Assembly (NCBI GenBank): GCA_045222195.1
Contig: JBGUXN010000003.1
Location: 27,311 to 91,310 of the forward strand
Direction: 5' to 3'
DNA: 64,000 bases
Source: Bacilli bacterium
GTDB lineage: Bacteria; Bacillota_I; Bacilli_A; RFN20; CAG-826
In this document: piece by piece, positions 1 through 64,000 of the stretch
How the letters are laid out: the number at the start of each line of letters is the position of its first letter
How positions within the stretch are numbered: position 1 is the first letter of the stretch
Position numbers and translations under genes: made by a program
The notes under the pieces: model-generated
Databases searched by the model: none
The model's input: only the letters and a program-made list of their open reading frames with translations
What the model was told of the DNA's origin: nothing

Positions 1-57
1 AATCGCTCAAAAGGGTTACTACTATCAACTCTATACAGGAGCCTTTGAACTCGAATA

Positions 58-501
58 ATGAAAACCATCATCTTTGTCTGTCATGGTTCTATTTGTAGGA
101 GTCCCGCTGCAGCGTTCATCGCTTTAAAATACTTAAAAGAGCATGGACGTGATGGGGAATTTAATATCCTTATAAGAGCGACGTCCTCTGAAGAAATCGG
201 TAACGATGTCTATCCTCCAATGAAAAGAGAACTTTTTAGAAGAGGAGTGCCTATGCATCCACATGCCGCACAACGCATTAGACAAGTTGACTATGATAAT
301 GCGGATTATATCTTCTATATGGACGAAGAGAATAGATGGTCACTTAATAGACAAATAGATGACTATAAAGGTATTCTTTTCCCGATTAATAAATGGACTC
401 CAAGTGTTAATGAAGTAGAAGATCCTTGGTATACAGGTAGATATAGTCTTGTTTGTGATGAAATTGAAGAGTGTATCAAAGATATCTTTGCTAAAATATA
501 A
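58..501 (+). CDS. low-molecular-weight protein-tyrosine phosphatase
   Basis: 147 aa. N-terminal CX5R(S/T) P-loop 'VCHGSICRSP' and C-terminal 'DPWY' Asp loop. Confidence 0.85.
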   Translation: MKTIIFVCHGSICRSPAAAFIALKYLKEHGRDGEFNILIRATSSEEIGNDVYPPMKRELFRRGVPMHPHAAQRIRQVDYDNADYIFYMDEENRWSLNRQIDDYKGILFPINKWTPSVNEVEDPWYTGRYSLVCDEIEECIKDIFAKI

Positions 502-503
502 AC

Positions 504-1559
504 ATGATTATCGATAGTAAGATTAAAGATAAAGTTAAAAGCATTATTGATATTAATGCGATCAATATGAATATCGCTGATATGTTAAATGCCGCTTTTA
601 ACTATACCGATATCATTAATCCCGATGAAGTTAGACAATATATCAAAGAAGGTCTTTCTGAAGAAGAAGCTATTTTAGAAATACTTTATGGATTCTATGG
701 TTTAGAACATAGCGATATCAATGATGAAGTAATGAATAAATATATCTTTAATAACCTTAAAAGATTAGACCCAAAAGAATACTTAGATAATCCCTATGTT
801 AAAAACATCAAAGCAAACGCAAAGTTTGGTAAATATAAACTTCAAAATATCGTTTTTGAACCATATCAGTTATTTGCGTACGATGATATCTGCTTAGATA
901 ACTATCAAGAATATAGTAGGATTGGTTATTTTAATAATGAATTCCCCTATCTCGCTTTAACGGAAGGCAATAATGTTTGGATGTCACTTAACCCAAATGA
1001 AATTGAAACCATGAAGCCGTATATTAAAAAGGCGAAAGGTAACGTTTTAGTGTTAGGCCTAGGCATGGGCTATGTTCCATACATGATTTCTTTAAAAGAT
1101 GAAGTTAAATCAATCACTATCATCGAAAAAGACAAAGAGATCATCGACTTATTTAAAAAGAACTTATTACCACTGTTTGTAAATAAAAACAAAATCACCA
1201 TTATTGAAGATGATGCGATTAACTATGTCACTAAAAATAATAAGTATGACTATATATTCGCGGATTTATGGCACGATGCTGAAGATGGTATCTCTTTATT
1301 CGTTCAATTAAAGAGAATTAACCAAAATATCGATTGTTGGCTAGAAGTATCTTTATATCAAATGTTAAGAAGGTGCATGATTACTCTTTTAGAAGAGCAA
1401 TTAGAGGACATGAAAGAAGATGCTTATAAACACGCGAGAAACTATACCGATAGAGTAATCAATAAGTTCTATCAGAAAACAAAAAATCTCCGTTTAGATA
1501 ACGAAGATGATTTGAATAAATTATTAAGTGATAAATCTTTACTTACGCTTGCGCTTTAA
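504..1559 (+). CDS. SAM-dependent methyltransferase / spermidine-synthase-fold protein (tentative)
   Basis: 351 aa. Gly-rich 'VLVLGLGMGY' followed by acidic 'IIEKD' and 'FADLWHD', resembling Rossmann-fold MTase/PABS motifs. N-terminal half not recognised. Confidence 0.4.
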   Translation: MIIDSKIKDKVKSIIDINAINMNIADMLNAAFNYTDIINPDEVRQYIKEGLSEEEAILEILYGFYGLEHSDINDEVMNKYIFNNLKRLDPKEYLDNPYVKNIKANAKFGKYKLQNIVFEPYQLFAYDDICLDNYQEYSRIGYFNNEFPYLALTEGNNVWMSLNPNEIETMKPYIKKAKGNVLVLGLGMGYVPYMISLKDEVKSITIIEKDKEIIDLFKKNLLPLFVNKNKITIIEDDAINYVTKNNKYDYIFADLWHDAEDGISLFVQLKRINQNIDCWLEVSLYQMLRRCMITLLEEQLEDMKEDAYKHARNYTDRVINKFYQKTKNLRLDNEDDLNKLLSDKSLLTLAL

Positions 1560-2361
1560 GGATTAAGAAAGTAATAAAGGCTGCGACGATTAGGGCTAAG
1601 AGAACAATCATCATAATAATAATGCCTTTACCACCACTTTGTTTTTCAGCGTCTTCTTCATTAAAGAAGTAATGGTATTTATTTTTCTTAATAAAATTAA
1701 TATCTTTAAAGAATTTAACGGATGATTTAAATGGAGAAACTGTACTTGTACGGTCATCCGCCCAGATGACACCGATTTCTTTCATGGTTAAGCCATTTAA
1801 CTTAGCGATATAGATATATTCAACATCAAAAGCGAACTTCTCGATGAGTTGTTTTTCAATCATCTTTTTAGCGACATCAATTCGCATTGCTTTGAAACCA
1901 CATTGTGTATCTTTTAACTTAGTGTGGAATTTACCGTTAACGATGTGTCTGCAGCACCAACCGATAAACACTCTTAAGGCTGGTTGTTTCTTTTTAATTA
2001 CACTATCTTTAGCGTGTCTACTTCCGATAATCATGTCGTAATTAGGGGCTTCCTCGACGACTTTATCAATCGCGCTTAAATCAGTGGATAAATCAGCATC
2101 CATAAATAAAACATAATCACCAGTGGCGTTCTCAATGCCGTATTTAACCGCACCACCTTTGCCTCTATTAACGTCATAACTTAAAGCTCTGACACCAGGA
2201 ATGGATTCAATTACTTCCTTGGTGTTATCTTTACTACCATCGTTAACGAGTAATAATTCGTAATCGATTTGATGGGTGTTTAAATAATCTTTGATGATTT
2301 CTGCATTCTTAACGATATCTTGACTTTCGTTATAGCAAGGAATAATGACACTGAATTTCAT
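1543..2361 (-). CDS. family 2 glycosyltransferase with C-terminal TM helix
   Basis: 'FSVIIPCYNES', 'NDGSKDNT', 'FMDADLS' (DxD). I prefer the ATG at 2361 (MKFSVIIP...) over the ORF-track start at 2388. The 3' end overlaps the convergent gene by 17 nt. Confidence 0.8.
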   Translation of the reverse strand: MKFSVIIPCYNESQDIVKNAEIIKDYLNTHQIDYELLLVNDGSKDNTKEVIESIPGVRALSYDVNRGKGGAVKYGIENATGDYVLFMDADLSTDLSAIDKVVEEAPNYDMIIGSRHAKDSVIKKKQPALRVFIGWCCRHIVNGKFHTKLKDTQCGFKAMRIDVAKKMIEKQLIEKFAFDVEYIYIAKLNGLTMKEIGVIWADDRTSTVSPFKSSVKFFKDINFIKKNKYHYFFNEEDAEKQSGGKGIIIMMIVLLALIVAAFITFLILKAQA

Positions 2362-2431
2362 GTATATATATTCTATACATACTTTCATTTTCTTAAAAGA
2401 AAAAGATATAATGACAAAGAGGTAAAATCAT

Positions 2432-2860
2432 ATGGATCTAATGAAATTAAAAGAACAATTACTCGAAATGGGTAAAAAGATTGGCTTACAAGTCCAAGAA
2501 GAAACCGCGACCAGTTTGACACTTCATTCTGAAATAACTGCGAAAGATTATTTTGATAATTCTATCTATTTTAGATTAACGATCTTCTCAAGTGGCACCC
2601 TCCACATGTTTTTAACATTTAATGAGATTGAAAGAACATATGATAATCTCTATTTAATTAATCATTTCAACGCTGAAAGTCCATGGTTTAAAGCGTACAT
2701 CGCTAATATCAATGATAAAGACTATTTAGAACTACATTACTCCGCATTAGCAGTAGAAAAAGAAGCCGAAGTGATTAACATTTTCGGCTACTTATTAAAT
2801 GATTTGTTAAGTGAAGATACTCTTAAATTATTGAATCCAATATTAGAGGGCCAAGAGTAA
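2432..2860 (+). CDS. hypothetical cytosolic protein (possibly YbjN-like)
   Basis: 142-aa ORF preceded by a GAGG RBS. No diagnostic motif recognised. Confidence 0.45.
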   Translation: MDLMKLKEQLLEMGKKIGLQVQEETATSLTLHSEITAKDYFDNSIYFRLTIFSSGTLHMFLTFNEIERTYDNLYLINHFNAESPWFKAYIANINDKDYLELHYSALAVEKEAEVINIFGYLLNDLLSEDTLKLLNPILEGQE

Positions 2861-3247
2861 CACTATTAGAGCTTCTTGTCCTGAAAGAATGCTTACAAGC
2901 ATTCCAACAATAAATACAGCGATTACAACATAACCCGCCACAATTGCGCCTCCAACAATGTTAACGATGGAGAATATTTTGGTGATGATTCTAAAAACGC
3001 GATCTTGTTGAGTGACTGGATTGACGTTTTTAATCATATTCATGGTAATGATACCAAAGACTAGTGGCGCGAAAATAAGAGAGCATATGATGATGATATA
3101 AAGTAAACCCAAGGCACTTAAATTACTGGACCATGAGCCTAAACGTGCGGCTAAGTAAAGATAAAGGAGAATAATGAGATCGCCTAAACCATTACCGACA
3201 ATTGAGAGTATAAATGCAGTTTTAATTGTTTGTGAGTTTTTATTCAT
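2843..3247 (-). CDS. small integral membrane protein
   Basis: 134 aa with about four hydrophobic helices. Confidence 0.5.
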   Translation of the reverse strand: MNKNSQTIKTAFILSIVGNGLGDLIILLYLYLAARLGSWSSNLSALGLLYIIIICSLIFAPLVFGIITMNMIKNVNPVTQQDRVFRIITKIFSIVNIVGGAIVAGYVVIAVFIVGMLVSILSGQEALIVLLLAL

Positions 3248-3293
3248 GTCTTTTATTATCCACGGTTAAAAAGTGTTTTCAAGAAAATAAGAG

Positions 3294-3866
3294 CTAATTG
3301 AGATTTAAAGGGTTATAGCTATAAAAAGCTAAGATTGTTTGACTAGCAAAATGAGATGGATGGACTCCATATAATTTAGTACCAATCGGACACTCATCGA
3401 AATGTTCAATATAGGAACCATCTTCGTTAATGACGTGAGAACTGCCATAATCAAAGCTTTCACCAGACAAGCATATAATGCTTTGACCATAACCAGGATT
3501 AGCGGTCACTTCAAATTCATAGACTTTGCCATGTGTCACTTTGATATCTTTTATCTGCATTTCATTCATGTACCATTGGCTAGGATATGTTTCAAGAATA
3601 TATAATTCGCCCGTGTAATCAACCGTGACAAAATCGCCAACCACAAAAGTGTCGATGTTATATTTCTCTTTTTTAAAAGGAATAGTTGAACTGCCTATCA
3701 ACAAAGTAACCTTATCTTTAACGTATTCACCATAATCAGCATAAATACCAAAAGATACTTGTTTAATGCCTTTCTCATTCGGTTCTTCTTCAATGTGACG
3801 GCCTTTATTACAGCCGATTGTGAGAAGAGTAATCAAGATAAGTGATAATCTAGCAATTTTATTCAT
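3294..3866 (-). CDS. lipoprotein, unknown function
   Basis: Signal peptide plus lipobox 'LLTIGC' when started at the ATG at 3866 (MNKIARLSLIL...). The ORF track starts at 3902. Confidence 0.6.
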   Translation of the reverse strand: MNKIARLSLILITLLTIGCNKGRHIEEEPNEKGIKQVSFGIYADYGEYVKDKVTLLIGSSTIPFKKEKYNIDTFVVGDFVTVDYTGELYILETYPSQWYMNEMQIKDIKVTHGKVYEFEVTANPGYGQSIICLSGESFDYGSSHVINEDGSYIEHFDECPIGTKLYGVHPSHFASQTILAFYSYNPLNLN

Positions 3867-3918
3867 AGTTCTATTATCCGTCCTATTAATAAGACGTGTC
3901 AAATGGTTGAAACCGCTA

Positions 3919-3944
3919 AAAAAAGAATCACTTTCGTGACTCTT
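3919..3944 (-). terminator. intrinsic terminator after the beta-helix lipoprotein gene
   Basis: Minus strand: AGAGUCAC-GAAA-GUGAUUCU followed by a U6 run. Confidence 0.7.
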
Positions 3945-3951
3945 TGTTATT

Positions 3952-5994
3952 TTAACTAAGTGTTGCGCTTCCTAGTTCACTAAATACCACACACCCGTTC
4001 GTGCTTCCTTTTAATGTTGTGGTATAGGAAGTATTAGAGAATGAAACTGTATGAGAACCCGCTCTAACAGAGGAAGAGGAACATAGTGTTTTAGTAATAT
4101 TGCTATTCGATGGTGTTTTTTCAATACCACCGAAGACGATTAAGGTACCACCTGACATTGTGACATTACCATCAGAATCAACTGCCGCTGCTCCAAAGGC
4201 ATTACCTGAGGCACTACCTGGACCTTTAGCGATAACACAACCACCAGTAATAGTAATTGAACCATTGCTATCGATACCATCTGTATCACCACTAGATGGA
4301 ACTTCAACGTCTAATAGACCACCAGAAACAGTGACATTAGGTGATGCTTTACCTTGAGTGGCATTAACGCCATCATCAGTAGCGTAGACATATGTTTCAC
4401 CACCACTGACTTTAATTAGGTTGCCTTCTAAACCTTCATAAGCAGAAGTCACTGTGGTCTTACCACCAGAGATATTTAATGTATAGTCAGCATGAATTGC
4501 ATCATCACTAGCGCTTAAAGTTAATGTACCACCAGAGATATTAACGTTACCTAATGGAGAATCTCCATTTTCTAATGAACCATCGTTATTAGCATGAATT
4601 GCATCATCATAAGCTTTAATATCAAGTGTTCCACCTTTAATATAGATTTCATTTTCCGCTTTAACGCCTTTCGCGGAGATATCCGCACCATTATTGTTAC
4701 CACTCGAGTAGTTAGACCAACTACCAAAGTTAATCTTTCCAATGCTAATGGATACTTCAACCATATCATAAGCATCATTGAACGCTTTAGCGTCACTCTT
4801 TGCGTTGTATGATTCTGTGGAGAAGGAAGTGACATTACTTCCTTGGAATCTATAAAGAGTAAAACTCGATGCACCGTTTGGTTTATCTAATTCATAGACA
4901 TAATAAGTTGAACCTGGACGACCACCGCCTCCACCTGGACCGCCTCCACCTGGGAAACCACCGCCTGAAGAAAGCTGACCTTTATCGGTTGCTTTATACC
5001 ATTGGTTATTGATATAGGCGGCGTATGTATAACCACCATTGGAGTATGTGGATGAATTCATCTTTAAGTAGAAAGAACTAGTGCTGGTATCCACTGTTTC
5101 ACCATTATAGGAAGAGTATTTATTTGTTTTGATAGTGACTGAAGTAGGTACTGTAGCATCTGCTTCTTCGATAATAGCGTTATAGGCCGCAGCAATTGCG
5201 TCACCCCATGAATTGATATTAAGGGTGCCACCACTAACTGTGACATTACCTTTTTGATTACCTTTAGAGGAGATATCGCTGTTTTCACTATGTAAAGCAT
5301 CGCCACCACAGGTTATTGTGATATTACCAGAAACGATTTCGACACTATCGTTACCTCTAATACCATGATTAACAGCGGTCACATTAAGTGTTTGTTTTTG
5401 GATCTTCACATCATCTTTACAGTGAATGCCGTTTAAGTAATTCGCGGTAATATTTAAGGTACCTGTACCTTTAAGTTTAAGGTCACCATTTTCCACGTGA
5501 ATCGCACCTTTACCTTGACCATCTACATCTTCCGTATAGATAGCTCTTGTATCTTGAATATTATTAACAGTATTTTTCTTCGCAGAGATTTCTAATTTAT
5601 CGCAATCTTGCACGTAAATTGGTGAATTTTCACTATTTTTAATAGTGACGCCACTTAATTCTACAACGATTACAGTATCAGGAACATTAACATAAATTTG
5701 TTTATAATTTTGATTAATTGTGAACGTATATTCACCATCCGCTAAAACGCCATTTGATAAGGTGTCATTAGTGATGAAATAAATATCAGTGTCTTCTGTA
5801 TCTGGGACATAGGAAGATTCTTCGTGAGAGGATGAACTAATTTCTTCAGAAGATGGATTATCACTATTAGAAACTACTTCTCCTGAAGAATTGTTGTCTT
5901 GATAAGATGCACTTGGAGCGGTTGGCTTTTTACAAGCGCTAAAAGACATCGCTAAAGCAATAGCTAGAGGGATTAAAAGATATTTATATTTCAT
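3952..5994 (-). CDS. surface lipoprotein with repeated beta-helix-like 'carbohydrate-binding' repeats (DUF4353-like)
   Basis: Lipobox 'AMSFSAC'. Ser-rich linker. Reiterated 'SGGTL.I...DAIHA / DGIDSNG' repeats. Internal Gly/Pro tract. Confidence 0.55.
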   Translation of the reverse strand: MKYKYLLIPLAIALAMSFSACKKPTAPSASYQDNNSSGEVVSNSDNPSSEEISSSSHEESSYVPDTEDTDIYFITNDTLSNGVLADGEYTFTINQNYKQIYVNVPDTVIVVELSGVTIKNSENSPIYVQDCDKLEISAKKNTVNNIQDTRAIYTEDVDGQGKGAIHVENGDLKLKGTGTLNITANYLNGIHCKDDVKIQKQTLNVTAVNHGIRGNDSVEIVSGNITITCGGDALHSENSDISSKGNQKGNVTVSGGTLNINSWGDAIAAAYNAIIEEADATVPTSVTIKTNKYSSYNGETVDTSTSSFYLKMNSSTYSNGGYTYAAYINNQWYKATDKGQLSSGGGFPGGGGPGGGGGRPGSTYYVYELDKPNGASSFTLYRFQGSNVTSFSTESYNAKSDAKAFNDAYDMVEVSISIGKINFGSWSNYSSGNNNGADISAKGVKAENEIYIKGGTLDIKAYDDAIHANNDGSLENGDSPLGNVNISGGTLTLSASDDAIHADYTLNISGGKTTVTSAYEGLEGNLIKVSGGETYVYATDDGVNATQGKASPNVTVSGGLLDVEVPSSGDTDGIDSNGSITITGGCVIAKGPGSASGNAFGAAAVDSDGNVTMSGGTLIVFGGIEKTPSNSNITKTLCSSSSVRAGSHTVSFSNTSYTTTLKGSTNGCVVFSELGSATLS

Positions 5995-6023
5995 AAGAAT
6001 TTCCTCCTCATTATTTTATCACT

Positions 6024-6722
6024 TTATAGAGATTTGTCTTCGCCCACAAAAGGCACTAACGAGATTTCTAGATTACCATTCTTTGTTCTTAATTCATCGA
6101 TGAGACTTTTTTCTTCGTTTGCGTTTTTTAAAACTACACGGTATGAGAGTTTGAAAAGCGATCCCATCGCGGTTGTTTTGACTTCTAATAGCTCTGAACT
6201 TTTAAGATACGTATCAAATGTATCGGTAAATACTTCACTATATTCTAATGACTCTGGAATAGTGATTTTTAAGACTTTTTCATTACCAAATCGCTTGCCG
6301 TTGAAAATATTAAGATAATTGAGCAATAAGTATATTGCCGCGACCACTAATGCAAAGATTAAGGCAAATACGACATAACCTAGACCACAAATTAAACCAA
6401 TAGCAACACCAGCAAATAAGACTAATAGTTCTTCCGCCTTAGCGTTCATGCTTCTAAATCTGATTAAGCCAAGGGCTACCGCGATTGTGGCGATTCTAAC
6501 CGCACCACTTGTCGCGTCATCTAAGAATATCGATACCATTGAGATAACAGCGGCTACAATCATTGGCATTAAAGCGGAAGTCACAAAGAAACTCTTAGTG
6601 CCTCTCATCTTTAAAGAGACTAGAAAAGTAAAAATAATGCTGATAATGAAAGCGATACCAATGACAATTAATGAGACAATGACTTTGTCATAACTGGACA
6701 TGATTTGGAATAATGAACCCAT
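6024..6722 (-). CDS. DUF4956-like membrane protein
   Basis: 232 aa with four or five N-terminal TM helices and a soluble C-terminal domain. Translationally overlaps the VTC-domain gene, a known gene pairing. Confidence 0.45.
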   Translation of the reverse strand: MGSLFQIMSSYDKVIVSLIVIGIAFIISIIFTFLVSLKMRGTKSFFVTSALMPMIVAAVISMVSIFLDDATSGAVRIATIAVALGLIRFRSMNAKAEELLVLFAGVAIGLICGLGYVVFALIFALVVAAIYLLLNYLNIFNGKRFGNEKVLKITIPESLEYSEVFTDTFDTYLKSSELLEVKTTAMGSLFKLSYRVVLKNANEEKSLIDELRTKNGNLEISLVPFVGEDKSL

Positions 6723-7426
6723 ACATTTTCTTTCCTTTCTACTTTGCTAAGTATTTCTTTTTTATAAGCTTCTCCTACTTTAGAGAAACTACTTTGATAG
6801 ATTTTTCCTTGAGATAAAATAGCCACTAGCCAAAGAGGCATCACTTGTTGGACTTTAATTTCTAAAATAGCGGAGCCTTCCTCTAAAAGAGGAGTGCCTT
6901 CCATAGAAGTGTGGAGGTCAAGATGATCTAAACGGTATCTAGGATTTTCATCTATGGTTAATCTTAGGTCACCATTTATTTCTTCATAAGCAACGCGATC
7001 ATAAATGACCATAATGGCGGGTTTTAAATCCTTGTAATAGTTTTTGAAATAAGCGATTTCACGGCTAATCTGATCTTTTTGCGCTTTGTTTTCATTTAGG
7101 AATGAGGGAACATCTTTTTCGAGTAATGTCACTCTTCTTTTATATACTAGGCCGTTCGCTTTTCTTTTTAATTCAAGGAAGACGCGTTCGTTTTCGTTAA
7201 CTAGACCATACGCTCTTAAGCGGATTTTTTCTTTGTAAATAGGCTTTTCGATTGAAGTTCTTATTAAACGATAATCAGGGGTATCGTAATAGATTGACGC
7301 CACTGTGGTTTTTCCGTATTGGTCTACAACCATATGACCTTTTAAAGCTTCTTTTAAATACGCTAACTGCTCTTTAGATAAGACGTATTTCATCTCAATA
7401 CGATGCATTGTGTTAATGATTTCCAT
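6668..7426 (-). CDS. VTC-domain (CYTH-like triphosphate tunnel) polyphosphate-polymerase-domain protein
   Basis: 252 aa. N-terminal 'HRIEMKY' (ExK). Alternating charged beta-strands 'IRLRAY', 'FLELKRK', 'ILEIKV', typical of CYTH/VTC tunnels. Confidence 0.55.
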   Translation of the reverse strand: MEIINTMHRIEMKYVLSKEQLAYLKEALKGHMVVDQYGKTTVASIYYDTPDYRLIRTSIEKPIYKEKIRLRAYGLVNENERVFLELKRKANGLVYKRRVTLLEKDVPSFLNENKAQKDQISREIAYFKNYYKDLKPAIMVIYDRVAYEEINGDLRLTIDENPRYRLDHLDLHTSMEGTPLLEEGSAILEIKVQQVMPLWLVAILSQGKIYQSSFSKVGEAYKKEILSKVERKENVWVHYSKSCPVMTKSLSH

Positions 7427-7500
7427 ATCTTGACCTCCTTTCTTTGAATGTGACTTTTTGACAAAAAGACATTAAATCCAATTCATTAATATCTTTCGTC

Positions 7501-7541
7501 ACTTAAATGTTAATTTATGAACCTTAAACACACTTAAAATC
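7501..7541. promoter_or_regulatory. direct-repeat element (AC(C)TTAAA repeats), copy 1, in the divergent VTC/lipoprotein intergenic region
   Basis: TTAATTTATGAACCTTAAACA (7510-7530) recurs with a 1-nt indel at 16081-16102. TTAAnnn repeats lie about 11 and 21 bp apart. It overlaps a possible minus-strand promoter, TTAACA(7513-7508)-16-TATTAA(7491-7486). Confidence 0.4.
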
Positions 7542-7648
7542 ATAAAAATCACGATAAAATTGATGTTTTTTAACATTTTCAGTTAAAAAAGTATTTAAAA
7601 AAGGCGAGAAATATTGATAATTAAAGTTAGAAAAGGAGTTACACCATT

Positions 7649-8452
7649 ATGAAAAATAGATTCCTTACTTTATTAGTCATCTCAGCGATGTTATTGGTGG
7701 GCTGCAAAGGTGCGAAGATTAGTGAAGAAAAAGCTAATGAACTCGCTAAAAAGATTAATGAAAACACCGAAAGTCTCGGGGCGGCTTCCTTTGAAATGTC
7801 TGTCATCATGAAAGGTGCAGAAGGTAAAGGTTCCGAAAAAGAAGAAAGCAACATGACTTATACCCTCACCCAAGACAAAGAGGAAAACATAAAATTTAAA
7901 GCCAAGGGTAATGAAGGTGAAGAAAAATTTGACTTTGTTATTTATGTCGTCAAAAACGAAACATATGACACTGTCGCTTATATCAAAGAATATGACATGG
8001 AAACCAAACAATATAGTGAACATGTCTACACTAAAGCTACAGATTTAGATTATAGTGATAAAACTTCTCCATATACCAAGTTAGCGTTAGTTCCTGTTTT
8101 CTTTGTTGGAGGTTTTGCTGATCCAGTCACCTTAATGGAAAGCGATGACTTCAAAGCGGGCGAAGAAGTTGATGATGAAATTACATATAAAACAGAAGTT
8201 AACTATTATTCCGCTGGAGAAAAGAACTTAACCATTGAATCAGTAAGAAAAGCGGTCTCTGGAGTTCCAGAAGATAAAGAAACCACTACTGATATGAAAT
8301 ACACCATTACTTACGATAATCTTCTTTTCAAAAACGCGGTTATCACAGGTAAATCAAACTATGGTAATAAGACAGAAATGAAAACTAAATTAGATATGAA
8401 AAAATTGACCGTTGAATTACCAAGTGGTTGGGAAAAGTTAATTAGTAAATAA
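7649..8452 (+). CDS. lipoprotein, unknown function
   Basis: Lipobox 'MLLVGC'. AAGGAG RBS. Confidence 0.6.
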   Translation: MKNRFLTLLVISAMLLVGCKGAKISEEKANELAKKINENTESLGAASFEMSVIMKGAEGKGSEKEESNMTYTLTQDKEENIKFKAKGNEGEEKFDFVIYVVKNETYDTVAYIKEYDMETKQYSEHVYTKATDLDYSDKTSPYTKLALVPVFFVGGFADPVTLMESDDFKAGEEVDDEITYKTEVNYYSAGEKNLTIESVRKAVSGVPEDKETTTDMKYTITYDNLLFKNAVITGKSNYGNKTEMKTKLDMKKLTVELPSGWEKLISK

Positions 8453-9373
8453 TTATTTATTTAAAAAGTCTTTAATTACTTTTTGATAGCGGGGTTTGTC
8501 CACGAGATAGGACATCCCATGATTAGCACCAGGGAAGAGTTCATATTGAATCTTATCCGGGTGCTTTTTATATAGGTCTTCACTGATGTGATGAGGCACT
8601 ACTTGATCAGAATCACCATGAATAATCAATATTGGATGATTAGTGTGACTAACTGATTCATAAGCAGAACCTTTATTCATGTTCGTATGAGCAAATACAA
8701 TCGAAGAAAGATTTAAGATTGGATAAAAGAACTTAACTGATAAGTTAATGCCTTTAATCGTCTCTTTTAGCATGATACTAGGGTCACTAAACGGGCAATC
8801 AGCGATGATCTTAACATCACCTTCTACCTTATCCGCACACATTAAGACAGTCGCTCCACCCATCGATATTCCGATTAAGACAATTTTGATGTTTTGACCA
8901 AATCTTTCACGAGCGTATTCCACCCATTTTAAAACGTCTTTAGTTTCTCTAATACCAAAGGTGATGGAATGACCTTCACTTTTGCCATGCGCTCTTTCAT
9001 CGATAAGAATAACGTTATAGCCAAGATGGAGTACTTCAGTCGCGCCGCCACTAAAATCACGATAAGCAGTCCCGCGATAACCATGACATAATATCGCTAC
9101 CGTGTCTGATTTTTGATCATATAACCTAGCGTGTAACTTCAATTTATCAAAAGAAGTAATATAAACATCTTCATAGGGAACTTTTCTAATACCTTCAATT
9201 AAAGGGATCACTTCGTCGCGATGCCCTTCATATAATGGCGCGCCTAAATTAAAGTCATCTGATTGGCCTTTCTTTGGGGAATAAAAAGTATATAGATATA
9301 ATCCTAATAAAATGAAAAAGAAGAGGATCAAAAGACCACCAAATATGGAACCGATAATAATAGCGACAATCAT
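8453..9373 (-). CDS. membrane-anchored alpha/beta hydrolase
   Basis: N-terminal TM helix. Nucleophile elbow 'GISMGG', 'HGDSD', 'ANHG'. Confidence 0.75.
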   Translation of the reverse strand: MIVAIIIGSIFGGLLILFFFILLGLYLYTFYSPKKGQSDDFNLGAPLYEGHRDEVIPLIEGIRKVPYEDVYITSFDKLKLHARLYDQKSDTVAILCHGYRGTAYRDFSGGATEVLHLGYNVILIDERAHGKSEGHSITFGIRETKDVLKWVEYARERFGQNIKIVLIGISMGGATVLMCADKVEGDVKIIADCPFSDPSIMLKETIKGINLSVKFFYPILNLSSIVFAHTNMNKGSAYESVSHTNHPILIIHGDSDQVVPHHISEDLYKKHPDKIQYELFPGANHGMSYLVDKPRYQKVIKDFLNK

Positions 9374-9432
9374 GCTATTATTTTAGCAAATTTATAAAGT
9401 AACAAAAAATAAAATATTTTTTCGAAATAGTA

Positions 9433-9535
9433 TTGACATAGTTTAAAAAAAGAATAATATATAGAGTTCCTAATCAGGAATACCTCGTGTCCTGGGCATG
9501 ACGTTAAAAGGCACTAGAAAAGAGAGGTATTCGGA
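9433..9535 (+). promoter_or_regulatory. promoter plus structured 5' leader that can sequester the RBS
   Basis: TTGACA (9433-9438)-16-TAATAT. GAAUACCUC (9478-9486) is perfectly complementary to GAGGUAUUC (9524-9532), which contains the SD. A competing hairpin UUCCU/AGGAA lies at 9467-9480. Confidence 0.35.
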
Positions 9536-9757
9536 ATGAATAGGTACACACTAGAAGCAGTTGTTGACGGAGAGTACATTAAATTCGATCGTCTCTTCAA
9601 AAGTAGAGATGAAGCAATCGATTACATCTTCCGTTATTATGAAGACCACAATATATTGAATATTGAAGTCAACGATGAATATTGCGTTGATAACAATAAG
9701 CACGACATTGCTTACGTCTATAATTACTATAACCGCTTCAGAATTGCCAGAGCGTAA
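9536..9757 (+). CDS. small hypothetical protein (73 aa)
   Basis: ORF with a GAGAGG RBS, its own promoter and a terminator. No recognisable domain. Confidence 0.45.
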   Translation: MNRYTLEAVVDGEYIKFDRLFKSRDEAIDYIFRYYEDHNILNIEVNDEYCVDNNKHDIAYVYNYYNRFRIARA

Positions 9758-9771
9758 TTCTATCAATAATG

Positions 9772-9803
9772 AAAAAGGGCCAACAGTTTAAGTTGGCCTT
9801 TTT
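9772..9803. terminator. bidirectional intrinsic terminator
   Basis: A5-GGCCAAC-7 nt-GUUGGCC-U5, between the convergent genes 9536-9757 (+) and 9819-10610 (-). Confidence 0.75.
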
Positions 9804-9818
9804 AGTTCTTTAATACAA

Positions 9819-10610
9819 TTAACCAAGCGCTATATCAAGCACCATCATGAGCACAAAGCCCACCGCTAAACCGATGGTGGCTAAGTTAGAGTGACTACCT
9901 TCATTAGCTTCTGGTATGAGTTCTTCAACGACGACGTAGATCATGACGCCCGCAGCGAACGCGAGTACGAATGGTAAGATTGTTGACACGAATACGGTAA
10001 CTAAGATAGCAATAACCGCGGCAATTGGTTCCACTACACCAGAAATAAAGCCGTACAAGAACGCTCTTCCTTTTGATAAGCCTTCTTCTTTTAAAGGCAT
10101 GGAAACAATTGCGCCTTCTGGGAAGTTTTGTATGGCCATACCTATAGCTAAGGCTAACATGGCATTGCCATTAACATCTGAACCACTATTTTTAGCGACG
10201 ATATAACTAGCGATAACAACACCAACCGCTAAACCTTCAGGAACATTATGAAGAGTGACGGCTAACATCATCTTAAATGTTCTAGATAATTCTCTTTTAG
10301 AAACACCTTCTTCTTGCTTATTGATGTGCATGTGAGGCACTAAATAGTCAAGAAGTAACATAAATCCGACACCTAAGATAAAACCAATCGCCGGATATAA
10401 CCACATTCTAAAGTCGCCTTTAGTGTAGGTATTAATAGCGGGTTGAAGTAAAGACCAAATAGAAGCCGCAATCATGACACCAGAGGCAAAGCCTAATAAG
10501 ATCTTTTGTAATTTAGGATTGATTTCTTTTCTTAAAAAGAAAACCATCGCACTACCTAAGGTTGTGCCCACTAATGGAATAAATAAACAAATAATTACTA
10601 AAGGAGTCAT
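9819..10610 (-). CDS. ZIP-family divalent metal transporter
   Basis: 263 aa, polytopic. 'HNVPEGLAVG' and 'QNFPEGA' signature helices. Confidence 0.8.
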   Translation of the reverse strand: MTPLVIICLFIPLVGTTLGSAMVFFLRKEINPKLQKILLGFASGVMIAASIWSLLQPAINTYTKGDFRMWLYPAIGFILGVGFMLLLDYLVPHMHINKQEEGVSKRELSRTFKMMLAVTLHNVPEGLAVGVVIASYIVAKNSGSDVNGNAMLALAIGMAIQNFPEGAIVSMPLKEEGLSKGRAFLYGFISGVVEPIAAVIAILVTVFVSTILPFVLAFAAGVMIYVVVEELIPEANEGSHSNLATIGLAVGFVLMMVLDIALG

Positions 10611-11443
10611 TATTCATCACCCTCCGCACGTTTATTATGGTCGAAGATTGGAGGATATAAGTTTTCTCCTTCTTCTAAATTCGCTAATTTACATATTGCT
10701 TCATGCGTTCTTTTCGCGAGATCAATTCTTTGCTCGGCTTCTGGAAGAGTTTCATCTTTATAAATTGGTTCACCAACGGTGACTGTAATTGCCGCATCTT
10801 GTTTAAAGATATGTTTTCTAATCCAAGATGGTTTTCTATAAGAAAAACCTAAAGGCAATATCGGCTTATTATAACGGCACGCTAAAGAGAAGGCACCTAA
10901 TTTAAATGGTCTAATATACGGATAATATTCCCACATGCTTCCTTCAGCGTATACATGAAGCCATCCATCGTTTTCTAAATGTTTTCCCACCGCTTCATTC
11001 ATAGCACGCATGCCCTCTTTATTGTCACTTGGAATAGGCACACCGTTGACAGCGCGCATCATTTTACCGTTTTCCCCTCTAATATTCATATCCCAAATAA
11101 GGACATATGGCTTATATGGTCTAAGAGCTTTCATATTAGCGATAAAATCCCATAAATGAACATGGTTAGAGATAGTAACCGCTCCATGTTTAAGTTGGTC
11201 TTTATAGTATTTAAGGTTCTTTCTACCTTTAACTTTTAAACCCATCATAAAGAAACAGAGAATTGGCCATACTAAGATATTAAGGACTACTCTAGTCCAG
11301 AACTTCGCTGTTCTTAACTTAAAAGAATTATCAAAGTATGGATAATCAGCATCAAACACTAAGCCATTATTCTTTTTAACAACTAGATAATGTTGATCTG
11401 TATATTCTGTATATGGGTACTTTGTACTGTGTGGGTGAAACAT
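10610..11443 (-). CDS. lysophospholipid (1-acyl-sn-glycerol-3-phosphate) acyltransferase family protein
   Basis: HX4D motif 'NHVHLWD' and 'YAEGS' motif III. Confidence 0.7.
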   Translation of the reverse strand: MFHPHSTKYPYTEYTDQHYLVVKKNNGLVFDADYPYFDNSFKLRTAKFWTRVVLNILVWPILCFFMMGLKVKGRKNLKYYKDQLKHGAVTISNHVHLWDFIANMKALRPYKPYVLIWDMNIRGENGKMMRAVNGVPIPSDNKEGMRAMNEAVGKHLENDGWLHVYAEGSMWEYYPYIRPFKLGAFSLACRYNKPILPLGFSYRKPSWIRKHIFKQDAAITVTVGEPIYKDETLPEAEQRIDLAKRTHEAICKLANLEEGENLYPPIFDHNKRAEGDE

Positions 11444-11476
11444 AGGATATGTTTAGATTATCACAAATAATAAAAC

Positions 11477-11503
11477 AAAAAAAGAAGCGGTAATTTCCGC
11501 TTC
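11477..11503 (-). terminator. intrinsic terminator of giant ncRNA copy A
   Basis: Minus strand: GAAGCGG-AAAUUA-CCGCUUC followed by U7. Confidence 0.8.
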
Positions 11504-12545
11504 CTTTCTTTGAACCGCGATATCCGAATCATACATTGCTGTAAGCGATATCGTAGTTAGGCTCCTTAGGCTGGTGATGCTTCTTGTTGTCGATGTGTTT
11601 TGAACTGAGTAGCGCATCGGTGGCCAGCTTTCTTAAGTCATTAGCTCAAGACTGTCATCCTTTTCGTCATGTCCGGTACCGGATTTATCTCTTCAAGCCT
11701 TAACGAGAGGTCCGGTGACTATTGCTAGTCAGGGAGGATTGTACCGAGAACCACAGAAGTGATTCGTTGCTAGAGCAACCAGTTGACTAAGGGGTTTTTA
11801 ATCCTTAGAGGCTCCCATGTCAGCTTAGAGGAGCTGGTTGACTGATCTAGTCTTAAGTTCTTTAGGCCGTTTCTTCGCGGAATTTCCTATCCTGGGTTCT
11901 TCCGTTATCATCGCACGTTAGGTTGAGTAATGCGATTTAGGCTTTTCCGTAGTGATTTGCACTACTGGATCTTTGTTTTCCCTCTTTGTCCTATGTCCGG
12001 CGGTGGAATTACGCTGTCAAACTCTAATTCAGCGACCACTGTAGCAGGGAGGTTTGCCGTTTAGATGTCCCGAAGGGCATCAAGCCTTGGTGGGGGTGAT
12101 CATTGACCAGGAGATTTAATCCTGGAACCTTACTATCAACGTCGTTTTAGCGGTGATCTGTGGTTAAGGCTGAGTTTTTACTTTAATTAGGTTCCCATTC
12201 GCTCACTGTGCCATTACTGACCAGTGGGTTTATTTCAGGTTTTGAGTTGCTTTAGCCTGAAGGTGGGTGTGGGACGGGTTATTAGCCTTCGTCATCCTCT
12301 TCGTCGTGTCGGGCGGTGGTTTTAAGCTGTCAAACTCTAATTCAGCTTCCACTCTAGGAGGGAGGATTTCGCCCTGATCGATGCAAGCACCGATCCGCCA
12401 GTACAATCATTAATCTGGTTTAAGATTTTGATCCCAGAAACGCGTTAGCAACTTACCTACCTGCGTTGATTGATTTACCTGGACTTGAGATACTAAGAAT
12501 CTATCAATTCTTAGTGTCTCACCCACTCGGTTTCCCCAGCGGGTT
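11477..12545 (-). ncRNA. giant structured ncRNA, copy A (~1.07 kb, family unassigned)
   Basis: No ORF on either strand. GC-richer than the flanks. Bounded by a promoter and a terminator on the minus strand. Many hairpins carry GCAA/UUCG/CUUG tetraloops in minus-strand sense. Helices covary with copy B. Confidence 0.8.
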
Positions 12546-12550
12546 AGTAT

Positions 12551-12579
12551 AGTATGCACTTATTTTATTTCTGCGTCAA
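12551..12579 (-). promoter_or_regulatory. sigma70-type promoter of ncRNA copy A
   Basis: Minus strand: TTGACG (12579-12574), 17-nt spacer, CATACT (12556-12551). Preceded by more than 100 bp of A/T tracts. Confidence 0.55.
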
Positions 12580-12816
12580 TACTTTTTTTTAAAAATTTTT
12601 TTATTTTTTTATAAAATGTATTTTAAATAATATTTTATATTATTTATTTTTTGATAATTTTTTATATAAATATTTAAAAATAGAGTTTTTTATACGCGTA
12701 TATGCGTGATAAATAGAGATTTTATTAATTTATTCTTCTTCGTTTTCTTTAACGGTTCTAATAACTTCTCAAATTGAACAGTCTTCGTGATGACAGTTAT
12801 GATGCTTTTTGAAGAC

Positions 12817-12843
12817 AAAAAAAGAAGCGGTCAATACCGCTTC
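12817..12843 (-). terminator. intrinsic terminator of giant ncRNA copy B
   Basis: Minus strand: GAAGCGG-UAUUGA-CCGCUUC followed by U7. Confidence 0.8.
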
Positions 12844-13865
12844 CTTCTTTGAACCGTGATACCCGAATCATGCATTGCTGCAAGCGGTATCCAAGTTAAG
12901 TTCCTTTGGCTGGTGATGCTTCTTTCTTGGTAAGGCGTTTTGAATTAGTTAGCGTCTTACTGGCCAGCTTCCTCAAGTTATTAGCTTTGAGGCTGTTTCC
13001 CTCTTCGTCTTGACCGGTGCCGGATTTACTCTGTCAAACTTTAACACAGATGCCGGTGACTATTGCTAGTCAGGTGGGGTCGTACCGATATCATCATTAC
13101 TGATGATCTTTGCTAGTGCAACCAGTTAACGATGGCTCTTTAATCCTTCGAGGCTCCCATACTAATTTAGAGGAGGCGGTTGACTTATCTAGTCTTAAGT
13201 TCTTTAGGCCGTTTCTTGGCGGGATTTCCATGCTGGGTTCTCCCGTTATCTCCACACGTTAGGTTGAGTAATGTGGATTAGGCTTTGCGGTTAAGTTTTC
13301 TTTAACTCGCTTTTGTTTTTCCCTCTTTGTCCTATGTCCGGCGGAAGTCTTACGCTGTAAAACTCTAATTCAGCGGCTTCTGTAACAGGGAGGTTTGCCG
13401 TTTAGATGCCCTTGCGGGCATCAAGCCTTAGTGATCATTGGCTGGGAGCTTTAATCCCAGGTCCTTACTATCAACGTCGTTTTAGCGGTGATCTTTTGGT
13501 TAAGGCTAAGTTTTCGCCCATTCATCAGGAGTGCCATTACTGACCTTCTGACTTATTCCAGGTTTTGAGTTGCTTTAGCCTGGATGTGGGGAGTGGATGG
13601 GTAATTGACCTTCATCATCCTCTTCGATCTTGTCGGGCGGTGGTTTTAAGCTGTCAAACTCTAATTCAGCATCCACTGGAGCAGGGAGGACTCGCCCTTG
13701 AGTGATTGCTCACTCTGCCAGTACAATGATTGATCTGAGCTTTTTCTTTGATCTCAGAAGGCGCTTTAGCAACTTACATACCTGCGCTCATTGTTTTACC
13801 TGGTCTTGAGATACTAAGAATCTATCAATTCTTAGTCTCTCACTCACCTCGTTCCCGGGGTGGGT
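12817..13865 (-). ncRNA. giant structured ncRNA, copy B (~1.05 kb, paralogue of copy A)
   Basis: Collinear with copy A end to end. Same promoter and terminator architecture. Substitutions relative to A are largely compensatory within helices. Confidence 0.8.
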
Positions 13866-13871
13866 TTCTAT

Positions 13872-13901
13872 AGTATGCCACAAATAAATAATTTAATGCA
13901 A
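13872..13901 (-). promoter_or_regulatory. sigma70-type promoter of ncRNA copy B
   Basis: Minus strand: TTGCAT (13901-13896), 18-nt spacer, CATACT (13877-13872). Preceded by A/T tracts. Confidence 0.55.
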
Positions 13902-14070
13902 GCACTTTTTTAAATTTTTTTTAATTTTTTTATAAATTACTATTTTAAATAACTTTGTTATTTACATTTTTAAAAAATTTTTTAAATAAATAAAAATAAT
14001 TGTTTTTTAATGAAAAAATAATGCTTTTTTATGCATATATACGTGAATTGTTTAAATTAAATATTTTTAT

Positions 14071-14092
14071 AAGAAAACGCGCCTGGGCGCGC
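14071..14092 (-). terminator. intrinsic terminator of the two-component operon
   Basis: Minus strand: GC-only stem CGCGC/GCGCG followed by UUUUCUU, directly after the kinase stop codon. Confidence 0.6.
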
Positions 14093-14101
14093 TCTCAAAT
14101 C

Positions 14102-15397
14102 TTAAATAATAATTGTAAATATAATGCGGTTATCTTTGACTATAGCAGATATCTTTCCTTTATGAAGTTCCACTATTTCTTTAGCGATGCTTAAGCCAAT
14201 ACCAGATCCTTCTTTTTTATTAGTACTTGGACTACGATAGAATCTTTCAAACAATAAATTAGTGTCTATTTGATGGTTTTCTACGACATCGTTATAAAAG
14301 ACAATAGTCACCTTTTTATTATTTCTACTGACTCTCACACCGACTTCACCATTTGGTTTGGTGTATTTTAAAGCATTATCTAAGAAGACATAGAATAATT
14401 CATTAATTAAGTATCTATTACCAGTCATACCGATATTTTCTTCGATATTCTTCGCAAACTCATAATTGTTCTTTTGATATGTTGGTAAGAATGCTTCAAT
14501 ACACTCATTAGCGAGCTTACTAAGTGAGAAGTCCTCAAATGGGTAATTCTTTAAATCATTTTCGTCAAGTCTAGAAAGGATGACTAATTGATTGGTCATC
14601 GATGTTAAACGATTGACTTGATCATGGATGGATTCTGTCCATTCGTTTTTACCATTATCCATTTCAATAATTTCTAAGTCTGTATTGATAATAGTTAAAG
14701 GTGTTTTTAATTCATGAGAAGCATTAGTAATAAAGGCTTTTTGCTTACGATATGATTCTTCATTTGTTTTAAAAACGAAGAAAGAGGCTATCACGATGAG
14801 GCCCGCCACTACAGCGTAACCAATCGCGGAAATACTGACTGATGATTTAACAAAATCATAATAATTGGTCATTCTTTCATGTATATCAATGAAAGCAAGA
14901 TAAGTATTATTGTTTCTTTTGTCTCTAGAGTATCTAAAGTCTTTAGTAACACCACCTTTAGTGCCCTTATTATAGATTTCTGTAGCTAAAGCCTTACCCT
15001 CTTCTTCAGAAATAGAGAAGACGTGCATGAAATCGGAATAGTTAATATCACCATTTTCATCAAAGGACACAACGAAGTAATGTTCTCTCATTAACTTTTC
15101 ATAGTTTCCCATACCTGGCCAAGTCCAACCACCTTGTTGGCCACCTTGACCACCTTGACCTTGCCCACCTGGATTCATTGGATCATATGAATAAGAATAC
15201 GCTCCTGGGTCATAGGAATATGGTTCTGGGTCAGCATATAGCTTTTCTTGATCCACGACGAGAACAAGAGATTTTTTAGCATCGTTTTGAATACCAACAT
15301 AGTTATAGATATCAATAGAAGCAATGGCCGCGGTTAAAACCACTAAAACAGCGATTAAAGAAACTAGTATGAAACGCAACCTTAATCTTTTAATCAT
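14102..15397 (-). CDS. sensor histidine kinase (HisKA + HATPase_c)
   Basis: Two TM helices. H-box 'SHELKTPL', N-box 'LDNALKYT', G-box 'GSGIGLSI'. The extracytoplasmic loop is low-complexity and Y/G/Q-rich. Confidence 0.85.
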   Translation of the reverse strand: MIKRLRLRFILVSLIAVLVVLTAAIASIDIYNYVGIQNDAKKSLVLVVDQEKLYADPEPYSYDPGAYSYSYDPMNPGGQGQGGQGGQQGGWTWPGMGNYEKLMREHYFVVSFDENGDINYSDFMHVFSISEEEGKALATEIYNKGTKGGVTKDFRYSRDKRNNNTYLAFIDIHERMTNYYDFVKSSVSISAIGYAVVAGLIVIASFFVFKTNEESYRKQKAFITNASHELKTPLTIINTDLEIIEMDNGKNEWTESIHDQVNRLTSMTNQLVILSRLDENDLKNYPFEDFSLSKLANECIEAFLPTYQKNNYEFAKNIEENIGMTGNRYLINELFYVFLDNALKYTKPNGEVGVRVSRNNKKVTIVFYNDVVENHQIDTNLLFERFYRSPSTNKKEGSGIGLSIAKEIVELHKGKISAIVKDNRIIFTIII

Positions 15398-16071
15398 TTT
15401 TCTTGCTCCAAATAATATCCTTGATAACGGATAGATTTAATTTTGACTTTAGAAGATACTTGAGAAATCTTTTTTCTTAAATAAGAAACAAACACCCAAA
15501 CATTCTCACTTGTGGAATATGAATCAATATCCCAAGCGGATCTACTAATAGCGTCTAAAGAGGCGATACTACCTTGTTTATTCATTAAAAGAACCATGAT
15601 TTGTAATTCTTTATTCATTAAAGAGACTTTCTTATCACCACTTGATAAGGTCGCAGTATTAACATCTAATGATAAATCACCAAAGGTGAGGATATCTTCT
15701 TTCTTATAAGATGGTTTTCTTCTAAGTAAGGCGCGAATTCTCGCTAAGAGTTCTTCCGTATTAAATGGTTTCGCTAAATAATCGTCAGCGCCTAAATCAA
15801 GACCATTAATCTTATCTTCCACGGTGGATTTCGCGGTTAACATGATGACAGGCGTCTCTATTTTCTTTTCTCTCATGATCTTTAAAACTTCAAAACCACT
15901 CAGCTTAGGCATCATGACATCTAAGACGATAATGTCGTATTGATATTGTTCAATAAAGATTAAGGCTTCTTCTCCATCATAAGCGGAGTCCACTACGAAA
16001 GAGTTTCTCTTTAAGATTGTACTAAGAGCTTTATTAAGTTGTTGGGAATCTTCAACTAAGAGGAGTTTCAT
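15394..16071 (-). CDS. OmpR-family response regulator
   Basis: 'LLVEDS', 'VLDVMMP', 'LTAK' receiver motifs plus a winged-helix C-terminus. 4-nt overlap with the kinase gene. Confidence 0.9.
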   Translation of the reverse strand: MKLLLVEDSQQLNKALSTILKRNSFVVDSAYDGEEALIFIEQYQYDIIVLDVMMPKLSGFEVLKIMREKKIETPVIMLTAKSTVEDKINGLDLGADDYLAKPFNTEELLARIRALLRRKPSYKKEDILTFGDLSLDVNTATLSSGDKKVSLMNKELQIMVLLMNKQGSIASLDAISRSAWDIDSYSTSENVWVFVSYLRKKISQVSSKVKIKSIRYQGYYLEQEK

Positions 16072-16112
16072 ACCTTAAATTTAATTTAATGAACCTTAAA
16101 CAAACTTTAGAA
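16072..16112. promoter_or_regulatory. direct-repeat element, copy 2, filling the cls/response-regulator intergenic gap
   Basis: ACCTTAAA at 16072-16079 and 16093-16100 (21-bp spacing). TTAATTTAATGAACCTTAAACA (16081-16102) matches 7510-7530. Confidence 0.4.
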
Positions 16113-17702
16113 CAACGCGGAAATAATCTTTAATAAGGAAGTAATAGCCCTAATTGGACCTCTTAATCTAAAGTTAGAAGGTACTTCTTCACTGACTTCC
16201 ACCATTTGTTTGAAGTCATCTTCAATTTCTTTCATGCACTCGCACTTATATAAAATTGTGCCGCATTCAAAGTGATGGACTAAACTTCTAAAGTCAAAGT
16301 TAATGGTACCGACAAACGCGAGTTCCCCATCCGCAATAGCGGATTTCATATGGTTAAAGCCTGGTTTATAAATATGAATATGTACGCCAGCATCAAGAAG
16401 GAATCTAAAGTTAGATTTCGCCATTGAATACACTAATTTCTTATCAGGAATACCAGGGACGATTAAATGGACATCCACTCCTCTTAAAGCGGCATTTCTT
16501 AAAGCGTCAAGAAGACCATAAGTAGGCACTAAATATGGCGTGGAGATGTAACATGATTTAGTGGCGTAATTCAAAATATTAATATATGTTTGTTCGCCCA
16601 CTAAAGCGTAGTCGATATCACCAGGACCATCACCAAATGGCATGACGAATCCTGAATCTTCAAATTTAGGATATTCATAATTGATGAATTTATCGTAATT
16701 AGAAATATGACCGACCGCTAAGTTTAAGTTTTGTAAGAAAGTCATAATGAGATTATTAATGGCACTACCTTCGATTTTAACCATGGTATCTTTCCAATAG
16801 CCAAATCTCACTATTTCATTCGCGTATTCATCAGCGAGATTGATACCACCGGTAAAAGCCATTTTATGGTCAACGACCACAATCTTTCTATGATCTCTAT
16901 TGTTATAAACACCAGAAAGAATTGGTCTAAATGGATGGAACTTATAGCATTTAATGCCAAACTTTCTTAATCTTCTTGGGGTAAAAGAAGAGATTGTGCC
17001 ACCACAACCCATATCATCATAAACAATACGGACATCAACACCCGCTTGGGCTTTTTCTTTTAAGATTTCTTGAACAGCAGACCATTCCTTACCATCACTA
17101 ATGATAAAGAATTCAATGAAGATAAATTTTTCGGCTTGTTTTAAACCTTCTAACAAAGCGGGAAAGAATTCTTCGCCGCATTTATAGTAAGTAACTCTGT
17201 TATTCGTATGGATACCCATCTTTGTGGTGTTATGAATATAGTTAAATGTGCCTAAGGCTTCTCCTAATTCTTTTTCATATTTCTTTTGTTCGTTTTTGCT
17301 TAATTCAAAGTGTTCATCACACGCCTTATTAAAAGCGGCCATGATCTTTTTATCTTTCTTTCTTAAACCATGGTTACCAAAGATTAAGAAAATAACGGAG
17401 GTGAATAAAGGCAAAAGAAGCATACCCACGATCCAAGGAATCTTAAATTCTGGATCTTCTGGTTTGTTAACAATTCTAAAGAAGATGAAGAAAGCAACGA
17501 TAAAGGCCACGATTCTTAAGCCCATATAGGCGAAAACAATAATCGCGGATATTTGTTCATTGGTGATATTTTCACTACCGATAATCGCCGTTAAAATATC
17601 ATCTAAAAAGAATTGAATAACAACGATAATAGCGAGTTCTAAAAGAAGAAGTAATATGACTAGGAAATATCCAGATAATAAATTTCTAATAAACTTTTTC
17701 AT
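16107..17702 (-). CDS. cls: cardiolipin synthase
   Basis: 531 aa. N-terminal TM helices and two PLD HKD motifs ('HRKIVVVD', 'HMKSAIAD'). Confidence 0.85.
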   Translation of the reverse strand: MKKFIRNLLSGYFLVILLLLLELAIIVVIQFFLDDILTAIIGSENITNEQISAIIVFAYMGLRIVAFIVAFFIFFRIVNKPEDPEFKIPWIVGMLLLPLFTSVIFLIFGNHGLRKKDKKIMAAFNKACDEHFELSKNEQKKYEKELGEALGTFNYIHNTTKMGIHTNNRVTYYKCGEEFFPALLEGLKQAEKFIFIEFFIISDGKEWSAVQEILKEKAQAGVDVRIVYDDMGCGGTISSFTPRRLRKFGIKCYKFHPFRPILSGVYNNRDHRKIVVVDHKMAFTGGINLADEYANEIVRFGYWKDTMVKIEGSAINNLIMTFLQNLNLAVGHISNYDKFINYEYPKFEDSGFVMPFGDGPGDIDYALVGEQTYINILNYATKSCYISTPYLVPTYGLLDALRNAALRGVDVHLIVPGIPDKKLVYSMAKSNFRFLLDAGVHIHIYKPGFNHMKSAIADGELAFVGTINFDFRSLVHHFECGTILYKCECMKEIEDDFKQMVEVSEEVPSNFRLRGPIRAITSLLKIISALF

Positions 17703-17715
17703 AATGATTCCTCCA

Positions 17716-19443
17716 TTATTTATATTGAGAAGAGTAAAGACTATAGTAGAAGCCTTGTTTATTCATTAATTCTTTATGATTACCAGTTTCCACGATTGCA
17801 CCATCTTTCATAACAATGATGATATCGGCTTTTTCAATCGTCGATAATCGATGCGCAATCACGATAGATGTCTTTTCTTTCATCATGTGATCAAAGGCAT
17901 CGGTAATTAATTTTTCACTACGCGTATCAATATTCGATGTCGCTTCATCTAAAATAACCATGTTTGGATTTAGTAACATCACTCTAGCTATAGCAATCAT
18001 CTGTCTTTGACCTTCAGATAAACCAGACTTATTAGATACTTTAGTTAAATACTTATCTGGTAATGTTTCAATGAAGATATCAGCGTGCGCTTTTCTAGCG
18101 GCCTTTATCGCCTCTTCTTCACTGGCATCTTGCTTATAATAACGAATGTTATCTAATATTGTTCCTGAATAAATCCAAGTGTCTTGAAGGACCATACCGA
18201 TATTGCTTCTTAAAGAAGCCTTATCGATTTCAAGGTATGATTTGTCGTTAATTAAGATTTCGCCGCTTAGAGGGTCGTAAAAACGCATTAAAAGGTTGAT
18301 TAATGTTGTTTTACCAGCGCCAGTAGGACCAACAATCGCGACTTTCTCACCTTTTTTGATTTTTAAGGAGAAATTCTCAATTAATTTTCTATTAATTTCA
18401 TAAGAGAAAGACATGTCTTTAAAGGTGATAGATTCAATGTCGTTGATTTTATCAACACCTTCATTAATATCGTTATTGATATTTAAGAAATCGTTAATTC
18501 TTCTAAAGGATGATTTAGCCGCTTCATATTCGTGAGCGACACCACTGATTTCATTAAATGGTTTAGTGTATTGATTAGTGTAACTTAAGAATGAAGAGAG
18601 TCTACCAATAGACATGACCGCAAATAAAGCGGCAAGTTTCGCATCATAGGCAAGCATGATAATACCCACTATACCAATGATAACGTAGATGGTATTATTC
18701 ACTAATCTTGTGCTTGGATTAACCCAAGAAGCGGAGAAGGATGCAACGACGCCTTCTTTCTTTAAGACTTCATTATCTTTATTGAAGGCTTCTAAAGAAG
18801 ATTCTTCATAGTTAAGAGATTGCACGATATCAATATTATTAAGTGTTTCTAAAGACACTGATGAGATACGTGCTTGTAATTCATTTTGTTTCTTATAGTG
18901 TTTACTTGAGAATCTAGACACAAATCTCGCCATTAACATCGATAACGGAGAAAGAACGATAACCCCTAAAGCGAGTATCCAGTTCACCATAAGCATCATG
19001 ATGATGGTAATAATGACAGTAAAGATACCTTGGATTAGTGTTTTAAATACAGCATATAGACCCGCAGCGTAGTTTTCCATATCTCTAATTTCGAGAAGTA
19101 ATAAGTCACCACGGTATTTATTATCAAAGTCCTTAAGAGCGATGTTATTGATCTTTTGATATATTTCATCTCTCGCTTTCTTAATGGCCTTTTGCGAGGA
19201 ATTCATCACTATGACTTCAAAGATATAGGCAGAGATAACGCCTAAGACCGCTAAACCTAAGGCGATAAAGACATAGATGTTAAATAGGTCTTGGTTATTA
19301 TCTTTAGAGGCATCAAGAGCTTTACCTAATAAGAATGGTTGAGAGATTTGCGCTATTACAAAGAGCAAAGCAAAGATCACCGCGATGATCAGCGCGCTTC
19401 TTAAAGGCTTGAGATATGTAAAAAGTCTTTGCTTCGCGGTCAT
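17716..19443 (-). CDS. ABC exporter, fused permease/ATPase (heterodimer partner 2)
   Basis: Six TM helices plus 'GPTGAGKTT', 'LSEGQRQ', 'ILDEATS'. I prefer the ATG at 19443 (MTAKQRL...), 1 nt after the upstream stop codon (19445-19447). The ORF track starts at 19539. Confidence 0.85.
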   Translation of the reverse strand: MTAKQRLFTYLKPLRSALIIAVIFALLFVIAQISQPFLLGKALDASKDNNQDLFNIYVFIALGLAVLGVISAYIFEVIVMNSSQKAIKKARDEIYQKINNIALKDFDNKYRGDLLLLEIRDMENYAAGLYAVFKTLIQGIFTVIITIIMMLMVNWILALGVIVLSPLSMLMARFVSRFSSKHYKKQNELQARISSVSLETLNNIDIVQSLNYEESSLEAFNKDNEVLKKEGVVASFSASWVNPSTRLVNNTIYVIIGIVGIIMLAYDAKLAALFAVMSIGRLSSFLSYTNQYTKPFNEISGVAHEYEAAKSSFRRINDFLNINNDINEGVDKINDIESITFKDMSFSYEINRKLIENFSLKIKKGEKVAIVGPTGAGKTTLINLLMRFYDPLSGEILINDKSYLEIDKASLRSNIGMVLQDTWIYSGTILDNIRYYKQDASEEEAIKAARKAHADIFIETLPDKYLTKVSNKSGLSEGQRQMIAIARVMLLNPNMVILDEATSNIDTRSEKLITDAFDHMMKEKTSIVIAHRLSTIEKADIIIVMKDGAIVETGNHKELMNKQGFYYSLYSSQYK

Positions 19444-19444
19444 A

Positions 19445-21250
19445 TTACTCCTTCTTAATTTGGGTTTGATAGATTTCTTGATAGATTGGGCAAGACTCAA
19501 GTAAGTCTTCATGTTTACCTTGTCCCACGACTTTGCCACCTTCTAATACGAGTATGTAATCAGCGTTTTGCACAGTGGCCACTCTTTGAGAGACGATAAC
19601 TTTAGTCATATCTTTAATAGATGAGACATAGTCTCTAATTTTTTTATCCGTTAAAAGGTCTAACGCACTTGTGGCGTCATCTAAGATTAATAATTCTGGA
19701 TTTCTCACTAAGGCGCGACCAATACAAAGTCTTTGTCTTTGACCACCAGAAAAGTTTAATCCACCTTCATTTACTTCGTGATTAATGGAATCTTCATATT
19801 TAGAAACAAATTCATATGCTTGGGCATTTTTTAATGCTTTAATGATGTCCTCGTCAGAGGCATTAGGATTGCTCATTAAGTAATTAGATTTAATTGTGCC
19901 TTTAAATAAAGATGACTTTTGATTAACTAAACCGATATCTTTTCTTAATAAAGCCATATCATATTCCCTTAATGGAATACCTTTATATAGGATGCTACCT
20001 TTAGAAACATCATAGAATCTTTCAATTAAGTTAATAACTGTGGATTTACCACTACCAGTACCACCGATAATCGCGAATGTTTCACCTTTTCTAATTTCAA
20101 AACATAGGTCATTTAAGAAATATCCGTCTTTAGATTCATCAAAGGAGAAATAGACATGATCAAACTTAATCACGGGTTCATTATCTTTAACTTCGTTTGA
20201 TTTAGGAGAATCGATATTAACAATAGATGGATTAAGTGTGAGTACACTATCAATACGCTTTCTAGAAACACTAGCTTTCACTATTTCAACAGCCACCATT
20301 GATAACTGTGTGACTACGAAGAATATTTGTGCTAGATATGACATCTCTGCGATCACTGTGGAAGCCACTAAAACGTTATTAGGGCCAAATAAGTCATTTT
20401 GTAAAAGAAGAATGATAACGATTAAAACAATTGATGTAATAGCGAATGTTAAAGGATTGATTAAAGCGTTCAATCCATTAACTTTAATGCTCTTATTTTG
20501 ATAAGACTCTGTTTTAGAAGAGAACTTAACGTATTCGCTTTCTTGATTATTAGAGGCTCTAACTACTCTTGCACCCTCAACAGTTTCACTAGTTTGATTA
20601 GAAATGTTATCTAATTCGGATTGAATATCAACATATCCTTTAGATGATTTTCTTAAGACTAAGAAGTTCACTAGTAAAATCATTGGTACAATCGCTAAGA
20701 AGGCTAAGCCCACTCTCCAATCAAGGATGAAGGAGATAATAAGTGAACCCACTAAGATGAATGGAGCGCGTACCACTAATCTAACGAAATATAAAACACC
20801 TAACTGTAATTGATAGGAATCACTGTTAATAATGGTCATTAGTTTAGCATTACTAATCTGCTCTCTTTCTTTTTTAGAGAGTTTTAAGATCTTTTCAAAT
20901 AAAGAACTTCTTACTTCTGTACCAACATTAACGGATGCTTTCGCCGCTAAATATTGGCTGACCATGGTAATAGCAAAACCAACAATACCCATTACTAAAA
21001 TGATGACACCACCAGTAATAGCGTCGCTTAGTCCAGTACCTGTTGGATTAATTAATCTAATAAAAGCCGCTAAAGAGGAGGATATAACATTAGGTATATC
21101 ACTAGGGGTGCTATATTGACTCAAATCAATAATGGCTTTCATGAATAGGGGTATTAATAAATCAAATATCGCTTCAATGATCTTTAAGAAAGGTCCTAAA
21201 GCAATAATGAGGATGTGATGTTTATATGATTCAGATACTTTACTTATCAT
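19445..21250 (-). CDS. ABC exporter, fused permease/ATPase (heterodimer partner 1)
   Basis: 'GGTGSGKST', 'FSGGQRQR', 'ILDDATSALD'. Confidence 0.85.
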   Translation of the reverse strand: MISKVSESYKHHILIIALGPFLKIIEAIFDLLIPLFMKAIIDLSQYSTPSDIPNVISSSLAAFIRLINPTGTGLSDAITGGVIILVMGIVGFAITMVSQYLAAKASVNVGTEVRSSLFEKILKLSKKEREQISNAKLMTIINSDSYQLQLGVLYFVRLVVRAPFILVGSLIISFILDWRVGLAFLAIVPMILLVNFLVLRKSSKGYVDIQSELDNISNQTSETVEGARVVRASNNQESEYVKFSSKTESYQNKSIKVNGLNALINPLTFAITSIVLIVIILLLQNDLFGPNNVLVASTVIAEMSYLAQIFFVVTQLSMVAVEIVKASVSRKRIDSVLTLNPSIVNIDSPKSNEVKDNEPVIKFDHVYFSFDESKDGYFLNDLCFEIRKGETFAIIGGTGSGKSTVINLIERFYDVSKGSILYKGIPLREYDMALLRKDIGLVNQKSSLFKGTIKSNYLMSNPNASDEDIIKALKNAQAYEFVSKYEDSINHEVNEGGLNFSGGQRQRLCIGRALVRNPELLILDDATSALDLLTDKKIRDYVSSIKDMTKVIVSQRVATVQNADYILVLEGGKVVGQGKHEDLLESCPIYQEIYQTQIKKE

Positions 21251-21345
21251 GCATTTAATATAATATCACATTCATATCTTTTGTTTTAAATAAATCAAAG
21301 ACATGAATGAAGTACACTATTGCACGTACGATAGTTTTTTAAGGC

Positions 21346-21369
21346 AAAAAGAAAAGCGCAAAACTGCGC
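21346..21369 (-). terminator. intrinsic terminator after the LRR lipoprotein gene
   Basis: Minus strand: GCGCA-GUUU-UGCGC followed by UUUUCUUUUU. Confidence 0.7.
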
Positions 21370-21396
21370 TTAACTTTTATTGTTTAATGAATGTTA

Positions 21397-24354
21397 TTAG
21401 AGAGAGATTGTACCATCTGAACATTTAACAGAGGTAAGGCTTGGACAAGATGATTTCCAATTGCTTGGCTTACTCATAGCGTTCCATTGGTCTTTTGTGC
21501 CGTTATACTTAAGTTGGGCAAGTGATTCACAATCCTCAAACACACTAGCGCCAATCTTGGTCACTGAAGCAGGGAAAGTAAGGTCATCTAAGACTGAACA
21601 ACCCCAGAATGCTTGACTCTTAATTTCTGTGACACCATCTGGAATGACAACATGATTGAGTTTTCTGCATAAGTAGAATGTCATGCTATCAATAACAGTG
21701 ATTTTATTTGTTAAGAAAGTAACGCTTTCTAAATCAACACAAGATGTGAAGCACTGTTTTCCAAAAGTCTCAACGCCACTACCGATGACAATGCTGGTCA
21801 AAGCGTCGCAATGAGCGAAAGCAAATTCACCAATAGAAGTGACGCTATTTGGAATGACGAAATCACCTAGGTTATCCGCATAGTAGAAACCTTTGTTGCT
21901 AATTGTGGTCACGCTATCATCAATAGTGATGACACAAGAACAATGATAGAAGGCTTCTGCATCAATGGTTGTGACACCAGAAAGAGTAATTCTTTCAAGA
22001 CTATTCATATTCATGAATGAATGGTAGAAAACGGTTCCGCCTGTCACGGTCACTGTTTTTAATGTTTTTGGGAAATAATAGGTATCTGTAGAACCTGTTT
22101 TTGGTGACATGCTAGCACCATAGGTGATGCTGGTACCATAAGTAGTTGTATTAAATACACTGCCTAATAATGTACTAGCTGTGCCACTTGTAGCGGATTT
22201 ATCGCTGCCGACGAAAGGAACTGTCAAATTAACTAAAGCATTAGCACCCGCTAAACCATGTGCGGCAATTGCTTCCACATCATTGGTAATAACGATATCG
22301 GTTAAGGCAGTATTTTCGAATGCTTTTTCACAAATTGCACCACCAGTAGCGGTCACAGAAGTAAGGCTAGAAGGAATATAGTATGTGCTGCTACCTTGTT
22401 GAACAGGTGCGCAGCCATCTAATTCGGCTTGGCCAAATAAGGTACCTAAAACGCCATACATTGGAACTGAAAGAGTGGTTAATGCTTTACAGCCTTCAAA
22501 GAGACTCCAACCAAGTTCTAATACTTTGTTATTGGCTAAATCATTAGAAGCATAGAAACTCACTAAGGAATGGCAGTTTTTGAAAGCATAGTTACTAATT
22601 TTAGTAACACTAGCAGGAATAACCATCGCTGTAATACCAGAGCGTTCAAAGGCATATTGACCAATTTCAGTAACGTTATTAAGGTTCACAGCTGTGATCT
22701 TTCCACAGCGGTTGAATGCACCATAAGCGATTTGACCACCATTGACGTTGACGGTTTTTAAACTATCTGGAATATAAGCGACTTTACTATAGTAACTATT
22801 ATAAGGTTGATCTGTGGCAGTTAAGCCTGTACCTGAAGATGTACCAAAGAAATAACCAAATAAGGCATCAGTGCCAGTGGAATCAATCTTTTGTCCCACG
22901 AATGGCACGGTTAATTCTTGTAAGGAAGTCATATTAGCGAATGCTTCTTCACTAATTTTAGTAACACTACTAGGAATAACTAATTTTGTGATGTTTTTAT
23001 GATCAGCAAAAGCTTGTTCTCCAATACGGGTGACTGGTTGGCCATCAAAGAATGCATCAGGAACAGTAATTGCACCAGCATAGTTTTTATTAACTAAGCC
23101 TCTACATTGCCAGCCATCATCATATTCTAAGTCCATAATGAAGATGGATTCATAATATTGCGCAGTATAAGTGACATCTGCGGTGACTGGGGCTAATGCT
23201 TTGTCCCAACCGGAGAAATAATACTCTTTATCCTCGCTATCTGGTCTACTTGGTTCAAGGTTACCATAATCAGGCATTGTGCCTCTAGCAACGTTTTCAT
23301 CCACTCTTAAGACATCACCGTTATAGTCTTTCCAAGTAACGGTAAAGAAGGATGGAGCCATTTTGACCGCCATTAATCTAAATGTTTGAGGATAGTTATT
23401 GTCATAACCAATATAGAAATGATTGGTTGGATCAATATAGACTGTTTGTCCACTAATAATTGTTGTATCAGGAGTAAAGCTACCTAATTTACTACTAACA
23501 TAGTTAGAGAATACAGTTTTACCTTCATTTAAAGACATGCCATTACAAGCAATTTTGAGAGTATCACCAGCGCTATTTAAGGATGCAGTAAAGCTTGTGA
23601 TTCTTTCATCCGCAAATGGAGGGAATGAATTTTCTTGAGCACCCCAGGCAGTGACTGCTGCATTCACAACGTTTGTTGGCCAAACTGCTGGTTCTGGAGG
23701 AGTGGTTTCAATAAATTTTGCAGTATAGATAGCATCAGAATACGCTGGAACTGGAGTTGGATCCCAACCATCAAATGCATAATATTTACCACCACTAGAT
23801 GGTTTTCTTGGTGTATCACCAGCATATTCAGGGGTCGCACCTTCACCACAGGTTGAAGTATAGAAGGTGGTACCGTCATAGTTTTTCCAAGTAATTCTAT
23901 AAATATGAGCAGGAGTACTTGATTCAGTGAATGTCGCTACGTATGTAGCATCCGCAGTGGCAGGAACGACAGTTGGTGTCCAACCAGAGAAAATATAGTA
24001 TTTAGCGGCATAGTTAGGATCACAAGGATGTCTTGGTGTTTCATAGTCATAAGAAGGCATTGTTCCTTCTGGGACGTTGTAATCAATTTCTAAAATACTA
24101 TCATCGTAGTTTTTCCAAGTAATGGTATATGTTTTTTGTTCTGCACTTGTAATTGGTTCTTCACTGCTACTACTCACTGGTGGAACTGTCGGATTTGGTG
24201 TATCAGAAGAAGATTCCACTGGTGGATTTGGTGTATCAGAAGATTCCACTGATGGATTATCTGAACTAGATGAACGAGAGACGTGTCTAGAGCAGCCACA
24301 GCTGACTAAAATCATCGATATAGCGGTTAAAAGGATAATTCCTTTGCTTTTCAT
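21397..24354 (-). CDS. large surface lipoprotein with InlB-B-type repeats and BspA-type leucine-rich repeats
   Basis: Lipobox 'ILVSCG'. S/P-rich linker. Three 'Y.ITWKNYDG...F.GW' repeats. Long array of '.IP.SVT.IG..AF..C..L' LRRs. Confidence 0.7.
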   Translation of the reverse strand: MKSKGIILLTAISMILVSCGCSRHVSRSSSSDNPSVESSDTPNPPVESSSDTPNPTVPPVSSSSEEPITSAEQKTYTITWKNYDDSILEIDYNVPEGTMPSYDYETPRHPCDPNYAAKYYIFSGWTPTVVPATADATYVATFTESSTPAHIYRITWKNYDGTTFYTSTCGEGATPEYAGDTPRKPSSGGKYYAFDGWDPTPVPAYSDAIYTAKFIETTPPEPAVWPTNVVNAAVTAWGAQENSFPPFADERITSFTASLNSAGDTLKIACNGMSLNEGKTVFSNYVSSKLGSFTPDTTIISGQTVYIDPTNHFYIGYDNNYPQTFRLMAVKMAPSFFTVTWKDYNGDVLRVDENVARGTMPDYGNLEPSRPDSEDKEYYFSGWDKALAPVTADVTYTAQYYESIFIMDLEYDDGWQCRGLVNKNYAGAITVPDAFFDGQPVTRIGEQAFADHKNITKLVIPSSVTKISEEAFANMTSLQELTVPFVGQKIDSTGTDALFGYFFGTSSGTGLTATDQPYNSYYSKVAYIPDSLKTVNVNGGQIAYGAFNRCGKITAVNLNNVTEIGQYAFERSGITAMVIPASVTKISNYAFKNCHSLVSFYASNDLANNKVLELGWSLFEGCKALTTLSVPMYGVLGTLFGQAELDGCAPVQQGSSTYYIPSSLTSVTATGGAICEKAFENTALTDIVITNDVEAIAAHGLAGANALVNLTVPFVGSDKSATSGTASTLLGSVFNTTTYGTSITYGASMSPKTGSTDTYYFPKTLKTVTVTGGTVFYHSFMNMNSLERITLSGVTTIDAEAFYHCSCVITIDDSVTTISNKGFYYADNLGDFVIPNSVTSIGEFAFAHCDALTSIVIGSGVETFGKQCFTSCVDLESVTFLTNKITVIDSMTFYLCRKLNHVVIPDGVTEIKSQAFWGCSVLDDLTFPASVTKIGASVFEDCESLAQLKYNGTKDQWNAMSKPSNWKSSCPSLTSVKCSDGTISL

Positions 24355-24544
24355 ATCATTATTACCTCCGGCGTATATATTATTTTATAATGCGCAACAC
24401 GTATAACCGAAAAACACATGACAAATATTTGAAATATGATACAAATATGTAACAATTAACTCTAAATGTAAATTGTTAGAAGACCACTATATGATATAAT
24501 GATGCGGTCGGTGATTTGCTGAAACAGTGCTACGATCCGACTTT

Positions 24545-25018
24545 TTATTTCTTCTTTTTCTTGTGTTTTTGATGCCTCTTTGGTTTAATGTTTGTGCCGG
24601 GGCAATTATTATTCACGACATTTGTCTGTGATCGACCGGCTTTTTTCTTGCTCTCTTTATCACTATTTGTTTTAATATCCTTGCTGGATTCGTAATCAAG
24701 TGCGACGATTGTCTGCAGGTTTCCAGCTTTTTTAATGTCCGGATACGAAATATCAAAATTAGGTTTAGCATCTAGTTTAAAAGGACTGAAACGAGTCTTT
24801 TTGTCTCTTTCTTCTTTTTTGACAATATAAGTTGGTTCGTCGCCTCCCATTACCAAAGGGTTCTCCTTTTTCCAATTCTTTTTGCCTCCTGATGTTTTTG
24901 AGTGCGTGACACGATGAAATACATATTTGTTGCCTTCTTCGTCCACTATATAGGCTGGATGGTTATTTCGAAAATAGATTCTGAAATGTCTGACGAATGT
25001 CTTTTTGTGTTTGGCCAT
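24545..25018 (-). CDS. highly basic hypothetical protein (157 aa, Lys-rich tail)
   Basis: AGGAGG RBS. Isolated single gene between two lipoprotein genes. No recognisable domain. Confidence 0.5.
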   Translation of the reverse strand: MAKHKKTFVRHFRIYFRNNHPAYIVDEEGNKYVFHRVTHSKTSGGKKNWKKENPLVMGGDEPTYIVKKEERDKKTRFSPFKLDAKPNFDISYPDIKKAGNLQTIVALDYESSKDIKTNSDKESKKKAGRSQTNVVNNNCPGTNIKPKRHQKHKKKKK

Positions 25019-25100
25019 AAAAAAGACCTCCTACTTTACCAATAGGAAGACTTTTTGAAAAATGGTTAATATTTTTTATTTTTTGAACTTTTTTGTTTAA

Positions 25101-27380
25101 TTAACGCCACACTACTTCAATAGAAGTAAGGTATAAAGCGTTATCATGGCTTCTAAAGCCGATATAAGAATAATCTTCAGTGAATGTATAGGTGAACGTG
25201 GTTTCTCCACCTTCTGTGTAAGAAACACTACCAACATCATTCATTGATGATCCATACATATCAGCGATTTCAAATTCTTCGTTTGAACCATAGATATCAA
25301 TTACTCTTGTTTGATATGTATTTGTGTCAAAAGTGAAGGTAATGGATTCGCAGTGTCTACCATCCATATGACCAATGATACCAGAGTTATTGTTTTTACT
25401 TCTTAATTGGATACCGTGTCCTGCGGCACATTGTGCTTCATAGGAACCACCTTCAACGGTTTTTGTATAGGTAGCGTATTGATTATAGCCATCTTTTAAA
25501 CCAAAGAATGCTTGATTTAAGGTGTGAGTAACTGTAGCGGCAGCAATTTTAACATATACGGAACAAAGCATTACATTTGCTCCTGAACCATAGGAAATTG
25601 TTATAGTACCAGTTGTGCCTGGAACAGCGGTCTCGTCCGCCCAGACTTTGCCATCTTGATCAACGTGAAGGCCTTCGCCTGCTTCGACTTCAAATCTAAA
25701 TTGTTCAGTTGGAGTGGCTCCATAAGGAGAAACGCCATATTCCATTTGAACTTTTTCGCCACCCGGAATAACAGTAAGTTCGACACCATAAACATCATCA
25801 ACAACGTCTTCTCTGATTTCAAATTGACATTTGGCAGTTAAGCCAGTTGAAGATGTTGCAGTAATGGTCACCACTTTCATAGCGGTCGCATTTGGATTAA
25901 TGGTCACTAAACCATTTTGATCAACCGTGGCTAATGATTCATCATCGGATGACCAAGTTACTCTGGCAAATGATCCTTCTGGAAGGCATTTATAGGATAG
26001 CTGCCAAGAATTACCTTTCACGATGTAGACATAAGAAGCGCTCATGCGAATGCTTGTCGCTGGTTCTAATTTAGAATCTTCAAAGTAGATTTCTAAGTAG
26101 TTACCGTCATAGTAATCAAGGAAGATTTCAATATAGGCAGTACCATTATCTAAGACATAGCAATCACTATCATAGGAAGTGGAATCTTTCTTAAAGCCAT
26201 TGGCTAATAAGATAGCAATATATTCATCCGCTAAGGATTCATAGTATGAATCTTGTAAGACTAAGAGACTCCAATCTTCATCGGAATCATCAAAGACTTC
26301 ATAGTCACTACCGAAGGCCATGAATGGTAAGAGTTCACCTAAACACTCTGTCATTAAGAGTTGTTCTTGATCTGTCCAACCAGTATTAGTGGTCTTCTTA
26401 TCAGTTTTAACGTCACTAAACTTATTAAAGACAACAATTGTATTGTTATCATCATCAGTGTAAACACTAATGAAAACTTTATGAGCGGCATCATACGCTG
26501 AAGCTGTGTAATATGTATATTCCACGACTTCATAGTTATCCCAGTCAATTGTTTCACCAGTATTTTCCACTAGTTCAACTGTAAAACCAGCAGCTGTTAA
26601 CTTATTAGCGTAAGCTTCTACTTGATCACCTTCTAAAACGAGATAGAAAGTATCTGGATAAATACCTTCCGCATCTTCATGAGCAGGAGAAAAGAGATTT
26701 GGATAAACATCAGCGACTGGGTCTGGAATATTGATATTTAAATCTAAAGCGGTATTGATTTCATTCTTTGGGAAATAATCACTAGCGGTTAAATTAGAGA
26801 AATTGACATAGTCTACATACCAAGATGTATCGACATCACTGACATCTAAGACACCTGCTTCACCATCATATCTATATAAAGAAATAACAGAATAACCACC
26901 ATCACCGAAATATTCTAAATAGACATTAACAGAACCAGTTGAGGAATCACCCCATATGTAACCATAGTCTTCAATAGTGTAATCTTCATCGTCATTTAAT
27001 GAAGTAAGACCACTTTCGCCTGGTAACTTACTATTTAAATAATCAACAGCGGCTTCATCTTCCACCTCGATAGCGATGAAATAGGCACTATAGGCGTAAT
27101 AATAAAGGACATCATAAGCGATTTTACTTTCATAGCCTTTTAATGAAGGCATAGTCACAGATGTACCGTGTAAGAATTCTTCAATGACTTCATCGATACC
27201 ATCTACTGGTAAATCCGCACCAGAATCATCAGAGGAATCGCTATTGCTACTAATTTGAGAATCACTGTTATCGTAAGCGTTACCGGATGAAGATAAACTA
27301 GGAGTGCTTGGTTTTTGACACGCTGTTACTAAGGCTAATGAGAGTAATAACGCGGTAATTTTTGTTATTCTATTTTTCAT
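25101..27380 (-). CDS. surface lipoprotein with Big_2-like Ig domain
   Basis: Lipobox 'LVTAC'. 'VTWSSDDESLATVDQNGLVT' Big_2-type segment. Confidence 0.6.
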   Translation of the reverse strand: MKNRITKITALLLSLALVTACQKPSTPSLSSSGNAYDNSDSQISSNSDSSDDSGADLPVDGIDEVIEEFLHGTSVTMPSLKGYESKIAYDVLYYYAYSAYFIAIEVEDEAAVDYLNSKLPGESGLTSLNDDEDYTIEDYGYIWGDSSTGSVNVYLEYFGDGGYSVISLYRYDGEAGVLDVSDVDTSWYVDYVNFSNLTASDYFPKNEINTALDLNINIPDPVADVYPNLFSPAHEDAEGIYPDTFYLVLEGDQVEAYANKLTAAGFTVELVENTGETIDWDNYEVVEYTYYTASAYDAAHKVFISVYTDDDNNTIVVFNKFSDVKTDKKTTNTGWTDQEQLLMTECLGELLPFMAFGSDYEVFDDSDEDWSLLVLQDSYYESLADEYIAILLANGFKKDSTSYDSDCYVLDNGTAYIEIFLDYYDGNYLEIYFEDSKLEPATSIRMSASYVYIVKGNSWQLSYKCLPEGSFARVTWSSDDESLATVDQNGLVTINPNATAMKVVTITATSSTGLTAKCQFEIREDVVDDVYGVELTVIPGGEKVQMEYGVSPYGATPTEQFRFEVEAGEGLHVDQDGKVWADETAVPGTTGTITISYGSGANVMLCSVYVKIAAATVTHTLNQAFFGLKDGYNQYATYTKTVEGGSYEAQCAAGHGIQLRSKNNNSGIIGHMDGRHCESITFTFDTNTYQTRVIDIYGSNEEFEIADMYGSSMNDVGSVSYTEGGETTFTYTFTEDYSYIGFRSHDNALYLTSIEVVWR

Positions 27381-27457
27381 AAGGTTTGTCTCCTTTTAAG
27401 ACGTTATTATAATCTCAATGTATTTGAATATCAAATAGATACGCTATAATACTATCA

Positions 27458-28261
27458 ATGAATAACGATAAGTTTGTATTATTAACGGGGGCTAATGGAG
27501 GAATTGGTAAAGTCACTCTAGAAGCTTTAATCAAAGAAGGATATCAAGTCATTTCTTTAGATATTAACGATACAAATATCAAAGACTTAGATACCTATTT
27601 TATTAAGTGTGATGTCTCTAAAAGAGAAGATATTGAAACCGCTTTTAATTTGGTTAAAGAAAAGACCAATAGTTTATATGCAATTATTAACACTATAGGT
27701 ATTTTTAAAATGGAATCTTTAGTGGAGGGTAAAGAAGAAGACTTTAAAAAGATATTTGATGTTAACTTCTTTGGTATCTATTTGTTAAATAAAATCATGT
27801 TTCCTTTATTAAGTAAGGGAAGTAGGATTATTAATCTCACTAGTGAAGTAGCAAGATATTCTCCTCAACCATTTCAAGCCTACTATAACTTAACTAAAGT
27901 AACTCTAGATAGTTATACAGATGCTTTAAGAAGAGAATGTAATTACTTAGGTATTAAAGTGATTAAAGTTCAAAGTGGTTCTATGTCCACTCCTTTACTT
28001 AAGGATGCCTCTAATAACTTTGACACAATGGTTAATGAATCAAAACACTTTGAAAAACCATTAAAGAAATTTAAATATATGATGGATCGAGAACTCAAGA
28101 AGACTAATGATCCTAAAATACTATCTAAGTTATTAATTAAGATTCTTAAAAAGAAGAATCCACGTATTAGATATCGTAAAAAGAATTCTTTTGCGTTATG
28201 GTTCATGGGTCACTTACCAGAGAAGTGGCAAGATAATATCTATAAGAGTGTCATTAAATAA
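27458..28261 (+). CDS. short-chain dehydrogenase/reductase (SDR)
   Basis: 'TGANGGIGK' cofactor motif and 'YNLTK' (YxxxK). Confidence 0.8.
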   Translation: MNNDKFVLLTGANGGIGKVTLEALIKEGYQVISLDINDTNIKDLDTYFIKCDVSKREDIETAFNLVKEKTNSLYAIINTIGIFKMESLVEGKEEDFKKIFDVNFFGIYLLNKIMFPLLSKGSRIINLTSEVARYSPQPFQAYYNLTKVTLDSYTDALRRECNYLGIKVIKVQSGSMSTPLLKDASNNFDTMVNESKHFEKPLKKFKYMMDRELKKTNDPKILSKLLIKILKKKNPRIRYRKKNSFALWFMGHLPEKWQDNIYKSVIK

Positions 28262-29184
28262 TGAAAATAGTTAGAAAAGATAGATATATATTAGTCACTA
28301 ATAATGACTTTAAAGTCGCTCTCTCTATGTTAGGGGCATCGATAGTCTCTATTTATATTGGAGATGATATTTTAACTATGACCCCGGTTAACTTAGAAGA
28401 ATTAAATAGAAAAGATATTTATTATGGTAAAACTATTGGCCCTATTACTAATCGAGTTAAAGAAGGTCTTATTAAAATCGATAATAAAGAATATCAATTA
28501 CCTCTTAATGAAGAGGGTGTATCTAATCATTCAGGTATCTTAGGTTTATCAAATAAATTATTCGTTTCTAATATTCAAGATGATCGCGTCATCTTTACAT
28601 ATAATCAAAAGATTAAAGACGTTAATATCATATACGGTATCGCTTATACATTTAATGGTGATTACCAAATTAGAATCGATTATATCGTTAGAGTATCTAA
28701 TAAATTTGTGATTAATTTAACTAATCATACTTTCTTTACTTTAAATGAACCTAACATTAATAACTTATCTTTAAAAATCGATAGTGATTCATATATTGAA
28801 AGCGATAAAGATACATTATTACCTTTAAGTATTAAACCAATCGTTGATTGCTTAGATTTTAATAATGAAAAATTAATAACTAAAGATATTAATGACCCAT
28901 ATCTAATGAATCATAAATCTAAAGGCTATGATCATTCTTTTATCTTAAAAAACAACAATGTTAAATTAAGTTCCCCTAAATATGAATTAGATATTACTTC
29001 AGATTATGCGTGCGCTCATATATATAGTGATAACTATGAAGATGGGGTAAAGACCAAAAACTCTGATGTTAGCTTTAGAAGAGGGGTCGCTATTGAAATG
29101 ACTGATAATATCTTATCTAGACCAATAATAGATAAAGATGAAGTATATCAAAGATATATTATTTATAATTTTAAAAAGAAATAG
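28261..29184 (+). CDS. aldose 1-epimerase (mutarotase)-family protein
   Basis: 307 aa, beta-rich. 'GKTIGPITNRV' and 'NHSG' segments resemble mutarotases. Start overlaps the SDR stop codon. Confidence 0.5.
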   Translation: MKIVRKDRYILVTNNDFKVALSMLGASIVSIYIGDDILTMTPVNLEELNRKDIYYGKTIGPITNRVKEGLIKIDNKEYQLPLNEEGVSNHSGILGLSNKLFVSNIQDDRVIFTYNQKIKDVNIIYGIAYTFNGDYQIRIDYIVRVSNKFVINLTNHTFFTLNEPNINNLSLKIDSDSYIESDKDTLLPLSIKPIVDCLDFNNEKLITKDINDPYLMNHKSKGYDHSFILKNNNVKLSSPKYELDITSDYACAHIYSDNYEDGVKTKNSDVSFRRGVAIEMTDNILSRPIIDKDEVYQRYIIYNFKKK

Positions 29185-29251
29185 TCTTTTTTTATACCCT
29201 TTTAACAACAATGATATTCACAAAGTTTGTTAAAGTTTATATAATAAAGTT

Positions 29252-30553
29252 ATGATGACTTTAAGCGAACTTATTAAAGAAAAGGACAAATTGCCAATTG
29301 GAAACGTCTACGCTAAAAGGATTAGTAGTAAAACGTATTATTACTATCAATATTTTAAAGACGGACAAAGATATAGTGAGCTATTAAAAAGCGGAGAAGT
29401 TAAAAAACTAGTGCCTTTAATTCTTAAGCGTCAAAAAATAGAAAAGCAAATAAAAGAATTATTAAGTAAAGAAAAGACGATTAAAATGTCTCTTTCAATG
29501 AAAAGATTATCTGGCCATGTTATGGCGGGTAATATTCCGGTAGCGAGATTTGAGGATGGGATCATGTATTCATATCACGAATCACTTGCCCCACTTATCA
29601 TTCAAAGAACCCATTCAATTGAAAAGTTTTTAAGTCTTAGAATGATCGATCTAACAAGGACTAACGCTAGATTGCTTTTAAAATCGCTTAATATCCATGT
29701 TGAAGAAGATTATCAAACTCCCTTATATGCCTATGCATTAAGCGTTAATGATAATTACTGGTTTAGACCAAATAAATCAAAACTAAAATATGAAGATATC
29801 ATTTTTAAAGAAGATAACTATTTTGATACATCTTTAAAAGGTGACACCACTGTCTTTTTTCATAAAAGTAAATTAACTCCAGAAATAACGACGACTGGTT
29901 CTTTTGAAAAAGGTTGGAAATTAATTAATAACCATTGGTGGCTATATAAAGTCGGAAATCAAAAACAAATATTCTCCGAATTATTTTGTTATGAATTTGC
30001 TAAGTTAATTAATTTAAAAACAGCGAAATATGAATATAAAGATGGTTATATAAGAAGTAAGAATTTTGCCGAGAAATATAACTTTGAACCAATTGCCTCA
30101 TTAGCGGACGATAATGATTCTTATGAATATATCTTTGCTATCCTGTATAAACTAAATAAGAGGATCGCTAAAGATTATTTAAAGATGATCATGTTTGATT
30201 CGGTGGTTTATAACGTTGATAGACATAATGAGAATCTCGGTTTATTAAGAGATAGAGATACTGGCAAAATCCTCTCTTTAGCGCCTAACTACGATAACAA
30301 CCTTGCCCTTTTTAGCAGCGTTGATACACTCAAAGAAAGTAAAAAGGATGCATTTTTGCAAATGTTTGTGAAGTTTTTAAAAAGCAATAAAGAAGCAAGA
30401 GACTTATATCAAACAATCAAGTTTAAAGAGATTAATCAATCGATGATTAAAGAATGCATTGAAAGAATACCGATTAAGTTAAAAGAAAGCGCTCATTTAG
30501 AGGACGCTATATATTTAAGATACGAATATTTGAAAAAGTTATTCAACAAATAA
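29252..30553 (+). CDS. HipA-like serine/threonine kinase
   Basis: Catalytic loop 'YNVDRHNENLGLL' and 'APNYDNN'. No adjacent HipB-like HTH gene. Confidence 0.6.
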   Translation: MMTLSELIKEKDKLPIGNVYAKRISSKTYYYYQYFKDGQRYSELLKSGEVKKLVPLILKRQKIEKQIKELLSKEKTIKMSLSMKRLSGHVMAGNIPVARFEDGIMYSYHESLAPLIIQRTHSIEKFLSLRMIDLTRTNARLLLKSLNIHVEEDYQTPLYAYALSVNDNYWFRPNKSKLKYEDIIFKEDNYFDTSLKGDTTVFFHKSKLTPEITTTGSFEKGWKLINNHWWLYKVGNQKQIFSELFCYEFAKLINLKTAKYEYKDGYIRSKNFAEKYNFEPIASLADDNDSYEYIFAILYKLNKRIAKDYLKMIMFDSVVYNVDRHNENLGLLRDRDTGKILSLAPNYDNNLALFSSVDTLKESKKDAFLQMFVKFLKSNKEARDLYQTIKFKEINQSMIKECIERIPIKLKESAHLEDAIYLRYEYLKKLFNK

Positions 30554-30578
30554 AGAAGCGGTTATTCCGCTTCTTTTT
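30554..30578. terminator. bidirectional intrinsic terminator
   Basis: AGAAGCGG-UUAUU-CCGCUUCU plus a U run. It overlaps the 3' end of the convergent gene 30562-31140. Confidence 0.7.
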
Positions 30579-31140
30579 GTTCTAATTTTTTATGTTTTCT
30601 TTCTAAGAGTATCTCATCTAATAATGGAATCAATGGAGTTAATAACAATTCAAGTAATAAGAGATAGATATGAATCATCGCATGATGTTCACCTGGTTCT
30701 AAGATGAGCATGACAGAGAATACAATAACAGCGATTGATTCCGCACCACTGAGGAATGTCAGAGTCCATGATTTGATCTCAGTAACGAGTTCTTTAATTT
30801 CAAATGATTCTCTAACGATTGACCAAGTGGCCCAAACAACACATACAGCTTCATAATCCGCTTCATAAGGAAGATTAATAACTAACAAAGTAATACCGAA
30901 TGTAATTTCAATAATTCCTAAATAGATCTTATCTTTATGCCAGAAGTGTTTATCTCTAAATACTATTTCAAAAAGAATTTCTTCTAGGCCGTATAAAAGC
31001 ATCAGACCACCGATAAAATATTTAAGGTGTTCTACGAGATGTTCTCTAAAGATAAAGACACATATTGCTAAAGCAACATAGACGATTAATTTAATAAAAT
31101 AATACTTAATATGAGATTGTTCTTTTTCTTCCATAACCAA
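30562..31140 (-). CDS. integral membrane protein, unknown function
   Basis: 192 aa with about six hydrophobic helices. Confidence 0.5.
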   Translation of the reverse strand: MVMEEKEQSHIKYYFIKLIVYVALAICVFIFREHLVEHLKYFIGGLMLLYGLEEILFEIVFRDKHFWHKDKIYLGIIEITFGITLLVINLPYEADYEAVCVVWATWSIVRESFEIKELVTEIKSWTLTFLSGAESIAVIVFSVMLILEPGEHHAMIHIYLLLLELLLTPLIPLLDEILLERKHKKLEQKEAE

Positions 31141-31146
31141 GAAATA

Positions 31147-31779
31147 TTATATCCCAAAATAATGGGATAACACTATCCAAATGGCTAAAACTAATAAGAT
31201 ACAACCTCCAATAATAGAGGTGATCTCTGTTTTACCTTTTAATAAACGCACAATACTCTTACCTAATAAGACCCCTAATAAGGAAATAACAAAGGTAATA
31301 ACGATAATAATTGATATATGAATAAAGATAGTAACGTTATTAGATAGACCTGAATGTAAAGCAACACCTGTACCTAAAGCGTCAATAGAAGTCGCTACAC
31401 CAAAGAAAAGTACTTCTTTAATAGAAAACATTTTCATCTCTTTTTCTTCTTCGGGTTTTTTTAAATCTCTAATACCTTCAATTAACATCTTGCCACCGAT
31501 AAAGACAAGGAGCGCAAAAGCAACCCAAGTGACCACGAGTGACATGATGTTACCAGTGTTTTCACTGCTACCACTGACAAGAACTTCCACTAGTTCCACA
31601 AGCCAGTAGCCGATTAAAGGCATTAAGCCTTGCATAATACCAAATGTTAAAGCAATGAATAAGCCTTTTTTCTTATTCATATCTTGATAGATAAGACCAT
31701 CAGTGATGGACACCGCAAAAGCATCCATTGATAAGGCAATGCCTAATAATAAGATTTGAATAATAATCTCAATAGTCAT
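31147..31779 (-). CDS. mntP: manganese efflux pump MntP
   Basis: Duplicated 'SMDAFAVS' / 'TSIDALGTG' motifs. 210 aa, polytopic. Confidence 0.75.
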   Translation of the reverse strand: MTIEIIIQILLLGIALSMDAFAVSITDGLIYQDMNKKKGLFIALTFGIMQGLMPLIGYWLVELVEVLVSGSSENTGNIMSLVVTWVAFALLVFIGGKMLIEGIRDLKKPEEEKEMKMFSIKEVLFFGVATSIDALGTGVALHSGLSNNVTIFIHISIIIVITFVISLLGVLLGKSIVRLLKGKTEITSIIGGCILLVLAIWIVLSHYFGI

Positions 31780-31805
31780 ACAAAAATAATAGTCTTAATG
31801 TAGAT

Positions 31806-31831
31806 AAAAGAAAAGAACGTCGAAACGTTCT
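31806..31831 (-). terminator. intrinsic terminator after the malic enzyme gene
   Basis: Minus strand: AGAACGU-UUCG-ACGUUCU followed by a U-rich run. Confidence 0.75.
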
Positions 31832-31858
31832 AATCTATAAATAGGGAAGAAAGGAATC

Positions 31859-33031
31859 CTATTTTTTGATAACTCCTGTTCTAATCGCTGCTTCTTTAAC
31901 GCTTTTAGCAACGCAGACATGAGCTTTTCTATCATATGGATAAGGGAGAATATATTCTCTACTTAATTCCTTAGAAGAAACACAACTTGCAATACCTTCA
32001 GAGGCTGCCACCATCATTTCAGTATTAATGGTTCTCGCATTAGCGTCGATCGCCCCTCTAAATAAGCCAGGGAAGACTAAGACGTTGTTGATTTGATTAG
32101 CGAATTCGCTACTTCCAGAACCAACGATATAGGCACCTGCTTCTTTTGCTAAGGATGGATTAATTTCAGCCACTGGATTAGCAAGAGGGAAAACAATGCT
32201 CTTTTCATTCATTGATTTAATCATTTCTGGAGTGACGCAGTTAGGACCACTTACACCAATAAATACATCAGCGCCTTTCATCGCATCAGAAAGTTTACCA
32301 TGTACATGTTCTTTATTTGTGAGTTTAGAAACTTCTGCTTGGGCTTTATTTAAAGACTCATCACCTTCACAAATAATACCCTTTAAATCGCAGATAATAA
32401 CGTGCTTCGCCCCATAATTGAGCAAGAACTTACAAATGGAGATACCCGCAGCACCCGCACCATTAATCACAATCTTAATATCTTCGATCTTTTTATTAAC
32501 GAGTTTAAGAGCGTTGATTAACGCCGCTAAAGTGACAATCGCGGTACCGTGTTGGTCATCATGGAAGACTGGGATATCAAGTTCTTCTTTTAATCTTGTC
32601 TCGATTTCAAAGCAACGAGGGGCACTAATATCTTCTAAATTAATACCACCCCAAGAACCCGCAAATAATTTGATAGTTCTAATGATTTCTTCGGTATCTT
32701 TACTTCTAATACAAAGTGGATATGAATCAATATCGCCAAATGTTTTAAATAAGACGCTTTTACCTTCCATGACTGGTAAACCAGCTTCTGGACCAATATC
32801 ACCTAAACCTAATACCGCAGTACCATCTGTAATAACAGGAACAGTATTCCATCTTCTTGTTAATTCAAAAGATTTGTTAACATCTTCTTTAATAGCTAAA
32901 CATGGTTCTGCAACACCTGGAGTATAAGCGATTGATAAATCTTCTCTAGTTTCCACGTTAACGCGTGGTTTCATTTCTATTTTGCCTCTCCATTCCTTAT
33001 GGGCTTGAAGAGATTTTTCTCTATAATTCAT
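31859..33031 (-). CDS. NAD(P)-dependent malic enzyme (short form)
   Basis: 'GTAVLGLGDIGPEAGLPVMEGK', 'FHDDQHGTAIV', 'NGAGAAG'. Confidence 0.85.
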   Translation of the reverse strand: MNYREKSLQAHKEWRGKIEMKPRVNVETREDLSIAYTPGVAEPCLAIKEDVNKSFELTRRWNTVPVITDGTAVLGLGDIGPEAGLPVMEGKSVLFKTFGDIDSYPLCIRSKDTEEIIRTIKLFAGSWGGINLEDISAPRCFEIETRLKEELDIPVFHDDQHGTAIVTLAALINALKLVNKKIEDIKIVINGAGAAGISICKFLLNYGAKHVIICDLKGIICEGDESLNKAQAEVSKLTNKEHVHGKLSDAMKGADVFIGVSGPNCVTPEMIKSMNEKSIVFPLANPVAEINPSLAKEAGAYIVGSGSSEFANQINNVLVFPGLFRGAIDANARTINTEMMVAASEGIASCVSSKELSREYILPYPYDRKAHVCVAKSVKEAAIRTGVIKK

Positions 33032-33049
33032 GTTGTATATGTCCTCCTA

Positions 33050-35479
33050 TTACATAGGGATGAATGAAATGGATGCTGATAAGCTCATCATGATGAAGAT
33101 CATGCACCATAATAAGGCACCACTATAGACGTTACCCATCTTGCGATAAGATAATCTATTAAATATTGGTAAGATGAACATCATCACAATGAGTGGGAAG
33201 ACCATATTGATATATAGCCACATCTCATTAGTGTCCGTACTACTATAGTAACCGTAATAGACAGTACCTGTTTTAAAGTAGACGAAGTAATTGATGATGA
33301 TCATAAAGACTAGACCTAAACTATTAGCTAAAGCACCAATAGTAATGACTTGCCATTCTTTGAATCCTTCTCTTGCGATACCTAAGTTCACTCTAATGGA
33401 GTTAGAGAAATAGAAGACATAGAATCCAGCAAGATAGATTAACCAAGTCATAATGAATCTTGGTTGAAGTGGAGATGCACTCACAAGCATAAATCTAAAG
33501 TCTTGATGGGTTGTGATATAGACAAGTTGAAGTACTCCATAGAAGGTAAAGAAGAGGATGACCGCTAAACCTAAGGATTTTAATAAGTTAAGAGGTTTAA
33601 CTTTTAAGCCTTTAAATTTAGACCAATCGATTTGATCTTTCTTACCTCTAATTAAGAAGTAGAGGTTTTCCACTAATGTGATAAATACCCAAATGAATAT
33701 ACCAATGGCACCATTTACGACCGCCCAAAGGAAGACAGCGTTCATCATACGAGCTGGGAAATAATATGTATAAACATTGCCAGCGGCTTGTTCGAATAAA
33801 TCCATGGAGAGTTTGGCAAGTGGAATATAGTCTAAACAAGCGATAATACCGGTAAGAACCATAGGGAGCCAGAACAATAAGCGTTTAGCAAAGCTCTTAT
33901 TTTTCTTTTCTGTTCCCGCTTCTTGTCTAACGATAGGATCGTTACTATATTCTTTAACAAATTCTTGTTCTTTTTCTTTTCTTTCTTCGGCTTCTTTACC
34001 TAAAGATTTCATGAATGGAACGAATTTAATAACGACACTTGTTAAAGCGATGACAAGGGTGAACGCAAAGACAAGGGCTAAGCCATTTGATAATTCTTTA
34101 CCAAACCATGATTGATCAGAATCTTTTAATTCAGTTTCTAACTTAAGACTTCTTCTAAAGAAGTTTGTGGTATTAGTAATAGAAGCAGGATCATACATTT
34201 CAAAGCAGTGATTAATATCTTCATGGTGAATAATACGATATGTACCAGTATCAAAGTTACCGTAATCATAATCTTGGATGAATTCATCAAATTTACCGTT
34301 AGCACCACTTGTTTTGCTATTAACTTCATTAATGAATCTTAAAGCAATAACTTCATAGGCTTGGTTTTCATCTTGATAACGGAAACTACCTTCATCGTAT
34401 TTAGCATAACTTAATGCGGCATTACATCTTAATTTATAGAAGACATTAGCAGCGCTTGTTTTAATATAACCAGAAATATATAAAGCTTTAATAATACTTT
34501 GGTCATATGTGTCACCAGCGAGATCATCAGCGAGTTTGCAAGCATCACCACCACCTGCGGAGTGACCGACTAAACCAATGCGATCTCTATCGATGAAATC
34601 AAAGTCATCAATATTGTTATAAACATATGGTAAGAGGTAACCCATGCCACTTCTAGCGACTGAGTAACCATTTTGAATCTTGTTACCGTTATCGTCTAAA
34701 ACATATTCACCAGTGGTATCGTCATATTCATAACCACCATGAGTGGTGGCACCTTGACTACCTGGGTCGATAGTGAAGACAACCGCGCCACGACGAGATA
34801 ATTCGATGGCGTATTGGGCCATTGTGGCTTTAGTTCTTGTAAAACCAGGAACAACAAATACGACTGGTAATTGATTAGTGGCGCTTGCTTCTTTTGGCTT
34901 ATACATCGTATAGGAGATACTAACCATTGGGTCAGTAATTGTATAAGAAGTGCCATTAAGTGGTTGATCTTTTAAATATAGATCTGATTCTTTTTTGGTG
35001 ATGGTTCCATCTTTAACAATGACTTTACCACCACTTGTTTCAAAGATATTTCCAGATACGGAAGAAGCGATAATGCCCACTAAAGCGATACAGGAAATTA
35101 AGAAGCAAGGTTCTAAGAACCACTTTCTCTCTTTCTTTTCTTCTTTTTGATAGTTTTCATTGAACACAACCTTAACTGGTGATTCTTTTTTACTTAATAA
35201 GGCTAATAAGTTAAATAAGAGAGGGACACAGTCAATAACAGAAATAACTGTAATAACGATTAAGACGATGAAGTCCACTTTATTTAATTTATTTTCTTTT
35301 TGTAAACGGTTAATAATTGATTCTGAATATAAACCTAAGCATAAGGAAATAATTCCAAATACTAGAAACATCCAGAATAAGTTATTAGATACAGAATAGA
35401 ATAACGCTGTAGTTAAAGCGTAAAGGAATGTACATACGTATTCTAATATAGCCGCTACGCGTAAATATTTAGCTTTCAT
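33050..35479 (-). CDS. polytopic membrane protein with an embedded alpha/beta-hydrolase domain
   Basis: 809 aa. N-terminal TM helices, 'VGHSAGGG' nucleophile elbow, about ten C-terminal TM helices. Confidence 0.55.
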   Translation of the reverse strand: MKAKYLRVAAILEYVCTFLYALTTALFYSVSNNLFWMFLVFGIISLCLGLYSESIINRLQKENKLNKVDFIVLIVITVISVIDCVPLLFNLLALLSKKESPVKVVFNENYQKEEKKERKWFLEPCFLISCIALVGIIASSVSGNIFETSGGKVIVKDGTITKKESDLYLKDQPLNGTSYTITDPMVSISYTMYKPKEASATNQLPVVFVVPGFTRTKATMAQYAIELSRRGAVVFTIDPGSQGATTHGGYEYDDTTGEYVLDDNGNKIQNGYSVARSGMGYLLPYVYNNIDDFDFIDRDRIGLVGHSAGGGDACKLADDLAGDTYDQSIIKALYISGYIKTSAANVFYKLRCNAALSYAKYDEGSFRYQDENQAYEVIALRFINEVNSKTSGANGKFDEFIQDYDYGNFDTGTYRIIHHEDINHCFEMYDPASITNTTNFFRRSLKLETELKDSDQSWFGKELSNGLALVFAFTLVIALTSVVIKFVPFMKSLGKEAEERKEKEQEFVKEYSNDPIVRQEAGTEKKNKSFAKRLLFWLPMVLTGIIACLDYIPLAKLSMDLFEQAAGNVYTYYFPARMMNAVFLWAVVNGAIGIFIWVFITLVENLYFLIRGKKDQIDWSKFKGLKVKPLNLLKSLGLAVILFFTFYGVLQLVYITTHQDFRFMLVSASPLQPRFIMTWLIYLAGFYVFYFSNSIRVNLGIAREGFKEWQVITIGALANSLGLVFMIIINYFVYFKTGTVYYGYYSSTDTNEMWLYINMVFPLIVMMFILPIFNRLSYRKMGNVYSGALLWCMIFIMMSLSASISFIPM

Positions 35480-35491
35480 ACGTTATTCCTC

Positions 35492-36304
35492 CTATTCACC
35501 TGTACTTGGATTAAAGTAACTAGTGACTTCCTCGCTTTGGAAGAATTCCATAACTTTAATTCCGCCTGGATTATCACTAATTCTATGGAGATATCTATTC
35601 TTAGTTTCTCCGTTATAAATTAGTGTAAACGGCACTGATTCTCTTACAGATTCTTCTGGAATAGAACCAGTTGTTGTAATGTTACTAAGTGATCCCCAAC
35701 CAAACATGACATCAACATCCCCGTCATAAAGGATTTGTCCTGTTGTTGGACCAACATTACCTGAGTAGCCTCTAAAGACAACAGTGTTAATGTCATCTTG
35801 AGAGACTCCTTCATTAGATAAATATGTGGTTAAATGTTCATTAACCCAAGACATATTATCAGCGGTAATACCAGAGGTACCCGCTTTATCGTACCAAGCG
35901 ATAACGGCATAATGGTATTCCTTAGGAATATCATCTTTATGCATAATTAAAGCTTGATAGGTCACTGTGCTATTAATAGCGTGTGGCTTAGCTTCCATAT
36001 AATGGACCATTCTTCCCGCGCCGATATATTGGGTTTTGAAATTAGATGGACTACTATAATCTAATTCATTAACGTCATAAGTAGTCCAACCTAAGAATCT
36101 AAAATCGGTTGGGATATATGCTTCACTAATGGAAGGAGTTTTGTAGTTTTTAAACTGGGTAACAACACCAGAATCCACGACTTCTCCTTCGTTCATGAAG
36201 ACAACATTGATTTCTTCTTCAAAGAAACCTGCTGCACATCCAGAAAGGAATGTGATACTACAAGCTGTACCTAACGCTAAAGTAATAATTTTGCTTAACT
36301 TCAT
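35492..36304 (-). CDS. lipoprotein (one copy of a D.D..(I/F)G.G..-type domain)
   Basis: Lipobox 'FLSGC'. 'DVDVMFGWGSLSN' resembles the domain repeated in the next gene. Confidence 0.55.
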   Translation of the reverse strand: MKLSKIITLALGTACSITFLSGCAAGFFEEEINVVFMNEGEVVDSGVVTQFKNYKTPSISEAYIPTDFRFLGWTTYDVNELDYSSPSNFKTQYIGAGRMVHYMEAKPHAINSTVTYQALIMHKDDIPKEYHYAVIAWYDKAGTSGITADNMSWVNEHLTTYLSNEGVSQDDINTVVFRGYSGNVGPTTGQILYDGDVDVMFGWGSLSNITTTGSIPEESVRESVPFTLIYNGETKNRYLHRISDNPGGIKVMEFFQSEEVTSYFNPSTGE

Positions 36305-36326
36305 AGGTATGGCTCCTTTAGTTTAT

Positions 36327-38231
36327 TTATTCGCCTGTGACGAAATATGTATCGAAAACGTTTCTCGCTAATGGGTTTTCGTGAATTAAAGCAACGTATC
36401 TACCAGATGCAGCCACAAATGGAGCACCAATAGCTTTCTTAGCAACTGTGGTCATACCAGCGGTTGTACCTTCAGTAGCGTCGATATTGTTACCACAACC
36501 GATAACTAAGTCAGTACCTTTACCATCTCTTAAAGCTTTTGTTTCGGTACCTAAATCAGCGACTTTTGTACCAGTAGCTAAGTAAGTAGTAATTTTAACG
36601 TTATATTTATCTGCTAAGGTTTCACCTTCCTCAATACCTAAGTATGTTTTGACATTTGTTTCAATAGCGGCAGTCATTGTTTCTCTTTCAGCTTCTGTTG
36701 TCCACTTATTAGCATTGCTCCAGAATGAATAATGGAATTCAAATTCAATTGCGTCGGCAATCACAAAGTTATATAACTTCTTAGCTAATTCTAAGTGAGA
36801 GGCTTGACATTTATCAGAGATGATAACTTTTCTAGATGTATTAGCGAAGTGTTTAGCACCTGCATTAGCAGTTGGACCATCAGCGTGTTTACCTAAATTA
36901 TTAACTGGGTTATTACCACCGATAATGACATCGCTATCATCACCGATTGCACCACTAAATGTTGAGGCATTACCATCGATGAAATTGAATTTAACTTTTT
37001 CAGTAGTAAGAGTTGTGTTAAATCTTGCTTCTAATAATTTAGCTTCTGGAAGAGTTAAGTTAGTGCCATTGATTTGGACATAGACCACTAAGTCTTCGCT
37101 AACGACTGGAGCGTCTTCAAAGATTGGATATAAATCAATTGTTTTAACGCCTTCAGCGACTAAAGAAACGAGGTCATCATATTTTAATACTGCATCAGCG
37201 GCTTTTTCTAAAACGACTTCACCAGTTTCGCTTAACGCAAAACCTTTAAAGATTTTACCTTCTGGAACAGTGATGGCTGGCATTTCGACAACATCACTCT
37301 TTGTGTGTAAAACTGTTTCTTTAACGTCATCACCATGTACTTTTACAGTGAAGGCTAAATCAACTGGTTTTAAGCTTTCTGTAATTTCAGCAGCGGTTAA
37401 TTCTCTAACAAATGAAGCGATACCTGCAGTTGTATCTCTTAACCATTCATAAGTCTTAACACCTAATTCAGTAGCGACACTTGTACAAGCAACGTATCTT
37501 GCAGTACCATCACCCATTGGTGTTTGGAACTTATAATCGTTAGAAGCATTGTATAATGCGACACCAGCGCTTGAGTTGATGTTATTACCAACACCGATAA
37601 CGATATCGACATCAGCATCGGCGTTAATTAAAGCACCCATTTCTGCGACTGTCTTTGTAGAATAATTTCTGAATTGAATATTCTTGATATTCTCATCAGT
37701 AGCGCCACTAGCCTTTAAATAATTAATGATGTTTTGATAGAAGAGTCTAACTGTTGTTTTTGTTAAGTGTGAAGTAACTTTTGTTGGGTCATCTGGATCG
37801 TTTACTTCCCACCAACCTAAAACTAAGTAATAGGTTTTGCCTTCTTCTTTCACATCATCAACACTTAAACCTGTGTCTTGTGCTTCTTTAAAGACAGCAT
37901 AGAATGTGGTTTCTTCGTTAATAACATATGTTGTTAAATCAACGATTTCACCACCTGCAGTTAAAGCCCAGCCTTCAAATAAATAGCCTTCTGGAGGAGT
38001 AACTGTTGGAATTTGAGCAGCAGTTAAAGTTTCTCCTTCTTTAACACTTTCTGTAGCCACTCTTTCGTCACCGTTCATAAATTTAACGGTGTAACGTTTA
38101 GCTGGTGTGACTTGACTTGTTCCACTATCACCAGCTGGTTGGGATTTGCTATCTTCGCCACCTTTAGAGCCACATGCGACTAAAGTAGTAGCGAGTAATA
38201 GAGTTAATAATCCTAAAAATTTCTTTCTCAT
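36327..38231 (-). CDS. lipoprotein with InlB-B-type repeats and a triplicated domain
   Basis: ATG at 38231 with an AGGAGA RBS gives 'MRKKFLGLLTLLLATTLVAC'. Three 'D.D.VIG.GNN' segments. Confidence 0.6.
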   Translation of the reverse strand: MRKKFLGLLTLLLATTLVACGSKGGEDSKSQPAGDSGTSQVTPAKRYTVKFMNGDERVATESVKEGETLTAAQIPTVTPPEGYLFEGWALTAGGEIVDLTTYVINEETTFYAVFKEAQDTGLSVDDVKEEGKTYYLVLGWWEVNDPDDPTKVTSHLTKTTVRLFYQNIINYLKASGATDENIKNIQFRNYSTKTVAEMGALINADADVDIVIGVGNNINSSAGVALYNASNDYKFQTPMGDGTARYVACTSVATELGVKTYEWLRDTTAGIASFVRELTAAEITESLKPVDLAFTVKVHGDDVKETVLHTKSDVVEMPAITVPEGKIFKGFALSETGEVVLEKAADAVLKYDDLVSLVAEGVKTIDLYPIFEDAPVVSEDLVVYVQINGTNLTLPEAKLLEARFNTTLTTEKVKFNFIDGNASTFSGAIGDDSDVIIGGNNPVNNLGKHADGPTANAGAKHFANTSRKVIISDKCQASHLELAKKLYNFVIADAIEFEFHYSFWSNANKWTTEAERETMTAAIETNVKTYLGIEEGETLADKYNVKITTYLATGTKVADLGTETKALRDGKGTDLVIGCGNNIDATEGTTAGMTTVAKKAIGAPFVAASGRYVALIHENPLARNVFDTYFVTGE

Positions 38232-38259
38232 AAGATCTCCTTTCATAAGAAAATAAATT

Positions 38260-39489
38260 TTAATTAATTGATGTATCTGCAACACTCAAAATAGTTTTAC
38301 ATTTAGTTTCATCTAAGTCACAGTATTCAGTAACGTGACTCATCTTTGTTTTAAAGAAACTACGAACATGACAAGCTGCGGATAAATAAGCACCTAAACC
38401 GTTTTGATGTCTATGATCATCCGCATTATAAATATCGATATGTTCAGTTTCATATGCATAGGTAAAGGCTTTACCGATATAGTTAACTTTGCATCCTGCT
38501 TCTTCTCCAGCATTTGTATACGCTGTTCTTAATTTAGCTTCCATTTCACCAGGAGTTTTGCCATAGCTTGTCGGATCACTAGTGGTATTACTAGGTGTAC
38601 CCCATGTTTCATAAAGGACTGTTTCCGCTTTTGTTTGGGTTTGAGTAATTCTCGCTTTTAATTTCTTAACTGCGGTCACAAATGTATTGTAGTTATTAAT
38701 TGGAGTTGTAGATTGTTCTTGAAGAATTACATAGTCATATTGATTAGTGGTTAATTTAGTTTCGACAACTTTACCAAATTCATCATTATGATCCGCAAAT
38801 TTAGTTAATGTATGACTGCCTTGAACAACATAATCAACATTAACTTCAATACTTAAATTATTAGCGATCTTTTTAAAGTAAGCTGGTACTTCTGGATTAG
38901 TGGTCGTTCCGTAATCACCTTTATAAGTAAATGAATTACCAATAAATAAGAAAGATACTGGTATAGTTGGTATATCTGGCCAAATAGTTATCTCTCCATC
39001 TTCTAAATAGAAATATTTACCACTACTAGTGGGTTTAGTTTCACTATAGTAATAAACATCATTTTCAATGTTATCTAAAGAAGCACCATAAGTATAAATT
39101 GTCGCGCCCTTATTAAATGAATGAATGCCAACACTATTAACTGTTTTAGGTAAGACATATGATTCTAAAGTAAGGGAATTAAAGAAATAATCACCAATAT
39201 TAGAGATGCCTTCGTTGATTGTTACTTTATTAACTTTTTTAACAATTGGATTCCATGGGACTAATTCTTTTCTTTCGTAGTCCTTAGAGGCACCACTACC
39301 AGAAATTGTTAAAGAATAATAATTACCAACTTTCTCTGACTTACAAATTAGTGAATTATCGTTATTAATGGAGATATCAAATTCTCTACCATCATATGAT
39401 TGTTTTTTGTTATTATCTTGCCCACATGCGCATAAAGAAAAAATAGAAATCGCAAAGACAAAAAAGTTAAGACTAATTCTTTTGTTCAT
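38260..39489 (-). CDS. lipoprotein with an N-terminal LRR-like module and an SGNH/GDSL-like hydrolase domain
   Basis: Lipobox 'SLCAC'. 'FLFIGNSFTY' block I-like motif. Confidence 0.55.
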   Translation of the reverse strand: MNKRISLNFFVFAISIFSLCACGQDNNKKQSYDGREFDISINNDNSLICKSEKVGNYYSLTISGSGASKDYERKELVPWNPIVKKVNKVTINEGISNIGDYFFNSLTLESYVLPKTVNSVGIHSFNKGATIYTYGASLDNIENDVYYYSETKPTSSGKYFYLEDGEITIWPDIPTIPVSFLFIGNSFTYKGDYGTTTNPEVPAYFKKIANNLSIEVNVDYVVQGSHTLTKFADHNDEFGKVVETKLTTNQYDYVILQEQSTTPINNYNTFVTAVKKLKARITQTQTKAETVLYETWGTPSNTTSDPTSYGKTPGEMEAKLRTAYTNAGEEAGCKVNYIGKAFTYAYETEHIDIYNADDHRHQNGLGAYLSAACHVRSFFKTKMSHVTEYCDLDETKCKTILSVADTSIN

Positions 39490-39583
39490 ATAAAATTACC
39501 TTCAACTATATTCTATAGGATTATAAATATAAAAAAATAAAATAATTTGGTATATATTCATAACATTTTGATATACTTAAAAT

Positions 39584-40474
39584 ATGAACTATACATATTT
39601 AAATATTTTTTATACTGTAGCTAAGCTACAAAATATATCTAAAGCGGCGGAAGCTTTAGGAGTTACTCAACCCGCAGTATCACGTATTATTTCTAATATT
39701 GAAAAAGAATATCATACGAAGTTATTCTTCCGTAGTAAGACGGGTGTCTCTTTAACTAGAGATGGTTATAATTTATTTGAAATGGTTAAAGGACCATTAA
39801 TTGAATTAGAAAAGATATCAGATAATATTGATGCGAATAAAACATTAGAAAAGATTACTATTCATATAGGGGCTACGAGTACCGCTTTATATTGTTATTT
39901 ATTTAAGCATTTAGAAAATGACATTAAGAAATTATTTCCTAATGTTAATTTTAGAATCTATTCTGATAGTTCCACTAGATTACTTGATATGGTTAATAAA
40001 GGATCTATTGATTTTGCTTTTATTACTACTCCATATAAAGGTAGTGATGATCTAGAAATATACAATATCGCTAAATTAAATGACATTTTAATTGCCCCTA
40101 TTTCATATAAAGAAAAAATTAAAGATAAAGTATCTATTAAAGAATTAAATAATTATCCATTCATTTTATTAAGTAAAGAAATGCAGTTTAGAGAATATAT
40201 TGATGCTTTTTTAAATAAATATGGGATGAATATCACTCCGATATATGAAACAGATAGTTCCGCGATTCTCACCCCATTTGTGGAACTAGGATATGGTTTA
40301 ACTTTCATACCAGATGAAATGGCGGAGAAATCAATTAACGAAGGTAAATGCTATAAAGTAAATATTAAAGAAAAATTACCAGATAGATTTATCGCTTTCG
40401 CGATTAAAAAAGACAAAGTCCGTAACTCTGTCTTTGAAGATATTAAGAATGACATTTTAAATAGTCGGCTATAA
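39584..40474 (+). CDS. LysR-family transcriptional regulator
   Basis: N-terminal HTH 'ISKAAEALGVTQPAVSRIISNIE'. Divergent from the lipoprotein operon. Interrupted dyad GTATAT-N15-ATATAC at 39550-39576. Confidence 0.85.
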   Translation: MNYTYLNIFYTVAKLQNISKAAEALGVTQPAVSRIISNIEKEYHTKLFFRSKTGVSLTRDGYNLFEMVKGPLIELEKISDNIDANKTLEKITIHIGATSTALYCYLFKHLENDIKKLFPNVNFRIYSDSSTRLLDMVNKGSIDFAFITTPYKGSDDLEIYNIAKLNDILIAPISYKEKIKDKVSIKELNNYPFILLSKEMQFREYIDAFLNKYGMNITPIYETDSSAILTPFVELGYGLTFIPDEMAEKSINEGKCYKVNIKEKLPDRFIAFAIKKDKVRNSVFEDIKNDILNSRL

Positions 40475-40563
40475 CTTAAAGTTAAAATCGCATTTATAAC
40501 ATTTAAAGATATTGCCTTTTTTGTAATATAGGTCCACCACACCTAGGACATTTATGACTTTCT

Positions 40564-41553
40564 TTATAGAGGTAGGTCTTTTTTTGTGAATCTTCTACCA
40601 CCGATATAGGCAAATACCGCACCGATGAGTAATAAGATGCCGATCTCCCAAATCCATTGGAATGAGAAGGCACTTAAATCAACATCATTAGTGAACAACG
40701 CATTACAGAAGTTAGACATACTTGGTGTATCAATTAAATAGAATAATGAGATGTAATTGAATAAGTACATTGTTCTAACACCAATACCAACAGCAACAAA
40801 TGCTTCATTACCAAATAAACCTAAGATACAGGCGATAAATGATAAGACAGAAATACCACCACCCGCGGCTATGGAATAATTGTATTTATTAAAGAAGCAA
40901 GATGCTCCAAAACAAATGCCACCTAAACCAAACATGGCCGCGAAAGAACCAAAGCAGAACAATAATGTTCTTAAAGGTATCCATTTCACTTCATTACCCT
41001 GGGCTTTGACAATTAAAGTGGATATTGCTTCACTACCAATAGAGAAGATAGTGATTACAAGATACATCGCTAAGATGGATAAGCATAAGAATAAGTACTG
41101 CGTTCTAACAACCGTTTTACGGTTTGTAGGGGTTGATAAGACATAGGCCATAGAACCATCATTAACTTGGGCTACAACGAGCTTATTCGCGGCGATAATG
41201 ACATAAATCATTGGTAAAAGAATGCCCGCAATCTTATAGATGAGTTCCGCCATGATACTGTTAAGGTCTAATTGTGACATAGCTTGAATTCTCGCTAAGG
41301 AAAAACCCATTGCTTCTAATAAGCCTAAGACCTTTAACCAACCGATATCTTCATCATTGACATAAGTGCTAACCGCATTCATATCAATATTAGTGAAGAT
41401 GTTTTTAGAACCAATTGCTAAATTGATGATTAAGAAGATGATTGCGGCACCTGCTGTTAAAGAGATCCACACCATCTTCATCGATTTTAAGGATTGGATG
41501 AAAAGAGGTTTTGAGATGAATTGTTTTTTCTTATTTACTTGTTCCATTTTCAT
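40564..41553 (-). CDS. ABC-2-type transporter permease
   Basis: 329 aa with six TM helices, downstream of two ABC ATPase genes. Confidence 0.55.
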   Translation of the reverse strand: MKMEQVNKKKQFISKPLFIQSLKSMKMVWISLTAGAAIIFLIINLAIGSKNIFTNIDMNAVSTYVNDEDIGWLKVLGLLEAMGFSLARIQAMSQLDLNSIMAELIYKIAGILLPMIYVIIAANKLVVAQVNDGSMAYVLSTPTNRKTVVRTQYLFLCLSILAMYLVITIFSIGSEAISTLIVKAQGNEVKWIPLRTLLFCFGSFAAMFGLGGICFGASCFFNKYNYSIAAGGGISVLSFIACILGLFGNEAFVAVGIGVRTMYLFNYISLFYLIDTPSMSNFCNALFTNDVDLSAFSFQWIWEIGILLLIGAVFAYIGGRRFTKKDLPL

Positions 41554-42451
41554 TTCCTCCTTTCACGTGTTCTAAGAAATATTTTTCTAAGGTGTATTGT
41601 CTTTCTACGATTGATTTGATGTTTCGTTTTCTTAACTCTCGAATCATGCCATCTGTTTTATATAGGTCAACTTTGACCACTATTCGACGTTTTCTTTCGT
41701 CTCTTTCTAAAACTTCGACTTGTGATGTATCTGCTTCTTTATAGCTCTCATCATCAGAGAACACTATTTCATATTCTCTAAATGGACGAGAATGTATTTC
41801 TTTCATATCAACGATATCAATGATGTGTCCATCTTTGATAAAGGCGACATAATCGCATGTCTCTTCTAATTCATCAAACATATGGTTAGACATGAAGATT
41901 GTTGTGCCTTTCGCTTTTTCTTCTTTAATTAAATCAATAAAAGCTTTTCTCATTAATGGATCTAAGCCTGTTGTAGGCTCATCTAATAAGAGAATCTCTG
42001 GTTGGCGCATAAATGCCGCGACTAAAGCGGTCTTTTGCTTCATACCTTTAGACATTCTTCTTAAGTTCGCGGTTGGGTCAAGTTGCAGAGCGTTAATGAC
42101 TTCTTCCGCTTTGCTCATATCAGTGATACCAAACATAGAAGCTTGGATATTTAAGAACTCTGTACCTGTTTCGACATCAGGGAAAGCGATTTCACCTGGG
42201 ACATAACCAATATATGGCATGATATCTTCAGCGTTTTTATAAGCATCTAAGCCTTTGACTTTAACTTCACCTTTATCTGGTTTTAAAAAACCCATGATAT
42301 GTCTAATTGTTGTGGTTTTGCCAGAACCATTAGTGCCGCAATAACCAAATGTCGCGCCTTTAGGTATATCAAAAGATACATCAAAGATGCCTCGTCCTTG
42401 GCCATAGTCTTTAGTTAAGTTTTTCACACTGATAATTATTTCTTCACTCAT
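41531..42451 (-). CDS. ABC transporter ATP-binding protein
   Basis: 'GTNGSGKTTT', 'MSKGMKQK', 'LLLDEPTTGLD'. Confidence 0.85.
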   Translation of the reverse strand: MSEEIIISVKNLTKDYGQGRGIFDVSFDIPKGATFGYCGTNGSGKTTTIRHIMGFLKPDKGEVKVKGLDAYKNAEDIMPYIGYVPGEIAFPDVETGTEFLNIQASMFGITDMSKAEEVINALQLDPTANLRRMSKGMKQKTALVAAFMRQPEILLLDEPTTGLDPLMRKAFIDLIKEEKAKGTTIFMSNHMFDELEETCDYVAFIKDGHIIDIVDMKEIHSRPFREYEIVFSDDESYKEADTSQVEVLERDERKRRIVVKVDLYKTDGMIRELRKRNIKSIVERQYTLEKYFLEHVKGGNENGTSK

Positions 42452-43398
42452 TTTGTGTTCCCCTTAACGCCAGAAAGGCCACCAAATTCTTTTTCTTCTT
42501 TATAGAAGGACATAAAGTAGTCTTGTAATGTAAATGGTTTTTCTTCAAATTCTTTAATCTTGATACCAAATAAAGAATCAAAGAAATCGTGGTAATTCTT
42601 TTTATTAAATTCTATAGTGGCCGTTAGATTAACTTCGTTAGTATCCACGACTTTGAATTTATTTCTACTATTAAGATATAAATCCATATTTTCTTTATCT
42701 AAGAAATGGAGAATATATGTTTGATTATCCATATTCTTGAGGTCATTTGCCTTAAAGGTAGAGACGTGTTTACCGTCTTTAATAATACTTATCGTGTCAC
42801 AAGTCGCGTCTACTTCAGAGAAGATATGAGAAGAGAGTAAGATGGTCTTACCTCTTTTCTTTTCTTCAATGACAAAGTCAATAAAGACTTTTTGCATAAT
42901 TGGATCTAAACCTGATGTTGGTTCGTCTAAGATTAATACATCAGGATCATTCATAAAAGCGGACACTACTGCGAGTTTTCTTTTATCCCCTAAGGACATT
43001 GATTTAATAGATAAAGATGGATCTAATTTAAAGATATCGATGAGATGATTAAGCATCTCTTCATTCTTATTGCCTCTCATCTCTTCCATCATATGCAAGA
43101 ATTCCCAACCATTCATATATAACGGTAAAGCTGGTTCACCAGGAAGATAGCCCACTTTTTCTAATATCTTATCGGTATTACCAAATGTTTCTTCTCCAAA
43201 GATCTGTACTTTACCCACAGATGTTTTAGAGAAACCCATGATGTGTCTGATTGTTGTGGACTTACCCGCCCCATTAGGGCCTAAATAGCCATAGCATTCA
43301 CCTTTATGGACTTTAATAGAGACATCAAAAACACCACGACCATAACCATAGTCTTTAGTTAAATGTTCAACATTAATGATGACTTCTTTTTCTTCCAT
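42448..43398 (-). CDS. ABC transporter ATP-binding protein
   Basis: 'GPNGAGKSTT', 'LSLGDKRK', 'LILDEPTSGLD'. Confidence 0.85.
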   Translation of the reverse strand: MEEKEVIINVEHLTKDYGYGRGVFDVSIKVHKGECYGYLGPNGAGKSTTIRHIMGFSKTSVGKVQIFGEETFGNTDKILEKVGYLPGEPALPLYMNGWEFLHMMEEMRGNKNEEMLNHLIDIFKLDPSLSIKSMSLGDKRKLAVVSAFMNDPDVLILDEPTSGLDPIMQKVFIDFVIEEKKRGKTILLSSHIFSEVDATCDTISIIKDGKHVSTFKANDLKNMDNQTYILHFLDKENMDLYLNSRNKFKVVDTNEVNLTATIEFNKKNYHDFFDSLFGIKIKEFEEKPFTLQDYFMSFYKEEKEFGGLSGVKGNTK

Positions 43399-43401
43399 TC
43401 T

Positions 43402-44064
43402 TTATTTCTTTGATAAACCTAATTTTAAGACATGGAAGTCACGATAGACTTTTCCATCATGATCATCTGCGTAATGTGTATTAATTGTGGCTATTTCTTC
43501 TGCAGTTGGATGAGTACCGATATCATGCTTACCTTCTGGGGTCGCTAAAAAGTCATCATCAGTGACTTCTTCACTGTTCCATTTCGTAGAACTTAAATCA
43601 TAGCCATACCAATATAATTGGAACATTAAATCATCGATACTGACTGGTAAATAGAAATTAACGATATTTTGATTAATAGAGGCCACAAAGAGTAGGTCTA
43701 TAATCTTCGTTGGCAATTCATATTCCCCTAAGAAGTTAATACCAATATTAAGTCTAGTTTCATCATAGACTTTAATGTTCTTATCAATATAGTAATAACC
43801 AGTAATTGGTGATAATTCTTTTAGTACTTCTGAAAAAGAATCTTCCACATCAGAAGTCATTAAATCTAAACCTAGTTCAAACTTCTGACCCTTATCAGGA
43901 GTTGATTCATCATAGTTATCTTTAGTAAGTTTTAAAGAGACAGCGATATGAGTGTCTTTAGCTTTACCCATTTGGAAAGTATATTCTCCATATGGTCCTT
44001 TATTAGCGCACCCAATAAGTAAAGGTACAATACCCAAAAGAGTTAATGACTTTTGATATTTCAT
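43402..44064 (-). CDS. lipoprotein, first gene of the ABC-2 operon
   Basis: Lipobox 'LLIGC'. Confidence 0.55.
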   Translation of the reverse strand: MKYQKSLTLLGIVPLLIGCANKGPYGEYTFQMGKAKDTHIAVSLKLTKDNYDESTPDKGQKFELGLDLMTSDVEDSFSEVLKELSPITGYYYIDKNIKVYDETRLNIGINFLGEYELPTKIIDLLFVASINQNIVNFYLPVSIDDLMFQLYWYGYDLSSTKWNSEEVTDDDFLATPEGKHDIGTHPTAEEIATINTHYADDHDGKVYRDFHVLKLGLSKK

Positions 44065-44111
44065 AAACTTACCTCCATAAGATAACTTAATATTATTATA
44101 TTAATAACAAG

Positions 44112-44633
44112 TTATTTTGTTAATAAACAAAGATATTTTTCAAATGCTTTGTTATAAATATCGACAAGCTCAGGATTAATGACACACATATAAACATATT
44201 TAAGTGTTTTAGGCTTATAGTTACAAAGTACTTGCCCCACTATATCAGCAGCTTCTTCTACTGGATACATAAAAACACCAGTGGATATCGAAGGAAACGC
44301 GATTGATTCTAAACCTAATTCATCAGCGATTCTTAAACAGTTCAAATAACAACTCTTTAGAGTTTCTTTAGGATTAGGATCACTATAATATCTAGGGCCC
44401 ACTGTATGAATAATATATTTATTATTTAAGTTATAGGCTTTAGTGACTTTGGCCTCACCTGGTCTGCAGCCATGTAATGTGCGACATTCTTCTAAGAGTT
44501 TTGGGCCTGCCGCTCTATGAATGGCACCATCAACGCCACCACCACCTAAAAGAGATTCATTCGCGGCATTAACTATCGCGTCCGCTTTGGAACCTATTTT
44601 AGTAATATCTTGTAAGATGGCTTTAATAATCAT
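44112..44633 (-). CDS. macro-domain protein (O-acetyl-ADP-ribose deacetylase type)
   Basis: '[26 protein letters not shown]' and '[11 protein letters not shown]'. Confidence 0.85.
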
Positions 44634-44642
44634 AATTCTTTG

Positions 44643-44972
44643 TCATTTAGTAAGTTCTTTAATAATTTCGTTAAGATCTCTTTTTGCGTAGACAACACGT
44701 AGTATGACAATCATGTCTTCGCTAGCGTTATATAAGTAATAAATGATGTAATTATCCACGAAAGCTTTTCTAATGTTCTTCTCCATCACCAACTCATTTT
44801 CCAGTCTCGGATAACTTTCTGGAAAAAGACAAATATGGGATATTTTTTGATTAACTTTTTCGAAAAAACTTTTAGCAGCGTTTGGGTTATTTAGTTTTCT
44901 AGCGATATAAAACAAAATGTCGTTAAATTCTTTTTGAGCGATACTAGTGAATACATATGAGTTAGAAACCAT
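44643..44972 (-). CDS. type II toxin, RelE/ParE family
   Basis: 109 aa. Overlaps the upstream antitoxin gene by 11 nt. C-terminal 'IVILRVVYAKRD' pattern. Confidence 0.6.
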   Translation of the reverse strand: MVSNSYVFTSIAQKEFNDILFYIARKLNNPNAAKSFFEKVNQKISHICLFPESYPRLENELVMEKNIRKAFVDNYIIYYLYNASEDMIVILRVVYAKRDLNEIIKELTK

Positions 44973-45219
44973 ATTTTTGTTTCAATTCTTCAAGCACCTC
45001 TTTACCATCACGCACTTTACCGGCTTTTAATTCGGCAATTCCTTCATTAACCAATTTTGCTTCATAGATTTGATTAACCAATTTTTCAAAGTACTCGATA
45101 TCCATGACCACTAATTTGCCGTAACCGTTCTTTGTGATAAAAACTGGCGCTTGGCTTTCAACGCACATATTTTCAATTTTCACGGTATCTTTAAGATCTC
45201 TCATTGGTACTATTTGCAT
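44962..45219 (-). CDS. type II antitoxin, Phd/YefM family
   Basis: 'PVFITKNGYGKLVVMDIEYFEKL' Phd/YefM core. Confidence 0.7.
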   Translation of the reverse strand: MQIVPMRDLKDTVKIENMCVESQAPVFITKNGYGKLVVMDIEYFEKLVNQIYEAKLVNEGIAELKAGKVRDGKEVLEELKQKYGF

Positions 45220-45234
45220 AATCGTTATCTCCTA

Positions 45235-45270
45235 ATTGTGACTAAATTATATATCATATTCGGTCACAAT
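45235..45270. promoter_or_regulatory. inverted repeat, candidate TA operator
   Basis: ATTGTGAC-N20-GTCACAAT, immediately upstream of the antitoxin start. Confidence 0.4.
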
Positions 45271-45424
45271 GCAATTAATTAGGTGCTTATTCTCCTTTCT
45301 TTTTAAGCTTTATTATGTTGGCGAATATAAATAAAAGAGGAAGAAATATGCGCTTTAAGCGCTTTCGTCCCCTTTCAATATTCGTTCTACTAATATTATA
45401 TCAAATATTGATATAACTACAAGG

Positions 45425-45928
45425 CTATTCGCCCAATATTTCTGCTCTTCTACGATCGTATTCTTCTTGAGTGATAACTCCACCCTTAAGAAGTCTTTCA
45501 TATCTAGCAAGTCTTTCCATATCTTGTTGATCTAAGATACGATTTGCTTTTTGCTGTATTTCAGGAGCGGATTCTCCTTCTAATTGATGTTTTGTTAAGT
45601 AATTTAATGCATGGTCTATGTATTTTTGTTCTGATCTACCAATGCAAGAGACAATGATTAGAACAAGCGCCACCAAAAACATAAAGCCAAACAAACCAAC
45701 AGGAATAAAGAATATCCATGTTGGGAAATCAGCATCAATAGCGCCCGCTTTATCAAGGATGATATAAACAAGGCCGAGTAACGCTAAAACCAGCAATGAC
45801 ACAAAGCCTAAAATAAAGCCTAAAGACCTTGGTATCCAATAAAGTCTTGGATAATGTTGTTTGCCAAACGCTAAGAGTTGTTCTCTTGAATATTCTTTAC
45901 CATTAACTGTGTATGTTTGTTGTTTCAT
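45425..45928 (-). CDS. membrane protein with a C-terminal SHOCT domain
   Basis: Two TM helices. C-terminal 'LLKGGVITQEEYDRRRAEIL'. I prefer the ATG at 45928, preceded by GAGGTG. Confidence 0.6.
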   Translation of the reverse strand: MKQQTYTVNGKEYSREQLLAFGKQHYPRLYWIPRSLGFILGFVSLLVLALLGLVYIILDKAGAIDADFPTWIFFIPVGLFGFMFLVALVLIIVSCIGRSEQKYIDHALNYLTKHQLEGESAPEIQQKANRILDQQDMERLARYERLLKGGVITQEEYDRRRAEILGE

Positions 45929-45932
45929 ATTG

Positions 45933-48900
45933 TTACACCTCATCAAATAAGCTCATTTGAGTATATGCTTCATCAATATCTTTCAAATCCTTAACAACGA
46001 ATTCAAAGAGGCTAATGATAGATTCATAGTCTTTAACTGCACTGTTAGGAATACGAATTAATTTTATACCATAATTTTTGCAGATTTCTTCTTTTTGTCT
46101 ATCTAATGCAGCTGTCCTCTTGCTACCGATGTGTTCGCCACCGTCAATCTCAAAAACAACTACTGTTTTATAACGGTTATTGAATATACCTTGGCTAGCT
46201 TGAACTACTACATCGAATTCTTTTTTACCAATTATAGAAAGGTCTTCTTTGCGAACATCTTTAATTGCTTCGGCAACAGGAACGTTTCTACTTACTCTAA
46301 ATTTAGTACCTCTTCTGTTGAAATAAGGCTGAATGGTATCGAAAAAGTCTTTCTCGTTCTTTGAATCGTTAGAGAAATCATAGGAAATAATTGCGTCACT
46401 TTTTGGCACAATAATTTCGCCGTTTTTATAAACGTAATCAGATAAGACTTTAATATCATTCTTTTCTTCACCGCTTAGCTTATCGATAGCCTCTTTATCA
46501 CCCACAAAGATGAATCTTTCTTTTGCTCTGGTGACAGCGACGTTGATTAATTCATGGTTGTCTTTAATCCACGCCATTGTTTTCTTGCCAGTTCTTGGAG
46601 ATAATGCAGCAGACATGATGATGACTGATTTTTCAGAACCTTGAAGCGTATGAACTGTTCCAGCTTTGATATCATCTCTGCCCATACGAATTAACAAACT
46701 GTTAATCATTTCGGCCTGATTGACAAACGGGGTTATGATGCCAACATCTTTATACTTATTATCTTTGATAATTTTAGCGATTTGGATGGCTTCTTCTCTG
46801 TATGCGTTTCTAGCGTTTGGATTAAATGTGTTTTTCACGTTGTAATAAGTCAATTCACCAGAATTATCGTTAAGAAGTTTGAGCTGCTCATTATAGAATC
46901 TTTGGTTAACAAAGCTTGCAATCTTTTTGCCGCATCTATAGTGATATCTCAAAAGAATGTTCTTGGAGTTGTTGTCTTTTCTAAGCATCGTTTTAAGAAT
47001 TGAATTATGAACATAGTCATACTCTTCTGAGATTCCATATCGCTCCATTAAATCTTCGTTAACGTTTTCTTCAATAACGGTGACCGGTTGAAGCTGATTG
47101 GTATCACCAACAAGTAAAAGATTCTCGCCTCTAACGATTGGAATTAACGAAGACGCCGTATTGCATTGTCCTGCTTCATCCATGATAACCAAATCGAATT
47201 GTGGTTTTGGTTTACCGAGTTTATCACAAGAAAGGTTGGTGCATATTACAATTGGGAAAACTAGCAAGAATCTTCTAAGATTGGTGTCTTTTCTAATCCA
47301 TTTATTGAACTGCCTCACCGCTTCTTCTAAATCCTCGATAGCGATAATATTCCTTAACTCCTTGAATATATCGTTTGATAATCTTTTAAACCTGAGTAAG
47401 GAAGAATAATAAACATAGTTTTGGAAGTGTCTATCTTCAGAAGCAGAAACTGCGTATTTCAAAACATCTTCATCGCTTATTTTTCTCGCGTTTTGTGCTT
47501 TTTCTTGATAAGCCCGAATCTGTTCATCAAGTTTGGTGTTGATTCTGTCGATTGTTGTCAGATTTCTAATCTTTTGAAGAGTTTCAATTCTTTCATTTAA
47601 ATCGATTTGCTCTTCATATTCGACGAGGAGGTCTCTAAGCTCTTTGAAGTCCGCTAAAGATTTGTCTTTGCTGGCTTCTGTTGATTTTTCTTTGACTGTG
47701 GCGTCTTCATTTTCATTAACAAAGTTAAGTATCTCTCTTAACTTGAGAATTGTGTTTTGTGTTTCTAAATTATTACCTATGCGAATAATTGGGAAAATAA
47801 TGTTTTCTCTTTCGCTGGCGGTTCTTCTTTTAATTGTTAAAGTGCCGTCCATCTTTTTGAATATATCTGAAACAGGGTGGTTGTTGTTTGAACAAACTAA
47901 AACGGTCTTGTCGTTAGCATAAGCCGAAAGCAAAACGTTGAATATAGTTTCGGTTTTTCCGGTGCCGGGAGGTCCTTTAACGTACGTTACACGGTTAACC
48001 ATTGAGTTATAGACAACACGCATTTGGTCAATATTGATTTTCTTTCTATCAAAAACAACAATGTTAACTTCTTTAGATGTACCGCTCTTGCTCTTGTTTC
48101 TTCCAAAGAACGCTCTAAGCGGAACAGTCAACTTACCTTCTTTATCCATTTGATGAATTGCTTCAAAGGCCTCATCAACACCACGATAGCAATCTCTCAT
48201 CAAAAAGAAGATGGTTGGACGGGTATTAACTTTTTCGCCATTATGGAAGTTTTGTTCAATTAATTTGATATATTCCCTTTCGTATTCATCATAATGGGCA
48301 CAGAAATCATCTGGATTGGCATCCAAATACATGCCAAGGGTAACCTTTCTTTCTTCTGTGACTAAGAATGATTTATTAATGGATGTCTTATCCGACATCT
48401 TGAGTGTTTTGTTCTTGAAGTTAAGAGATAAGGTGCGATATGCCACAACATATTGTTTGTCATTTAAATCAATCGAGAACTTATTGATAGCAAGGGTTTG
48501 ATATCTATTGATTTCTTCAGCTTCGTTTTTAGGCTTTTTGAATACCCTGTCTAAAAGAGCTTGGAATTGCTTGTCGTCCAATTTATATTTGCCGCTTTCA
48601 AAAAGAGTGTGCGTATCAATGCCGTCTATCATGACAACGTCTTTTAAAAATGGATCGTTATCTAATCTATAACAATCAGATAAGTACCTAAGAATATTGT
48701 TATCGAAATTAACTACTTCTAAATATTCCCCTATTTTCTTATCATTAGTAACTCTCTCCACTAATTCTTTAGGAGATTCGTAGTAACTATTTTCTAATAC
48801 CGATGCTGTTTTGATTCCGTCGACGAAAATGAAGGTGTTTTTGCCACCCATCATGACTTCTGTGCTTTTGTGGGGGTTAAAAATATCACAAACGATTCTG

Positions 48901-49049
48901 CCTTTAGCAATATCAATGCCTTTTATGCCAATGTAATAATAAGTAGTATCTCCTTCCTTATTTAAATAAGAGATATCTAACCATTTGTTGTGAATGATTG
49001 CTTGAAAAATAGAATTCTTAATTGAGATCTTCATATTCGTTCGTATCAA
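45933..49049 (-). CDS. SF1B (Upf1/DNA2-like) helicase fused to a C-terminal PD-(D/E)xK-type (DUF2726/DUF559-like) nuclease domain
   Basis: 'GPPGTGKT', 'IMDEAGQ', 'LVGDTNQLQP', 'TVHTLQGSEKSVII', 'NVAVTRAK'. C-terminal 'FDVVV...VVFEIDGGEH...IKLIRI'. The ORF-track start is TTG; the first ATG is at 49034. Confidence 0.75.
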   Translation of the reverse strand: MIRTNMKISIKNSIFQAIIHNKWLDISYLNKEGDTTYYYIGIKGIDIAKGRIVCDIFNPHKSTEVMMGGKNTFIFVDGIKTASVLENSYYESPKELVERVTNDKKIGEYLEVVNFDNNILRYLSDCYRLDNDPFLKDVVMIDGIDTHTLFESGKYKLDDKQFQALLDRVFKKPKNEAEEINRYQTLAINKFSIDLNDKQYVVAYRTLSLNFKNKTLKMSDKTSINKSFLVTEERKVTLGMYLDANPDDFCAHYDEYEREYIKLIEQNFHNGEKVNTRPTIFFLMRDCYRGVDEAFEAIHQMDKEGKLTVPLRAFFGRNKSKSGTSKEVNIVVFDRKKINIDQMRVVYNSMVNRVTYVKGPPGTGKTETIFNVLLSAYANDKTVLVCSNNNHPVSDIFKKMDGTLTIKRRTASERENIIFPIIRIGNNLETQNTILKLREILNFVNENEDATVKEKSTEASKDKSLADFKELRDLLVEYEEQIDLNERIETLQKIRNLTTIDRINTKLDEQIRAYQEKAQNARKISDEDVLKYAVSASEDRHFQNYVYYSSLLRFKRLSNDIFKELRNIIAIEDLEEAVRQFNKWIRKDTNLRRFLLVFPIVICTNLSCDKLGKPKPQFDLVIMDEAGQCNTASSLIPIVRGENLLLVGDTNQLQPVTVIEENVNEDLMERYGISEEYDYVHNSILKTMLRKDNNSKNILLRYHYRCGKKIASFVNQRFYNEQLKLLNDNSGELTYYNVKNTFNPNARNAYREEAIQIAKIIKDNKYKDVGIITPFVNQAEMINSLLIRMGRDDIKAGTVHTLQGSEKSVIIMSAALSPRTGKKTMAWIKDNHELINVAVTRAKERFIFVGDKEAIDKLSGEEKNDIKVLSDYVYKNGEIIVPKSDAIISYDFSNDSKNEKDFFDTIQPYFNRRGTKFRVSRNVPVAEAIKDVRKEDLSIIGKKEFDVVVQASQGIFNNRYKTVVVFEIDGGEHIGSKRTAALDRQKEEICKNYGIKLIRIPNSAVKDYESIISLFEFVVKDLKDIDEAYTQMSLFDEV

Positions 49050-49132
49050 AATAATTATAAATGTTGTCTCTTATAATTACGAACGATAATTATAGTGATA
49101 CAATAATTAAGAACATATCGAGAAATAGTATT

Positions 49133-49660
49133 ATGGACAAAGAGAAACAAGAAAAACAATTGCTAGAACAACTAGACGAAAAGTTTCTAGCACAATCTGA
49201 CCAATCATATATCGTAGCCACCACCGAATATTCTAGAGAAATAGAACAATCCCTAGACGCATTAATTGCAGAAGAAATGCAAGGCTATGATGACATTATC
49301 AGTATGCTTAAGGAGAGACTAGATTTAACAAAAGATTTCCTTAAAAGTGGCCAATTAACTCCAGAAGAAAAAAGATACTATTATGAGGAGCTTAAAAGCA
49401 TTCAATTTGAAATAGAAAATATCTATCTAAAAAAGAACGAAGCTATTAATGAAAATAAAAAAGAAAAGCATAAAACCAAAGTTATGCTCTTTTCCGAAAG
49501 AATTACTCATAATACAATTACTGATTTAACAGCATTAGGCAAAGTTATTGCAAGTATCATTAAAGCCTATAATGCCGCCGCTAAAACAACGATTGAACAA
49601 TTAGAAATCAAAGAGTCGTTCTTAAAACTCAAATCTAAAATTGCAACTAAGAAAAAATAA
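49133..49660 (+). CDS. coiled-coil hypothetical protein
   Basis: E/K/Q-rich ORF, with the ATG at 49133 preferred. Divergent from the helicase gene. Confidence 0.4.
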   Translation: MDKEKQEKQLLEQLDEKFLAQSDQSYIVATTEYSREIEQSLDALIAEEMQGYDDIISMLKERLDLTKDFLKSGQLTPEEKRYYYEELKSIQFEIENIYLKKNEAINENKKEKHKTKVMLFSERITHNTITDLTALGKVIASIIKAYNAAAKTTIEQLEIKESFLKLKSKIATKKK

Positions 49661-49668
49661 TAATTAGA

Positions 49669-51738
49669 CTACACTTCTTTCGCATCTATCTTAAGTTCAC
49701 CTAGATAGATGTTTTTAATAATGTCATAAATAATGACTGTGCCCCATGAGTCAATCTTACAGTACGCTAAAGCTTCATCGAGTAAGTCTTGAGTACTTGG
49801 TCCAATATCCTGTTCGTTTAAATGGCTTCTTACAATAAGAGATTTATATAGGTCTAAACAAATACCACCATTATATACAAGGCATTTATCTCCCTTGTGG
49901 TAGTCAAGAGAATCCGTTAAATCAAATGGTAGTTTTTTATTATAGAAATCTAAAACATCTTGATCTGCCGCTAAAGTTGGTTGAACAACTTTTAAAGAAC
50001 CACGTCCATTGAAATCAACACAATAGATGCTTCCAGATGTAAAGAAATCTAATAGGTCTACTACGTTATCATTAAAGTTATTAACAAATCTAATTAAATC
50101 GTTATCGCACAAATCTACGAAGTCTCTAGCGAATTCAAACATTCTGGTCTTTTCAAAATTTTGATTAAAGACCACTACTCGATAATTAGAAGCATATGGA
50201 TCAATACCAGATTCTTCTAATTGTTTTTTAAGTGTTTTATATAATTCAATACTTGGGTTGATATATTTAGTGATATCTGGATTGGCAATATATTCATAGT
50301 GTTTAACACCACCACCGATACCTTTAGCGAAATCATGTTCTGTTAAATCATATCCTTTATTAACAATATGCATAGAATATTGGGATACGATTTGTTTCCA
50401 AGGATGAGAATGCTCCACAAGTGGTATTGGATATTGGAAAGATTCAAAATCAAAGAACAATAAATAATCTATATCATCGTTATAGTAATCTCTTTCAATT
50501 ATTTCTTTTATTAAATGACGTGATATCACGTATTTTTCTTTGATATTGCCTTTTTGATATTCAACTTGTAGATGAGCGGAACATCTACTACCATTCTTTT
50601 TTATTTCATCAAAAGGATTAGGATCAATATCACTTATTTTAGTAATACCTGATTCGATTAATTCTTTAGTTTTAATGTAGTTACCACCATAAAGATTCCA
50701 ATTAGTTAATCTAAAGATGGAATTAGGAGAATCAGCATCATTAAAACACATGTCAATTAATTCACATCTTGGACCTTTACGACATTCATATTTCATCTTT
50801 GGATAAACATCTGAATCTTTAGATATCCTATCAATGTCATCTAATATATCCTCTATTGTGGGTTTTATCTCTTTACTTCGAGGAACATTAATATATAGTT
50901 TTTCATCAAAATATTGTTTTAAAGGTAATGTTTCTGTTTTTAGATTAATTTCTCTTTTAATAACAAATAACCTAAATAGTTCACTTCTATCAACTGGATA
51001 AGATAAGACTCCTAATTCAAAGTCTCTATTAGTAAACATAAAGCCTAGTTCTCTAATTTGGTAACCCGCTTTTTTATAGACATAATATTGGAATAATAAG
51101 TCATATAAATATTTATCTTTAATCTTAGTATCAACATCATAGTCTTTTTCACCTTGTCTAGAAGGGTGAACAAAAACATCATTCGTGCCTTTAACTTCGA
51201 TTAATTCATAAGTATCATCTTCGTTTTTAAGTAAGATATCAAATCTCGCTCTTAAGCCATCTACTTCTACTTGTCCTTCAAATATGACTCTAATATTAGG
51301 ATCATTAATATATCTAAATGTATATCCTAAGATTTCATTTTGATCTAATAATTCATTACCATCCTTATCAATATCACATCTAGCACAGTGTTCTTTACCA
51401 TATAAATCTTCATAATAATCACGAGATAACTTAGATATGAGCTGGTTATTATTATATTTATCAATTAATACTTCCGCAGGATTCTTTTTAATTGTTTTTT
51501 CAAATTCCGCTATTTCTTTTTTAAGATATGGATAATCTTTTAAAGTTTCATACAAATCAAAAGTATCGTCGCCATCAGTGTCACTATCGCCTTCATCTTC
51601 CGCTAGTTCACGATATTTTTCTTGATTCGCTATTGATCTTTTTAGAAGCGCGATTAAAGTTTTGTCTTCTAATTCAAGAGACACTAAATAGGGGCATCTT
51701 TTCGCTACGTAATCTTTAATAACTGTTTTTGTAATCAT
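49669..51738 (-). CDS. DUF2779-like protein with an N-terminal Cas4/PD-(D/E)xK-type nuclease domain
   Basis: N-terminal Cys ('AKRCPYL'). 'FDILL...LIEVKGT' (D...ExK). Cys cluster 'ECRKGPRCELIDMC'. Confidence 0.55.
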   Translation of the reverse strand: MITKTVIKDYVAKRCPYLVSLELEDKTLIALLKRSIANQEKYRELAEDEGDSDTDGDDTFDLYETLKDYPYLKKEIAEFEKTIKKNPAEVLIDKYNNNQLISKLSRDYYEDLYGKEHCARCDIDKDGNELLDQNEILGYTFRYINDPNIRVIFEGQVEVDGLRARFDILLKNEDDTYELIEVKGTNDVFVHPSRQGEKDYDVDTKIKDKYLYDLLFQYYVYKKAGYQIRELGFMFTNRDFELGVLSYPVDRSELFRLFVIKREINLKTETLPLKQYFDEKLYINVPRSKEIKPTIEDILDDIDRISKDSDVYPKMKYECRKGPRCELIDMCFNDADSPNSIFRLTNWNLYGGNYIKTKELIESGITKISDIDPNPFDEIKKNGSRCSAHLQVEYQKGNIKEKYVISRHLIKEIIERDYYNDDIDYLLFFDFESFQYPIPLVEHSHPWKQIVSQYSMHIVNKGYDLTEHDFAKGIGGGVKHYEYIANPDITKYINPSIELYKTLKKQLEESGIDPYASNYRVVVFNQNFEKTRMFEFARDFVDLCDNDLIRFVNNFNDNVVDLLDFFTSGSIYCVDFNGRGSLKVVQPTLAADQDVLDFYNKKLPFDLTDSLDYHKGDKCLVYNGGICLDLYKSLIVRSHLNEQDIGPSTQDLLDEALAYCKIDSWGTVIIYDIIKNIYLGELKIDAKEV

Positions 51739-51960
51739 ATATTAAGAAAATCACTACCTTTTAGTTTAACCGATAAATCGGTAGTCACAAAAGAAAACTG
51801 TCGTAAATCCAATCTTCAAACGAAAAAGTACTAATATTATATAGATTAATCTATATTTTAACAAAACATATTCCCTGGAACGGGGCGCAAGACCTTGGAC
51901 TTATATAATACAAAGTATTATATAAAAGTGGCATTTTTGACCTTAAAATCGTATCACGGT

Positions 51961-52701
51961 CTACATATCGATGTAAAGCTTTAAAGAAACATTCTTTTGC
52001 CTTCCACCTCTAATATCAAGACCAGTTTTGGCTCTTTGGATTAGAACATCTATTTTGGACAAATCAATTACTTCATATCTGTCTGTGGCGATGAAAATGA
52101 TATAGCCTACATCAGTGAGCGTTTCTTTTATATACTCAAGAATGTTTTTATCTTCGCTGAGCATGTAAAACCTATTAAATACATTATTTATATACACACC
52201 CAGACTAGCTCCTTGTTGCTCAATCAAAAAGACCACAATTTGATTAGCATATTTACTTTTTTTCAATGAATCTAAGTGATGTTCGACATTTCTTTTAAAG
52301 GATTTGATAAAGGATTCATATGAAAAGCATTCGTGCGTGTCCTCTATTGTTTCTGTTCTCATAGTGCCCGGATGATGAGGGCTTTCCATAAAATCTTTAT
52401 CGAGTTGTTTAAAATGTTTGTCATTTTCTCTCTGACAGTATGCATCATCAATTTTGTATTGTGATCCTTTGCGCGTTTCATCAGAAGCAGTTACTTCAAA
52501 GTGTTCAATTATTCCACCGTCAAAGAAAAAATCAGGAAAATCGCTATGTTTCTCGTTTTGATGAGTACTACTAAGGATTGACTCCATTATTGAATAATCG
52601 GAGTTGTCAAACACCTTTGTAATACCTTTGAAATATATGAAACTGTCTTTTATCTTATTTAGACAATCTAGTTCGTTTTTTCTTAGATTATTATCCTTCA
52701 T
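51961..52701 (-). CDS. hypothetical protein, gene 6 of the GHKL operon
   Basis: ATG at 52701 preferred; the track start at 52734 is TTG. No recognised domain. Confidence 0.5.
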   Translation of the reverse strand: MKDNNLRKNELDCLNKIKDSFIYFKGITKVFDNSDYSIMESILSSTHQNEKHSDFPDFFFDGGIIEHFEVTASDETRKGSQYKIDDAYCQRENDKHFKQLDKDFMESPHHPGTMRTETIEDTHECFSYESFIKSFKRNVEHHLDSLKKSKYANQIVVFLIEQQGASLGVYINNVFNRFYMLSEDKNILEYIKETLTDVGYIIFIATDRYEVIDLSKIDVLIQRAKTGLDIRGGRQKNVSLKLYIDM

Positions 52702-53113
52702 CTTCTTCAGTTTCCGTTTTTTTCTTTTTATCAAGAATCGCTCTAATTACAAAGTAAGCTATAGCAGCTAAAACAATTACGCCCATAACTATACCTATAG
52801 TAAGAATGTATTGTTCGATGCCCCATACGATATATGCGATAACAAATCCGAGTAGCGTGGAAATAATGAAATAGGCTATTTTCATAATTCCACTATTGAA
52901 CCATCCTAGAGCATTGAAAATAACACCGACCAAGCTATAAGAAACAATGAAAGTTAAAATTCTAACTATAATTCCGCCAGCAATTGAAGTGTCTGGTTGG
53001 GAATATTGAAGAGTAAATAACCAAGCAAAGAATTTGAGAATGTTAGCAAAAGCACCACTACATAAAAGTAGTAAAATTACGATTGAAGCAATGATGCTGC
53101 CTACTTTCTTCAT
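52691..53113 (-). CDS. small four-TM membrane protein, gene 5 of the GHKL operon
   Basis: 140 aa with four hydrophobic helices and an acidic/basic tail. Confidence 0.55.
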   Translation of the reverse strand: MKKVGSIIASIVILLLLCSGAFANILKFFAWLFTLQYSQPDTSIAGGIIVRILTFIVSYSLVGVIFNALGWFNSGIMKIAYFIISTLLGFVIAYIVWGIEQYILTIGIVMGVIVLAAIAYFVIRAILDKKKKTETEEDEG

Positions 53114-53119
53114 GTCAAA

Positions 53120-53878
53120 TTAATCCAAAGATAGGACTTGCTTAATTTTTTCGTGCAAAGTATCGACAAGCACCCGCTCTTCAACACATTCAGTCATGCT
53201 AACATTTGTTAAAGCCGAGTATTGGAGTCTCACTTTTTCATATGCTTTGAAAGAAATCTGCAAATCTGGGTGCTTTTCTTTTGCAATTTTAAATGCTCTA
53301 ATAAACGCTCGTGACGAATTAATCCCGTCCATATTTGGGTTGTACACAATTCTTCTTAATGCAGGATTATTAAACACAAACCTAGTCAACTCATATTTAT
53401 CATCGAGCGTTTCGTCAACTGTCATCTCAACAACCTTGTACAACCTAGTCATTAAATTTCTAGCAATTGCTTGCCTTAAACCTTTTCTATGATCAAAGAA
53501 AAATGTAGCTGATACCCTTGTCTCTGCAGCTAAATCACTAGCCCAAATAAAATATTTATATCCAAATGTATAGAGAAAACCTGCCGCAAATTTTTCGTTG
53601 TAAATAACTGCATTACCAATCTTATTGTTTTTAAACAATTCATATAAATTCACTGCATTGTTGAACTCGCTTTCCTTCGGGTTTAATGAATTTGTTTCAA
53701 AATCAAAATCAAAATTATATGGAGAGCTGGTGGTTGGGTCTTTTTTACAAAAATCTTTTATCCAAGCAGTGCCTTCCTTGTTGCTTTTTAAGGTCTCAAA
53801 GAAGTCTGTCATGTTTTGATGAATAAAATCTAACCCTTTATCAGTAAAGACTCTTAAATTAGTCATTTTTAGCACCAT
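53120..53878 (-). CDS. hypothetical protein, gene 4 of the GHKL operon
   Basis: 252 aa. Overlaps the upstream gene's stop codon. No recognised motif. Confidence 0.5.
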   Translation of the reverse strand: MVLKMTNLRVFTDKGLDFIHQNMTDFFETLKSNKEGTAWIKDFCKKDPTTSSPYNFDFDFETNSLNPKESEFNNAVNLYELFKNNKIGNAVIYNEKFAAGFLYTFGYKYFIWASDLAAETRVSATFFFDHRKGLRQAIARNLMTRLYKVVEMTVDETLDDKYELTRFVFNNPALRRIVYNPNMDGINSSRAFIRAFKIAKEKHPDLQISFKAYEKVRLQYSALTNVSMTECVEERVLVDTLHEKIKQVLSLD

Positions 53879-54764
53879 CCTCTCTCGCCTTTACAATGAA
53901 ATCTAATTCTTTGTAGGCGGCATTTTGTTTCTTATTGCCAACTTTGAGAAGTAATTGAGCAGCAATTAAAGGACTAATGTCACTTTGGCAAGGGTCCTTA
54001 TTAAACTCTTTGAGGTATTTATTTGTAATAACCTTGTACCATTCTTTGTTTTTATTAGTTGTGTTAAAAAGATTGTCGCTATCATCTCCGCTTTCTTTCA
54101 TTTGCTGGAGGATAGAAGTAAATTCAGGAATAAGGAAATCAACTATTATTGATTCCTCGTTTTTGTTGCACACCTTTGTATAGTGCTTATACATCTTACT
54201 TGATAAGCGAAAAACAATTCTATCTCCGCTCAAATCAACTTCAAAATATTCCTTGTCGTTCATTGACTTGACTTCTGTAAATGAAACTATTGATTGTTTA
54301 CCACCATCTTTGTAATGGTCAATAGATATTACATATGTATTGCTCTCTCCAACAACGTTTCCCTTTTCAACATAAGGCTCTTCGCCTTCCCATTCCTTTG
54401 ATAGAGATTCATCCTTAATCTTAATATCCTTGTTTGTTACCAAAAATGCATCAATATCAACATCTCCATCTACATCAAGTGAATTAACTGCATACTTAAC
54501 TGAATTTGAATTAAAAGGCACGTCAACAACACGAACTAAGCCAAGTGGTCTACAAGAAATCTTAGCAACCACTTTTAAGTCTTGGTTGGCAATCAATTTG
54601 TTAATGTAGTCGTTATTAATTGAGTAACTGACACCATAGATAATTATTTCTTGCTTCGAATCATATTCAGCTCTACCTTCAATATGAAATTCACTCTTTT
54701 TGAAATCGGAAGAAAACTCTGCCAAATATGGGAATGAGTAAATTTTGTATCTATTCGTTTGCAT
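53859..54764 (-). CDS. hypothetical protein, gene 3 of the GHKL operon
   Basis: 301 aa. 14-nt overlap with the ATPase gene. No recognised motif. Confidence 0.5.
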   Translation of the reverse strand: MQTNRYKIYSFPYLAEFSSDFKKSEFHIEGRAEYDSKQEIIIYGVSYSINNDYINKLIANQDLKVVAKISCRPLGLVRVVDVPFNSNSVKYAVNSLDVDGDVDIDAFLVTNKDIKIKDESLSKEWEGEEPYVEKGNVVGESNTYVISIDHYKDGGKQSIVSFTEVKSMNDKEYFEVDLSGDRIVFRLSSKMYKHYTKVCNKNEESIIVDFLIPEFTSILQQMKESGDDSDNLFNTTNKNKEWYKVITNKYLKEFNKDPCQSDISPLIAAQLLLKVGNKKQNAAYKELDFIVKAREDGAKND

Positions 54765-56760
54765 TGATATTTACCTCCCATATATAGTTTTGTTTAACAT
54801 CTAGTTTTAGGGGAATTTTATACTTTGTTCCTCTATCAATTTTCTTCATAAAAATAATGTTTTTCTTCGTCTTTAAAGGAAGAAGGCCGTGTTTTGCTTT
54901 CAAGACCTTTGCAGGAATTGTGTCGTTAGCGCCAGTGCCAATAATGAATATTTCAATGCTTACGTCCGTTCCAGAACTCTTTGGAGTGAAAATTAAATTG
55001 AATAGACCTTCCTTCGGATTTACAGATGACATTTTTGTATTTGCAGTTTCAACATTTTTTCTTGCTTTAGTGAGGATTCCACTATCTGTTTCATCAAGTA
55101 AATTTTCAGTGTTGCCTTCTCTATAATCTCCACCAATGCCGTTGTTGGTTCCTTCAGGAAAACTTGTGTCTTCATCATCTCCTGGAAGCCCTTCAACATC
55201 TATCAGACCTGTCGCATCAGTTTCATCATCAGATATTTTGTTACTTTTCTTTTTTAGTGGCTTTCTCTTATGAGAATGTTTTGAAGGATCGTTTCTTATG
55301 CTAAAAGAAGCTTTTGAGATTGGTAAGCCGATGTCCTTGTTTGTTTCTTTTGCTATTTCATGATTGTCATCAGCTGAGCACCAATCGTTTTGGATCATGT
55401 AATCAAAGTCCGACTCTGTTGACATGTCGTTGTTTCCAAAATTATTAGCTTTTGTTTCTATAAAATGTGAAACAGCATTCAAGGCTTCTTCGATTTGATC
55501 TACTGAGTATTTCGTCTTATTTGCTTTACTCTTTGACCATTTTGAATGCGTTGCATCTTCGATTGATCTCAGTCTTTGGGCTAATTCTTCTCCCTCAATT
55601 AACAAAACACCAGTGCATTTCACAAATGCGTTTATTTCATTGTTTCTAATAAACATCCGTGTTGGACATCTATAAATATATAGTTTGTTATCGCCACTAA
55701 AATCATCTTCAAGAAGATACATGGTCATCTTAAAACCGGGTTTTTCGTCATATACAAACCTTTTCTTATTGGCGTTTGTTAAAGAATTATAGATGTTTAA
55801 ACAAGACTCTCTTTGGCTTTTATTCTTATAAGATGCAGATTGGTTAACAATGTAATTAATATTCGAAGGGTTAACTTCAGATTCCACTTGAATACCTAAT
55901 TTGTCATCTAATCCATCTATTATTTTTACACTTAATTTCTTGTTTAAAATTGCAGGCAAAAAACTGTAAATCACCTGACCAATGACTTGCTTTATCCAAT
56001 CTTCATCGCATAAGAAAGACGGAATATAAATATCGGTACCTATACCGCGTTTTTCGCGATCAAATGTTTCATCTAAATTAAAAATGTTCACGGATGGACT
56101 GTTGTTTACTTTGGATTCATTGTCTTCAACACAGAAGCAAACTCCTTGAGTCCAATCTTTCTTTATGTCATTTTCGTCAGAAGAAACCAAAAAGCCAACA
56201 CCGATAAATGCTTTTTCGTTATCTTTGGTCAATGTCGATAAAAACAAAGTCTGCAAATTTGAATTAGCAAAAATTGCATTTTTTCCTACACCTTTTGAAC
56301 CACCAGAATTAGCGCTTTGTTTGGCGTTTTTTCCTGCGCCATGAACGAAAGAGAAATATGGGGTTTTCGAACTACTACTGGTTGACCCCCATAGACCTGT
56401 TGTGTTGAAATCGGATATCCTCAGCCACACCATCTCTTCTTTATTTAATTCATCCAATGCTTTATTAACAAAGATTAAGTCTTTATCATCTTCGGAAATG
56501 TCAACTTGAGTTCTCTTCCAATTTTCTAAATACTCTTTAAAAGATTCTAATGCAGGAAACGCAGATGTTTTGGTTTTAAAGGTCCTAAATTCAACAAGAA
56601 CTGGTTGATTATCTAAGCTAGCATCTAAGGAGTTTTGAAGTATCTCACGTACCAAATTGCCGATTCTATCATCAGCAAAGGTATCGATATTGTTATTGTC
56701 AGAACTGCTTTGTGTAGTAAAGCCAGATTTTGGAAAGTTCCAAATAAGATTATCTATCAC
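54751..56760 (-). CDS. GHKL-superfamily (Hsp90/MutL/MORC-like) ATPase, gene 2 of the operon
   Basis: N-box 'NLVREILQNSLDAS', 'ISDFNTTGL' (DxGxG-like), 'GGSKGVGKNA' (G2-like). GTG start overlapping the upstream TGA (GTGA). Confidence 0.6.
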   Translation of the reverse strand: MIDNLIWNFPKSGFTTQSSSDNNNIDTFADDRIGNLVREILQNSLDASLDNQPVLVEFRTFKTKTSAFPALESFKEYLENWKRTQVDISEDDKDLIFVNKALDELNKEEMVWLRISDFNTTGLWGSTSSSSKTPYFSFVHGAGKNAKQSANSGGSKGVGKNAIFANSNLQTLFLSTLTKDNEKAFIGVGFLVSSDENDIKKDWTQGVCFCVEDNESKVNNSPSVNIFNLDETFDREKRGIGTDIYIPSFLCDEDWIKQVIGQVIYSFLPAILNKKLSVKIIDGLDDKLGIQVESEVNPSNINYIVNQSASYKNKSQRESCLNIYNSLTNANKKRFVYDEKPGFKMTMYLLEDDFSGDNKLYIYRCPTRMFIRNNEINAFVKCTGVLLIEGEELAQRLRSIEDATHSKWSKSKANKTKYSVDQIEEALNAVSHFIETKANNFGNNDMSTESDFDYMIQNDWCSADDNHEIAKETNKDIGLPISKASFSIRNDPSKHSHKRKPLKKKSNKISDDETDATGLIDVEGLPGDDEDTSFPEGTNNGIGGDYREGNTENLLDETDSGILTKARKNVETANTKMSSVNPKEGLFNLIFTPKSSGTDVSIEIFIIGTGANDTIPAKVLKAKHGLLPLKTKKNIIFMKKIDRGTKYKIPLKLDVKQNYIWEVNINANE

Positions 56761-56984
56761 AATGTGAACCTCCTTTTGCTTTTTTTGCGTTTATTAAATT
56801 TGTTTTTATTTTCTTTTATGGACTCTTCAATTGCTGAAAAAATAGCCTTTACTTCCTCTTCTGAATATTCATAAAAGGATTTGTTGGATAGATTTCCCAA
56901 TAAATCAAGCATATCCATTATTTTTTCAGTGCGAGCCTCTGCTAATCGTTTAAATCTTGCGTGTTTATTTTCGTTTTTTTCCAT
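56757..56984 (-). CDS. small basic helical protein (75 aa), gene 1 of the GHKL operon
   Basis: ORF translationally coupled to the ATPase gene. The ATG lies 6 nt after a candidate -10 box, so the transcript may be leaderless. Confidence 0.45.
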   Translation of the reverse strand: MEKNENKHARFKRLAEARTEKIMDMLDLLGNLSNKSFYEYSEEEVKAIFSAIEESIKENKNKFNKRKKSKRRFTL

Positions 56985-56990
56985 ACTTTA

Positions 56991-57018
56991 ATTCTAGTAT
57001 TTTTGTAATATTTTGCAA
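56991..57018 (-). promoter_or_regulatory. candidate promoter of the GHKL operon
   Basis: Minus strand: TTGCAA (57018-57013), 16-nt spacer, TAGAAT (56996-56991). Confidence 0.4.
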
Positions 57019-57079
57019 ATATAATATATTTTTTGGTGTTTAGATATTTATATCTACTTTTTAAATCATTTTGGCTTAC

Positions 57080-57101
57080 AAAAAAATGGCCGCGAACGAC
57101 C
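57080..57101 (-). terminator. intrinsic terminator ending the R-M operon
   Basis: Minus strand: GGUCG-UUCG-CGGCC followed by AU7. Confidence 0.75.
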
Positions 57102-57121
57102 ATCTTCATGTTTATTGGCTC

Positions 57122-58570
57122 TTACTTATAATAATCATCAATTAGAACATCAAAATCTACATCTATGCCAAGCTCATTTAATTTCTTTATTCTTGTATCG
57201 TATAAAGGCCTTAGATATTTAACTTTTTCTGCTCGTGTTCCATAATGAACGGCTTTATGGCAATTAGGGCAAAGAGCAACTATGTTTTCCAGCCTATCTA
57301 GATTAATTCCTAAAGAAAGATAGTCTTTTTGCGCTTTCATAGGAACTAAATGATGGGCCTCTAAATAACGCGTTCCATGAATAGAATCAAAGGTTGAATG
57401 ACTGCCATCGATTTTGCCACAAAGTTCGCAAACATAGTCAGCGTTTTTGATAGCTGTTTTTGCTAATCTAGGATCTGTAGAAAACCTGTTATTTGTTTCT
57501 AATCCACTTTTAAGAACAGGCTCTCTGTTATTACTTCTGTCAATATCTTCTTCGTTATCGTACACGCTCGCTTCTTTTACTTCTTGTTCGTCTTCCATGT
57601 CCAGGATAGCATCGATAATAGTATCGATATCCGGATTATCTTTATCAGGAACAACGATCGAAATATCTTTGCTTGCAGAACCGCTAAATTCAGAACTCTT
57701 TTTAAATACAGCTTTGCGTCTATGCGCTCTTCTAACTGTCCCGGTTGGATTATCGGTTAAATCAAAATCAAAGCCTTGTATATTTTCTAAATAGGATCTG
57801 TATTTTGTATCATTAGAAAGATAAGTTTGTAATTTGGTGAGGTTTTGGGCAAGAACAAAATTATCATAAAAATCATCGGCAATAGGATGATTCAAAGATA
57901 ACAAGTCGTTCTCTAAAGAAAACATTTTTGTATTGTCAAAGATTAAAGTCATTATTCTGCTATCGGATTTATATTGTCTAACAAAAGGAGAAATCTTAGC
58001 TTTTGGATCACCAATCCAACGTACAGCATCGTCAACCTCATCCATTGATTTACACGTTAGAACGTAGGTCCATATTTTGTTCATTGGAACTAGTTTCATT
58101 CCATAATCTTTATCTAATTTCCACATGACCAAAAACAAGAATAGGAAAGGATAAACGAAATAATCATCACGGTTCTCTGTAGTATCAATGATGGATTTTA
58201 TTTTTACCTTAAGAAGCTGTTCGGACATTATTTTCTTGAATTCAACGCTGTCCATAGCGTATTTCTTTAATTCAACAAAAACAGGAGTAACTGTTTCATT
58301 GGAATAACTGGAACCGCCTCGAGAATAGTATGGATCTTTTGTAATTAAGCCAAACATCTGAGCAATCGCTAAAATTCTATGTCTGTTTGTGCTGATACCG
58401 TATCTTTCATGGTTATCATTAAAATACTGTTCAATATTGGTGTTTTCTACATCTGCTATTTCACTGAATAGTTTGGACGACAAAAACAGTTCATTAAATT
58501 CAGCAATTTGTTTTGTATACGCCCAAGCGCTTTTAATATTTAGAGAGTCATATTTTTCTTTAGCGTTCAT
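57122..58570 (-). CDS. HNH endonuclease, probable restriction component
   Basis: C-terminal 'CELCG...EAHHLVP...NIVALCPNCHKAVH' HNH/zinc motif. Overlaps the C5-MTase stop codon by 11 nt. Confidence 0.7.
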   Translation of the reverse strand: MNAKEKYDSLNIKSAWAYTKQIAEFNELFLSSKLFSEIADVENTNIEQYFNDNHERYGISTNRHRILAIAQMFGLITKDPYYSRGGSSYSNETVTPVFVELKKYAMDSVEFKKIMSEQLLKVKIKSIIDTTENRDDYFVYPFLFLFLVMWKLDKDYGMKLVPMNKIWTYVLTCKSMDEVDDAVRWIGDPKAKISPFVRQYKSDSRIMTLIFDNTKMFSLENDLLSLNHPIADDFYDNFVLAQNLTKLQTYLSNDTKYRSYLENIQGFDFDLTDNPTGTVRRAHRRKAVFKKSSEFSGSASKDISIVVPDKDNPDIDTIIDAILDMEDEQEVKEASVYDNEEDIDRSNNREPVLKSGLETNNRFSTDPRLAKTAIKNADYVCELCGKIDGSHSTFDSIHGTRYLEAHHLVPMKAQKDYLSLGINLDRLENIVALCPNCHKAVHYGTRAEKVKYLRPLYDTRIKKLNELGIDVDFDVLIDDYYK

Positions 58571-59669
58571 CTTTCAAAAGCTCCTTAACCATAAAGGCGA
58601 ATGTATATGCAATTTTTGGAGGAACGGCGTTTCCGATTGTTTTGCAAACAATGCTTTTTGTTCCTTCAAAAACAAAGTCATCAGGGAATGATTGTATTCT
58701 TGCAGCTTCTCTAGGAGTAATCATCCTATCTTCAGATGGGTGTATAAATTGACCACCGGATGGAGTGTCAAAACGAGTTGTAATGGTTGGAGCAACTCCC
58801 TCCCACTCAAGCCTTCCATATGAACCACTGTGAACGGAGTGTATTTCTTCTTTTAATGAAGTATAATTCTGACCCGGTTTTATTTGTTTAACTCTATCCA
58901 ACGCCTTCTTGGTTAGTTCAAATCTATTGTGGTTTGTGATTGTCTTCCCACTGCAAGATAAGAATTTTTGATAATCAGTCTCTGGAGAAGGATTAGTAAT
59001 AATGCCACTTTCAGAAGGTTCTGGTAAATTTGAAATTGCATCTTTTACTGTTACTTTATTGTAAAAGTTTGGATATTTGGCTAAAACTGCATTCTTAGCA
59101 ATTTCTAGATATTTTTCGAAATCAAAGTCGGCATTTTTTCTTCCAATAATGATTACTCTTTCTCTTTTTTGAGGGATACCAAATTCAACACCTTTCACAA
59201 CTTTATAATGTAAGTAATATCTATCTCCGTTAAAGTTCTCAGAATCAGAAAAAACTTTAATAATTTCTTTAAAAATGTCACCGTTGTTCATAGATAAAAT
59301 GCCTTTGACATTCTCGATAATAAAAACTTTTGGTTTTACGATTTGAACAACTTTTAAGTACTGCTTAAATAAATAATTTCTAGGATCATCAACAAAAGAA
59401 TTTTGTCTGATTCTTGCCCCAGCCATAGAAAAGCCTTGGCATGGCGGACCGCCAATTATCACATCGACTTCGTTTTCAGAAAAATTGGAAGAATTATTAA
59501 TGTTTCCAATATCATCGACAAACAATTTTGTATCAGGATGATTTATTTCGTATATAGCTGCAATTTGTTTATCAAATTCCACTGCCTTCGAAGCAAAAAA
59601 ACCAGCCTTTTCAAAGCCAACCGAGAAGCCTCCAACACCAGCAAATAAATCTATGACCTTGTTATTCAT
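58560..59669 (-). CDS. DNA (cytosine-5)-methyltransferase
   Basis: Motifs I 'DLFAGVGG', IV 'GGPPCQGFS', VI 'ENVKG', VIII 'QKRERV', X 'GNAVPP'. Confidence 0.9.
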   Translation of the reverse strand: MNNKVIDLFAGVGGFSVGFEKAGFFASKAVEFDKQIAAIYEINHPDTKLFVDDIGNINNSSNFSENEVDVIIGGPPCQGFSMAGARIRQNSFVDDPRNYLFKQYLKVVQIVKPKVFIIENVKGILSMNNGDIFKEIIKVFSDSENFNGDRYYLHYKVVKGVEFGIPQKRERVIIIGRKNADFDFEKYLEIAKNAVLAKYPNFYNKVTVKDAISNLPEPSESGIITNPSPETDYQKFLSCSGKTITNHNRFELTKKALDRVKQIKPGQNYTSLKEEIHSVHSGSYGRLEWEGVAPTITTRFDTPSGGQFIHPSEDRMITPREAARIQSFPDDFVFEGTKSIVCKTIGNAVPPKIAYTFAFMVKELLKDER

Positions 59670-61263
59670 TGTCTTTTCCTACTCTATATTTTAATGCATA
59701 ATTCTTAACTTTAATTAGTTCTTGCTTGTTCAATTTGTAAATTGCTGCAAGAGCATCGTCAATCTTGTCTATGATATTTTTGCAACATTTATGCTTATAA
59801 GCATATTCTGTTTGAACACTACCAATATATACTTTTGTCTCTTCAAGTTTTTTTTCTAATTCTTTTGCCAAACAATCGAATTGTTTATAGTCAATTTCTT
59901 TTCCTGCCTTGACATTAAAAGACGAAAGTTCTCTTCCTGTAATGTGCCAGCAATCGGACATCACAACCCAATAAAACCAAAACAAACTTGAATTCATCAA
60001 ACAAAGAATGTAGTTTCGCATCTCTGGAGAAAACCTAAATTCTTTATATTCACTACTTCCAGGGTTAAAAGTAAAAGCTTTATTCCAAAAGAACCCTCTC
60101 ATGTTTAAATAAACCGGCAATCCCTCTTTTTGCTTTAGGTTGTCGAAATTGAATGGTTCTCCACCGTATACTTTATCAAAAATAGTGAGTTCTATCTCGG
60201 AACCAACCTTCGGATAAAACCCATAATCACGCGGGAGTTTAACCAATTCTTTTGGTTTGAAAATAGATTGCCTTGTTTCTCTATAAAAATACTTATAATT
60301 CGAGACATAAATTCCTTTTTGCTCAGAATTGTTTGTAGCGATAAGAATCGTGAGTTTTTGATGAACTCTTGTAAATAACGACGCTGGTCTATCGGAATAA
60401 TTGGCGATTAGCTGTTTAGAAAAAGTACATTCAATCGCATTACGTATTCCGTTCATTCTAGGCGTTGCAACATATGAAAGAGGGATAATAAAACCCATAA
60501 CGCCATTTTCGTTGATAAAATGACTAGCATTTTCAATGACATCTGCATAGATATTTCCATATTTGCTCACTCTTGTTCTTTCGACATATGGAGGATTTCC
60601 AATTATTAAATCAAAGGAATTCAAATCTTCTTTTTTAATCGTCAAAAAGTCAAAAGTAGTAAAACTGTCTTTTATGGCATGTGCAATAGAATCGTCGCAT
60701 CTTTTTAAGAACAAAGCAGATTGAATAAATAGCCTTATCTTAGAAATGTTATTTGCGTCTGAGTCAATGTCATTACCGCTTATTGTTGAAAGAACTTTTA
60801 TTACATCGTCGACAGTAATGGTCTCTCTAACCGACTCCAATAGTTTAAATTTCAATTTCAAGACAGACACCAAAAACTCTCCAGTGCCAGATGTAGGATC
60901 GAACACGGTTTTATTGAACACAAAATCTAAAGCAACATTTTTATCAATGAACCACTTAAATAACGAATTGCAGTCGAGTAAGTCGTTTTTAGATTTGCAA
61001 TACAATGAGTGAACTGAGTTATAAACAATATAGTCACAAACATCAACAGGAGTATAAAACACCCCATTCTCCTTTTGATCGGTTGAACGTTCATGTATCT
61101 TAGAGATGCTTTTTTCAAACTCTTCCATCGATTCGAAATTGGCAAAAGCTTCGTTAAAAAAATCTTCATTAAAATTAAATGATCCATAATAACCATTCAG
61201 GAGCACTTCGAGTGAATGTCTAACATCAATAAAGTCTAGTAAACCAATGCATTTTTGTTTCAT
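59662..61263 (-). CDS. N6-adenine DNA methyltransferase (Eco57I-like, gamma-class)
   Basis: 'DPTSGTGEF' (motif I) followed by 'IIGNPPY' (motif IV). Confidence 0.8.
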   Translation of the reverse strand: MKQKCIGLLDFIDVRHSLEVLLNGYYGSFNFNEDFFNEAFANFESMEEFEKSISKIHERSTDQKENGVFYTPVDVCDYIVYNSVHSLYCKSKNDLLDCNSLFKWFIDKNVALDFVFNKTVFDPTSGTGEFLVSVLKLKFKLLESVRETITVDDVIKVLSTISGNDIDSDANNISKIRLFIQSALFLKRCDDSIAHAIKDSFTTFDFLTIKKEDLNSFDLIIGNPPYVERTRVSKYGNIYADVIENASHFINENGVMGFIIPLSYVATPRMNGIRNAIECTFSKQLIANYSDRPASLFTRVHQKLTILIATNNSEQKGIYVSNYKYFYRETRQSIFKPKELVKLPRDYGFYPKVGSEIELTIFDKVYGGEPFNFDNLKQKEGLPVYLNMRGFFWNKAFTFNPGSSEYKEFRFSPEMRNYILCLMNSSLFWFYWVVMSDCWHITGRELSSFNVKAGKEIDYKQFDCLAKELEKKLEETKVYIGSVQTEYAYKHKCCKNIIDKIDDALAAIYKLNKQELIKVKNYALKYRVGKDNE

Positions 61264-61267
61264 GTTT

Positions 61268-61459
61268 TTATTCTTCTATTGATATGTTGTGTTCTTTGAA
61301 AAGAAGGGCTAGTTTTCTTTTAATTTTCATAGTTGGTTCATGCTCTTCGTTTTCCCATCTATTCACACTAGCAAAAGAAACTCCAAGAATTTCTGCTAAT
61401 TCTGATTGAGTAACTAACATTCTTTTTCGCAATGTTTTAATAGCTAGAGAATATGTCAT
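61268..61459 (-). CDS. XRE-family HTH protein, probable controller (C) protein
   Basis: 'MLVTQSELAEILGVSFASVNRWENEEHEP'. ATG at 61459. Extended -10 box TGTTATAAT at 61496-61488. Confidence 0.7.
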   Translation of the reverse strand: MTYSLAIKTLRKRMLVTQSELAEILGVSFASVNRWENEEHEPTMKIKRKLALLFKEHNISIEE

Positions 61460-61536
61460 AATCTGTTTCAATTCACAACTTAACAAAATTATAACACTTT
61501 TATATAACAATTGCTATTTCTTTTAGAACTGATTTA

Positions 61537-61671
61537 TTAACAATTCCAAGGAGTATTAAACCATGCTATAAGCTCTTTAATATTGTCAGTTGCATAGATT
61601 GGTTCATCCCAGCGGCCTTCGCCATCAGGAGTTCTGCCGTAGACCGCATATCTGGTCTTATTCCAGTAATA
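61537..61671 (-). pseudogene. possible C-terminal gene remnant
   Basis: A GC-richer patch translates as YYWNKTRYAVYGRTPDGEGRWDEPIYATDNIKELIAWFNTPWNC*. It has no start codon and a stop codon lies immediately upstream. Confidence 0.25.
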
Positions 61672-61700
61672 TTAATAACAGCTCTTGCAAAAAAAGAATC

Positions 61701-61725
61701 AAAAAAGCGCCCAAAGTTATGGGCG
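61701..61725 (-). terminator. intrinsic terminator after the DUF2130-like gene
   Basis: Minus strand: CGCCCA-6 nt-UGGGCG followed by a U6 run. Confidence 0.75.
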
Positions 61726-61750
61726 ATTTTCAATAATTTTATAGATGTTA

Positions 61751-63427
61751 TCAACGGTTTAATACCGCATATATTCTTTCACAAATGAATAAATCAGCAT
61801 CTTTTCCTAAAATATCTTGTATTTGCATGACACTGGTTGGTTTAGCTTTAACAAGTTCGTTAATCTTTTCGTTTGTTAAAACTCTATGAGCATTATAGAT
61901 GCCTTCTTCAAATAAAAAGGTACGACATTGTTCGAGTTTTCTCACTAATATCCTATTAGCAATTTCATCTGTTTTTTGTTCTATTTCATCGATGTCTTGT
62001 TCTTCTATAACATCTTTATTAGGTTTTAATTCTACTTTTTCAGATGGAGTAATAGTTGGTTTATCTTCATTATCCTTTTTGGCTTTTTCAAAAAGGTCTT
62101 TCATTGTTGGATTATTATAAGTAAGTTTTCTAATTGTTAAATCTTGGGCTTTATCATTTGCTAATCTAAGTTGATTATCAGCGGTTAATAATCCTTCTTT
62201 AACTTTGTTTAAATGGGCGATTGTCTTATCGATTTCTTCAATAGCTTTAGCAAAGTTATTTTTAGCGGAGATATAGTTCTTGCTAAATTTATCTTGGAAA
62301 TCATATAGTTTTTCTTCGAAATTACTAATATCAATGTTTTGATTCTTAATCTTTAAAAGTTCATTCTTTTCATTAGCGGCTGTTTTAGCGGCGTTATATA
62401 AAAGACCAATAAAAGAAACAAAGAACTGTGGTCTAATGACATACATCTTTGGATATTCATAAGAAACATCAACGATACCGGCATTGTAATATTCATTATC
62501 TGGTTCTAATAAAGAGACGAGTACAGCGTATTCGCAGTTTTTCTTTTTACGATCGTCATCTAGCTTTTTAAAAAAGTCTTCATTTTTATGTTTAGTGGAG
62601 GAAATATCTGATTCATTTTTCATTTCAAACATGATGGATATTAATTCCGCACCATCTTCGGTCCAATCACGGAAGATGAAGTCACCTTTAGTACCCTCCA
62701 CTACATCATTATCTTTTTCAAATTGAGCGTGTGGGTACGAATTCATTCTGATTTGATTAAAAGCAATTAAACAGTGTTGCTCTAACGATTCACCCAATAG
62801 TTTAACGTTTGTTTTGGCCTTTAAATCTCTGTAATAGGCAATTTCGTTTTCTTTGAAAGATAATTCATCTTTATGGCGTTTTTCTATTGAACTTTTTTCC
62901 AAAGCATACTCTCTCTCGTTTAAAACAATCTGGCTCTTTAAATGTTCGACTTCAGTTTCTTTTTCGCGAACTGCGTTATCAATAGAGTGCTGTCTTTCTT
63001 TCTTTTCAACCGCCAAATCCGATTCTGCTTTTTGAAGTTTGGATTCAAGTTCTGAAATCTGTCTATTAAGCTTTGATTCAAGTCTAAGCTTTTCGTTTTC
63101 TTTTTCCGCGTTTAAAACATCGACTCTAGCTTGTATGTCTTTTGCGCTTTCTTCTTTTTGTTTAATTAACTCTTTTTCCTTGTTGTTTAATTTATTCTCT
63201 AGTTCTTGAAGTCTAATGTTAGCTTTACCAAGTTCTTGTTCATATTGACCTTTCAATTGTTCTTTTAAAAAGGCCTCGCTTGTTTTGTTTTGCTCTTTTA
63301 TGAGATTTGTTCTAGCCTCTAGCTCTTTGTTAAATTCTTCGTTTTTAATTTGGACAAGGATATCTGCGTATTCCTTTTCATCAACTGTAAAAACTTCTCC
63401 ACATTTTGGACATTTAATTTTTGCCAT
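61751..63427 (-). CDS. DUF2130-like protein (zinc ribbon + long coiled coil + nuclease-like core + C-terminal helical domain)
   Basis: 'CPKCGEVF'. E/K coiled coil. 'KGDFIFRD...IMFEMKNE...YAVLVS' core. ATG at 63427 preferred. Confidence 0.6.
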   Translation of the reverse strand: MAKIKCPKCGEVFTVDEKEYADILVQIKNEEFNKELEARTNLIKEQNKTSEAFLKEQLKGQYEQELGKANIRLQELENKLNNKEKELIKQKEESAKDIQARVDVLNAEKENEKLRLESKLNRQISELESKLQKAESDLAVEKKERQHSIDNAVREKETEVEHLKSQIVLNEREYALEKSSIEKRHKDELSFKENEIAYYRDLKAKTNVKLLGESLEQHCLIAFNQIRMNSYPHAQFEKDNDVVEGTKGDFIFRDWTEDGAELISIMFEMKNESDISSTKHKNEDFFKKLDDDRKKKNCEYAVLVSLLEPDNEYYNAGIVDVSYEYPKMYVIRPQFFVSFIGLLYNAAKTAANEKNELLKIKNQNIDISNFEEKLYDFQDKFSKNYISAKNNFAKAIEEIDKTIAHLNKVKEGLLTADNQLRLANDKAQDLTIRKLTYNNPTMKDLFEKAKKDNEDKPTITPSEKVELKPNKDVIEEQDIDEIEQKTDEIANRILVRKLEQCRTFLFEEGIYNAHRVLTNEKINELVKAKPTSVMQIQDILGKDADLFICERIYAVLNR

Positions 63428-63572
63428 AACTACCCCCAAGTTTTTAGCACAATAGAAACTAAACCAACGTTATAGATTTAGTGTTTTAAACGCATAAAAT
63501 TATTGATGCACTTATATATTAAATTAATCTAGCTGAAGATAGTAACTCAAACTCGCGACTATCGTTAAAAAG

Positions 63573-64000
63573 TTAATCAAAAAGACCTAACGAATCCATC
63601 TTTTGATAAATATTAGTTTTTTCAAAATTGCTTTTGTCAAAGTAATAATCTACTGTTTGGGCAAAAGAAGAATTTACATAAAAATTAGTTAGATTAGGAA
63701 TTACAGTTTCGGCGCACAAGCAAATATCGTGTCCCCTAATATTGTTCCAATATTGATCAATCTTTTCAATCGAGAACCCTTTGACTTTGTGAACAAATGT
63801 GTTGGATAAATCAACAAGACCTTCTTCTCTCATTTTTGCAAAAATATATGGTTTAGCGAATTCTCTAGAGGATTCACCATAAAAAACGTTTTTTTCACTT
63901 TTACCAAAGAGATTTAAAAGCAAACTTAATTGTATGTCTGTTTCATGCTTGAAAATTAATGAAGCATTATTCTTAATTGCTTCTTCGTCAATTACGTTTC
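63573..64000 (-). CDS. hypothetical protein, 5'-truncated by the window edge
   Basis: The reading frame stays open from 63923 to position 64000. The ORF-track start is an internal TTG. Confidence 0.4.
   Translation of the reverse strand, partial: NVIDEEAIKNNASLIFKHETDIQLSLLLNLFGKSEKNVFYGESSREFAKPYIFAKMREEGLVDLSNTFVHKVKGFSIEKIDQYWNNIRGHDICLCAETVIPNLTNFYVNSSFAQTVDYYFDKSNFEKTNIYQKMDSLGLFD

Follow-up and report, generated by a model that had tools for sequence, protein, structure and literature searches.

GOLLD and OLE, at ~800 nt and ~610 nt, respectively, are large ornate ncRNAs of bacteria, and GOLLD, like ROOL, often resides in prophages. ROOL was first found in rumen metagenomes and has a mean length of 581 nt. 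OLE, ROOL and GOLLD are all described as adopting homo-oligomeric quaternary structures (PMC12286853). A far smaller element, cow-rumen-1 (RF02946), is a 61-nt motif that Rfam classifies as "Gene; sRNA" and that originates from Weinberg et al. (2017; PMC5737381), where it is confined to the supplement. No RNA of ~1 kb containing cow-rumen-1 was found described, and neither the name nor RF02946 occurs in the full texts searched, which did not include that supplement. Here, we analyze two adjacent units, A and B, located on the minus strand of a 64,000-nt window (the whole stretch of DNA under study) from an uncultured rumen bacterium, whose RNAs appear to represent a new class of structured RNA in bacteria, and one of unusual size.

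Boundaries, homologues and Rfam matches of units A and B

Units A and B are devoid of ORFs, share 80% identity and align end to end (Table 1), in keeping with the initial annotation, which had described two minus-strand paralogous units of ~1.05 kb, each with its own promoter and terminator. No ORF of at least 60 aa is present in 11444-13999 on either strand, the longest being of 58 aa, and none is conserved across homologues, a conserved ORF having been named at the outset as a refutation. G+C content is 0.42-0.48 within the units vs. 0.24-0.37 in the spacer and flanks, as had been noticed by eye. Both the promoter and the terminator of unit A were detected by a scanner, and those of unit B were read directly from the sequence, the promoter of unit B falling under the scanner threshold because of its -35 hexamer. 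Upstream of most homologues lie an A/T tract, TTGCAA or TTGACG, 17-18 nt and CATACT, a few having a variant -10 hexamer. Promoter and terminator are kept at both ends in most homologues, the sequence of the terminator stem varying between clades; the promoters and intrinsic terminators proposed for both units are thereby upheld, and this conservation establishes the boundaries of the predicted genes. Strong expression is only inferred from the promoter architecture, in the absence of expression data.

Table 1. Position of units A and B and of their predicted parts in the 64,000-nt window.
Feature	Position	Strand	Remarks
Unit A RNA	11477..12545	-	~1,069 nt; TSS inferred at 12545 +/- 3; 3' end in U-tract at 11477
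Unit A promoter	12551..12579	-	-35 TTGACG, 17-nt spacer, -10 CATACT; scanner match; preceded by A/T-rich UP-like tract (to ~12620)
Unit A R1	12295..12545	-	5' leader, three-way junction 12398-12482, variable CUUG hairpin, pseudoknot module M1 12294-12374
Unit A R2	11979..12294	-	Linker hairpins, three-way junction 12086-12170, UUCG hairpin, pseudoknot module M2 11981-12059
Unit A R3	11655..11978	-	Linker hairpins, three-way junction 11770-11850, hairpin, pseudoknot module M3 11657-11746
Unit A unique 3' tail	11477..11654	-	Covarying helices 38-42; ends in intrinsic terminator
Unit A intrinsic terminator	11510-11477	-	Detected by scanner
AT-rich spacer between units	12558..12816	-	GC ~0.24; low-coordinate end 12558-12579 overlaps unit A promoter
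Unit B RNA	12817..13865	-	~1,049 nt; 80% identical to unit A
Unit B promoter	13872..13901	-	-35 TTGCAT, 18-nt spacer, -10 CATACT; preceded by A/T-rich tract; read from sequence
Unit B R1	13618-13865	-	
Unit B R2	13320-13617	-	
Unit B R3	12996-13319	-	
Unit B 3' tail	12817-12995	-	
Unit B intrinsic terminator	12843-12817	-	GAAGCGG/CCGCTTC + T7 (stem 12843-12824 + U7); read from sequence
cow-rumen-1 A1	12296..12355	-	76.4 bits
cow-rumen-1 A2	11981..12042	-	74.4 bits
cow-rumen-1 A3	11659..11718	-	62.5 bits
cow-rumen-1 B1	13619..13679	-	77.4 bits
cow-rumen-1 B2	13322..13383	-	64.9 bits
cow-rumen-1 B3	13000..13059	-	68.7 bits

Pattern scans and an nhmmer search with unit A, the latter called for by the initial annotation, retrieved 77 matching stretches, distributed over 68 loci and including 48 full-length ones. 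Their sources are rumen metagenomes and MAGs of ruminant-gut Bacilli, the carriers being uncultured small-genome Bacilli of the ruminant foregut. Two module patterns had no match in 2.9 million viral contigs, and blastn returned none from 50,697 phage records and 72,556 plasmids. Some contigs (L028, L034, L043, and L055, the end of which is chimeric) have approximately the length of the RNA (1,012-1,046 nt) and could be either transcript assemblies or assembly breaks at repeat boundaries; suggestive though they are, they were set aside as evidence of a transcript given this ambiguity.

Rfam yielded six matches, three per unit and ~300-324 nt apart, all to cow-rumen-1 and all on the minus strand. 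The six module hairpins and their 3' tails match the full model (positions 1-61) at 62.5-77.4 bits, against a gathering score of 53.4, and another 45 matches were found in ten related loci. Besides cow-rumen-1, cmscan of 11300-14200 with permissive filters (E<=1) returned only chance-level matches to SpF25 (E 0.46) and sR44 (E 0.22); the covariance models of ROOL, GOLLD, OLE, HEARO and raiA had no match in this region, nor did any Rfam intron, as a group II intron or other mobile RNA would require. The view that the units could not be assigned to any family thus stands with regard to described large RNAs, but not with regard to cow-rumen-1, which occurs three times in each. A significant Rfam match had also been named as a refutation, and formally it has occurred, albeit only through a 61-nt orphan motif of no known function, covering 183 of ~1,050 nt (~17% of the RNA), which extends the finding and does not explain it away. 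No promoter or terminator brackets single copies of the motif, as would befit a stand-alone 61-nt sRNA; the copies instead lie 300-330 nt apart within a single unit of 1.05-1.7 kb that has one promoter and one terminator, and the pairing partners of their tails are located upstream, beyond the span of the model.

Covarying structure and internal repeats

The alignment used for covariation comprises 27 non-redundant sequences (<95% mutual identity) spanning 61-100% identity. The 192 pairs of the structure, distributed over 42 helices, are 95.6% paired in these sequences, vs. 29-42% when partners are slid, and double compensatory changes affect 120 of the 192, vs. 28-40 in the slid controls; none of 500 shuffles attained the observed values of pairing or covariation. 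Covariation among the homologues exceeds that of these controls, and the compensatory differences first seen between units A and B are real, belonging to helices with covariation among homologues, namely helix 26 (AUCGCA/UGCGAU vs. UCCACA/UGUGGA), helix 42 (GAUAUC vs. GAUACC/GGUAUC) and helix 19 (the UUCG to GCAA swap). The stem reported as wholly replaced (12376-12395 vs. 13700-13715) corresponds to a hypervariable hairpin with a CUUG or GCAA loop. Two observations support the minus-strand call: the orientation of all six Rfam matches and the excess of G.U cells (260) over A.C cells (78) in the structure. With a length above ~500 nt, no conserved ORF, many compensatory helices, three three-way junctions and three pseudoknots, the RNA meets the descriptive criteria of a large ornate ncRNA. 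The fold of the predicted transcripts is demonstrated by covariation, on which the case for an RNA rests: the folding energy of repeat R2 is no better than that of shuffled sequences (z +0.40 sense, -0.64 antisense), and thermodynamic z-scores, uninformative on both strands, were dropped as evidence.

Profile comparison reveals that each RNA is composed of three tandem repeats of ~320 nt, 43-56% identical, followed by a unique 3' tail. Every repeat contains a three-way junction and a variable hairpin, together with a module in which a pseudoknot is built around the cow-rumen-1 hairpin. Profile nhmmer comparisons of segments revealed homology of the 5' domain with each of the two inter-module segments (E 4e-15 and 1e-11), and of M1, M2 and M3 with one another (E 1e-12 to 1e-25); both relations hold for all 27 sequences. 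Judged from these profiles, the repeats are ancient tandem duplications, and each unit is an internal triplication that had escaped the initial annotation. RNAalifold on the 81-sequence alignment of all repeats was abandoned for want of a consensus (-9 kcal/mol); the paralogues are too diverged for MAFFT, and their homology was therefore set by profile nhmmer. Since the repeats differ from one another, yet are well conserved among orthologues at each position, they may not be functionally equivalent. Five-module RNAs of ~1.65-1.7 kb were found in loci L014 and L013, each as one promoter-terminator unit of the order R1 R2 [R3::R1] R2 R3. They seem to have arisen by fusion of two tandem genes such as A and B, and they show that the repeat is separable and that its number can change.

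In each module, the pseudoknot consists of two stems: S1, formed by NGGN and the NCCN of CCGCCSGACA, and S2, formed by NNCCUC and GAGGN'N'. S2 covaries in module 3 (columns 943/1025, AU14/UA11; columns 944/1024, UA19/CG7), its flanking dinucleotides being complementary in 25 of 27 sequences across 5 combinations. S1 varies among paralogous modules (GGGC/GCCC, CGGC/GCCG, CGGU/ACCG), with AGGC/GCCU in some orthologues. Neither S1 of module 3 nor S2 of module 2 varies, and these two stems hence provide no covariation information. Long-range pairs suggested by RNAalifold (18-19/1197-1198, 308-311/601-604, 658-661/1006-1009 and 462-464/594-596) were removed, as they are invariant or nearly so and conflict with better-supported pairs, namely the within-module S2 and, at the R2 three-way junction, an outer helix with strong covariation (AGCC+N / N'+GGCU). 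Anti-SD/SD mimicry by the CCUCC and GAGG elements was likewise rejected: covariation of the flanking positions indicates that they pair together within each module, which makes a structural role likelier than mimicry of ribosome or mRNA. The invariant unpaired blocks include CCGCCSGACA, UUAGAG and ACGUUGAUAG, and GNRA, UNCG and CUUG loops abound alongside recurring GCCUAA motifs. The initial annotation likened these motifs to half of the 11-nt tetraloop receptor; no complete CCUAAG...UAUGG receptor was noticed in a non-systematic reading of the sequence by eye.

Possible roles of the RNA

This conserved, apparently strongly promoted RNA probably serves an important cellular role, the nature of which is unknown. 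We lean, if only slightly, toward regarding units A and B as paralogous genes for a stand-alone, trans-acting, multivalent scaffold RNA belonging to a family undescribed as a whole. Each gene would be transcribed from a sigma70-type promoter with an A/T-rich UP-like tract, and would have both this promoter and an intrinsic terminator to itself. A transcript of ~1,050 nt is predicted to fold into three anciently duplicated tandem units of ~320 nt and then a unique 3' tail, the cow-rumen-1 hairpin of each conserved module lying within an H-type pseudoknot (S1, S2). All three modules, or all five in fused relatives, carry the same invariant nucleotides in loops, bulges and single strands, and each repeat could offer an equivalent docking site for the same partner, be it a protein, a ligand or another RNA surface. 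The multivalent platform is inferred from the presence of these same nucleotides in every module; high expression, action in trans and the scaffold role are also inferences, made without expression data or an identified partner. Counting against a scaffold, a simple protein-binding site would not require anything nearly as elaborate as a unit of ~320 nt.

The internal triplication spans essentially the whole chain, and the repeats could instead be covalently linked protomers of a pseudo-symmetric particle, perhaps oligomerizing further. Such a particle would correspond, within a single molecule, to the ROOL and GOLLD nanocages or to the OLE dimer, and its function would be assembly itself. The many GNRA, UNCG and CUUG loops, the GCCUAA motifs and the RNA-only homo-oligomers formed by known large ornate RNAs (PMC12286853) speak for this RNA-only architecture, as do two RNAalifold cross-module pairings, GAGG 308-311/CCUC 601-604 and CCGG 658-661/CCGG 1006-1009, which are invariant and join different repeats. 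However, these pairs never vary, and it is the within-module pairing of the same nucleotides that has covariation support; furthermore, a repeat number that varies between 3 and 5 by simple recombination is easier to reconcile with beads on a string than with a closed symmetric shell. We consider it possible but doubtful, in the absence of structural data, that each repeat forms a self-contained protomer of RNA and that the gene encodes a single-chain, covalently linked, pseudo-symmetric 3-mer or 5-mer nanostructure; its stoichiometry would then be written into the gene and altered by recombination between tandem gene copies. Much less credit is due to a catalytic RNA, i.e., a ribozyme or a processing or modification machine with active sites in the invariant module nucleotides. 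Its size, pseudoknots and the invariant unpaired blocks listed above are compatible with such a role, but there is no similarity to Rfam ribozymes or introns, the genomic context suggests no substrate, and we know of no precedent for three to five copies of one active site in a single RNA chain.

Genomic context raises the question of whether the RNA acts in cis, as a very long 5' leader or attenuator (e.g., a multi-aptamer sensor) controlling a gene for a 277-aa PlsC-type acyltransferase that starts ~35 nt after the terminator of unit A. The acyltransferase is directly downstream on the same strand in 20 loci, and a two-component system and a cardiolipin synthase-like PLD protein are among the Pfam-annotated neighbours in the window. 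The link to lipid genes pointed out in the initial annotation is, however, clade-specific: synteny is limited to close relatives (>=79% identity), and divergent homologues (L010, L013, L016, L021 and L042) have another gene downstream or one oriented the opposite way. Family-wide, the RNA is linked to no protein gene, and the consistent downstream gene family on the same strand that a riboswitch-like leader would call for is lacking. Moreover, unit B precedes unit A and not a protein gene, every copy has a strong terminator of its own with no obvious antiterminator pairing seen in a non-systematic look, and the last module lies ~150 nt upstream of the terminator. Control in cis is accordingly improbable, if marginally less so than catalysis. 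Tandem repetition at two levels and a G+C content unlike that of the flanks could even suggest that no RNA gene exists, and that the locus is a repeat array at the level of DNA, what remains of a prophage or a degenerate mobile element, or several small-protein genes in a cluster. This is hardly tenable, as it is already contradicted by covariation, the compensatory changes being specific to strand and register; in addition, there is no conserved ORF and no match in the viral, phage and plasmid collections searched. Annotated neighbours are ordinary chromosomal genes, and no transposase, integrase, RT or maturase was noted among those annotated or read, only a subset having been annotated.

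Significance and comparison with known RNA systems

If the transcript exists as predicted, it represents a new class of giant structured bacterial RNA of 1.05-1.7 kb, and the orphan Rfam "sRNA" cow-rumen-1 is to be re-annotated as a fragment of something ~17 times larger. Its assembly from a large, pseudoknotted folding unit present in three or five diverged copies is unusual among bacterial ncRNAs and provides a natural system for studying the evolution of large RNA architectures through duplication and fusion. The 27 or more diverse, well-aligned and covariation-rich sequences also make the family a target for cryo-EM and for benchmarks of 3D prediction. Should the doubtful nanostructure prove real, no larger structured RNA would be known in bacteria outside the ribosome, and it would be a natural case of RNA quaternary structure evolving via internal duplication.

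The family resembles ROOL, GOLLD and OLE in being ORF-free, several hundred nt or more in length, and encoded by an independent gene of unknown function, with covarying helices, multistem junctions and pseudoknots; with ROOL, it also shares an origin in rumen metagenomes. It differs from all three by the lack of detectable homology (no Rfam match, E<=1), by internal tandem repeats of variable number and by its greater length, ~1,050-1,700 nt, which agrees with the size initially claimed. Unlike ROOL and GOLLD, it is not phage-associated in the collections searched. Scaffold RNAs of the CsrB/RsmZ type likewise repeat one conserved element, in varying copy number, along a trans-acting RNA. CsrB-type repeats are simple GGA hairpins of ~10-20 nt, whereas those of units A and B are multi-helix units of ~320 nt with a pseudoknot and an unknown partner. 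Tandem riboswitch aptamers, such as those for glycine, also place homologous structured modules in one transcript, but they are 5' leaders with expression platforms, in contrast to a family with independent terminators and without a family-wide downstream gene. Also close is cow-rumen-1 itself, given the same strand, the same habitat and the full-model match of all six hairpins. The RF02946 model omits the 5' partners (pseudoknot stems S1 and S2) of its "single-stranded" tail, and the motif that Rfam treats as stand-alone is, here and in all 68 related loci, a sub-domain of a ~320-nt repeat.

Organization of the tandem locus

Units A and B are paralogous genes from an RNA family whose members are structured, stand-alone and very large. 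As reported in the initial annotation, the noncoding region containing them carries no ORF of at least 60 aa on either strand between the flanking acyltransferase and histidine-kinase ORFs, and is G+C-richer than its flanks, with two blocks at 0.42-0.48 and 0.24-0.37 in the DNA between and around them. On the minus strand, the two units can be aligned over their full length; their identity, put at about three-quarters by eye, was measured at 80%. The promoters and the common terminator attributed to both units were recovered as well. The A/T-rich tracts 5' of both promoters (12586-12684 and 13906-13992) are duplicates with 70% identity, and the A/B duplication thus took in the promoter region.

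Features of the tandem locus and of the five-repeat relatives (all on the minus strand)
Feature	Position	Description	Basis
Acyltransferase ORF	10610-11443	flanks noncoding region	
Histidine-kinase ORF	14102-15397	flanks noncoding region	
Unit A promoter	12579-12551	TTGACG-17-CATACT	promoter scan
Unit A terminator	11510-11477	14 pairs then U-tract	scan
Unit B promoter	13901-13872	TTGCAT-18-CATACT	read from sequence
Unit B terminator	12843-12817	GAAGCGG/CCGCUUC + U7, as in unit A	read from sequence
Five-repeat RNA, L014	2510-4237	single promoter (4237-4209), single terminator (2529-2510)	
Five-repeat RNA, L013	1100-2779	single unit, resembles L014	

The gap between the unit A terminator U-tract and the first acyltransferase ATG is ~34 nt long (11443-11476). 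This ATG has no obvious Shine-Dalgarno sequence, a TGTGATAAT extended -10-like element lies within the gap, and the sequence of the gap settles neither the start codon nor the promoter of the gene. Elsewhere in the window, 21397-24354 (minus strand) encodes a protein of 985 aa. It carries BspA-type leucine-rich repeats (LRR_5, E 8.5e-96) and is of a surface protein type common in gut anaerobes.

Scanning the whole window against Rfam at gathering thresholds gave six matches, all on the minus strand and all to the 61-nt orphan motif cow-rumen-1 (RF02946), three per unit and 296-324 nt apart; no other known RNA (tRNA, riboswitch, T-box, etc.) reached this level in the 64 kb. A permissive scan of the region (E<=1) added only two matches, both at chance level, and none to OLE, ROOL, GOLLD, HEARO, raiA, RNase P, tmRNA, introns or rRNA. 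The refuting condition of a significant Rfam match is formally fulfilled, though by this orphan motif alone, which adds to the proposal and does not account for it. The source of the motif is Weinberg et al. 2017 (PMC5737381), whose main text does not mention it, and neither "cow-rumen-1" nor RF02946 was found in the literature searched, which did not extend to the supplement of that paper. What had been catalogued as the 'sRNA' cow-rumen-1 forms a sub-domain within a much larger RNA.

Homologues and covariation

A 34-column degenerate pattern was derived from the module, the pseudoknot part around the cow-rumen-1 hairpin. It retrieved 27 stretches from species-representative genomes, all in MAGs labelled Bacilli, Bacillales or 'uncultured Erysipelotrichaceae', and 42 contigs from a metagenome collection. 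A few MAG titles give no source; all the other MAG titles place the sample in a ruminant foregut (goat, yak, water deer, water buffalo, reindeer, cattle RUG). Neither of two module patterns matched viral contigs, and blastn found no match in phage and plasmid collections. Every pattern-bearing locus corresponds to the large RNA or to a piece of one cut by a contig end, and the nhmmer search with unit A that had been suggested yielded 77 matches across these loci, 48 of them full-length (best E-values among MAG loci, 1e-196). So far, the family is confined to uncultured ruminant-gut Bacilli. The window has near-identical counterparts in contigs L036 and L030, tandem pair included, and duplicate genes in tandem or close to one another are also present in L029, L050 and L013. 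In L029, a divergent homologue, a c-di-GMP-I riboswitch aptamer (7457-7533, plus strand, 57.3 bits) lies ~180 nt downstream of the second tandem RNA gene.

After clustering at 95% identity, alignment A2 was built from the 27 remaining representatives, which share 61-100% identity with unit A. RNAalifold predicted 183 pairs, 118 of which exhibit compensatory double changes. Curation took out four groups of little- or non-varying long-range pairs and put in pseudoknots, resulting in a model of 192 pairs in 42 helices. In this model, 95.6% of cells are paired and 120 pairs are changed on both sides, versus 29-42% and 28-40 once the 3' partner is slid by 1-3 columns; none of 500 column shuffles reached any observed measure. 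G.U cells outnumber A.C cells (260 vs 78), and the minus strand is thus the folded strand, as initially inferred. No ORF is conserved across the 27 sequences: the longest ones (47-92 aa) agree neither in position nor in strand and frame. Single-sequence folding energy was no better than that of shuffled controls; hence, the evidence is evolutionary rather than thermodynamic.

Pseudoknot modules and repeat architecture

What the Rfam model treats as a 'single-stranded' 3' tail has its pairing partners upstream of the modelled segment. In stem S1 of the resulting pseudoknot, four nucleotides 5' of the module pair with GCCS of CCGCCSGACA, as GGGC/GCCC, CGGC/GCCG and CGGU/ACCG in modules 1, 2 and 3, respectively, and as AGGC/GCCU or GGU/ACC in some orthologues. 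In stem S2, CCUC pairs with GAGG, crossing S1, and two flanking nucleotides covary; in module 3 these flanks are AU/AU, UU/AA, AC/GU, UC/GA or AA/UU, perfectly complementary in 25 of 27 sequences (column counts AU14/UA11 and UA19/CG7). Covariation (GC/CG/UA) is also seen in a mini-stem located between S2 and the cow-rumen-1 hairpin; module 3 has a 6-bp hairpin of which this mini-stem is the short form. Two stems, S1 in module 3 and S2 in module 2, are invariant and hence without a covariation test.

Two cross-module pairings are alternatives to these within-module stems. In the first, CCUC of module 2 is a possible partner for the GAGG of module 1, which is invariant (A2 308-311/601-604; unit A ~12299-12302 with 12048-12051); in the second, a palindromic CCGG allows module 2 to pair with module 3 (A2 658-661/1006-1009; ~11998-12001 with 11673-11676). 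Both could represent inter-repeat or intermolecular contacts, without variation at these positions.

Profile-to-sequence searches between A2 segments revealed that the three modules are mutually homologous (E 1e-12 to 1e-25), as is the 5' domain with both inter-module segments (E 4e-15 and 1e-11), in 27 of 27 sequences each. The RNA therefore consists of three repeats, R1-R2-R3, and a unique tail of ~180 nt. Within one RNA, the three repeats of ~320 nt share 43-56% identity, and each contains a three-way junction, with an outer helix CYAG/CURG in R1 and R3 and a strongly covarying AGCC+N with N'+GGCU in R2.

Moreover, the Rfam scan detected five modules with 300-330-nt spacing in L013 (second gene), L014 and L052; L060, cut at the contig start, has four and was grouped with them. 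These versions reach ~1.65-1.7 kb, and no internal promoter or terminator signal was found on the minus strand of the L014 unit. Segment profiles gave the order R1, R2, hybrid, R2, R3, tail, the hybrid having an R3-like start and an R1-type module at its end (R3::R1). Such an order is the expected product of a crossover that joins R3 of a gene to R1 of the following one (2 x 3 - 1 = 5), which suggests that the five-repeat RNA is a tandem gene pair fused by unequal recombination. The tandem pair needed for such a fusion is the arrangement in this window.

Transcription and possible role

Most homologues are preceded by an A/T tract (AAAAAATTTTTAAAAAAA-like), TTGCAA or TTGACG, 17-18 nt and CATACT, a few having a variant -10 hexamer (e.g., GATAAT in L014). 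All homologues end in a G+C-rich hairpin and U-tract, with a stem sequence varying between clades. This conserved promoter and terminator define a discrete transcription unit of ~1,050 nt. Promoter shape suggests strong expression, in the absence of expression data. Five contigs of the metagenome collection (L028, L032, L034, L043 and L055; 1,012-1,046 nt) have nearly exactly the length of the RNA, beginning 10-25 nt past the predicted TSS and ending within the terminator or immediately ahead of it. L034 and L043, from different samples, share the same first base, and L055 has a chimeric 3' end. These contigs could be transcript assemblies, and thereby evidence of expression, or assembly breaks at repeat boundaries.

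The lipid-gene neighbourhood pointed out initially holds in the close clade only (at least 79% identity), with a 277-aa PlsC-type acyltransferase gene downstream in 20 loci and a ~750-aa putative surface protein gene upstream in 18. Distant homologues have unrelated neighbours, at times on the opposite strand, so that common descent inside one clade is the simplest explanation of the link. A cis-regulatory role is less likely, and so are catalysis and non-RNA explanations. The most likely mode of action is a multivalent platform, whereby three (or five) equivalent pseudoknot modules would be displayed on a repeated scaffold, given that all modules have the same invariant nucleotides and that a change in the number of repeats is tolerated; expression, partners and 3D structure are all without data. 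The main rival to this platform is a pseudo-symmetric assembly made of RNA alone, comparable to those of ROOL, GOLLD and OLE (PMC12286853).

Follow-up and report, generated by a model that had tools for sequence, protein, structure and literature searches.

A probable large structured RNA of rumen Bacilli built from tandem copies of a domain that contains the cow-rumen-1 motif

Large, intricately folded bacterial RNAs of unassigned function are rare, and OLE, GOLLD, ROOL, HEARO, and raiA have each yielded new structural or biochemical principles. Repetition of an element within one RNA is known from sponge small RNAs of the CsrB/RsmZ type, whose ~10-nt GGA-hairpin repeats bind CsrA and vary in copy number between species. 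ROOL, GOLLD, and OLE are large ornate bacterial RNAs that form homo-oligomeric assemblies (Kretsch et al. 2025, PMC12286853; ROOL also in PMC5737381), and the glycine riboswitch carries two homologous aptamers in tandem (reviewed in PMC9481103). In the window, by which we mean the whole 64-kb stretch of DNA analyzed here, positions 11477-13866 of the minus strand very probably hold two tandem paralogous genes, each specifying a free-standing, highly structured noncoding RNA of ~1,050 nt with three tandem homologous domains. Like ROOL, GOLLD, and OLE, this is a very large, intricately folded, protein-free-looking noncoding RNA of Bacillota or rumen origin and unassigned function, with many pseudoknots and kissing loops, and its family equals or exceeds them in size (1.05 kb, up to at least 2 kb). 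It differs from them in having no prophage or phage context and in consisting of internal tandem repeats of one domain in variable copy number, which is undescribed for those three. Tandem aptamers of the glycine riboswitch type also place duplicated homologous folded domains next to each other in one transcript, but they are 5′-UTR elements that have domains of ~100 nt and an expression platform, whereas the domains described here are ~300 nt long and belong to an RNA with its own terminator and no fixed downstream gene. CsrB/RsmZ RNAs likewise repeat the same element many times in species-variable number; here, however, the repeat is a ~300-nt pseudoknotted domain with no identified partner. 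We detected no gathering-score match to ROOL, GOLLD, OLE, HEARO, raiA, or other Rfam large RNAs in the 64-kb window, and in positions 11300-14200 we found no such match at E values up to 1 apart from two at chance level.

The catalogued core and the gene around it

The core of the repeated domain is already catalogued as RF02946 (cow-rumen-1), a motif of 61 nt that Rfam lists among small RNAs, an identity overlooked in an earlier, sequence-only reading of this DNA. Six cores that this reading had placed on the minus strand all match the RF02946 covariance model at its gathering threshold, each over the full model (positions 1-61) and with 62.5-77.4 bits against a gathering score of 53.4. The matches lie at 12296-12355, 11981-12042, and 11659-11718 in the downstream unit, A, and at 13619-13679, 13322-13383, and 13000-13059 in unit B. 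A profile HMM of the extended core places them at 12291-12376, 11977-12063, and 11654-11741 (unit A) and at 13614-13700, 13318-13404, and 12995-13081 (unit B), with successive cores 313 and then 322 nt apart in unit A and 296 and then 323 nt apart in unit B. A 25-base core pattern matched four times in the window and not once in 100 shuffles. The same hairpin and the conserved 3′ strand CCGCCGGACAcGAUCGAAGAGG of RF02946 recur in all six cores, and the rumen habitat is common to both. We take the motif to come from the set of Weinberg et al. 2017 (NAR 45:10811). The main text of that paper does not mention cow-rumen-1, although earlier remarks on clustered motifs in its supplement are not excluded, and our literature search found no paper naming cow-rumen-1 or describing an RNA of ~1,050 nt. 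Because Rfam holds only a 61-nt piece of each domain, the RNA looks like an unrecognized large structured RNA of unusual repeat-domain design: the motif filed as a small RNA is part of a 1.05-kb gene, ~17 times longer and containing at least three such cores, and of a gene of more than 2 kb in some organisms.

Homologs were found at ~150 loci, in rumen-named or unclassified Bacilli metagenome-assembled genomes (MAGs) and metagenome contigs. The case indicates an RNA that is abundant but unexplained in uncultured rumen Bacilli. An alignment of 27 units from rumen MAGs, 1,044-1,099 nt long and 57-78% identical to unit A, underlies much of the comparison below. Each unit extends ~1,050 nt from a promoter-like site to an intrinsic terminator and is composed of a ~65-nt leader, three homologous self-folding ~300-nt domains (types 1, 2, and 3), and a capping tail that includes the terminator. 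For unit A, a transcript of ~1,068 nt (11477..12544, minus strand) is inferred. Its promoter-like site (12551..12579, minus strand; −35 TTGACG, 17-nt spacer, −10 CATACT) rests on nothing more than a match to consensus, although the 27-unit alignment shows conservation of TTGAC and of the −10 region; the predicted transcription start lies near 12544. The 5′ leader (12483..12544, minus strand) forms two hairpins that are not repeated elsewhere in unit A, and the 3′ tail (11477..11558, minus strand) consists of a capping helix AACU/GGUU with an inner hairpin, followed by the intrinsic terminator GAAGCGG/CCGCUUC (11484-11503, minus strand) and U7. The boundary at 11504 given for unit A in the earlier reading cuts this terminator hairpin, since the transcript probably runs from ~12544 to ~11477. 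Unit B has an inferred transcript of ~1,050 nt (12817..13866, minus strand), with a 3′ tail at 12817..12897 whose terminator has the same stem, GAAGCGG/CCGCUUC (12824-12843), and again U7. The AT-rich spacer between the units (12560..12815, strand unassigned; 18% GC) contains the unit A promoter. Pairwise BLAST gave 79% identity between units A and B over ~1,090 nt, and more than 12 helices differ between them by compensatory changes, so both copies in the window are constrained. GC content is 46% in unit A against 34% in the window, and no ORF of 60 or more aa is present in the RNA unit. A small-ORF reading was rejected because other species do not conserve the AUG-led ORFs that follow core 1 in units A and B.

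The Rfam type of the 61-nt motif ("Gene; sRNA"), together with the fact that only the short cores are visible to pairwise BLAST, would suit three separate small RNAs or regulatory elements that are merely clustered, each motif being its own sRNA gene. However, we found no promoter or minus-strand terminator between the cores, each unit having one promoter-like site and one terminator, and covarying helices spanning 130-220 nt tie the cores to distant segments. Length and order are preserved over the entire 1,050 nt, and the motif is always embedded at least three times in a conserved single-terminator unit of at least 1.05 kb, which does not fit a small stand-alone RNA. Short metagenome contigs cover the full unit: 25 of 31 start 143-173 nt before core 1, near the predicted 5′ end of the RNA, and most stop 91-166 nt past core 3, near the predicted 3′ end. 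Such unit-length contigs could be the sign of a discrete transcript, though assembly breaks could also explain them, the sample types being unverified. With this evidence, independent sRNA genes are hardly credible.

A cis-acting leader, such as a riboswitch-like array of aptamers controlling a downstream gene, could be argued from gene order, since an acyltransferase gene (10610-11443 in the window) lies ~190 nt downstream on the same strand in 23 loci and a ZIP transporter gene comes next in 17. This is clade-level synteny only: other lineages have different genes beside the RNA, or have them on the opposite strand, and the neighbors of the RNA units are housekeeping genes. Moreover, a strong intrinsic terminator closes every unit, unit B precedes unit A rather than a gene, and no alternative terminator/antiterminator pairing was seen. 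The RNA thus has its own terminators in place of the 5′ UTR and expression platform expected of a riboswitch or tandem aptamer, with downstream genes that vary in identity and orientation, and we consider control in cis very improbable. Two core patterns had zero matches in viral contigs, and blastn found no match in phage and plasmid collections. Without any phage, plasmid, or fixed gene context, the association with a reverse transcriptase, a transposase, or phage genes that is expected of a mobile or phage-borne element (group II intron, retron, or prophage noncoding RNA) is also lacking.

A pseudoknotted domain with two long-range loop pairings

Each domain comprises a three-way-junction arm (outer and inner helices, an insert hairpin, and a hairpin with an AUUAAA loop), a tetraloop hairpin, an H-type pseudoknotted core, and downstream hairpins. 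On the minus strand of unit A, domain 1 (type 1; 12172..12482) runs through these parts to the receptor of the R1 pairing described below; domain 2 (type 2; 11855..12171) has the same layout, as has domain 3 (type 3; 11559..11850), whose mini-hairpin has grown to 6 bp and carries a GCAA loop. Domains 1, 2, and 3 of unit B occupy 13508..13803, 13197..13507, and 12898..13192 of the same strand. The cow-rumen-1 motif corresponds to the central hairpin and 3′ strand of the pseudoknotted core, in which the closing helix, CCUC/GAGG, is crossed by a 4-bp helix that joins an upstream linker (GGGC, CGGC, or CGGU) to a conserved strand located just before GACA (GCCC, GCCG, or ACCG). In extended core A1 (12294..12374, minus strand, as are the other two), the closing helix is AUCCUC/GAGGAU (12362-12367 with 12294-12299) and the pseudoknot helix pairs GGGC (12371-12374) with GCCC (12311-12314). 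The corresponding helices are CCUC/GAGG (12049-12052 with 11981-11984) and CGGC (12056-12059) with GCCG (11998-12001) in core A2 (11981..12059), and AUCCU/AGGAU (11735-11739 with 11657-11661) and CGGU (11743-11746) with ACCG (11674-11677) in core A3 (11657..11746). The 4-bp pseudoknot complement is present in 92% of 88 distinct cores compared with 38 ± 5% after shuffling, and the A2 helix is paired in 100% of the 27-unit alignment (CG 23, AU 2, GC 2). The closing helix is almost invariant, with modest covariation in its flanking pairs only. Both helices were assessed with anchor-based scripts because a MAFFT alignment of the full core set had lost register in the linker and at the 3′ end.

Much of the secondary structure in the sequence-only reading is borne out. 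Its proposed pairing of a CCUCC element with GAGG exists as the CCUC/GAGG closure, extended to AUCCUC/GAGGAU in domain A1, and the helices that it listed are present (GUGG/CCAC, CCGG/CCGG, AGCUG/CAGCU, CGCUG/CAGCG, CUCU/AGAG, the tetraloop hairpins, and the AUUAAA-loop hairpins). It had placed a tetraloop hairpin and an AUUAAA-loop hairpin after each core; both accompany every core, but they lie 5′ of it in the RNA sense and come "after" it only in plus-strand coordinates.

Two long-range loop pairings were detected in each domain, and five of the six show compensatory changes. In the R pairing, the conserved loop of the core hairpin pairs with a receptor of 6 nt that lies at the domain's 3′ edge and adjoins the first helix of the next domain or the tail. 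R1 (12172..12337, minus strand) joins the core-1 loop GAGUUU (12332-12337) to AAACUC (12172-12177), adjoining the outer helix of domain 2, and is 100% paired (GC 15/AU 12, UA 16/CG 10); R2 (11855..12024, minus strand) joins the core-2 loop GAGUUU (12019-12024) to GAACUU (11855-11860) and is 98.8% paired (UA 13/CG 12); and R3 (11559..11700, minus strand) joins the core-3 loop AGGCUU (11695-11700) to GAGCCU (11559-11564), adjoining the tail helix, and is 96.9% paired (UA 15/CG 12), with all four Watson-Crick pair types seen at its first position. In the K pairing, whose sequence theme is GUUGA/UCAAC, the loop of the insert hairpin pairs with the loop of a downstream hairpin. The K1 kissing helix (12245..12453, minus strand) pairs the insert-hairpin loop AGUUGCU (12447-12453) with the hairpin loop AGCAACU (12245-12251) and is 94.7% paired (AU 11/CG 11), and K3 (11603..11825, minus strand) pairs AGCUGA (11820-11825) with the tail-hairpin loop UCAGUU (11603-11608) and is 97.5% paired (UA 13/CG 12). 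K2 (11922..12140, minus strand) is a candidate, GUUGA (12136-12140) with UCAAC (11922-11926), 98.5% paired and invariant; it is inferred to be a kissing helix by analogy with K1 and K3 and competes with an RNAalifold helix. The counterparts in unit B are R1, 13656-13661 with 13508-13513; R2, 13360-13365 with 13197-13202; R3, AAGUUU (13036-13041) with GAACUU (12898-12903); K1, 13768-13774 with 13568-13574; K2, 13471-13475 with 13263-13267; and K3, AAUUAG (13162-13167) with CUAAUU (12943-12948). Both kinds of pairing show many independent compensatory variants, and full complementarity between a loop and its cognate receptor is seen in 84-95% of units, as against 24-69% for noncognate combinations. 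As far as base complementarity can tell, a single molecule could form every long-range pair that was detected. A contact between the AUUAAA loop and the CYAAUAAC loop was also considered, but both loops are too conserved for a covariation test.

These pairings bear on the current Rfam model, which is a fragment: the 5′ strands that complete the closing helix (CCUC) and the pseudoknot (NGGN) are absent from it. Its 4-bp outer and 5-bp inner stems covary, with 94-100% of cells paired. Its innermost 3-bp stem (aGU/GCu, with a UAGA loop) is broken in type-3 cores (C.U) and conflicts with the 6-bp R helix that the loop also forms, a far better founded pairing in which up to five of six positions show compensatory changes. 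The covarying pseudoknots that lock each domain are therefore missed, and partly contradicted, by RF02946, and Rfam would gain a corrected and much larger family.

For the whole unit, RNAalifold gave compensatory changes in 118 of 184 pairs. A 261-pair model that includes the pseudoknots has 90.8% of cells paired, against 30-43% with slid partners, and compensatory changes in 160 pairs. These counts do not equal independent events because several of the alignments were fitted to a model or built on related sequences. Two RNAalifold pairings, core-1 CCUC with core-2 GAGG and GUUGA with UCAGC, were replaced by local or tertiary pairings, which were tested in the 261-pair model; the mispairing is attributed to the inability of RNAalifold to represent pseudoknots.

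Homologous domains in a possibly extendable array

The sequence-only reading had each unit as an internal triplication of a ~315-nt module. Pairwise self-BLAST detects similarity between domains only in the 75-85-nt cores, so blastn alone would wrongly refute this idea, and profiles and covariance models were needed. Core-free profile HMMs of the ~110-nt upstream element of module 1 detected module 3 in 27 of 27 units and module 2 in 25 of 27, and the best E values across modules with nhmmer profiles of this element were 1e-7 to 3e-11. A covariance model built from module-3 upstream elements alone found the module-1 elements at 30-57 bits and, with weak scores though correctly placed, the module-2 elements. 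The structure common to the modules has 93.5% of cells paired, against 25-43% with slid partners, and the pseudoknot and both long-range pairings are common to all three, with similar sequence themes. Similarity thus extends beyond the core, and the triplication is upheld. In the linker parts of the domain, sequence similarity is only marginal (best E value 0.025), and their equivalence consequently rests on position and pairing role.

The threefold periodicity, which that reading had made a test of the idea, is retained by homologs, most of which keep the domain order 1-2-3. Our census of complete units counted 96 with 1-2-3 and 12 with 1-2-1-2-3, and one contig has at least eight domains. 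We did not find a single-domain version among the homologous loci, all one-core loci being cut by contig ends. With ~150 homologs and natural three- and five-domain versions, the RNA offers a well-defined target for structural biology and a test case for the evolution of large RNAs by domain duplication.

The predominance of three domains (96 of ~120 complete units), equal in size and with the same fold elements, recalls the earlier speculation of a covalently linked pseudo-trimer, in which the three domains of one chain would be arranged around a pseudo-threefold axis as a single-chain counterpart of the ROOL, GOLLD, and OLE assemblies; among other large bacterial RNAs there is documented precedent for homo-oligomers made of RNA alone (PMC12286853). 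The variable domain number argues against it, since the intact-looking forms with five and at least eight domains could not be tolerated by a closed C3 ring. In addition, every domain carries its R receptor at its own 3′ edge, beside the following domain or the tail cap; the tail, and not domain 1, receives core 3; and no covarying helix between domains 3 and 1 was found. Modules numbering 3, 5, and at least 8 and connected head to tail are better accommodated by an open array, and we regard the closed trimer as quite unlikely.

For the function of such an array, our tentative proposal, which could well prove wrong, is that the RNA is a trans-acting multivalent scaffold; this is an inference for which there are no binding data. 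Each domain is predicted to display the same invariant unpaired nucleotides (CCCU, UAA, C-GCCS-GACA-YGAYCGAA, AUUAAA, and CYAAUAAC), so that one molecule would bind the same partner at least three times. The partner may be a protein, a small ligand, or an RNA, and the array would be open, extendable, and head to tail. The RNA has no linked partner gene, and thus there is no pointer to a specific protein or ligand.

The same topology could instead serve a partner-free, RNA-only higher-order architecture, with head-to-tail stacking and possibly R/K domain swapping between molecules giving a rod, filament, or cage. Its attractions are the variable domain number, the precedent of ROOL and GOLLD, and the position of the R receptors, which adjoin the outer helix of the next domain (R1 at 12172-12177, then 12166-12171) or the tail helix, making coaxial stacking possible. 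R loops of different domains are identical in some units and could swap, 24-69% of noncognate combinations being fully complementary; yet cognate R pairs are clearly preferred, as fits intramolecular folding, and contacts between molecules cannot be inferred from sequence. Such an architecture seems to us unlikely, if not to be dismissed. A slightly less doubtful conjecture, though still one that we would not expect to hold, is a natural RNA counterpart of repeat proteins, in which a ~300-nt pseudoknotted domain copied 3, 5, or at least 8 times, with R helices coaxial with the next domain, would build an extendable RNA-only rod or superhelix, perhaps extended between molecules by R/K swapping. 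If this rod or superhelix reading is true, the RNA would be among the largest bacterial noncoding RNAs after rRNA, with a building principle undescribed for ROOL, GOLLD, OLE, or any other known large bacterial RNA.

As to how the RNA arose, position-specific module types are conserved across all homologs, so the triplication is old, and tandem whole units occur in some genomes only, so the whole-unit duplication came later, in the order that the sequence-only reading had inferred. Tandem domain duplication very probably preceded the divergence of the known hosts. Duplication of the 1-2 pair later produced the forms with five and at least eight domains, and a later duplication of the whole gene accounts for the two units in the window.

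Cow-rumen-1 cores in two tandem RNA genes

An ORF-free gap at 11444-14101 contains two direct repeats, units A and B, which are 79% identical across ~1,090 nt. An Rfam scan at gathering thresholds identified six minus-strand matches to RF02946 (cow-rumen-1), at 12296-12355, 11981-12042, and 11659-11718 in unit A and at 13619-13679, 13322-13383, and 13000-13059 in unit B, all at 62-77 bits, above the gathering score of 53.4 set for the 61-nt model. These coincide with the six cores located by a sequence-only reading of the region. Matches to an extended-core HMM were 85-88 nt long, with spacings of 313 and 322 nt (unit A) and 296 and 323 nt (unit B), and a 25-base core pattern matched four times in the window versus none in 100 shuffles. 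The stems, loops, and flanking hairpins described in that reading are all present, except that the tetraloop and AUUAAA hairpins lie 5′ of each core in the RNA sense, not after it.

The window cores are members of RF02946, the model of which represents only a fragment. The four nucleotides preceding the conserved GACA (GCCC, GCCG, ACCG, GCCU, or ACCC) find their partner in a linker NGGN (GGGC/U, CGGC/U, CGGU, AGGC/U, or GGGU), 3-5 nt upstream of CCUC. Of 88 distinct cores, 92% have the full 4-nt complement; shuffling lowers this to 38 ± 5%, with a maximum of 56%. The resulting helix and the closing helix, CCUC/GAGG, cross each other; the latter is nearly invariant, with modest covariation in its flanking pairs. 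Comparative evidence thus predicts a core that is pseudoknotted and larger than the Rfam model, from which both the pseudoknot and a long-range pairing, R, are missing.

Each unit carries a sigma-70-like promoter (unit A: 12579-12551, minus strand, TTGACG and CATACT separated by 17 nt) and is closed by GAAGCGG/CCGCUUC plus U7, a strong intrinsic terminator. Rfam classes RF02946 among small RNAs, and no minus-strand terminator was found between cores within the units; that the cores are separate small RNAs is hardly credible. Unit A comprises, on the minus strand, a leader (12544-12483), domain 1 (12482-12172), domain 2 (12171-11855), domain 3 (11850-11559), and a tail with the terminator (11558-11477). 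GC content is 46% in the units versus 34% in the window and 10-18% in the surrounding spacers. The spacers at 12560-12815 (18% GC) and 13880-14070 (10% GC) are extremely AT-rich and promoter-bearing, with repeated A/T tracts (repeat family D3).

Among 31 contigs of ≤1,300 nt with three cores, 25 start 143-173 nt before core 1 and the majority stop 91-166 nt beyond core 3, positions that match the predicted RNA ends. Because of this match, we infer that unit-length contigs are assembled transcripts, although the metatranscriptome origin of the samples is unverified. Metagenomic contigs L038, L043, L045, L046, and L050 and ~20 others of 1,000-1,250 nt have ends within ~20-70 nt of the predicted RNA ends.

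One architecture repeated within each unit

The 27 complete units aligned are 1,044-1,099 nt long and 57-78% identical to unit A; RNAalifold predicted 184 pairs, 118 of them with compensatory changes. Triplication of a ~315-nt module had been proposed for each unit. Pairwise BLAST detected no module similarity beyond the core, but profile HMMs built from the ~110-nt element preceding each core, core excluded, supported the proposal when searched in the 27 units: the module 1 profile found the module 3 element in 27/27 units (best E 1e-8) and the module 2 element in 25/27 (1e-7), and the module 1 element was found by the module 2 profile in 21/27 (3e-11) and by the module 3 profile in 25/27 (5e-10). 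Leader and tail profiles from these units matched only themselves. A covariance model built solely from module 3 upstream elements recovered the module 1 elements of essentially every unit at full length with 30-57 bits (12376-12485 in unit A and 13704-13806 in unit B, both minus strand), and module 2 elements weakly (16-22 bits) at exactly the right positions. Across 91 aligned matches, 93.5% of cells are paired in the common structure, compared with 25-43% with slid partners, indicating shared secondary structure outside the core, with the caveat that the alignment was model-fitted.

When all columns from 56 non-redundant units were scanned against one another, two tertiary helices, R and K, emerged in every domain. 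The resulting 261-pair model, with four bracket types, was tested on the 27-unit alignment: 90.8% of cells are paired, a figure that falls to 30-43% with slid partners, and compensatory changes are seen at 160 pairs. Helix R forms between the conserved cow-rumen-1 hairpin loop and a receptor of 6 nt located 130-165 nt downstream, and is 97-100% paired; in unit A (minus strand), R1 pairs 12332-12337 with 12172-12177, R2 12019-12024 with 11855-11860, and R3 11695-11700 with 11559-11564. Its variants in 87 units include many independent compensatory changes, such as AAGUUU/GAACUU, UAGUUU/GAACUA, CAGUUU/GAACUG, and GAGUUU/GAACUC in core 3. Full loop-receptor complementarity occurs in 95%, 93%, and 84% of units for cognate pairs versus 24-69% for non-cognate ones. 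The innermost 3-bp stem of RF02946 (aGU/GCu, UAGA loop) shares nucleotides and conflicts with helix R, in the loop at 12332-12347 and in its counterparts in the other five cores. Covariation is much stronger for R than for that stem, and the RF02946 consensus structure probably needs revising.

Helix K joins an insert-hairpin loop in a three-way-junction arm to a downstream hairpin loop. On the minus strand of unit A, K1 (12447-12453 with 12245-12251) and K3 (11820-11825 with 11603-11608) covary strongly; K2 (12136-12140 with 11922-11926) is invariant and is inferred only by analogy. A GUUGA/UCAAC theme is common to all three. Since R and K recur in all three domains, the entire ~300-nt period is one architecture present three times, receptor-bearing "linkers" included. 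Compensatory changes distinguish unit A from unit B in >12 helices, R3 and K3 among them, from which we infer that both copies are under selection for structure. We rate the RNA a large ornate bacterial noncoding RNA with a distinctive repeat-domain construction. It matched none of the large RNA families in the Rfam scan, and in the literature searched we found no paper naming cow-rumen-1 or describing this RNA, although earlier remarks on clustering in the discovery-paper supplement are not excluded.

Homologs and domain number

Scanning one genome per GTDB species with the core pattern yielded 37 homologous loci, all in MAGs labeled Bacilli, Bacillales, or Erysipelotrichaceae, with rumen or ruminant samples mentioned in many record names; a metagenome scan added 116 loci, one of them false. 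GOLLD and ROOL are commonly described in a phage context. This RNA differs in lacking one, and searches of viral contigs, phage genomes, and plasmids gave no matches. The periodicity extends to the homologs: cores lie on a single strand 290-345 nt apart in nearly all loci uncut by contig ends, and three position-specific core types are conserved in all hosts.

A census with type-specific HMMs counted 96 complete (15 truncated) 1-2-3 units, 12 complete (4 truncated) 1-2-1-2-3 units, one contig with at least eight domains (2-1-2-1-2-1-2-3), and a few 1-1-3, 1-1-2-3, and 1-1-1-2-3 variants; no locus was convincingly single-domain. Only some genomes contain whole units in tandem, as the window does. 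Five-domain and ≥8-domain homologs include L016:1249-2685 (minus strand), L018:2678-4142, L061 (the whole 2,072-nt contig), L080, and L131; five-domain contigs are ~1,580-1,690 nt long. In the ≥8-domain contig, alternating 311/307-nt spacings and near-identical scores show that the 1-2 pair was recently duplicated in tandem. Loci L099 (2187-3137) and L102 (399-1349) have three cores with a first spacing of 538 nt instead of ~310, which suggests a ~230-nt insertion in domain 1. In the 1-1-3 units of L013 (54-879, minus strand), L039, and L150, the second domain is closer to type 1 than to type 2, and the first core of L013 has an enlarged, type-3-like mini-hairpin; domain types are thus evidently replaceable or convertible.

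Topology, mode of action, and gene context

All R receptors are placed at the 3′ edges of the domains they belong to. In domains 1 and 2 the receptor directly abuts the outer helix of the domain that follows; in domain 3 its neighbor is a capping helix of the tail. Given these positions and domain numbers of 3, 5, and ≥8, the predicted fold is easier to reconcile with a head-to-tail array that is open and extendable than with a closed threefold particle; the covalently linked pseudo-trimer of the earlier speculation is improbable on the same two grounds. As each domain would present the same invariant unpaired nucleotides, the likeliest mode of action, inferred and held only tentatively, is a multivalent scaffold acting in trans. 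A higher-order architecture made of RNA alone is unlikely, if less so than the pseudo-trimer.

An acyltransferase gene lies ~190 nt downstream in 23 loci of one clade, followed in 17 by a ZIP transporter gene; elsewhere the neighbors differ, and action as a cis-acting leader is scarcely plausible. Because flanking genes are conserved only within that clade, the RNA is a free-standing gene without a linked protein gene. A 267-aa ORF at 7649-8452 (plus strand) matches nothing in Pfam at an E-value of 1e-3 or below. In the close relatives L001, L003, L009, L010, and L026, the RNA gene is downstream of a conserved six-gene block of clusters c9-c6-c5-c3-c0-c1. In the window, across 8453-19539, only c9, c6, and c5, which include cardiolipin-synthase-like and two-component-system genes, are found upstream of the RNA genes, with c3-c0-c1 lying further downstream, in what looks like a local rearrangement beside the duplicated RNA genes.

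Follow-up and report, generated by a model that had tools for sequence, protein, structure and literature searches.

Six open reading frames (g1 to g6), all on the minus strand, were located in the 64-kb window, which is the whole stretch of DNA analyzed. ORF calling confirmed the genes and the junctions described in an earlier note on this DNA: in order from g1 to g6, successive genes overlap by 4 nt (GTGA), 14 nt and 8-20 nt, are then parted by 6 nt (g4 to g5), and finally overlap by 11 nt. The coordinates of these genes, of their motifs and of the elements upstream of g1 are listed in Table 1.

Table 1. Features at the locus, in positions of the window.
Feature	Position	Strand	Description
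g6	51961-52701	-	246 aa counted from ATG
g5	52691-53113	-	140 aa; four hydrophobic segments by hydropathy, in agreement with the four TM segments noted earlier
g4	53120-53878	-	252 aa; homologues suggest Met5 at 53866 as the real start (about 248 aa); PDC-M33C, DUF6339 family (PADLOC E = 4.9e-18; Pfam DUF6339 E = 1.8e-10; 75/80 loci)
g3	53859-54764	-	301 aa; PDC-M33B (PADLOC E = 3.3e-34; 77/80 loci)
g2	54751-56760	-	669 aa, GTG start; PDC-M33A, paraMORC2-like (PADLOC E = 5.5e-109, AlphaFold2, Foldseek)
g2 E401-x3-H405-x2-W408	55537-55560	-	C-terminal end of S5-like domain; invariant; 191/193 homologues
g2 Bergerat N-box (motif I) REILQNSLDA	56620-56649	-	aa 38-47; invariant in alignment A1; 192/193 homologues
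g1	56757-56984	-	75 aa; basic helical protein, conserved C-terminal (K/R)F-x-L tail; overlaps g2 start (GTGA)
Promoter/operator block	56985-57030	-	-35 TTGCAA within palindrome TTTGCAAA, 16-nt spacer, -10 TAGAAT, ATG 6 nt later
TTGCAA-16-TAGAAT	57018-56991	-	
Intrinsic terminator	about 57080-57103	-	End of upstream MTase-MTase-HNH operon; 7-bp stem, UUCG loop, U7 tract
Upstream R-M-type operon	57122-61263	-	Three overlapping genes (Pfam, NCBIfam, PADLOC)
HNH protein	57122-58570	-	482 aa; upstream operon
C5 cytosine MTase (Dcm)	58560-59669	-	Upstream operon
Eco57I-like N6 MTase	59662-61263	-	Upstream operon

The hairpin AUGGUCG-UUCG-CGGCCAU followed by U7 (fold -15.7 kcal/mol, z = -3.5) bears out the strong terminator reported upstream of g1, which was overlooked by a consensus scanner. 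The promoter that had been proposed for g1 is also present, and promoter-like matches in the region were not above chance (21 observed vs. 22.9 expected). The block TATTATATTTGCAAAATATT..TAnAAT..ATG is kept ahead of g1 in four related cassettes (L081, L082, L083 and L086), and the sequence upstream of the block is unrelated. Since the block is conserved in four related cassettes with otherwise unrelated flanks, this comparison speaks for a genuine promoter, which may be leaderless, and the point at which the flanks diverge from the conserved block marks the left boundary of the cassette.

The AlphaFold2 model of g2 (pLDDT 77) comprises a GHKL domain (about aa 1-250), an S5/transducer-like middle domain (about aa 251-440), a charged linker that is predicted to be disordered (aa 445-555) and corresponds to the low-complexity segment seen earlier, and a β-sandwich (aa 556-669). 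Foldseek matched the model best to Hsp90 (E = 4e-9), then to the GyrB ATPase region and SMCHD1, and aligned it over about 480 columns to Hsp90, GRP94 and TRAP1. At least 189 of the 193 full-length homologues retain each of the N-box, the lid (GGSKGVGKNA) and the GTD motif, and 182 retain motif II. By its predicted fold and conserved motifs, g2 is a GHKL ATPase, as the earlier note had claimed. The N-box (..ILQNSLDA) is similar to those of MutL and MORC, and, by analogy with MutL, Hsp90 and MORC, E39 would serve as catalytic base and N43 as Mg ligand. A Pfam search of g2 gave no match, HSP90 included, and HisKA and receiver domains are absent.

The model of g3 (AlphaFold2 pLDDT 81) consists of a β-sandwich region (aa 26-187), a helical bundle (aa 189-295) and an acidic tail; its Foldseek matches were generic Ig/FN3-like folds alone (E about 2e-3) with no recognizable catalytic fold, and g3 is predicted to be non-enzymatic. 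DUF6339 was matched by all 44 aligned members of the g4 family, whose conserved polar residues include N74, E95, W98, R136, R145, D155, T165 and D230. Homologues of g4 are almost always stand-alone proteins; a single ORF, which may be an artefact, joins DUF6339 to a C5 MTase. No match to g1 was found in Pfam, PADLOC or NCBIfam. It lies immediately upstream of g2, or of an accessory HTH gene, in 43/80 loci and in 5/5 close relatives, and is a candidate accessory fourth subunit or regulator. The accessory HTH protein (830-1280 aa) was found in 20/80 relatives.

Across 86 related loci, the conserved unit is nearly always g2-g3-g4, preceded by g1 in the 43 of 80 genome loci mentioned above. Where g3 or g4 is missing beside a g2 relative, the contig is truncated. 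Gene sizes and overlaps are stereotyped across the related cassettes, and in relatives with g2 49-75% identical, g1-g4 are followed by unrelated genes. Neither g5 nor g6 was found with the cassette in any of the 80 genome loci or in the five close metagenomic relatives. The neighborhood analysis that the earlier note had called for thus yielded a conserved block of g1-g4, or of g2-g4 in about half of the family, and did not confirm the six genes as one evolutionary or functional unit; positions 53120-57030 represent one copy of a mobile four-gene cassette made up of the promoter, g1, g2, g3 and g4.

The proposal that the four-TM g5, with g6, serves as a membrane effector triggered by the ATPase in a six-component system is therefore largely refuted as far as a conserved unit is concerned, and is very improbable. 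Because g5 begins 6 nt past the g4 stop with no terminator between them and g6 overlaps g5, the six genes are probably co-transcribed here. The same arrangement recurs solely in contig L087, which is near-identical to the window (88-96%) and so does not provide independent evidence. A TM protein and g6 are also paired in an island with a distant GHKL trio (L088), but there g6, 86% identical, comes after a DUF2075-like gene and a TM protein other than g5, whereas identity of the GHKL protein is no more than about 30% over 131 aa, with three other genes intervening, which indicates that g6 moves independently. Given this different context of g6 elsewhere, g5 and g6 are an unrelated, separable two-gene passenger that was inserted 6 nt after g4 and is probably co-transcribed with the cassette. 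The g6 protein has a conserved motif, FPD-x7-IEHF-x-(V/I)T-S, which might speculatively be PD-(D/E)xK-like, and is 26% identical to a Jeotgalibaca plasmid protein adjoining a recombinase gene.

The PADLOC analysis matched g2, g3 and g4, in identical gene order, to the A, B and C HMMs of PDC-M33, an unpublished phage defence candidate (PADLOC-DB, Payne et al.), and the match of g2 to PDC-M33A was full-length. By these profile matches the trio is already catalogued as a candidate defence system, and the novelty that had been suggested for the locus is not supported. PDC-M33 is modeled as three genes, to which the copy in the window adds the small g1 and the local g5-g6; no mechanism, validation or MTase component is recorded for it in PADLOC. 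In the literature searched, no mention of PDC-M33 or DUF6339 was found, in line with the experimentally uncharacterized status assumed earlier.

The g2 protein also fits paraMORC2, as compared with the published description (ExxxH, R-M context). According to that computational description (Iyer, Abhiman and Aravind 2008, PMC2292703), paraMORC2 proteins are GHKL+S5 ATPases in R-M contexts which, like g2, have an S5-type domain after the GHKL domain and a strongly conserved ExxxH at its C-terminal end (E401/H405 in g2), and which, like the cassette, occur mostly in Gram-positive hosts, their neighbors including C5 and Dam methylases, Vsr and AIPR. The paper stresses SF-II helicase and RE-fold partners, neither of which is in the cassette core, and its available text contains no counterparts of g1, g3 and g4. 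Prokaryotic and eukaryotic MORC ATPases and SMCHD1, the latter among the structural matches, share with g2 a GHKL+S5 ATPase module and a link to DNA methylation, whereas the MORC-specific S5 motif GhXhhpXXRhl is absent from the g2 family (0/31), Pfam HATPase_c_3 was not detected (E = 0.11 in 1/31 members), and the MORC coiled-coil and CW domains are absent from g2. The Mza system (MzaABCDE; MutL-like GHKL plus Z1; Gao et al. 2020) is likewise a multi-gene system with a GHKL ATPase at its center, and the sigma-70 region-4-like HTH of MzaA was also found in the accessory protein of the 20 relatives (weak matches, E about 1e-4). However, g1-g6 gave no Mza HMM match and have no Z1 domain and no MzaE-type partner, so that Mza is excluded. 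The cassette is, as had been stated, without Z1, helicase or recognizable nuclease partners. The HEF_HK/Response_reg_2 pair (Bellieny-Rabelo et al. 2021, PMC8011034), a paraMORC-related GHKL set over-represented beside type II R-M genes, especially C5 methylases, is a two-gene unit, in contrast to the three or four genes of PDC-M33-type cassettes, and its Pfam families (PF19191, PF19192 and HATPase_c_3) were not detected in the g2 cassette.

The cassette lies within an island of R-M genes, an HNH protein, a Mko-like helicase and DUF2779, which agrees with the candidate defence setting proposed for it. Relatives adjoin AlwI R-M, GmrSD and AIPR genes; dairy conjugative plasmids of Lactococcus carry the trio with AlwI R-M on one side and AbiGI/AbiGII on the other, and in a temperate C. 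innocuum phage it is beside the integrase with a DNA MTase nearby. A role outside defence, as a Hsp90/HtpG-like chaperone, a histidine-kinase-like signaling pair or an epigenetic or partition function for a mobile element, could be suggested by the Hsp90 chaperones at the top of the structural matches, by the presence of the family on plasmids and prophages, and by the two-component-like reading of an analogous GHKL pair (PMC8011034). Such a role is hardly credible, given the sporadic distribution of the family (555 loci in 185,579 species genomes, a rate of about 0.3%), the variable flanks with neighbors that are consistently R-M, Abi or GmrSD, and the HisKA, receiver and HSP90 searches of g2 described above. 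Of the earlier interpretation as a whole, the GHKL ATPase and the defence island stand, whereas the six-gene unit, the membrane effector and the novelty are not supported.

Two features of the cassette were newly seen in this study: it has no visible effector, and it is linked in position and co-evolution to DNA methyltransferases. The C5 MTase is the sole neighbor in the window that was seen again beside the cassette elsewhere (28 loci). An MTase of the C5, D12 or N4/N6 class is found at position -1 in 19/69 loci and at position +1 in 18/68 (about 27%), compared with about 1%, 2% or less, at positions 3-6 of the same loci; an MTase is adjacent in 36/80 loci and within two genes in 44/80. A convergent C5 MTase directly follows g4 in seven loci, which belong to different genera; between these loci it is 57-83% identical, tracking g2 (48-86%), while the genes beyond it have no mutual similarity and no REase is conserved. 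MTase and g2 co-diverge in Mantel tests (C5, rho 0.62, reached by 0/2000 permutations; D12, 0.27, 2/2000), a correlation that may partly mirror shared host phylogeny. The MTase link, which the earlier note overlooked, shifts the likely mechanism from membrane-effector abortive infection towards an R-M-like system.

Methylation-independent, stand-alone defence or abortive infection, in which a phage protein or DNA structure is sensed, DUF6339 or g2 has an unrecognized toxicity, and MTases are frequent neighbors merely because R-M genes dominate defence islands and mobile elements, would agree with the 36/80 loci without an MTase within two genes, the three-gene PADLOC model, the terminator-insulated cassette with its own promoter, and the location beside Abi genes on plasmids and in a prophage. 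The steep fall in MTase frequency away from the cassette, the co-divergence of MTase and g2 amid unrelated flanks, and the possibly artefactual DUF6339-C5 MTase fusion argue against this explanation, which is considered decidedly unlikely. Since no MTase was detected within two genes of the cassette in about 45% of loci, methylation could be dispensable or provided in trans, and the three MTase classes associated with the cassette are hard to square with one fixed methylation reader.

Alternatively, the cassette may have no effector of its own and may be an accessory motor of conventional R-M, as proposed in PMC2292703, with the GHKL complex looping or remodeling DNA to couple recognition to cleavage by a neighboring complete R-M system (Dcm/Eco57I-like MTases and HNH here, AlwI and D12 in relatives), analogous to MutL coordinating MutH, Vsr and UvrD. 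The MTases near the cassette do form part of apparently complete R-M systems in the window and in its closest relatives (Dcm + HNH; AlwI + D12); a terminator lies between them and g1, and adjacency here could be island clustering. The cassette is directly downstream of such a set in the window, L081, L082 and L086, and probably in L083, where an unannotated 601-aa protein is the candidate nuclease; AlwI R-M adjoins it on the Lactococcus plasmids, and no nuclease was found in g1-g4. On the other hand, in the seven-locus clade the MTase alone co-travels, the partner R-M types are heterogeneous, and in the window the cassette is uncoupled from the upstream operon by the strong terminator and by a conserved promoter of its own. 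Genes just beyond adjacent MTases are mostly unrelated, and recognizable REases were found in only about 5/33, the genes at this position including MutH-like (3), Vsr (3), DpnII and NgoFVII; most adjacent MTases are thus without a recognizable restriction partner, but since Pfam often misses type II REases, "orphan MTase" is unproven outside the seven-locus clade. Considering both sides, the accessory-motor explanation appears unlikely, though deserving of weight.

The reading preferred here, with a probability of roughly 0.55, is that g1-g4 form an ATP-driven, methylation-linked, restriction-like defence module with PDC-M33 as its core and a paraMORC2-type ATPase. From its fold and motifs, g2 would be an active ATPase whose N-terminal domains may dimerize upon ATP binding to form a nucleotide-gated clamp, like those of MutL, Hsp90, MORC and GyrB. 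Strict co-occurrence and overlapping genes suggest that g2 forms a complex with the putative adaptor g3, with g4 (DUF6339) and, in this clade, with g1, which is small and translationally coupled. A neighboring DNA methyltransferase, for which the upstream MTase-MTase-HNH operon is the candidate in the window, would mark host DNA, and the cassette would presumably act on unmarked incoming DNA. The effector could be DUF6339, the invariant ExxxH-W site in g2 or a nuclease borrowed from adjacent R-M genes (the HNH protein in this copy), or DNA could be entrapped without any nuclease. GHKL-Shedu VcSduA (Nat Microbiol 2025, PMC12137116) differs from the cassette, which has no recognizable fused or adjacent nuclease, in that one protein carries both functions, a DUF4263 PD-(D/E)xK nuclease being fused to it; the resemblance of this experimentally validated phage defence protein to the cassette lies in its regulatory module, a GHKL ATPase that has a clamp-like middle domain.

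The six minus-strand open reading frames that the earlier note had reported, g1 to g6, were all present in the window with the sizes and junctions claimed for them: g1 and g2 overlap by 4 nt (GTGA, in which the stop codon of g1 overlaps the start of g2), g2 and g3 by 14 nt, g3 and g4 by 8-20 nt, and g5 and g6 by 11 nt, with 6 nt between g4 and g5. In a scan of one genome per species (185,579 species), 555 loci with a relative of the ATPase gene g2 were recovered, about 0.3% of the species, mostly gut, rumen and soil Bacillota. Partner genes were counted by iterative HMM searches of the best 80 of these 555 loci, where g3 was found in 77/80 and g4 in 75/80, all misses being truncated contigs, and g1 was located directly upstream in 43/80. 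Neither g5 nor g6 was detected (0/80 each), and no homologue of either lay near any other cassette among these 80 loci. The metagenomic relatives L081-L086, whose g2 proteins are 49-75% identical to that of the window, carry g1-g2-g3-g4 with the same overlaps, followed 3' of g4 by unrelated genes, such as those for SHOCT/DUF2971, PolC, HTH and methyltransferase proteins.

Coordinates of the cassette genes, associated elements and related loci
Feature	Location	Strand	Description
g1	window 56757-56984	minus	ORF
g2	window 54751-56760	minus	ORF, 669-aa GHKL ATPase
g3	window 53859-54764	minus	ORF
g4	window 53120-53878	minus	ORF
g5	window 52691-53113	minus	ORF
g6	window 51961-52701	minus	ORF
Promoter block 5' of g1	window 56985-57030; L081:9730-9783; L082 and L083:7730-7783; L086:7742-7795
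Terminator hairpin	window 57080-57103		7-bp stem, UUCG loop, U7 tract; 3' of HNH gene stop
Upstream operon	window 57122-61263		overlapping genes: Eco57I-like N6 methyltransferase (533 aa), C5 methyltransferase (369 aa), 482-aa HNH protein
Other island genes	window 45425-51738 and 61751-63439
g5-g6-type pairs	window 51961-53113; L087:485-1637; L088:7631-8741; L093:4887-5645		small multi-TM protein and ~250-aa protein, movable
Different GHKL gene set	L088:757-7631		same contig as a g6 homologue
Plasmid trio (L092)	NZ_CP061323.1 106588-110213		g2-g3-g4, Lactococcus lactis plasmid pS127
Phage set (L094)	1907-5986		g1-g4-like, phage NatCom_9291
Accessory HTH protein	L010:1292-3871; L032:13464-16256		examples; 18 other loci
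Genes outside the island	window 40564-44633		two ABC ATPase genes, an ABC-2 permease and a stand-alone Macro-domain protein

The gene-neighbourhood comparison therefore divided the proposed six-gene operon: the g2-g3-g4 block, often with g1, is kept as a unit, and g5-g6 is not. These two proteins had no match in the family libraries or the PDB, and close homologues of g6 were found on two informative contigs only. On one of them (L087), g4, g5 and g6 are arranged as in the window and are 88-96% identical to it; on the other (L088), a DUF2075-like gene and another TM-protein gene precede the g6 homologue (86% identical), which lies three genes from a GHKL gene distantly related to g2. The two arrangements argue that g5-g6 is a separable passenger pair, which in the window is probably co-transcribed with the cassette. 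The larger protein of such pairs keeps the pattern FPD-x7-IEHF-x-(V/I)T-S-x-E-x2-KG-x-Q, even in a 26%-identical homologue on a Jeotgalibaca plasmid (L093) whose gene overlaps the end of a serine recombinase gene, and g6 may be a diverged PD-(D/E)xK nuclease. The earlier suggestion that all six products act together through a membrane effector is very improbable: the tight junctions and the probable co-transcription are as that model has them, and no conserved membrane effector was found, the TM protein g5 being absent from all 80 loci.

The terminator proposed upstream of g1 was borne out by a hairpin with a U7 tract (fold -15.7 kcal/mol, z = -3.5). Although folding supports this hairpin, the consensus terminator scanner gave no call for it, and scanner negatives elsewhere in the window therefore need caution. 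No terminator was found between g4 and g5 or 3' of g6. The claimed promoter-like sequence TTGCAA-16-TAGAAT was also present, ending 6 nt before the ATG of g1. Support for this promoter comes from conservation and not from scan statistics, which were not significant by themselves (21 sites found versus 22.9 expected). The block TATTATATTTGCAAAATATT...TAnAAT...ATG is kept 5' of g1 in four related cassettes and is almost invariant among cassettes whose proteins share just 49-78% identity, and the sequence farther upstream is unrelated, which indicates that the promoter is part of the mobile unit. A leaderless g1 message is plausible in the window, and the constant distance of 6-8 nt between the -10 box and the ATG in the window, L081, L082, L083 and L086 suggests that a leaderless transcript is conserved. 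An 8-bp palindrome in the block, TTTGCAAA, overlaps the -35 box and may serve as an operator, perhaps for g1. These genomic comparisons show that the co-occurrence of g2 with two partner proteins is obligate, and that the cassette is mobile and has its own conserved promoter.

No match to g2 was found in Pfam, NCBIfam or a profile search of PDB sequences, and its fold was revealed by structure prediction alone. An AlphaFold2 model built from 31 homologues (mean pLDDT 77) matched Hsp90, GRP94 and TRAP1 in Foldseek at E = 4e-9 over ~480 columns, followed by the GyrB ATPase region and then the SMCHD1 ATPase module; the alignments of ~470-490 columns span the N and middle domains of Hsp90 and the ATPase and transducer domains of GyrB. 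In the model of g2, a GHKL domain leads into an S5/transducer-type domain, with an α/β middle domain at residues 251-440, a disordered segment at 445-555 and a β-sandwich at 556-669. Bergerat motifs I-IV are invariant in the alignment of 31 sequences (E39/N43/D46 in REILQNSLDA; SDFNTTG; GGSKGVGK; GTD), and, among 193 full-length homologues, motif II was found in 182 and the N-box, lid and GTD motifs in 189 or more each. The S5-like domain is closed by E401-x3-H405-x2-W408, of which E401 and H405 do not vary among the aligned sequences; the E...H..W pattern recurs in 191/193 homologues at a median position of 387. The predicted fold and the motifs together show an intact GHKL and transducer ATPase; a GHKL ATPase is what the earlier note had proposed for g2.

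The PADLOC search suggested in that note was run, and the trio proved to be already catalogued rather than novel. Profile PDC-M33A matches g2 (E = 5.5e-109, residues 6-667 versus profile positions 4-625 of 627), PDC-M33B matches g3 (E = 3.3e-34) and PDC-M33C matches g4 (E = 4.9e-18). The A-B-C genes are overlapping and co-oriented in the window, and their order is kept in the best 80 of the 555 loci and in L081-L086. The "six-gene operon" is thus a candidate cassette already on record, to which two genes have been added locally. PADLOC PDC systems are unpublished candidates; no paper mentioning PDC-M33 or DUF6339 was found in the literature searched, and publications on GHKL or MORC proteins and defence concerned other systems only.

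In every feature compared, the g2 family fits paraMORC2, the GHKL and S5 ATPases of Gram-positive bacteria and cyanobacteria, as set out in the published description (Iyer, Abhiman and Aravind 2008, PMC2292703). These features are an N-terminal GHKL domain with ATP-binding motifs, an S5-fold domain C-terminal to it (in g2, as modelled), the residues corresponding to the invariant E401/H405 of the E...H..W pattern, a context of DNA methylases, Vsr and R-M genes, and mainly Gram-positive and cyanobacterial hosts. Other families did not fit. The S5 motif of MORC proper, GhXhhpXXRhl, is absent from g2 and all 31 aligned sequences by regular expression, and HATPase_c_3 had no Pfam match in g2 and only E = 0.11 in 1/31 members. 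None of g1-g6 matches a PADLOC HMM for Mza (MzaABCDE), and the HEF_HK / Response_reg_2 pair (PF19191 and PF19192) was not found in Pfam scans of g1-g6 and of 31 g2, 43 g3 and 44 g4 homologues. The likeness to Hsp90/HtpG is structural only (9-14% identity, no Pfam HSP90 match), and g2 has a β-sandwich after a disordered linker instead of their C-terminal dimerisation domain.

Among the partners, g1 is small, basic and helical, and its C-terminal tail, (K/R)F-x-L, is conserved. The AlphaFold2 model of g3 (pLDDT 81) has a β-sandwich region at residues 26-187, then a helical bundle and an acidic tail, and gave generic Ig/FN3-like Foldseek matches alone (E ~2e-3). A PD-(D/E)xK or Toprim-like nuclease, considered for g3 from the family-consensus pattern E...DD...EK, was rejected because of this fold and because S70 replaces the first acidic residue in the window protein, whose closest relatives also lack an acidic residue there. 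With a generic fold and the acidic pattern lost, g3 looks like an adaptor and not an enzyme. Pfam assigned g4 to DUF6339 in 44/44 aligned members, with no other family among its homologues even at E <= 1, and its profile found no relative in the PDB. A domain-fusion search of 1.84 billion representatives indicated that the g4 family is nearly always stand-alone at 240-270 aa. The single informative exception, P0336 (407 aa), combines a DUF6339 domain truncated at residue 183 with the N-terminal half of a C5 DNA methylase; it may be a real fusion, or an artefact in which neighbouring g4 and methyltransferase (MTase) genes were joined by a frameshift or in assembly.

When the genes directly beside the cassette were scanned with Pfam, C5 DNA_methylase and D12 methylases headed the lists for both sides. 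A position-resolved count with family HMMs in the best 80 of the 555 loci located a MTase at position -1 in 19/69 loci and at +1 in 18/68, falling to 7/65 at -2, 4/64 at +2 and <=2% at positions 3 to 6 on either side; a MTase was adjacent in 36/80 and within two genes in 44/80. Seven loci, each time in another genus, have a convergent ~531-aa C5 MTase directly 3' of g4; it is 57-83% identical between loci and tracks g2 at 48-86%, and the next genes on either side are not similar between loci. A compact five-gene version, g1-g4 with the convergent C5 MTase, occurs in Faecalibacterium prausnitzii (L078, NZ_CP186691.1, around 1.242-1.248 Mb). The similarity matrices of g2 and the adjacent C5 MTase were correlated (Mantel rho 0.62, a value reached in 0/2000 permutations), as were those of g2 and the adjacent D12 MTase (rho 0.27, 2/2000 permutations). 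These findings show a specific association in which the methylase co-evolves with the ATPase.

A methylation-linked, restriction-like reading of the cassette is favoured, at a probability of roughly 0.55. Classical restriction-modification includes a recognisable endonuclease, whereas no nuclease family or fold was found in g1-g3 by family libraries and profile searches, or for g3 by the structure model. Linkage to a MTase is strong family-wide, but in the window the nearest, a C5 MTase, lies two genes upstream of the cassette, in a separate operon (Eco57I-like MTase, Dcm, HNH) on the far side of the terminator. C5 MTase is the only window neighbour family that recurs beside the cassette elsewhere. 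The HNH protein of that operon (C-terminal HNH, PADLOC mREase_IV-like, E = 4.7e-10; N-terminal ~350 aa with no family match) was ruled out as a recurrent partner, with one spurious 71-aa match at one locus. The separate operon speaks for a methylation-independent stand-alone system, to which the co-variation of ATPase and methylase stands opposed, and which we consider rather unlikely. It is slightly less unlikely that the cassette serves as an accessory motor to a neighbouring R-M system that is itself complete. AlwI-family R-M recurs beside cassettes just ~25% identical to each other; among 33 genes just past an adjacent MTase, ~5 were recognisable REases (MutH-like x3, DpnII, NgoFVII) and 3 Vsr, the remainder being unrelated.

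The surroundings of the cassette are those of defence genes and mobile elements. Relatives of the cassette adjoin AlwI R-M systems, GmrSD and AIPR genes. In the window, the island at about 45-63 kb also contains a Mko-like SF1 helicase (1038 aa, AAA_11/AAA_12, C-terminal DUF2726) that matches MkoA/MkoC HMMs and has a close homologue in locus L021, a 689-aa DUF2779 (UU173-family) protein, a 562-aa DUF2130 protein, a 173-aa SHOCT membrane protein and one 199-aa plus-strand ORF without annotation. On dairy conjugative plasmids of Lactococcus lactis, the trio lies between AlwI R-M and AbiGI/AbiGII, annotated "hypothetical / hypothetical / DUF6339 family protein". A g1-g4-like set lies next to the integrase in the temperate C. 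innocuum phage NatCom_9291, and a DNA methyltransferase is encoded three genes downstream of the set. The cassette is upheld as a GHKL defence candidate, and a role outside defence is the least probable of all the readings.

Under the restriction-like reading, g2 would dimerise on ATP binding as a clamp, by analogy with MutL, Hsp90, MORC and GyrB, and, with g3, g4 and g1, would act on DNA that lacks the methyl mark of the linked MTase. For the effector step, the candidates are DUF6339, the ExxxH-W site, a nuclease recruited from nearby genes, and entrapment with no nuclease involved. A speculative form, which we rate a little below the stand-alone system, is that the cassette and its co-travelling MTase constitute a self-contained nuclease-free "epigenetic" immunity, in which a MORC-like clamp with g3, g4 and g1 as adaptors would entrap or compact unmarked DNA, silencing it or blocking its replication uncut. 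If so, the module would be a prokaryotic counterpart, and possibly an ancestor, of eukaryotic methylation-linked MORC/SMCHD1 silencing. A role of GHKL (MORC, MutL and Hsp90-type) ATPases in prokaryotic R-M-like systems has been predicted since 2008; the analysis narrows the unit to three or four genes and one methylase, with no nuclease found in the examined proteins. An account of how such a module distinguishes self from non-self would close a gap in what is catalogued of immunity based on DNA modification, and could also clarify the ties of eukaryotic MORC proteins to DNA methylation. A small, widespread, methylase-linked and apparently nuclease-less unit makes the family a good target for experiments.

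The different GHKL gene set on contig L088 encodes a 693-aa ATPase that also has ExxxH..W and of which the N-terminus alone matches PDC-M33A (E = 2.5e-13). Its two partners, of 329 and 233 aa, gave no match to the HMMs of g3 and g4; the set further encodes a 302-aa protein weakly matching MzaD, a 106-aa MazG-like protein and a 638-aa DUF2075-like protein. This set suggests that paraMORC2-like trios make up a wider superfamily in which partners are exchanged. In 20/80 of the best 80 of the 555 loci, an accessory protein of 830-1280 aa is encoded between g1 and g2 or directly after g4; no copy is present in the window. It carries a sigma-70 region-4-like HTH (..LTRERVRQIE..), and its sole database echo is a weak match to the MzaA HTH. 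Just ahead of the start of the window island, a stand-alone Macro-domain protein (173 aa) is encoded.
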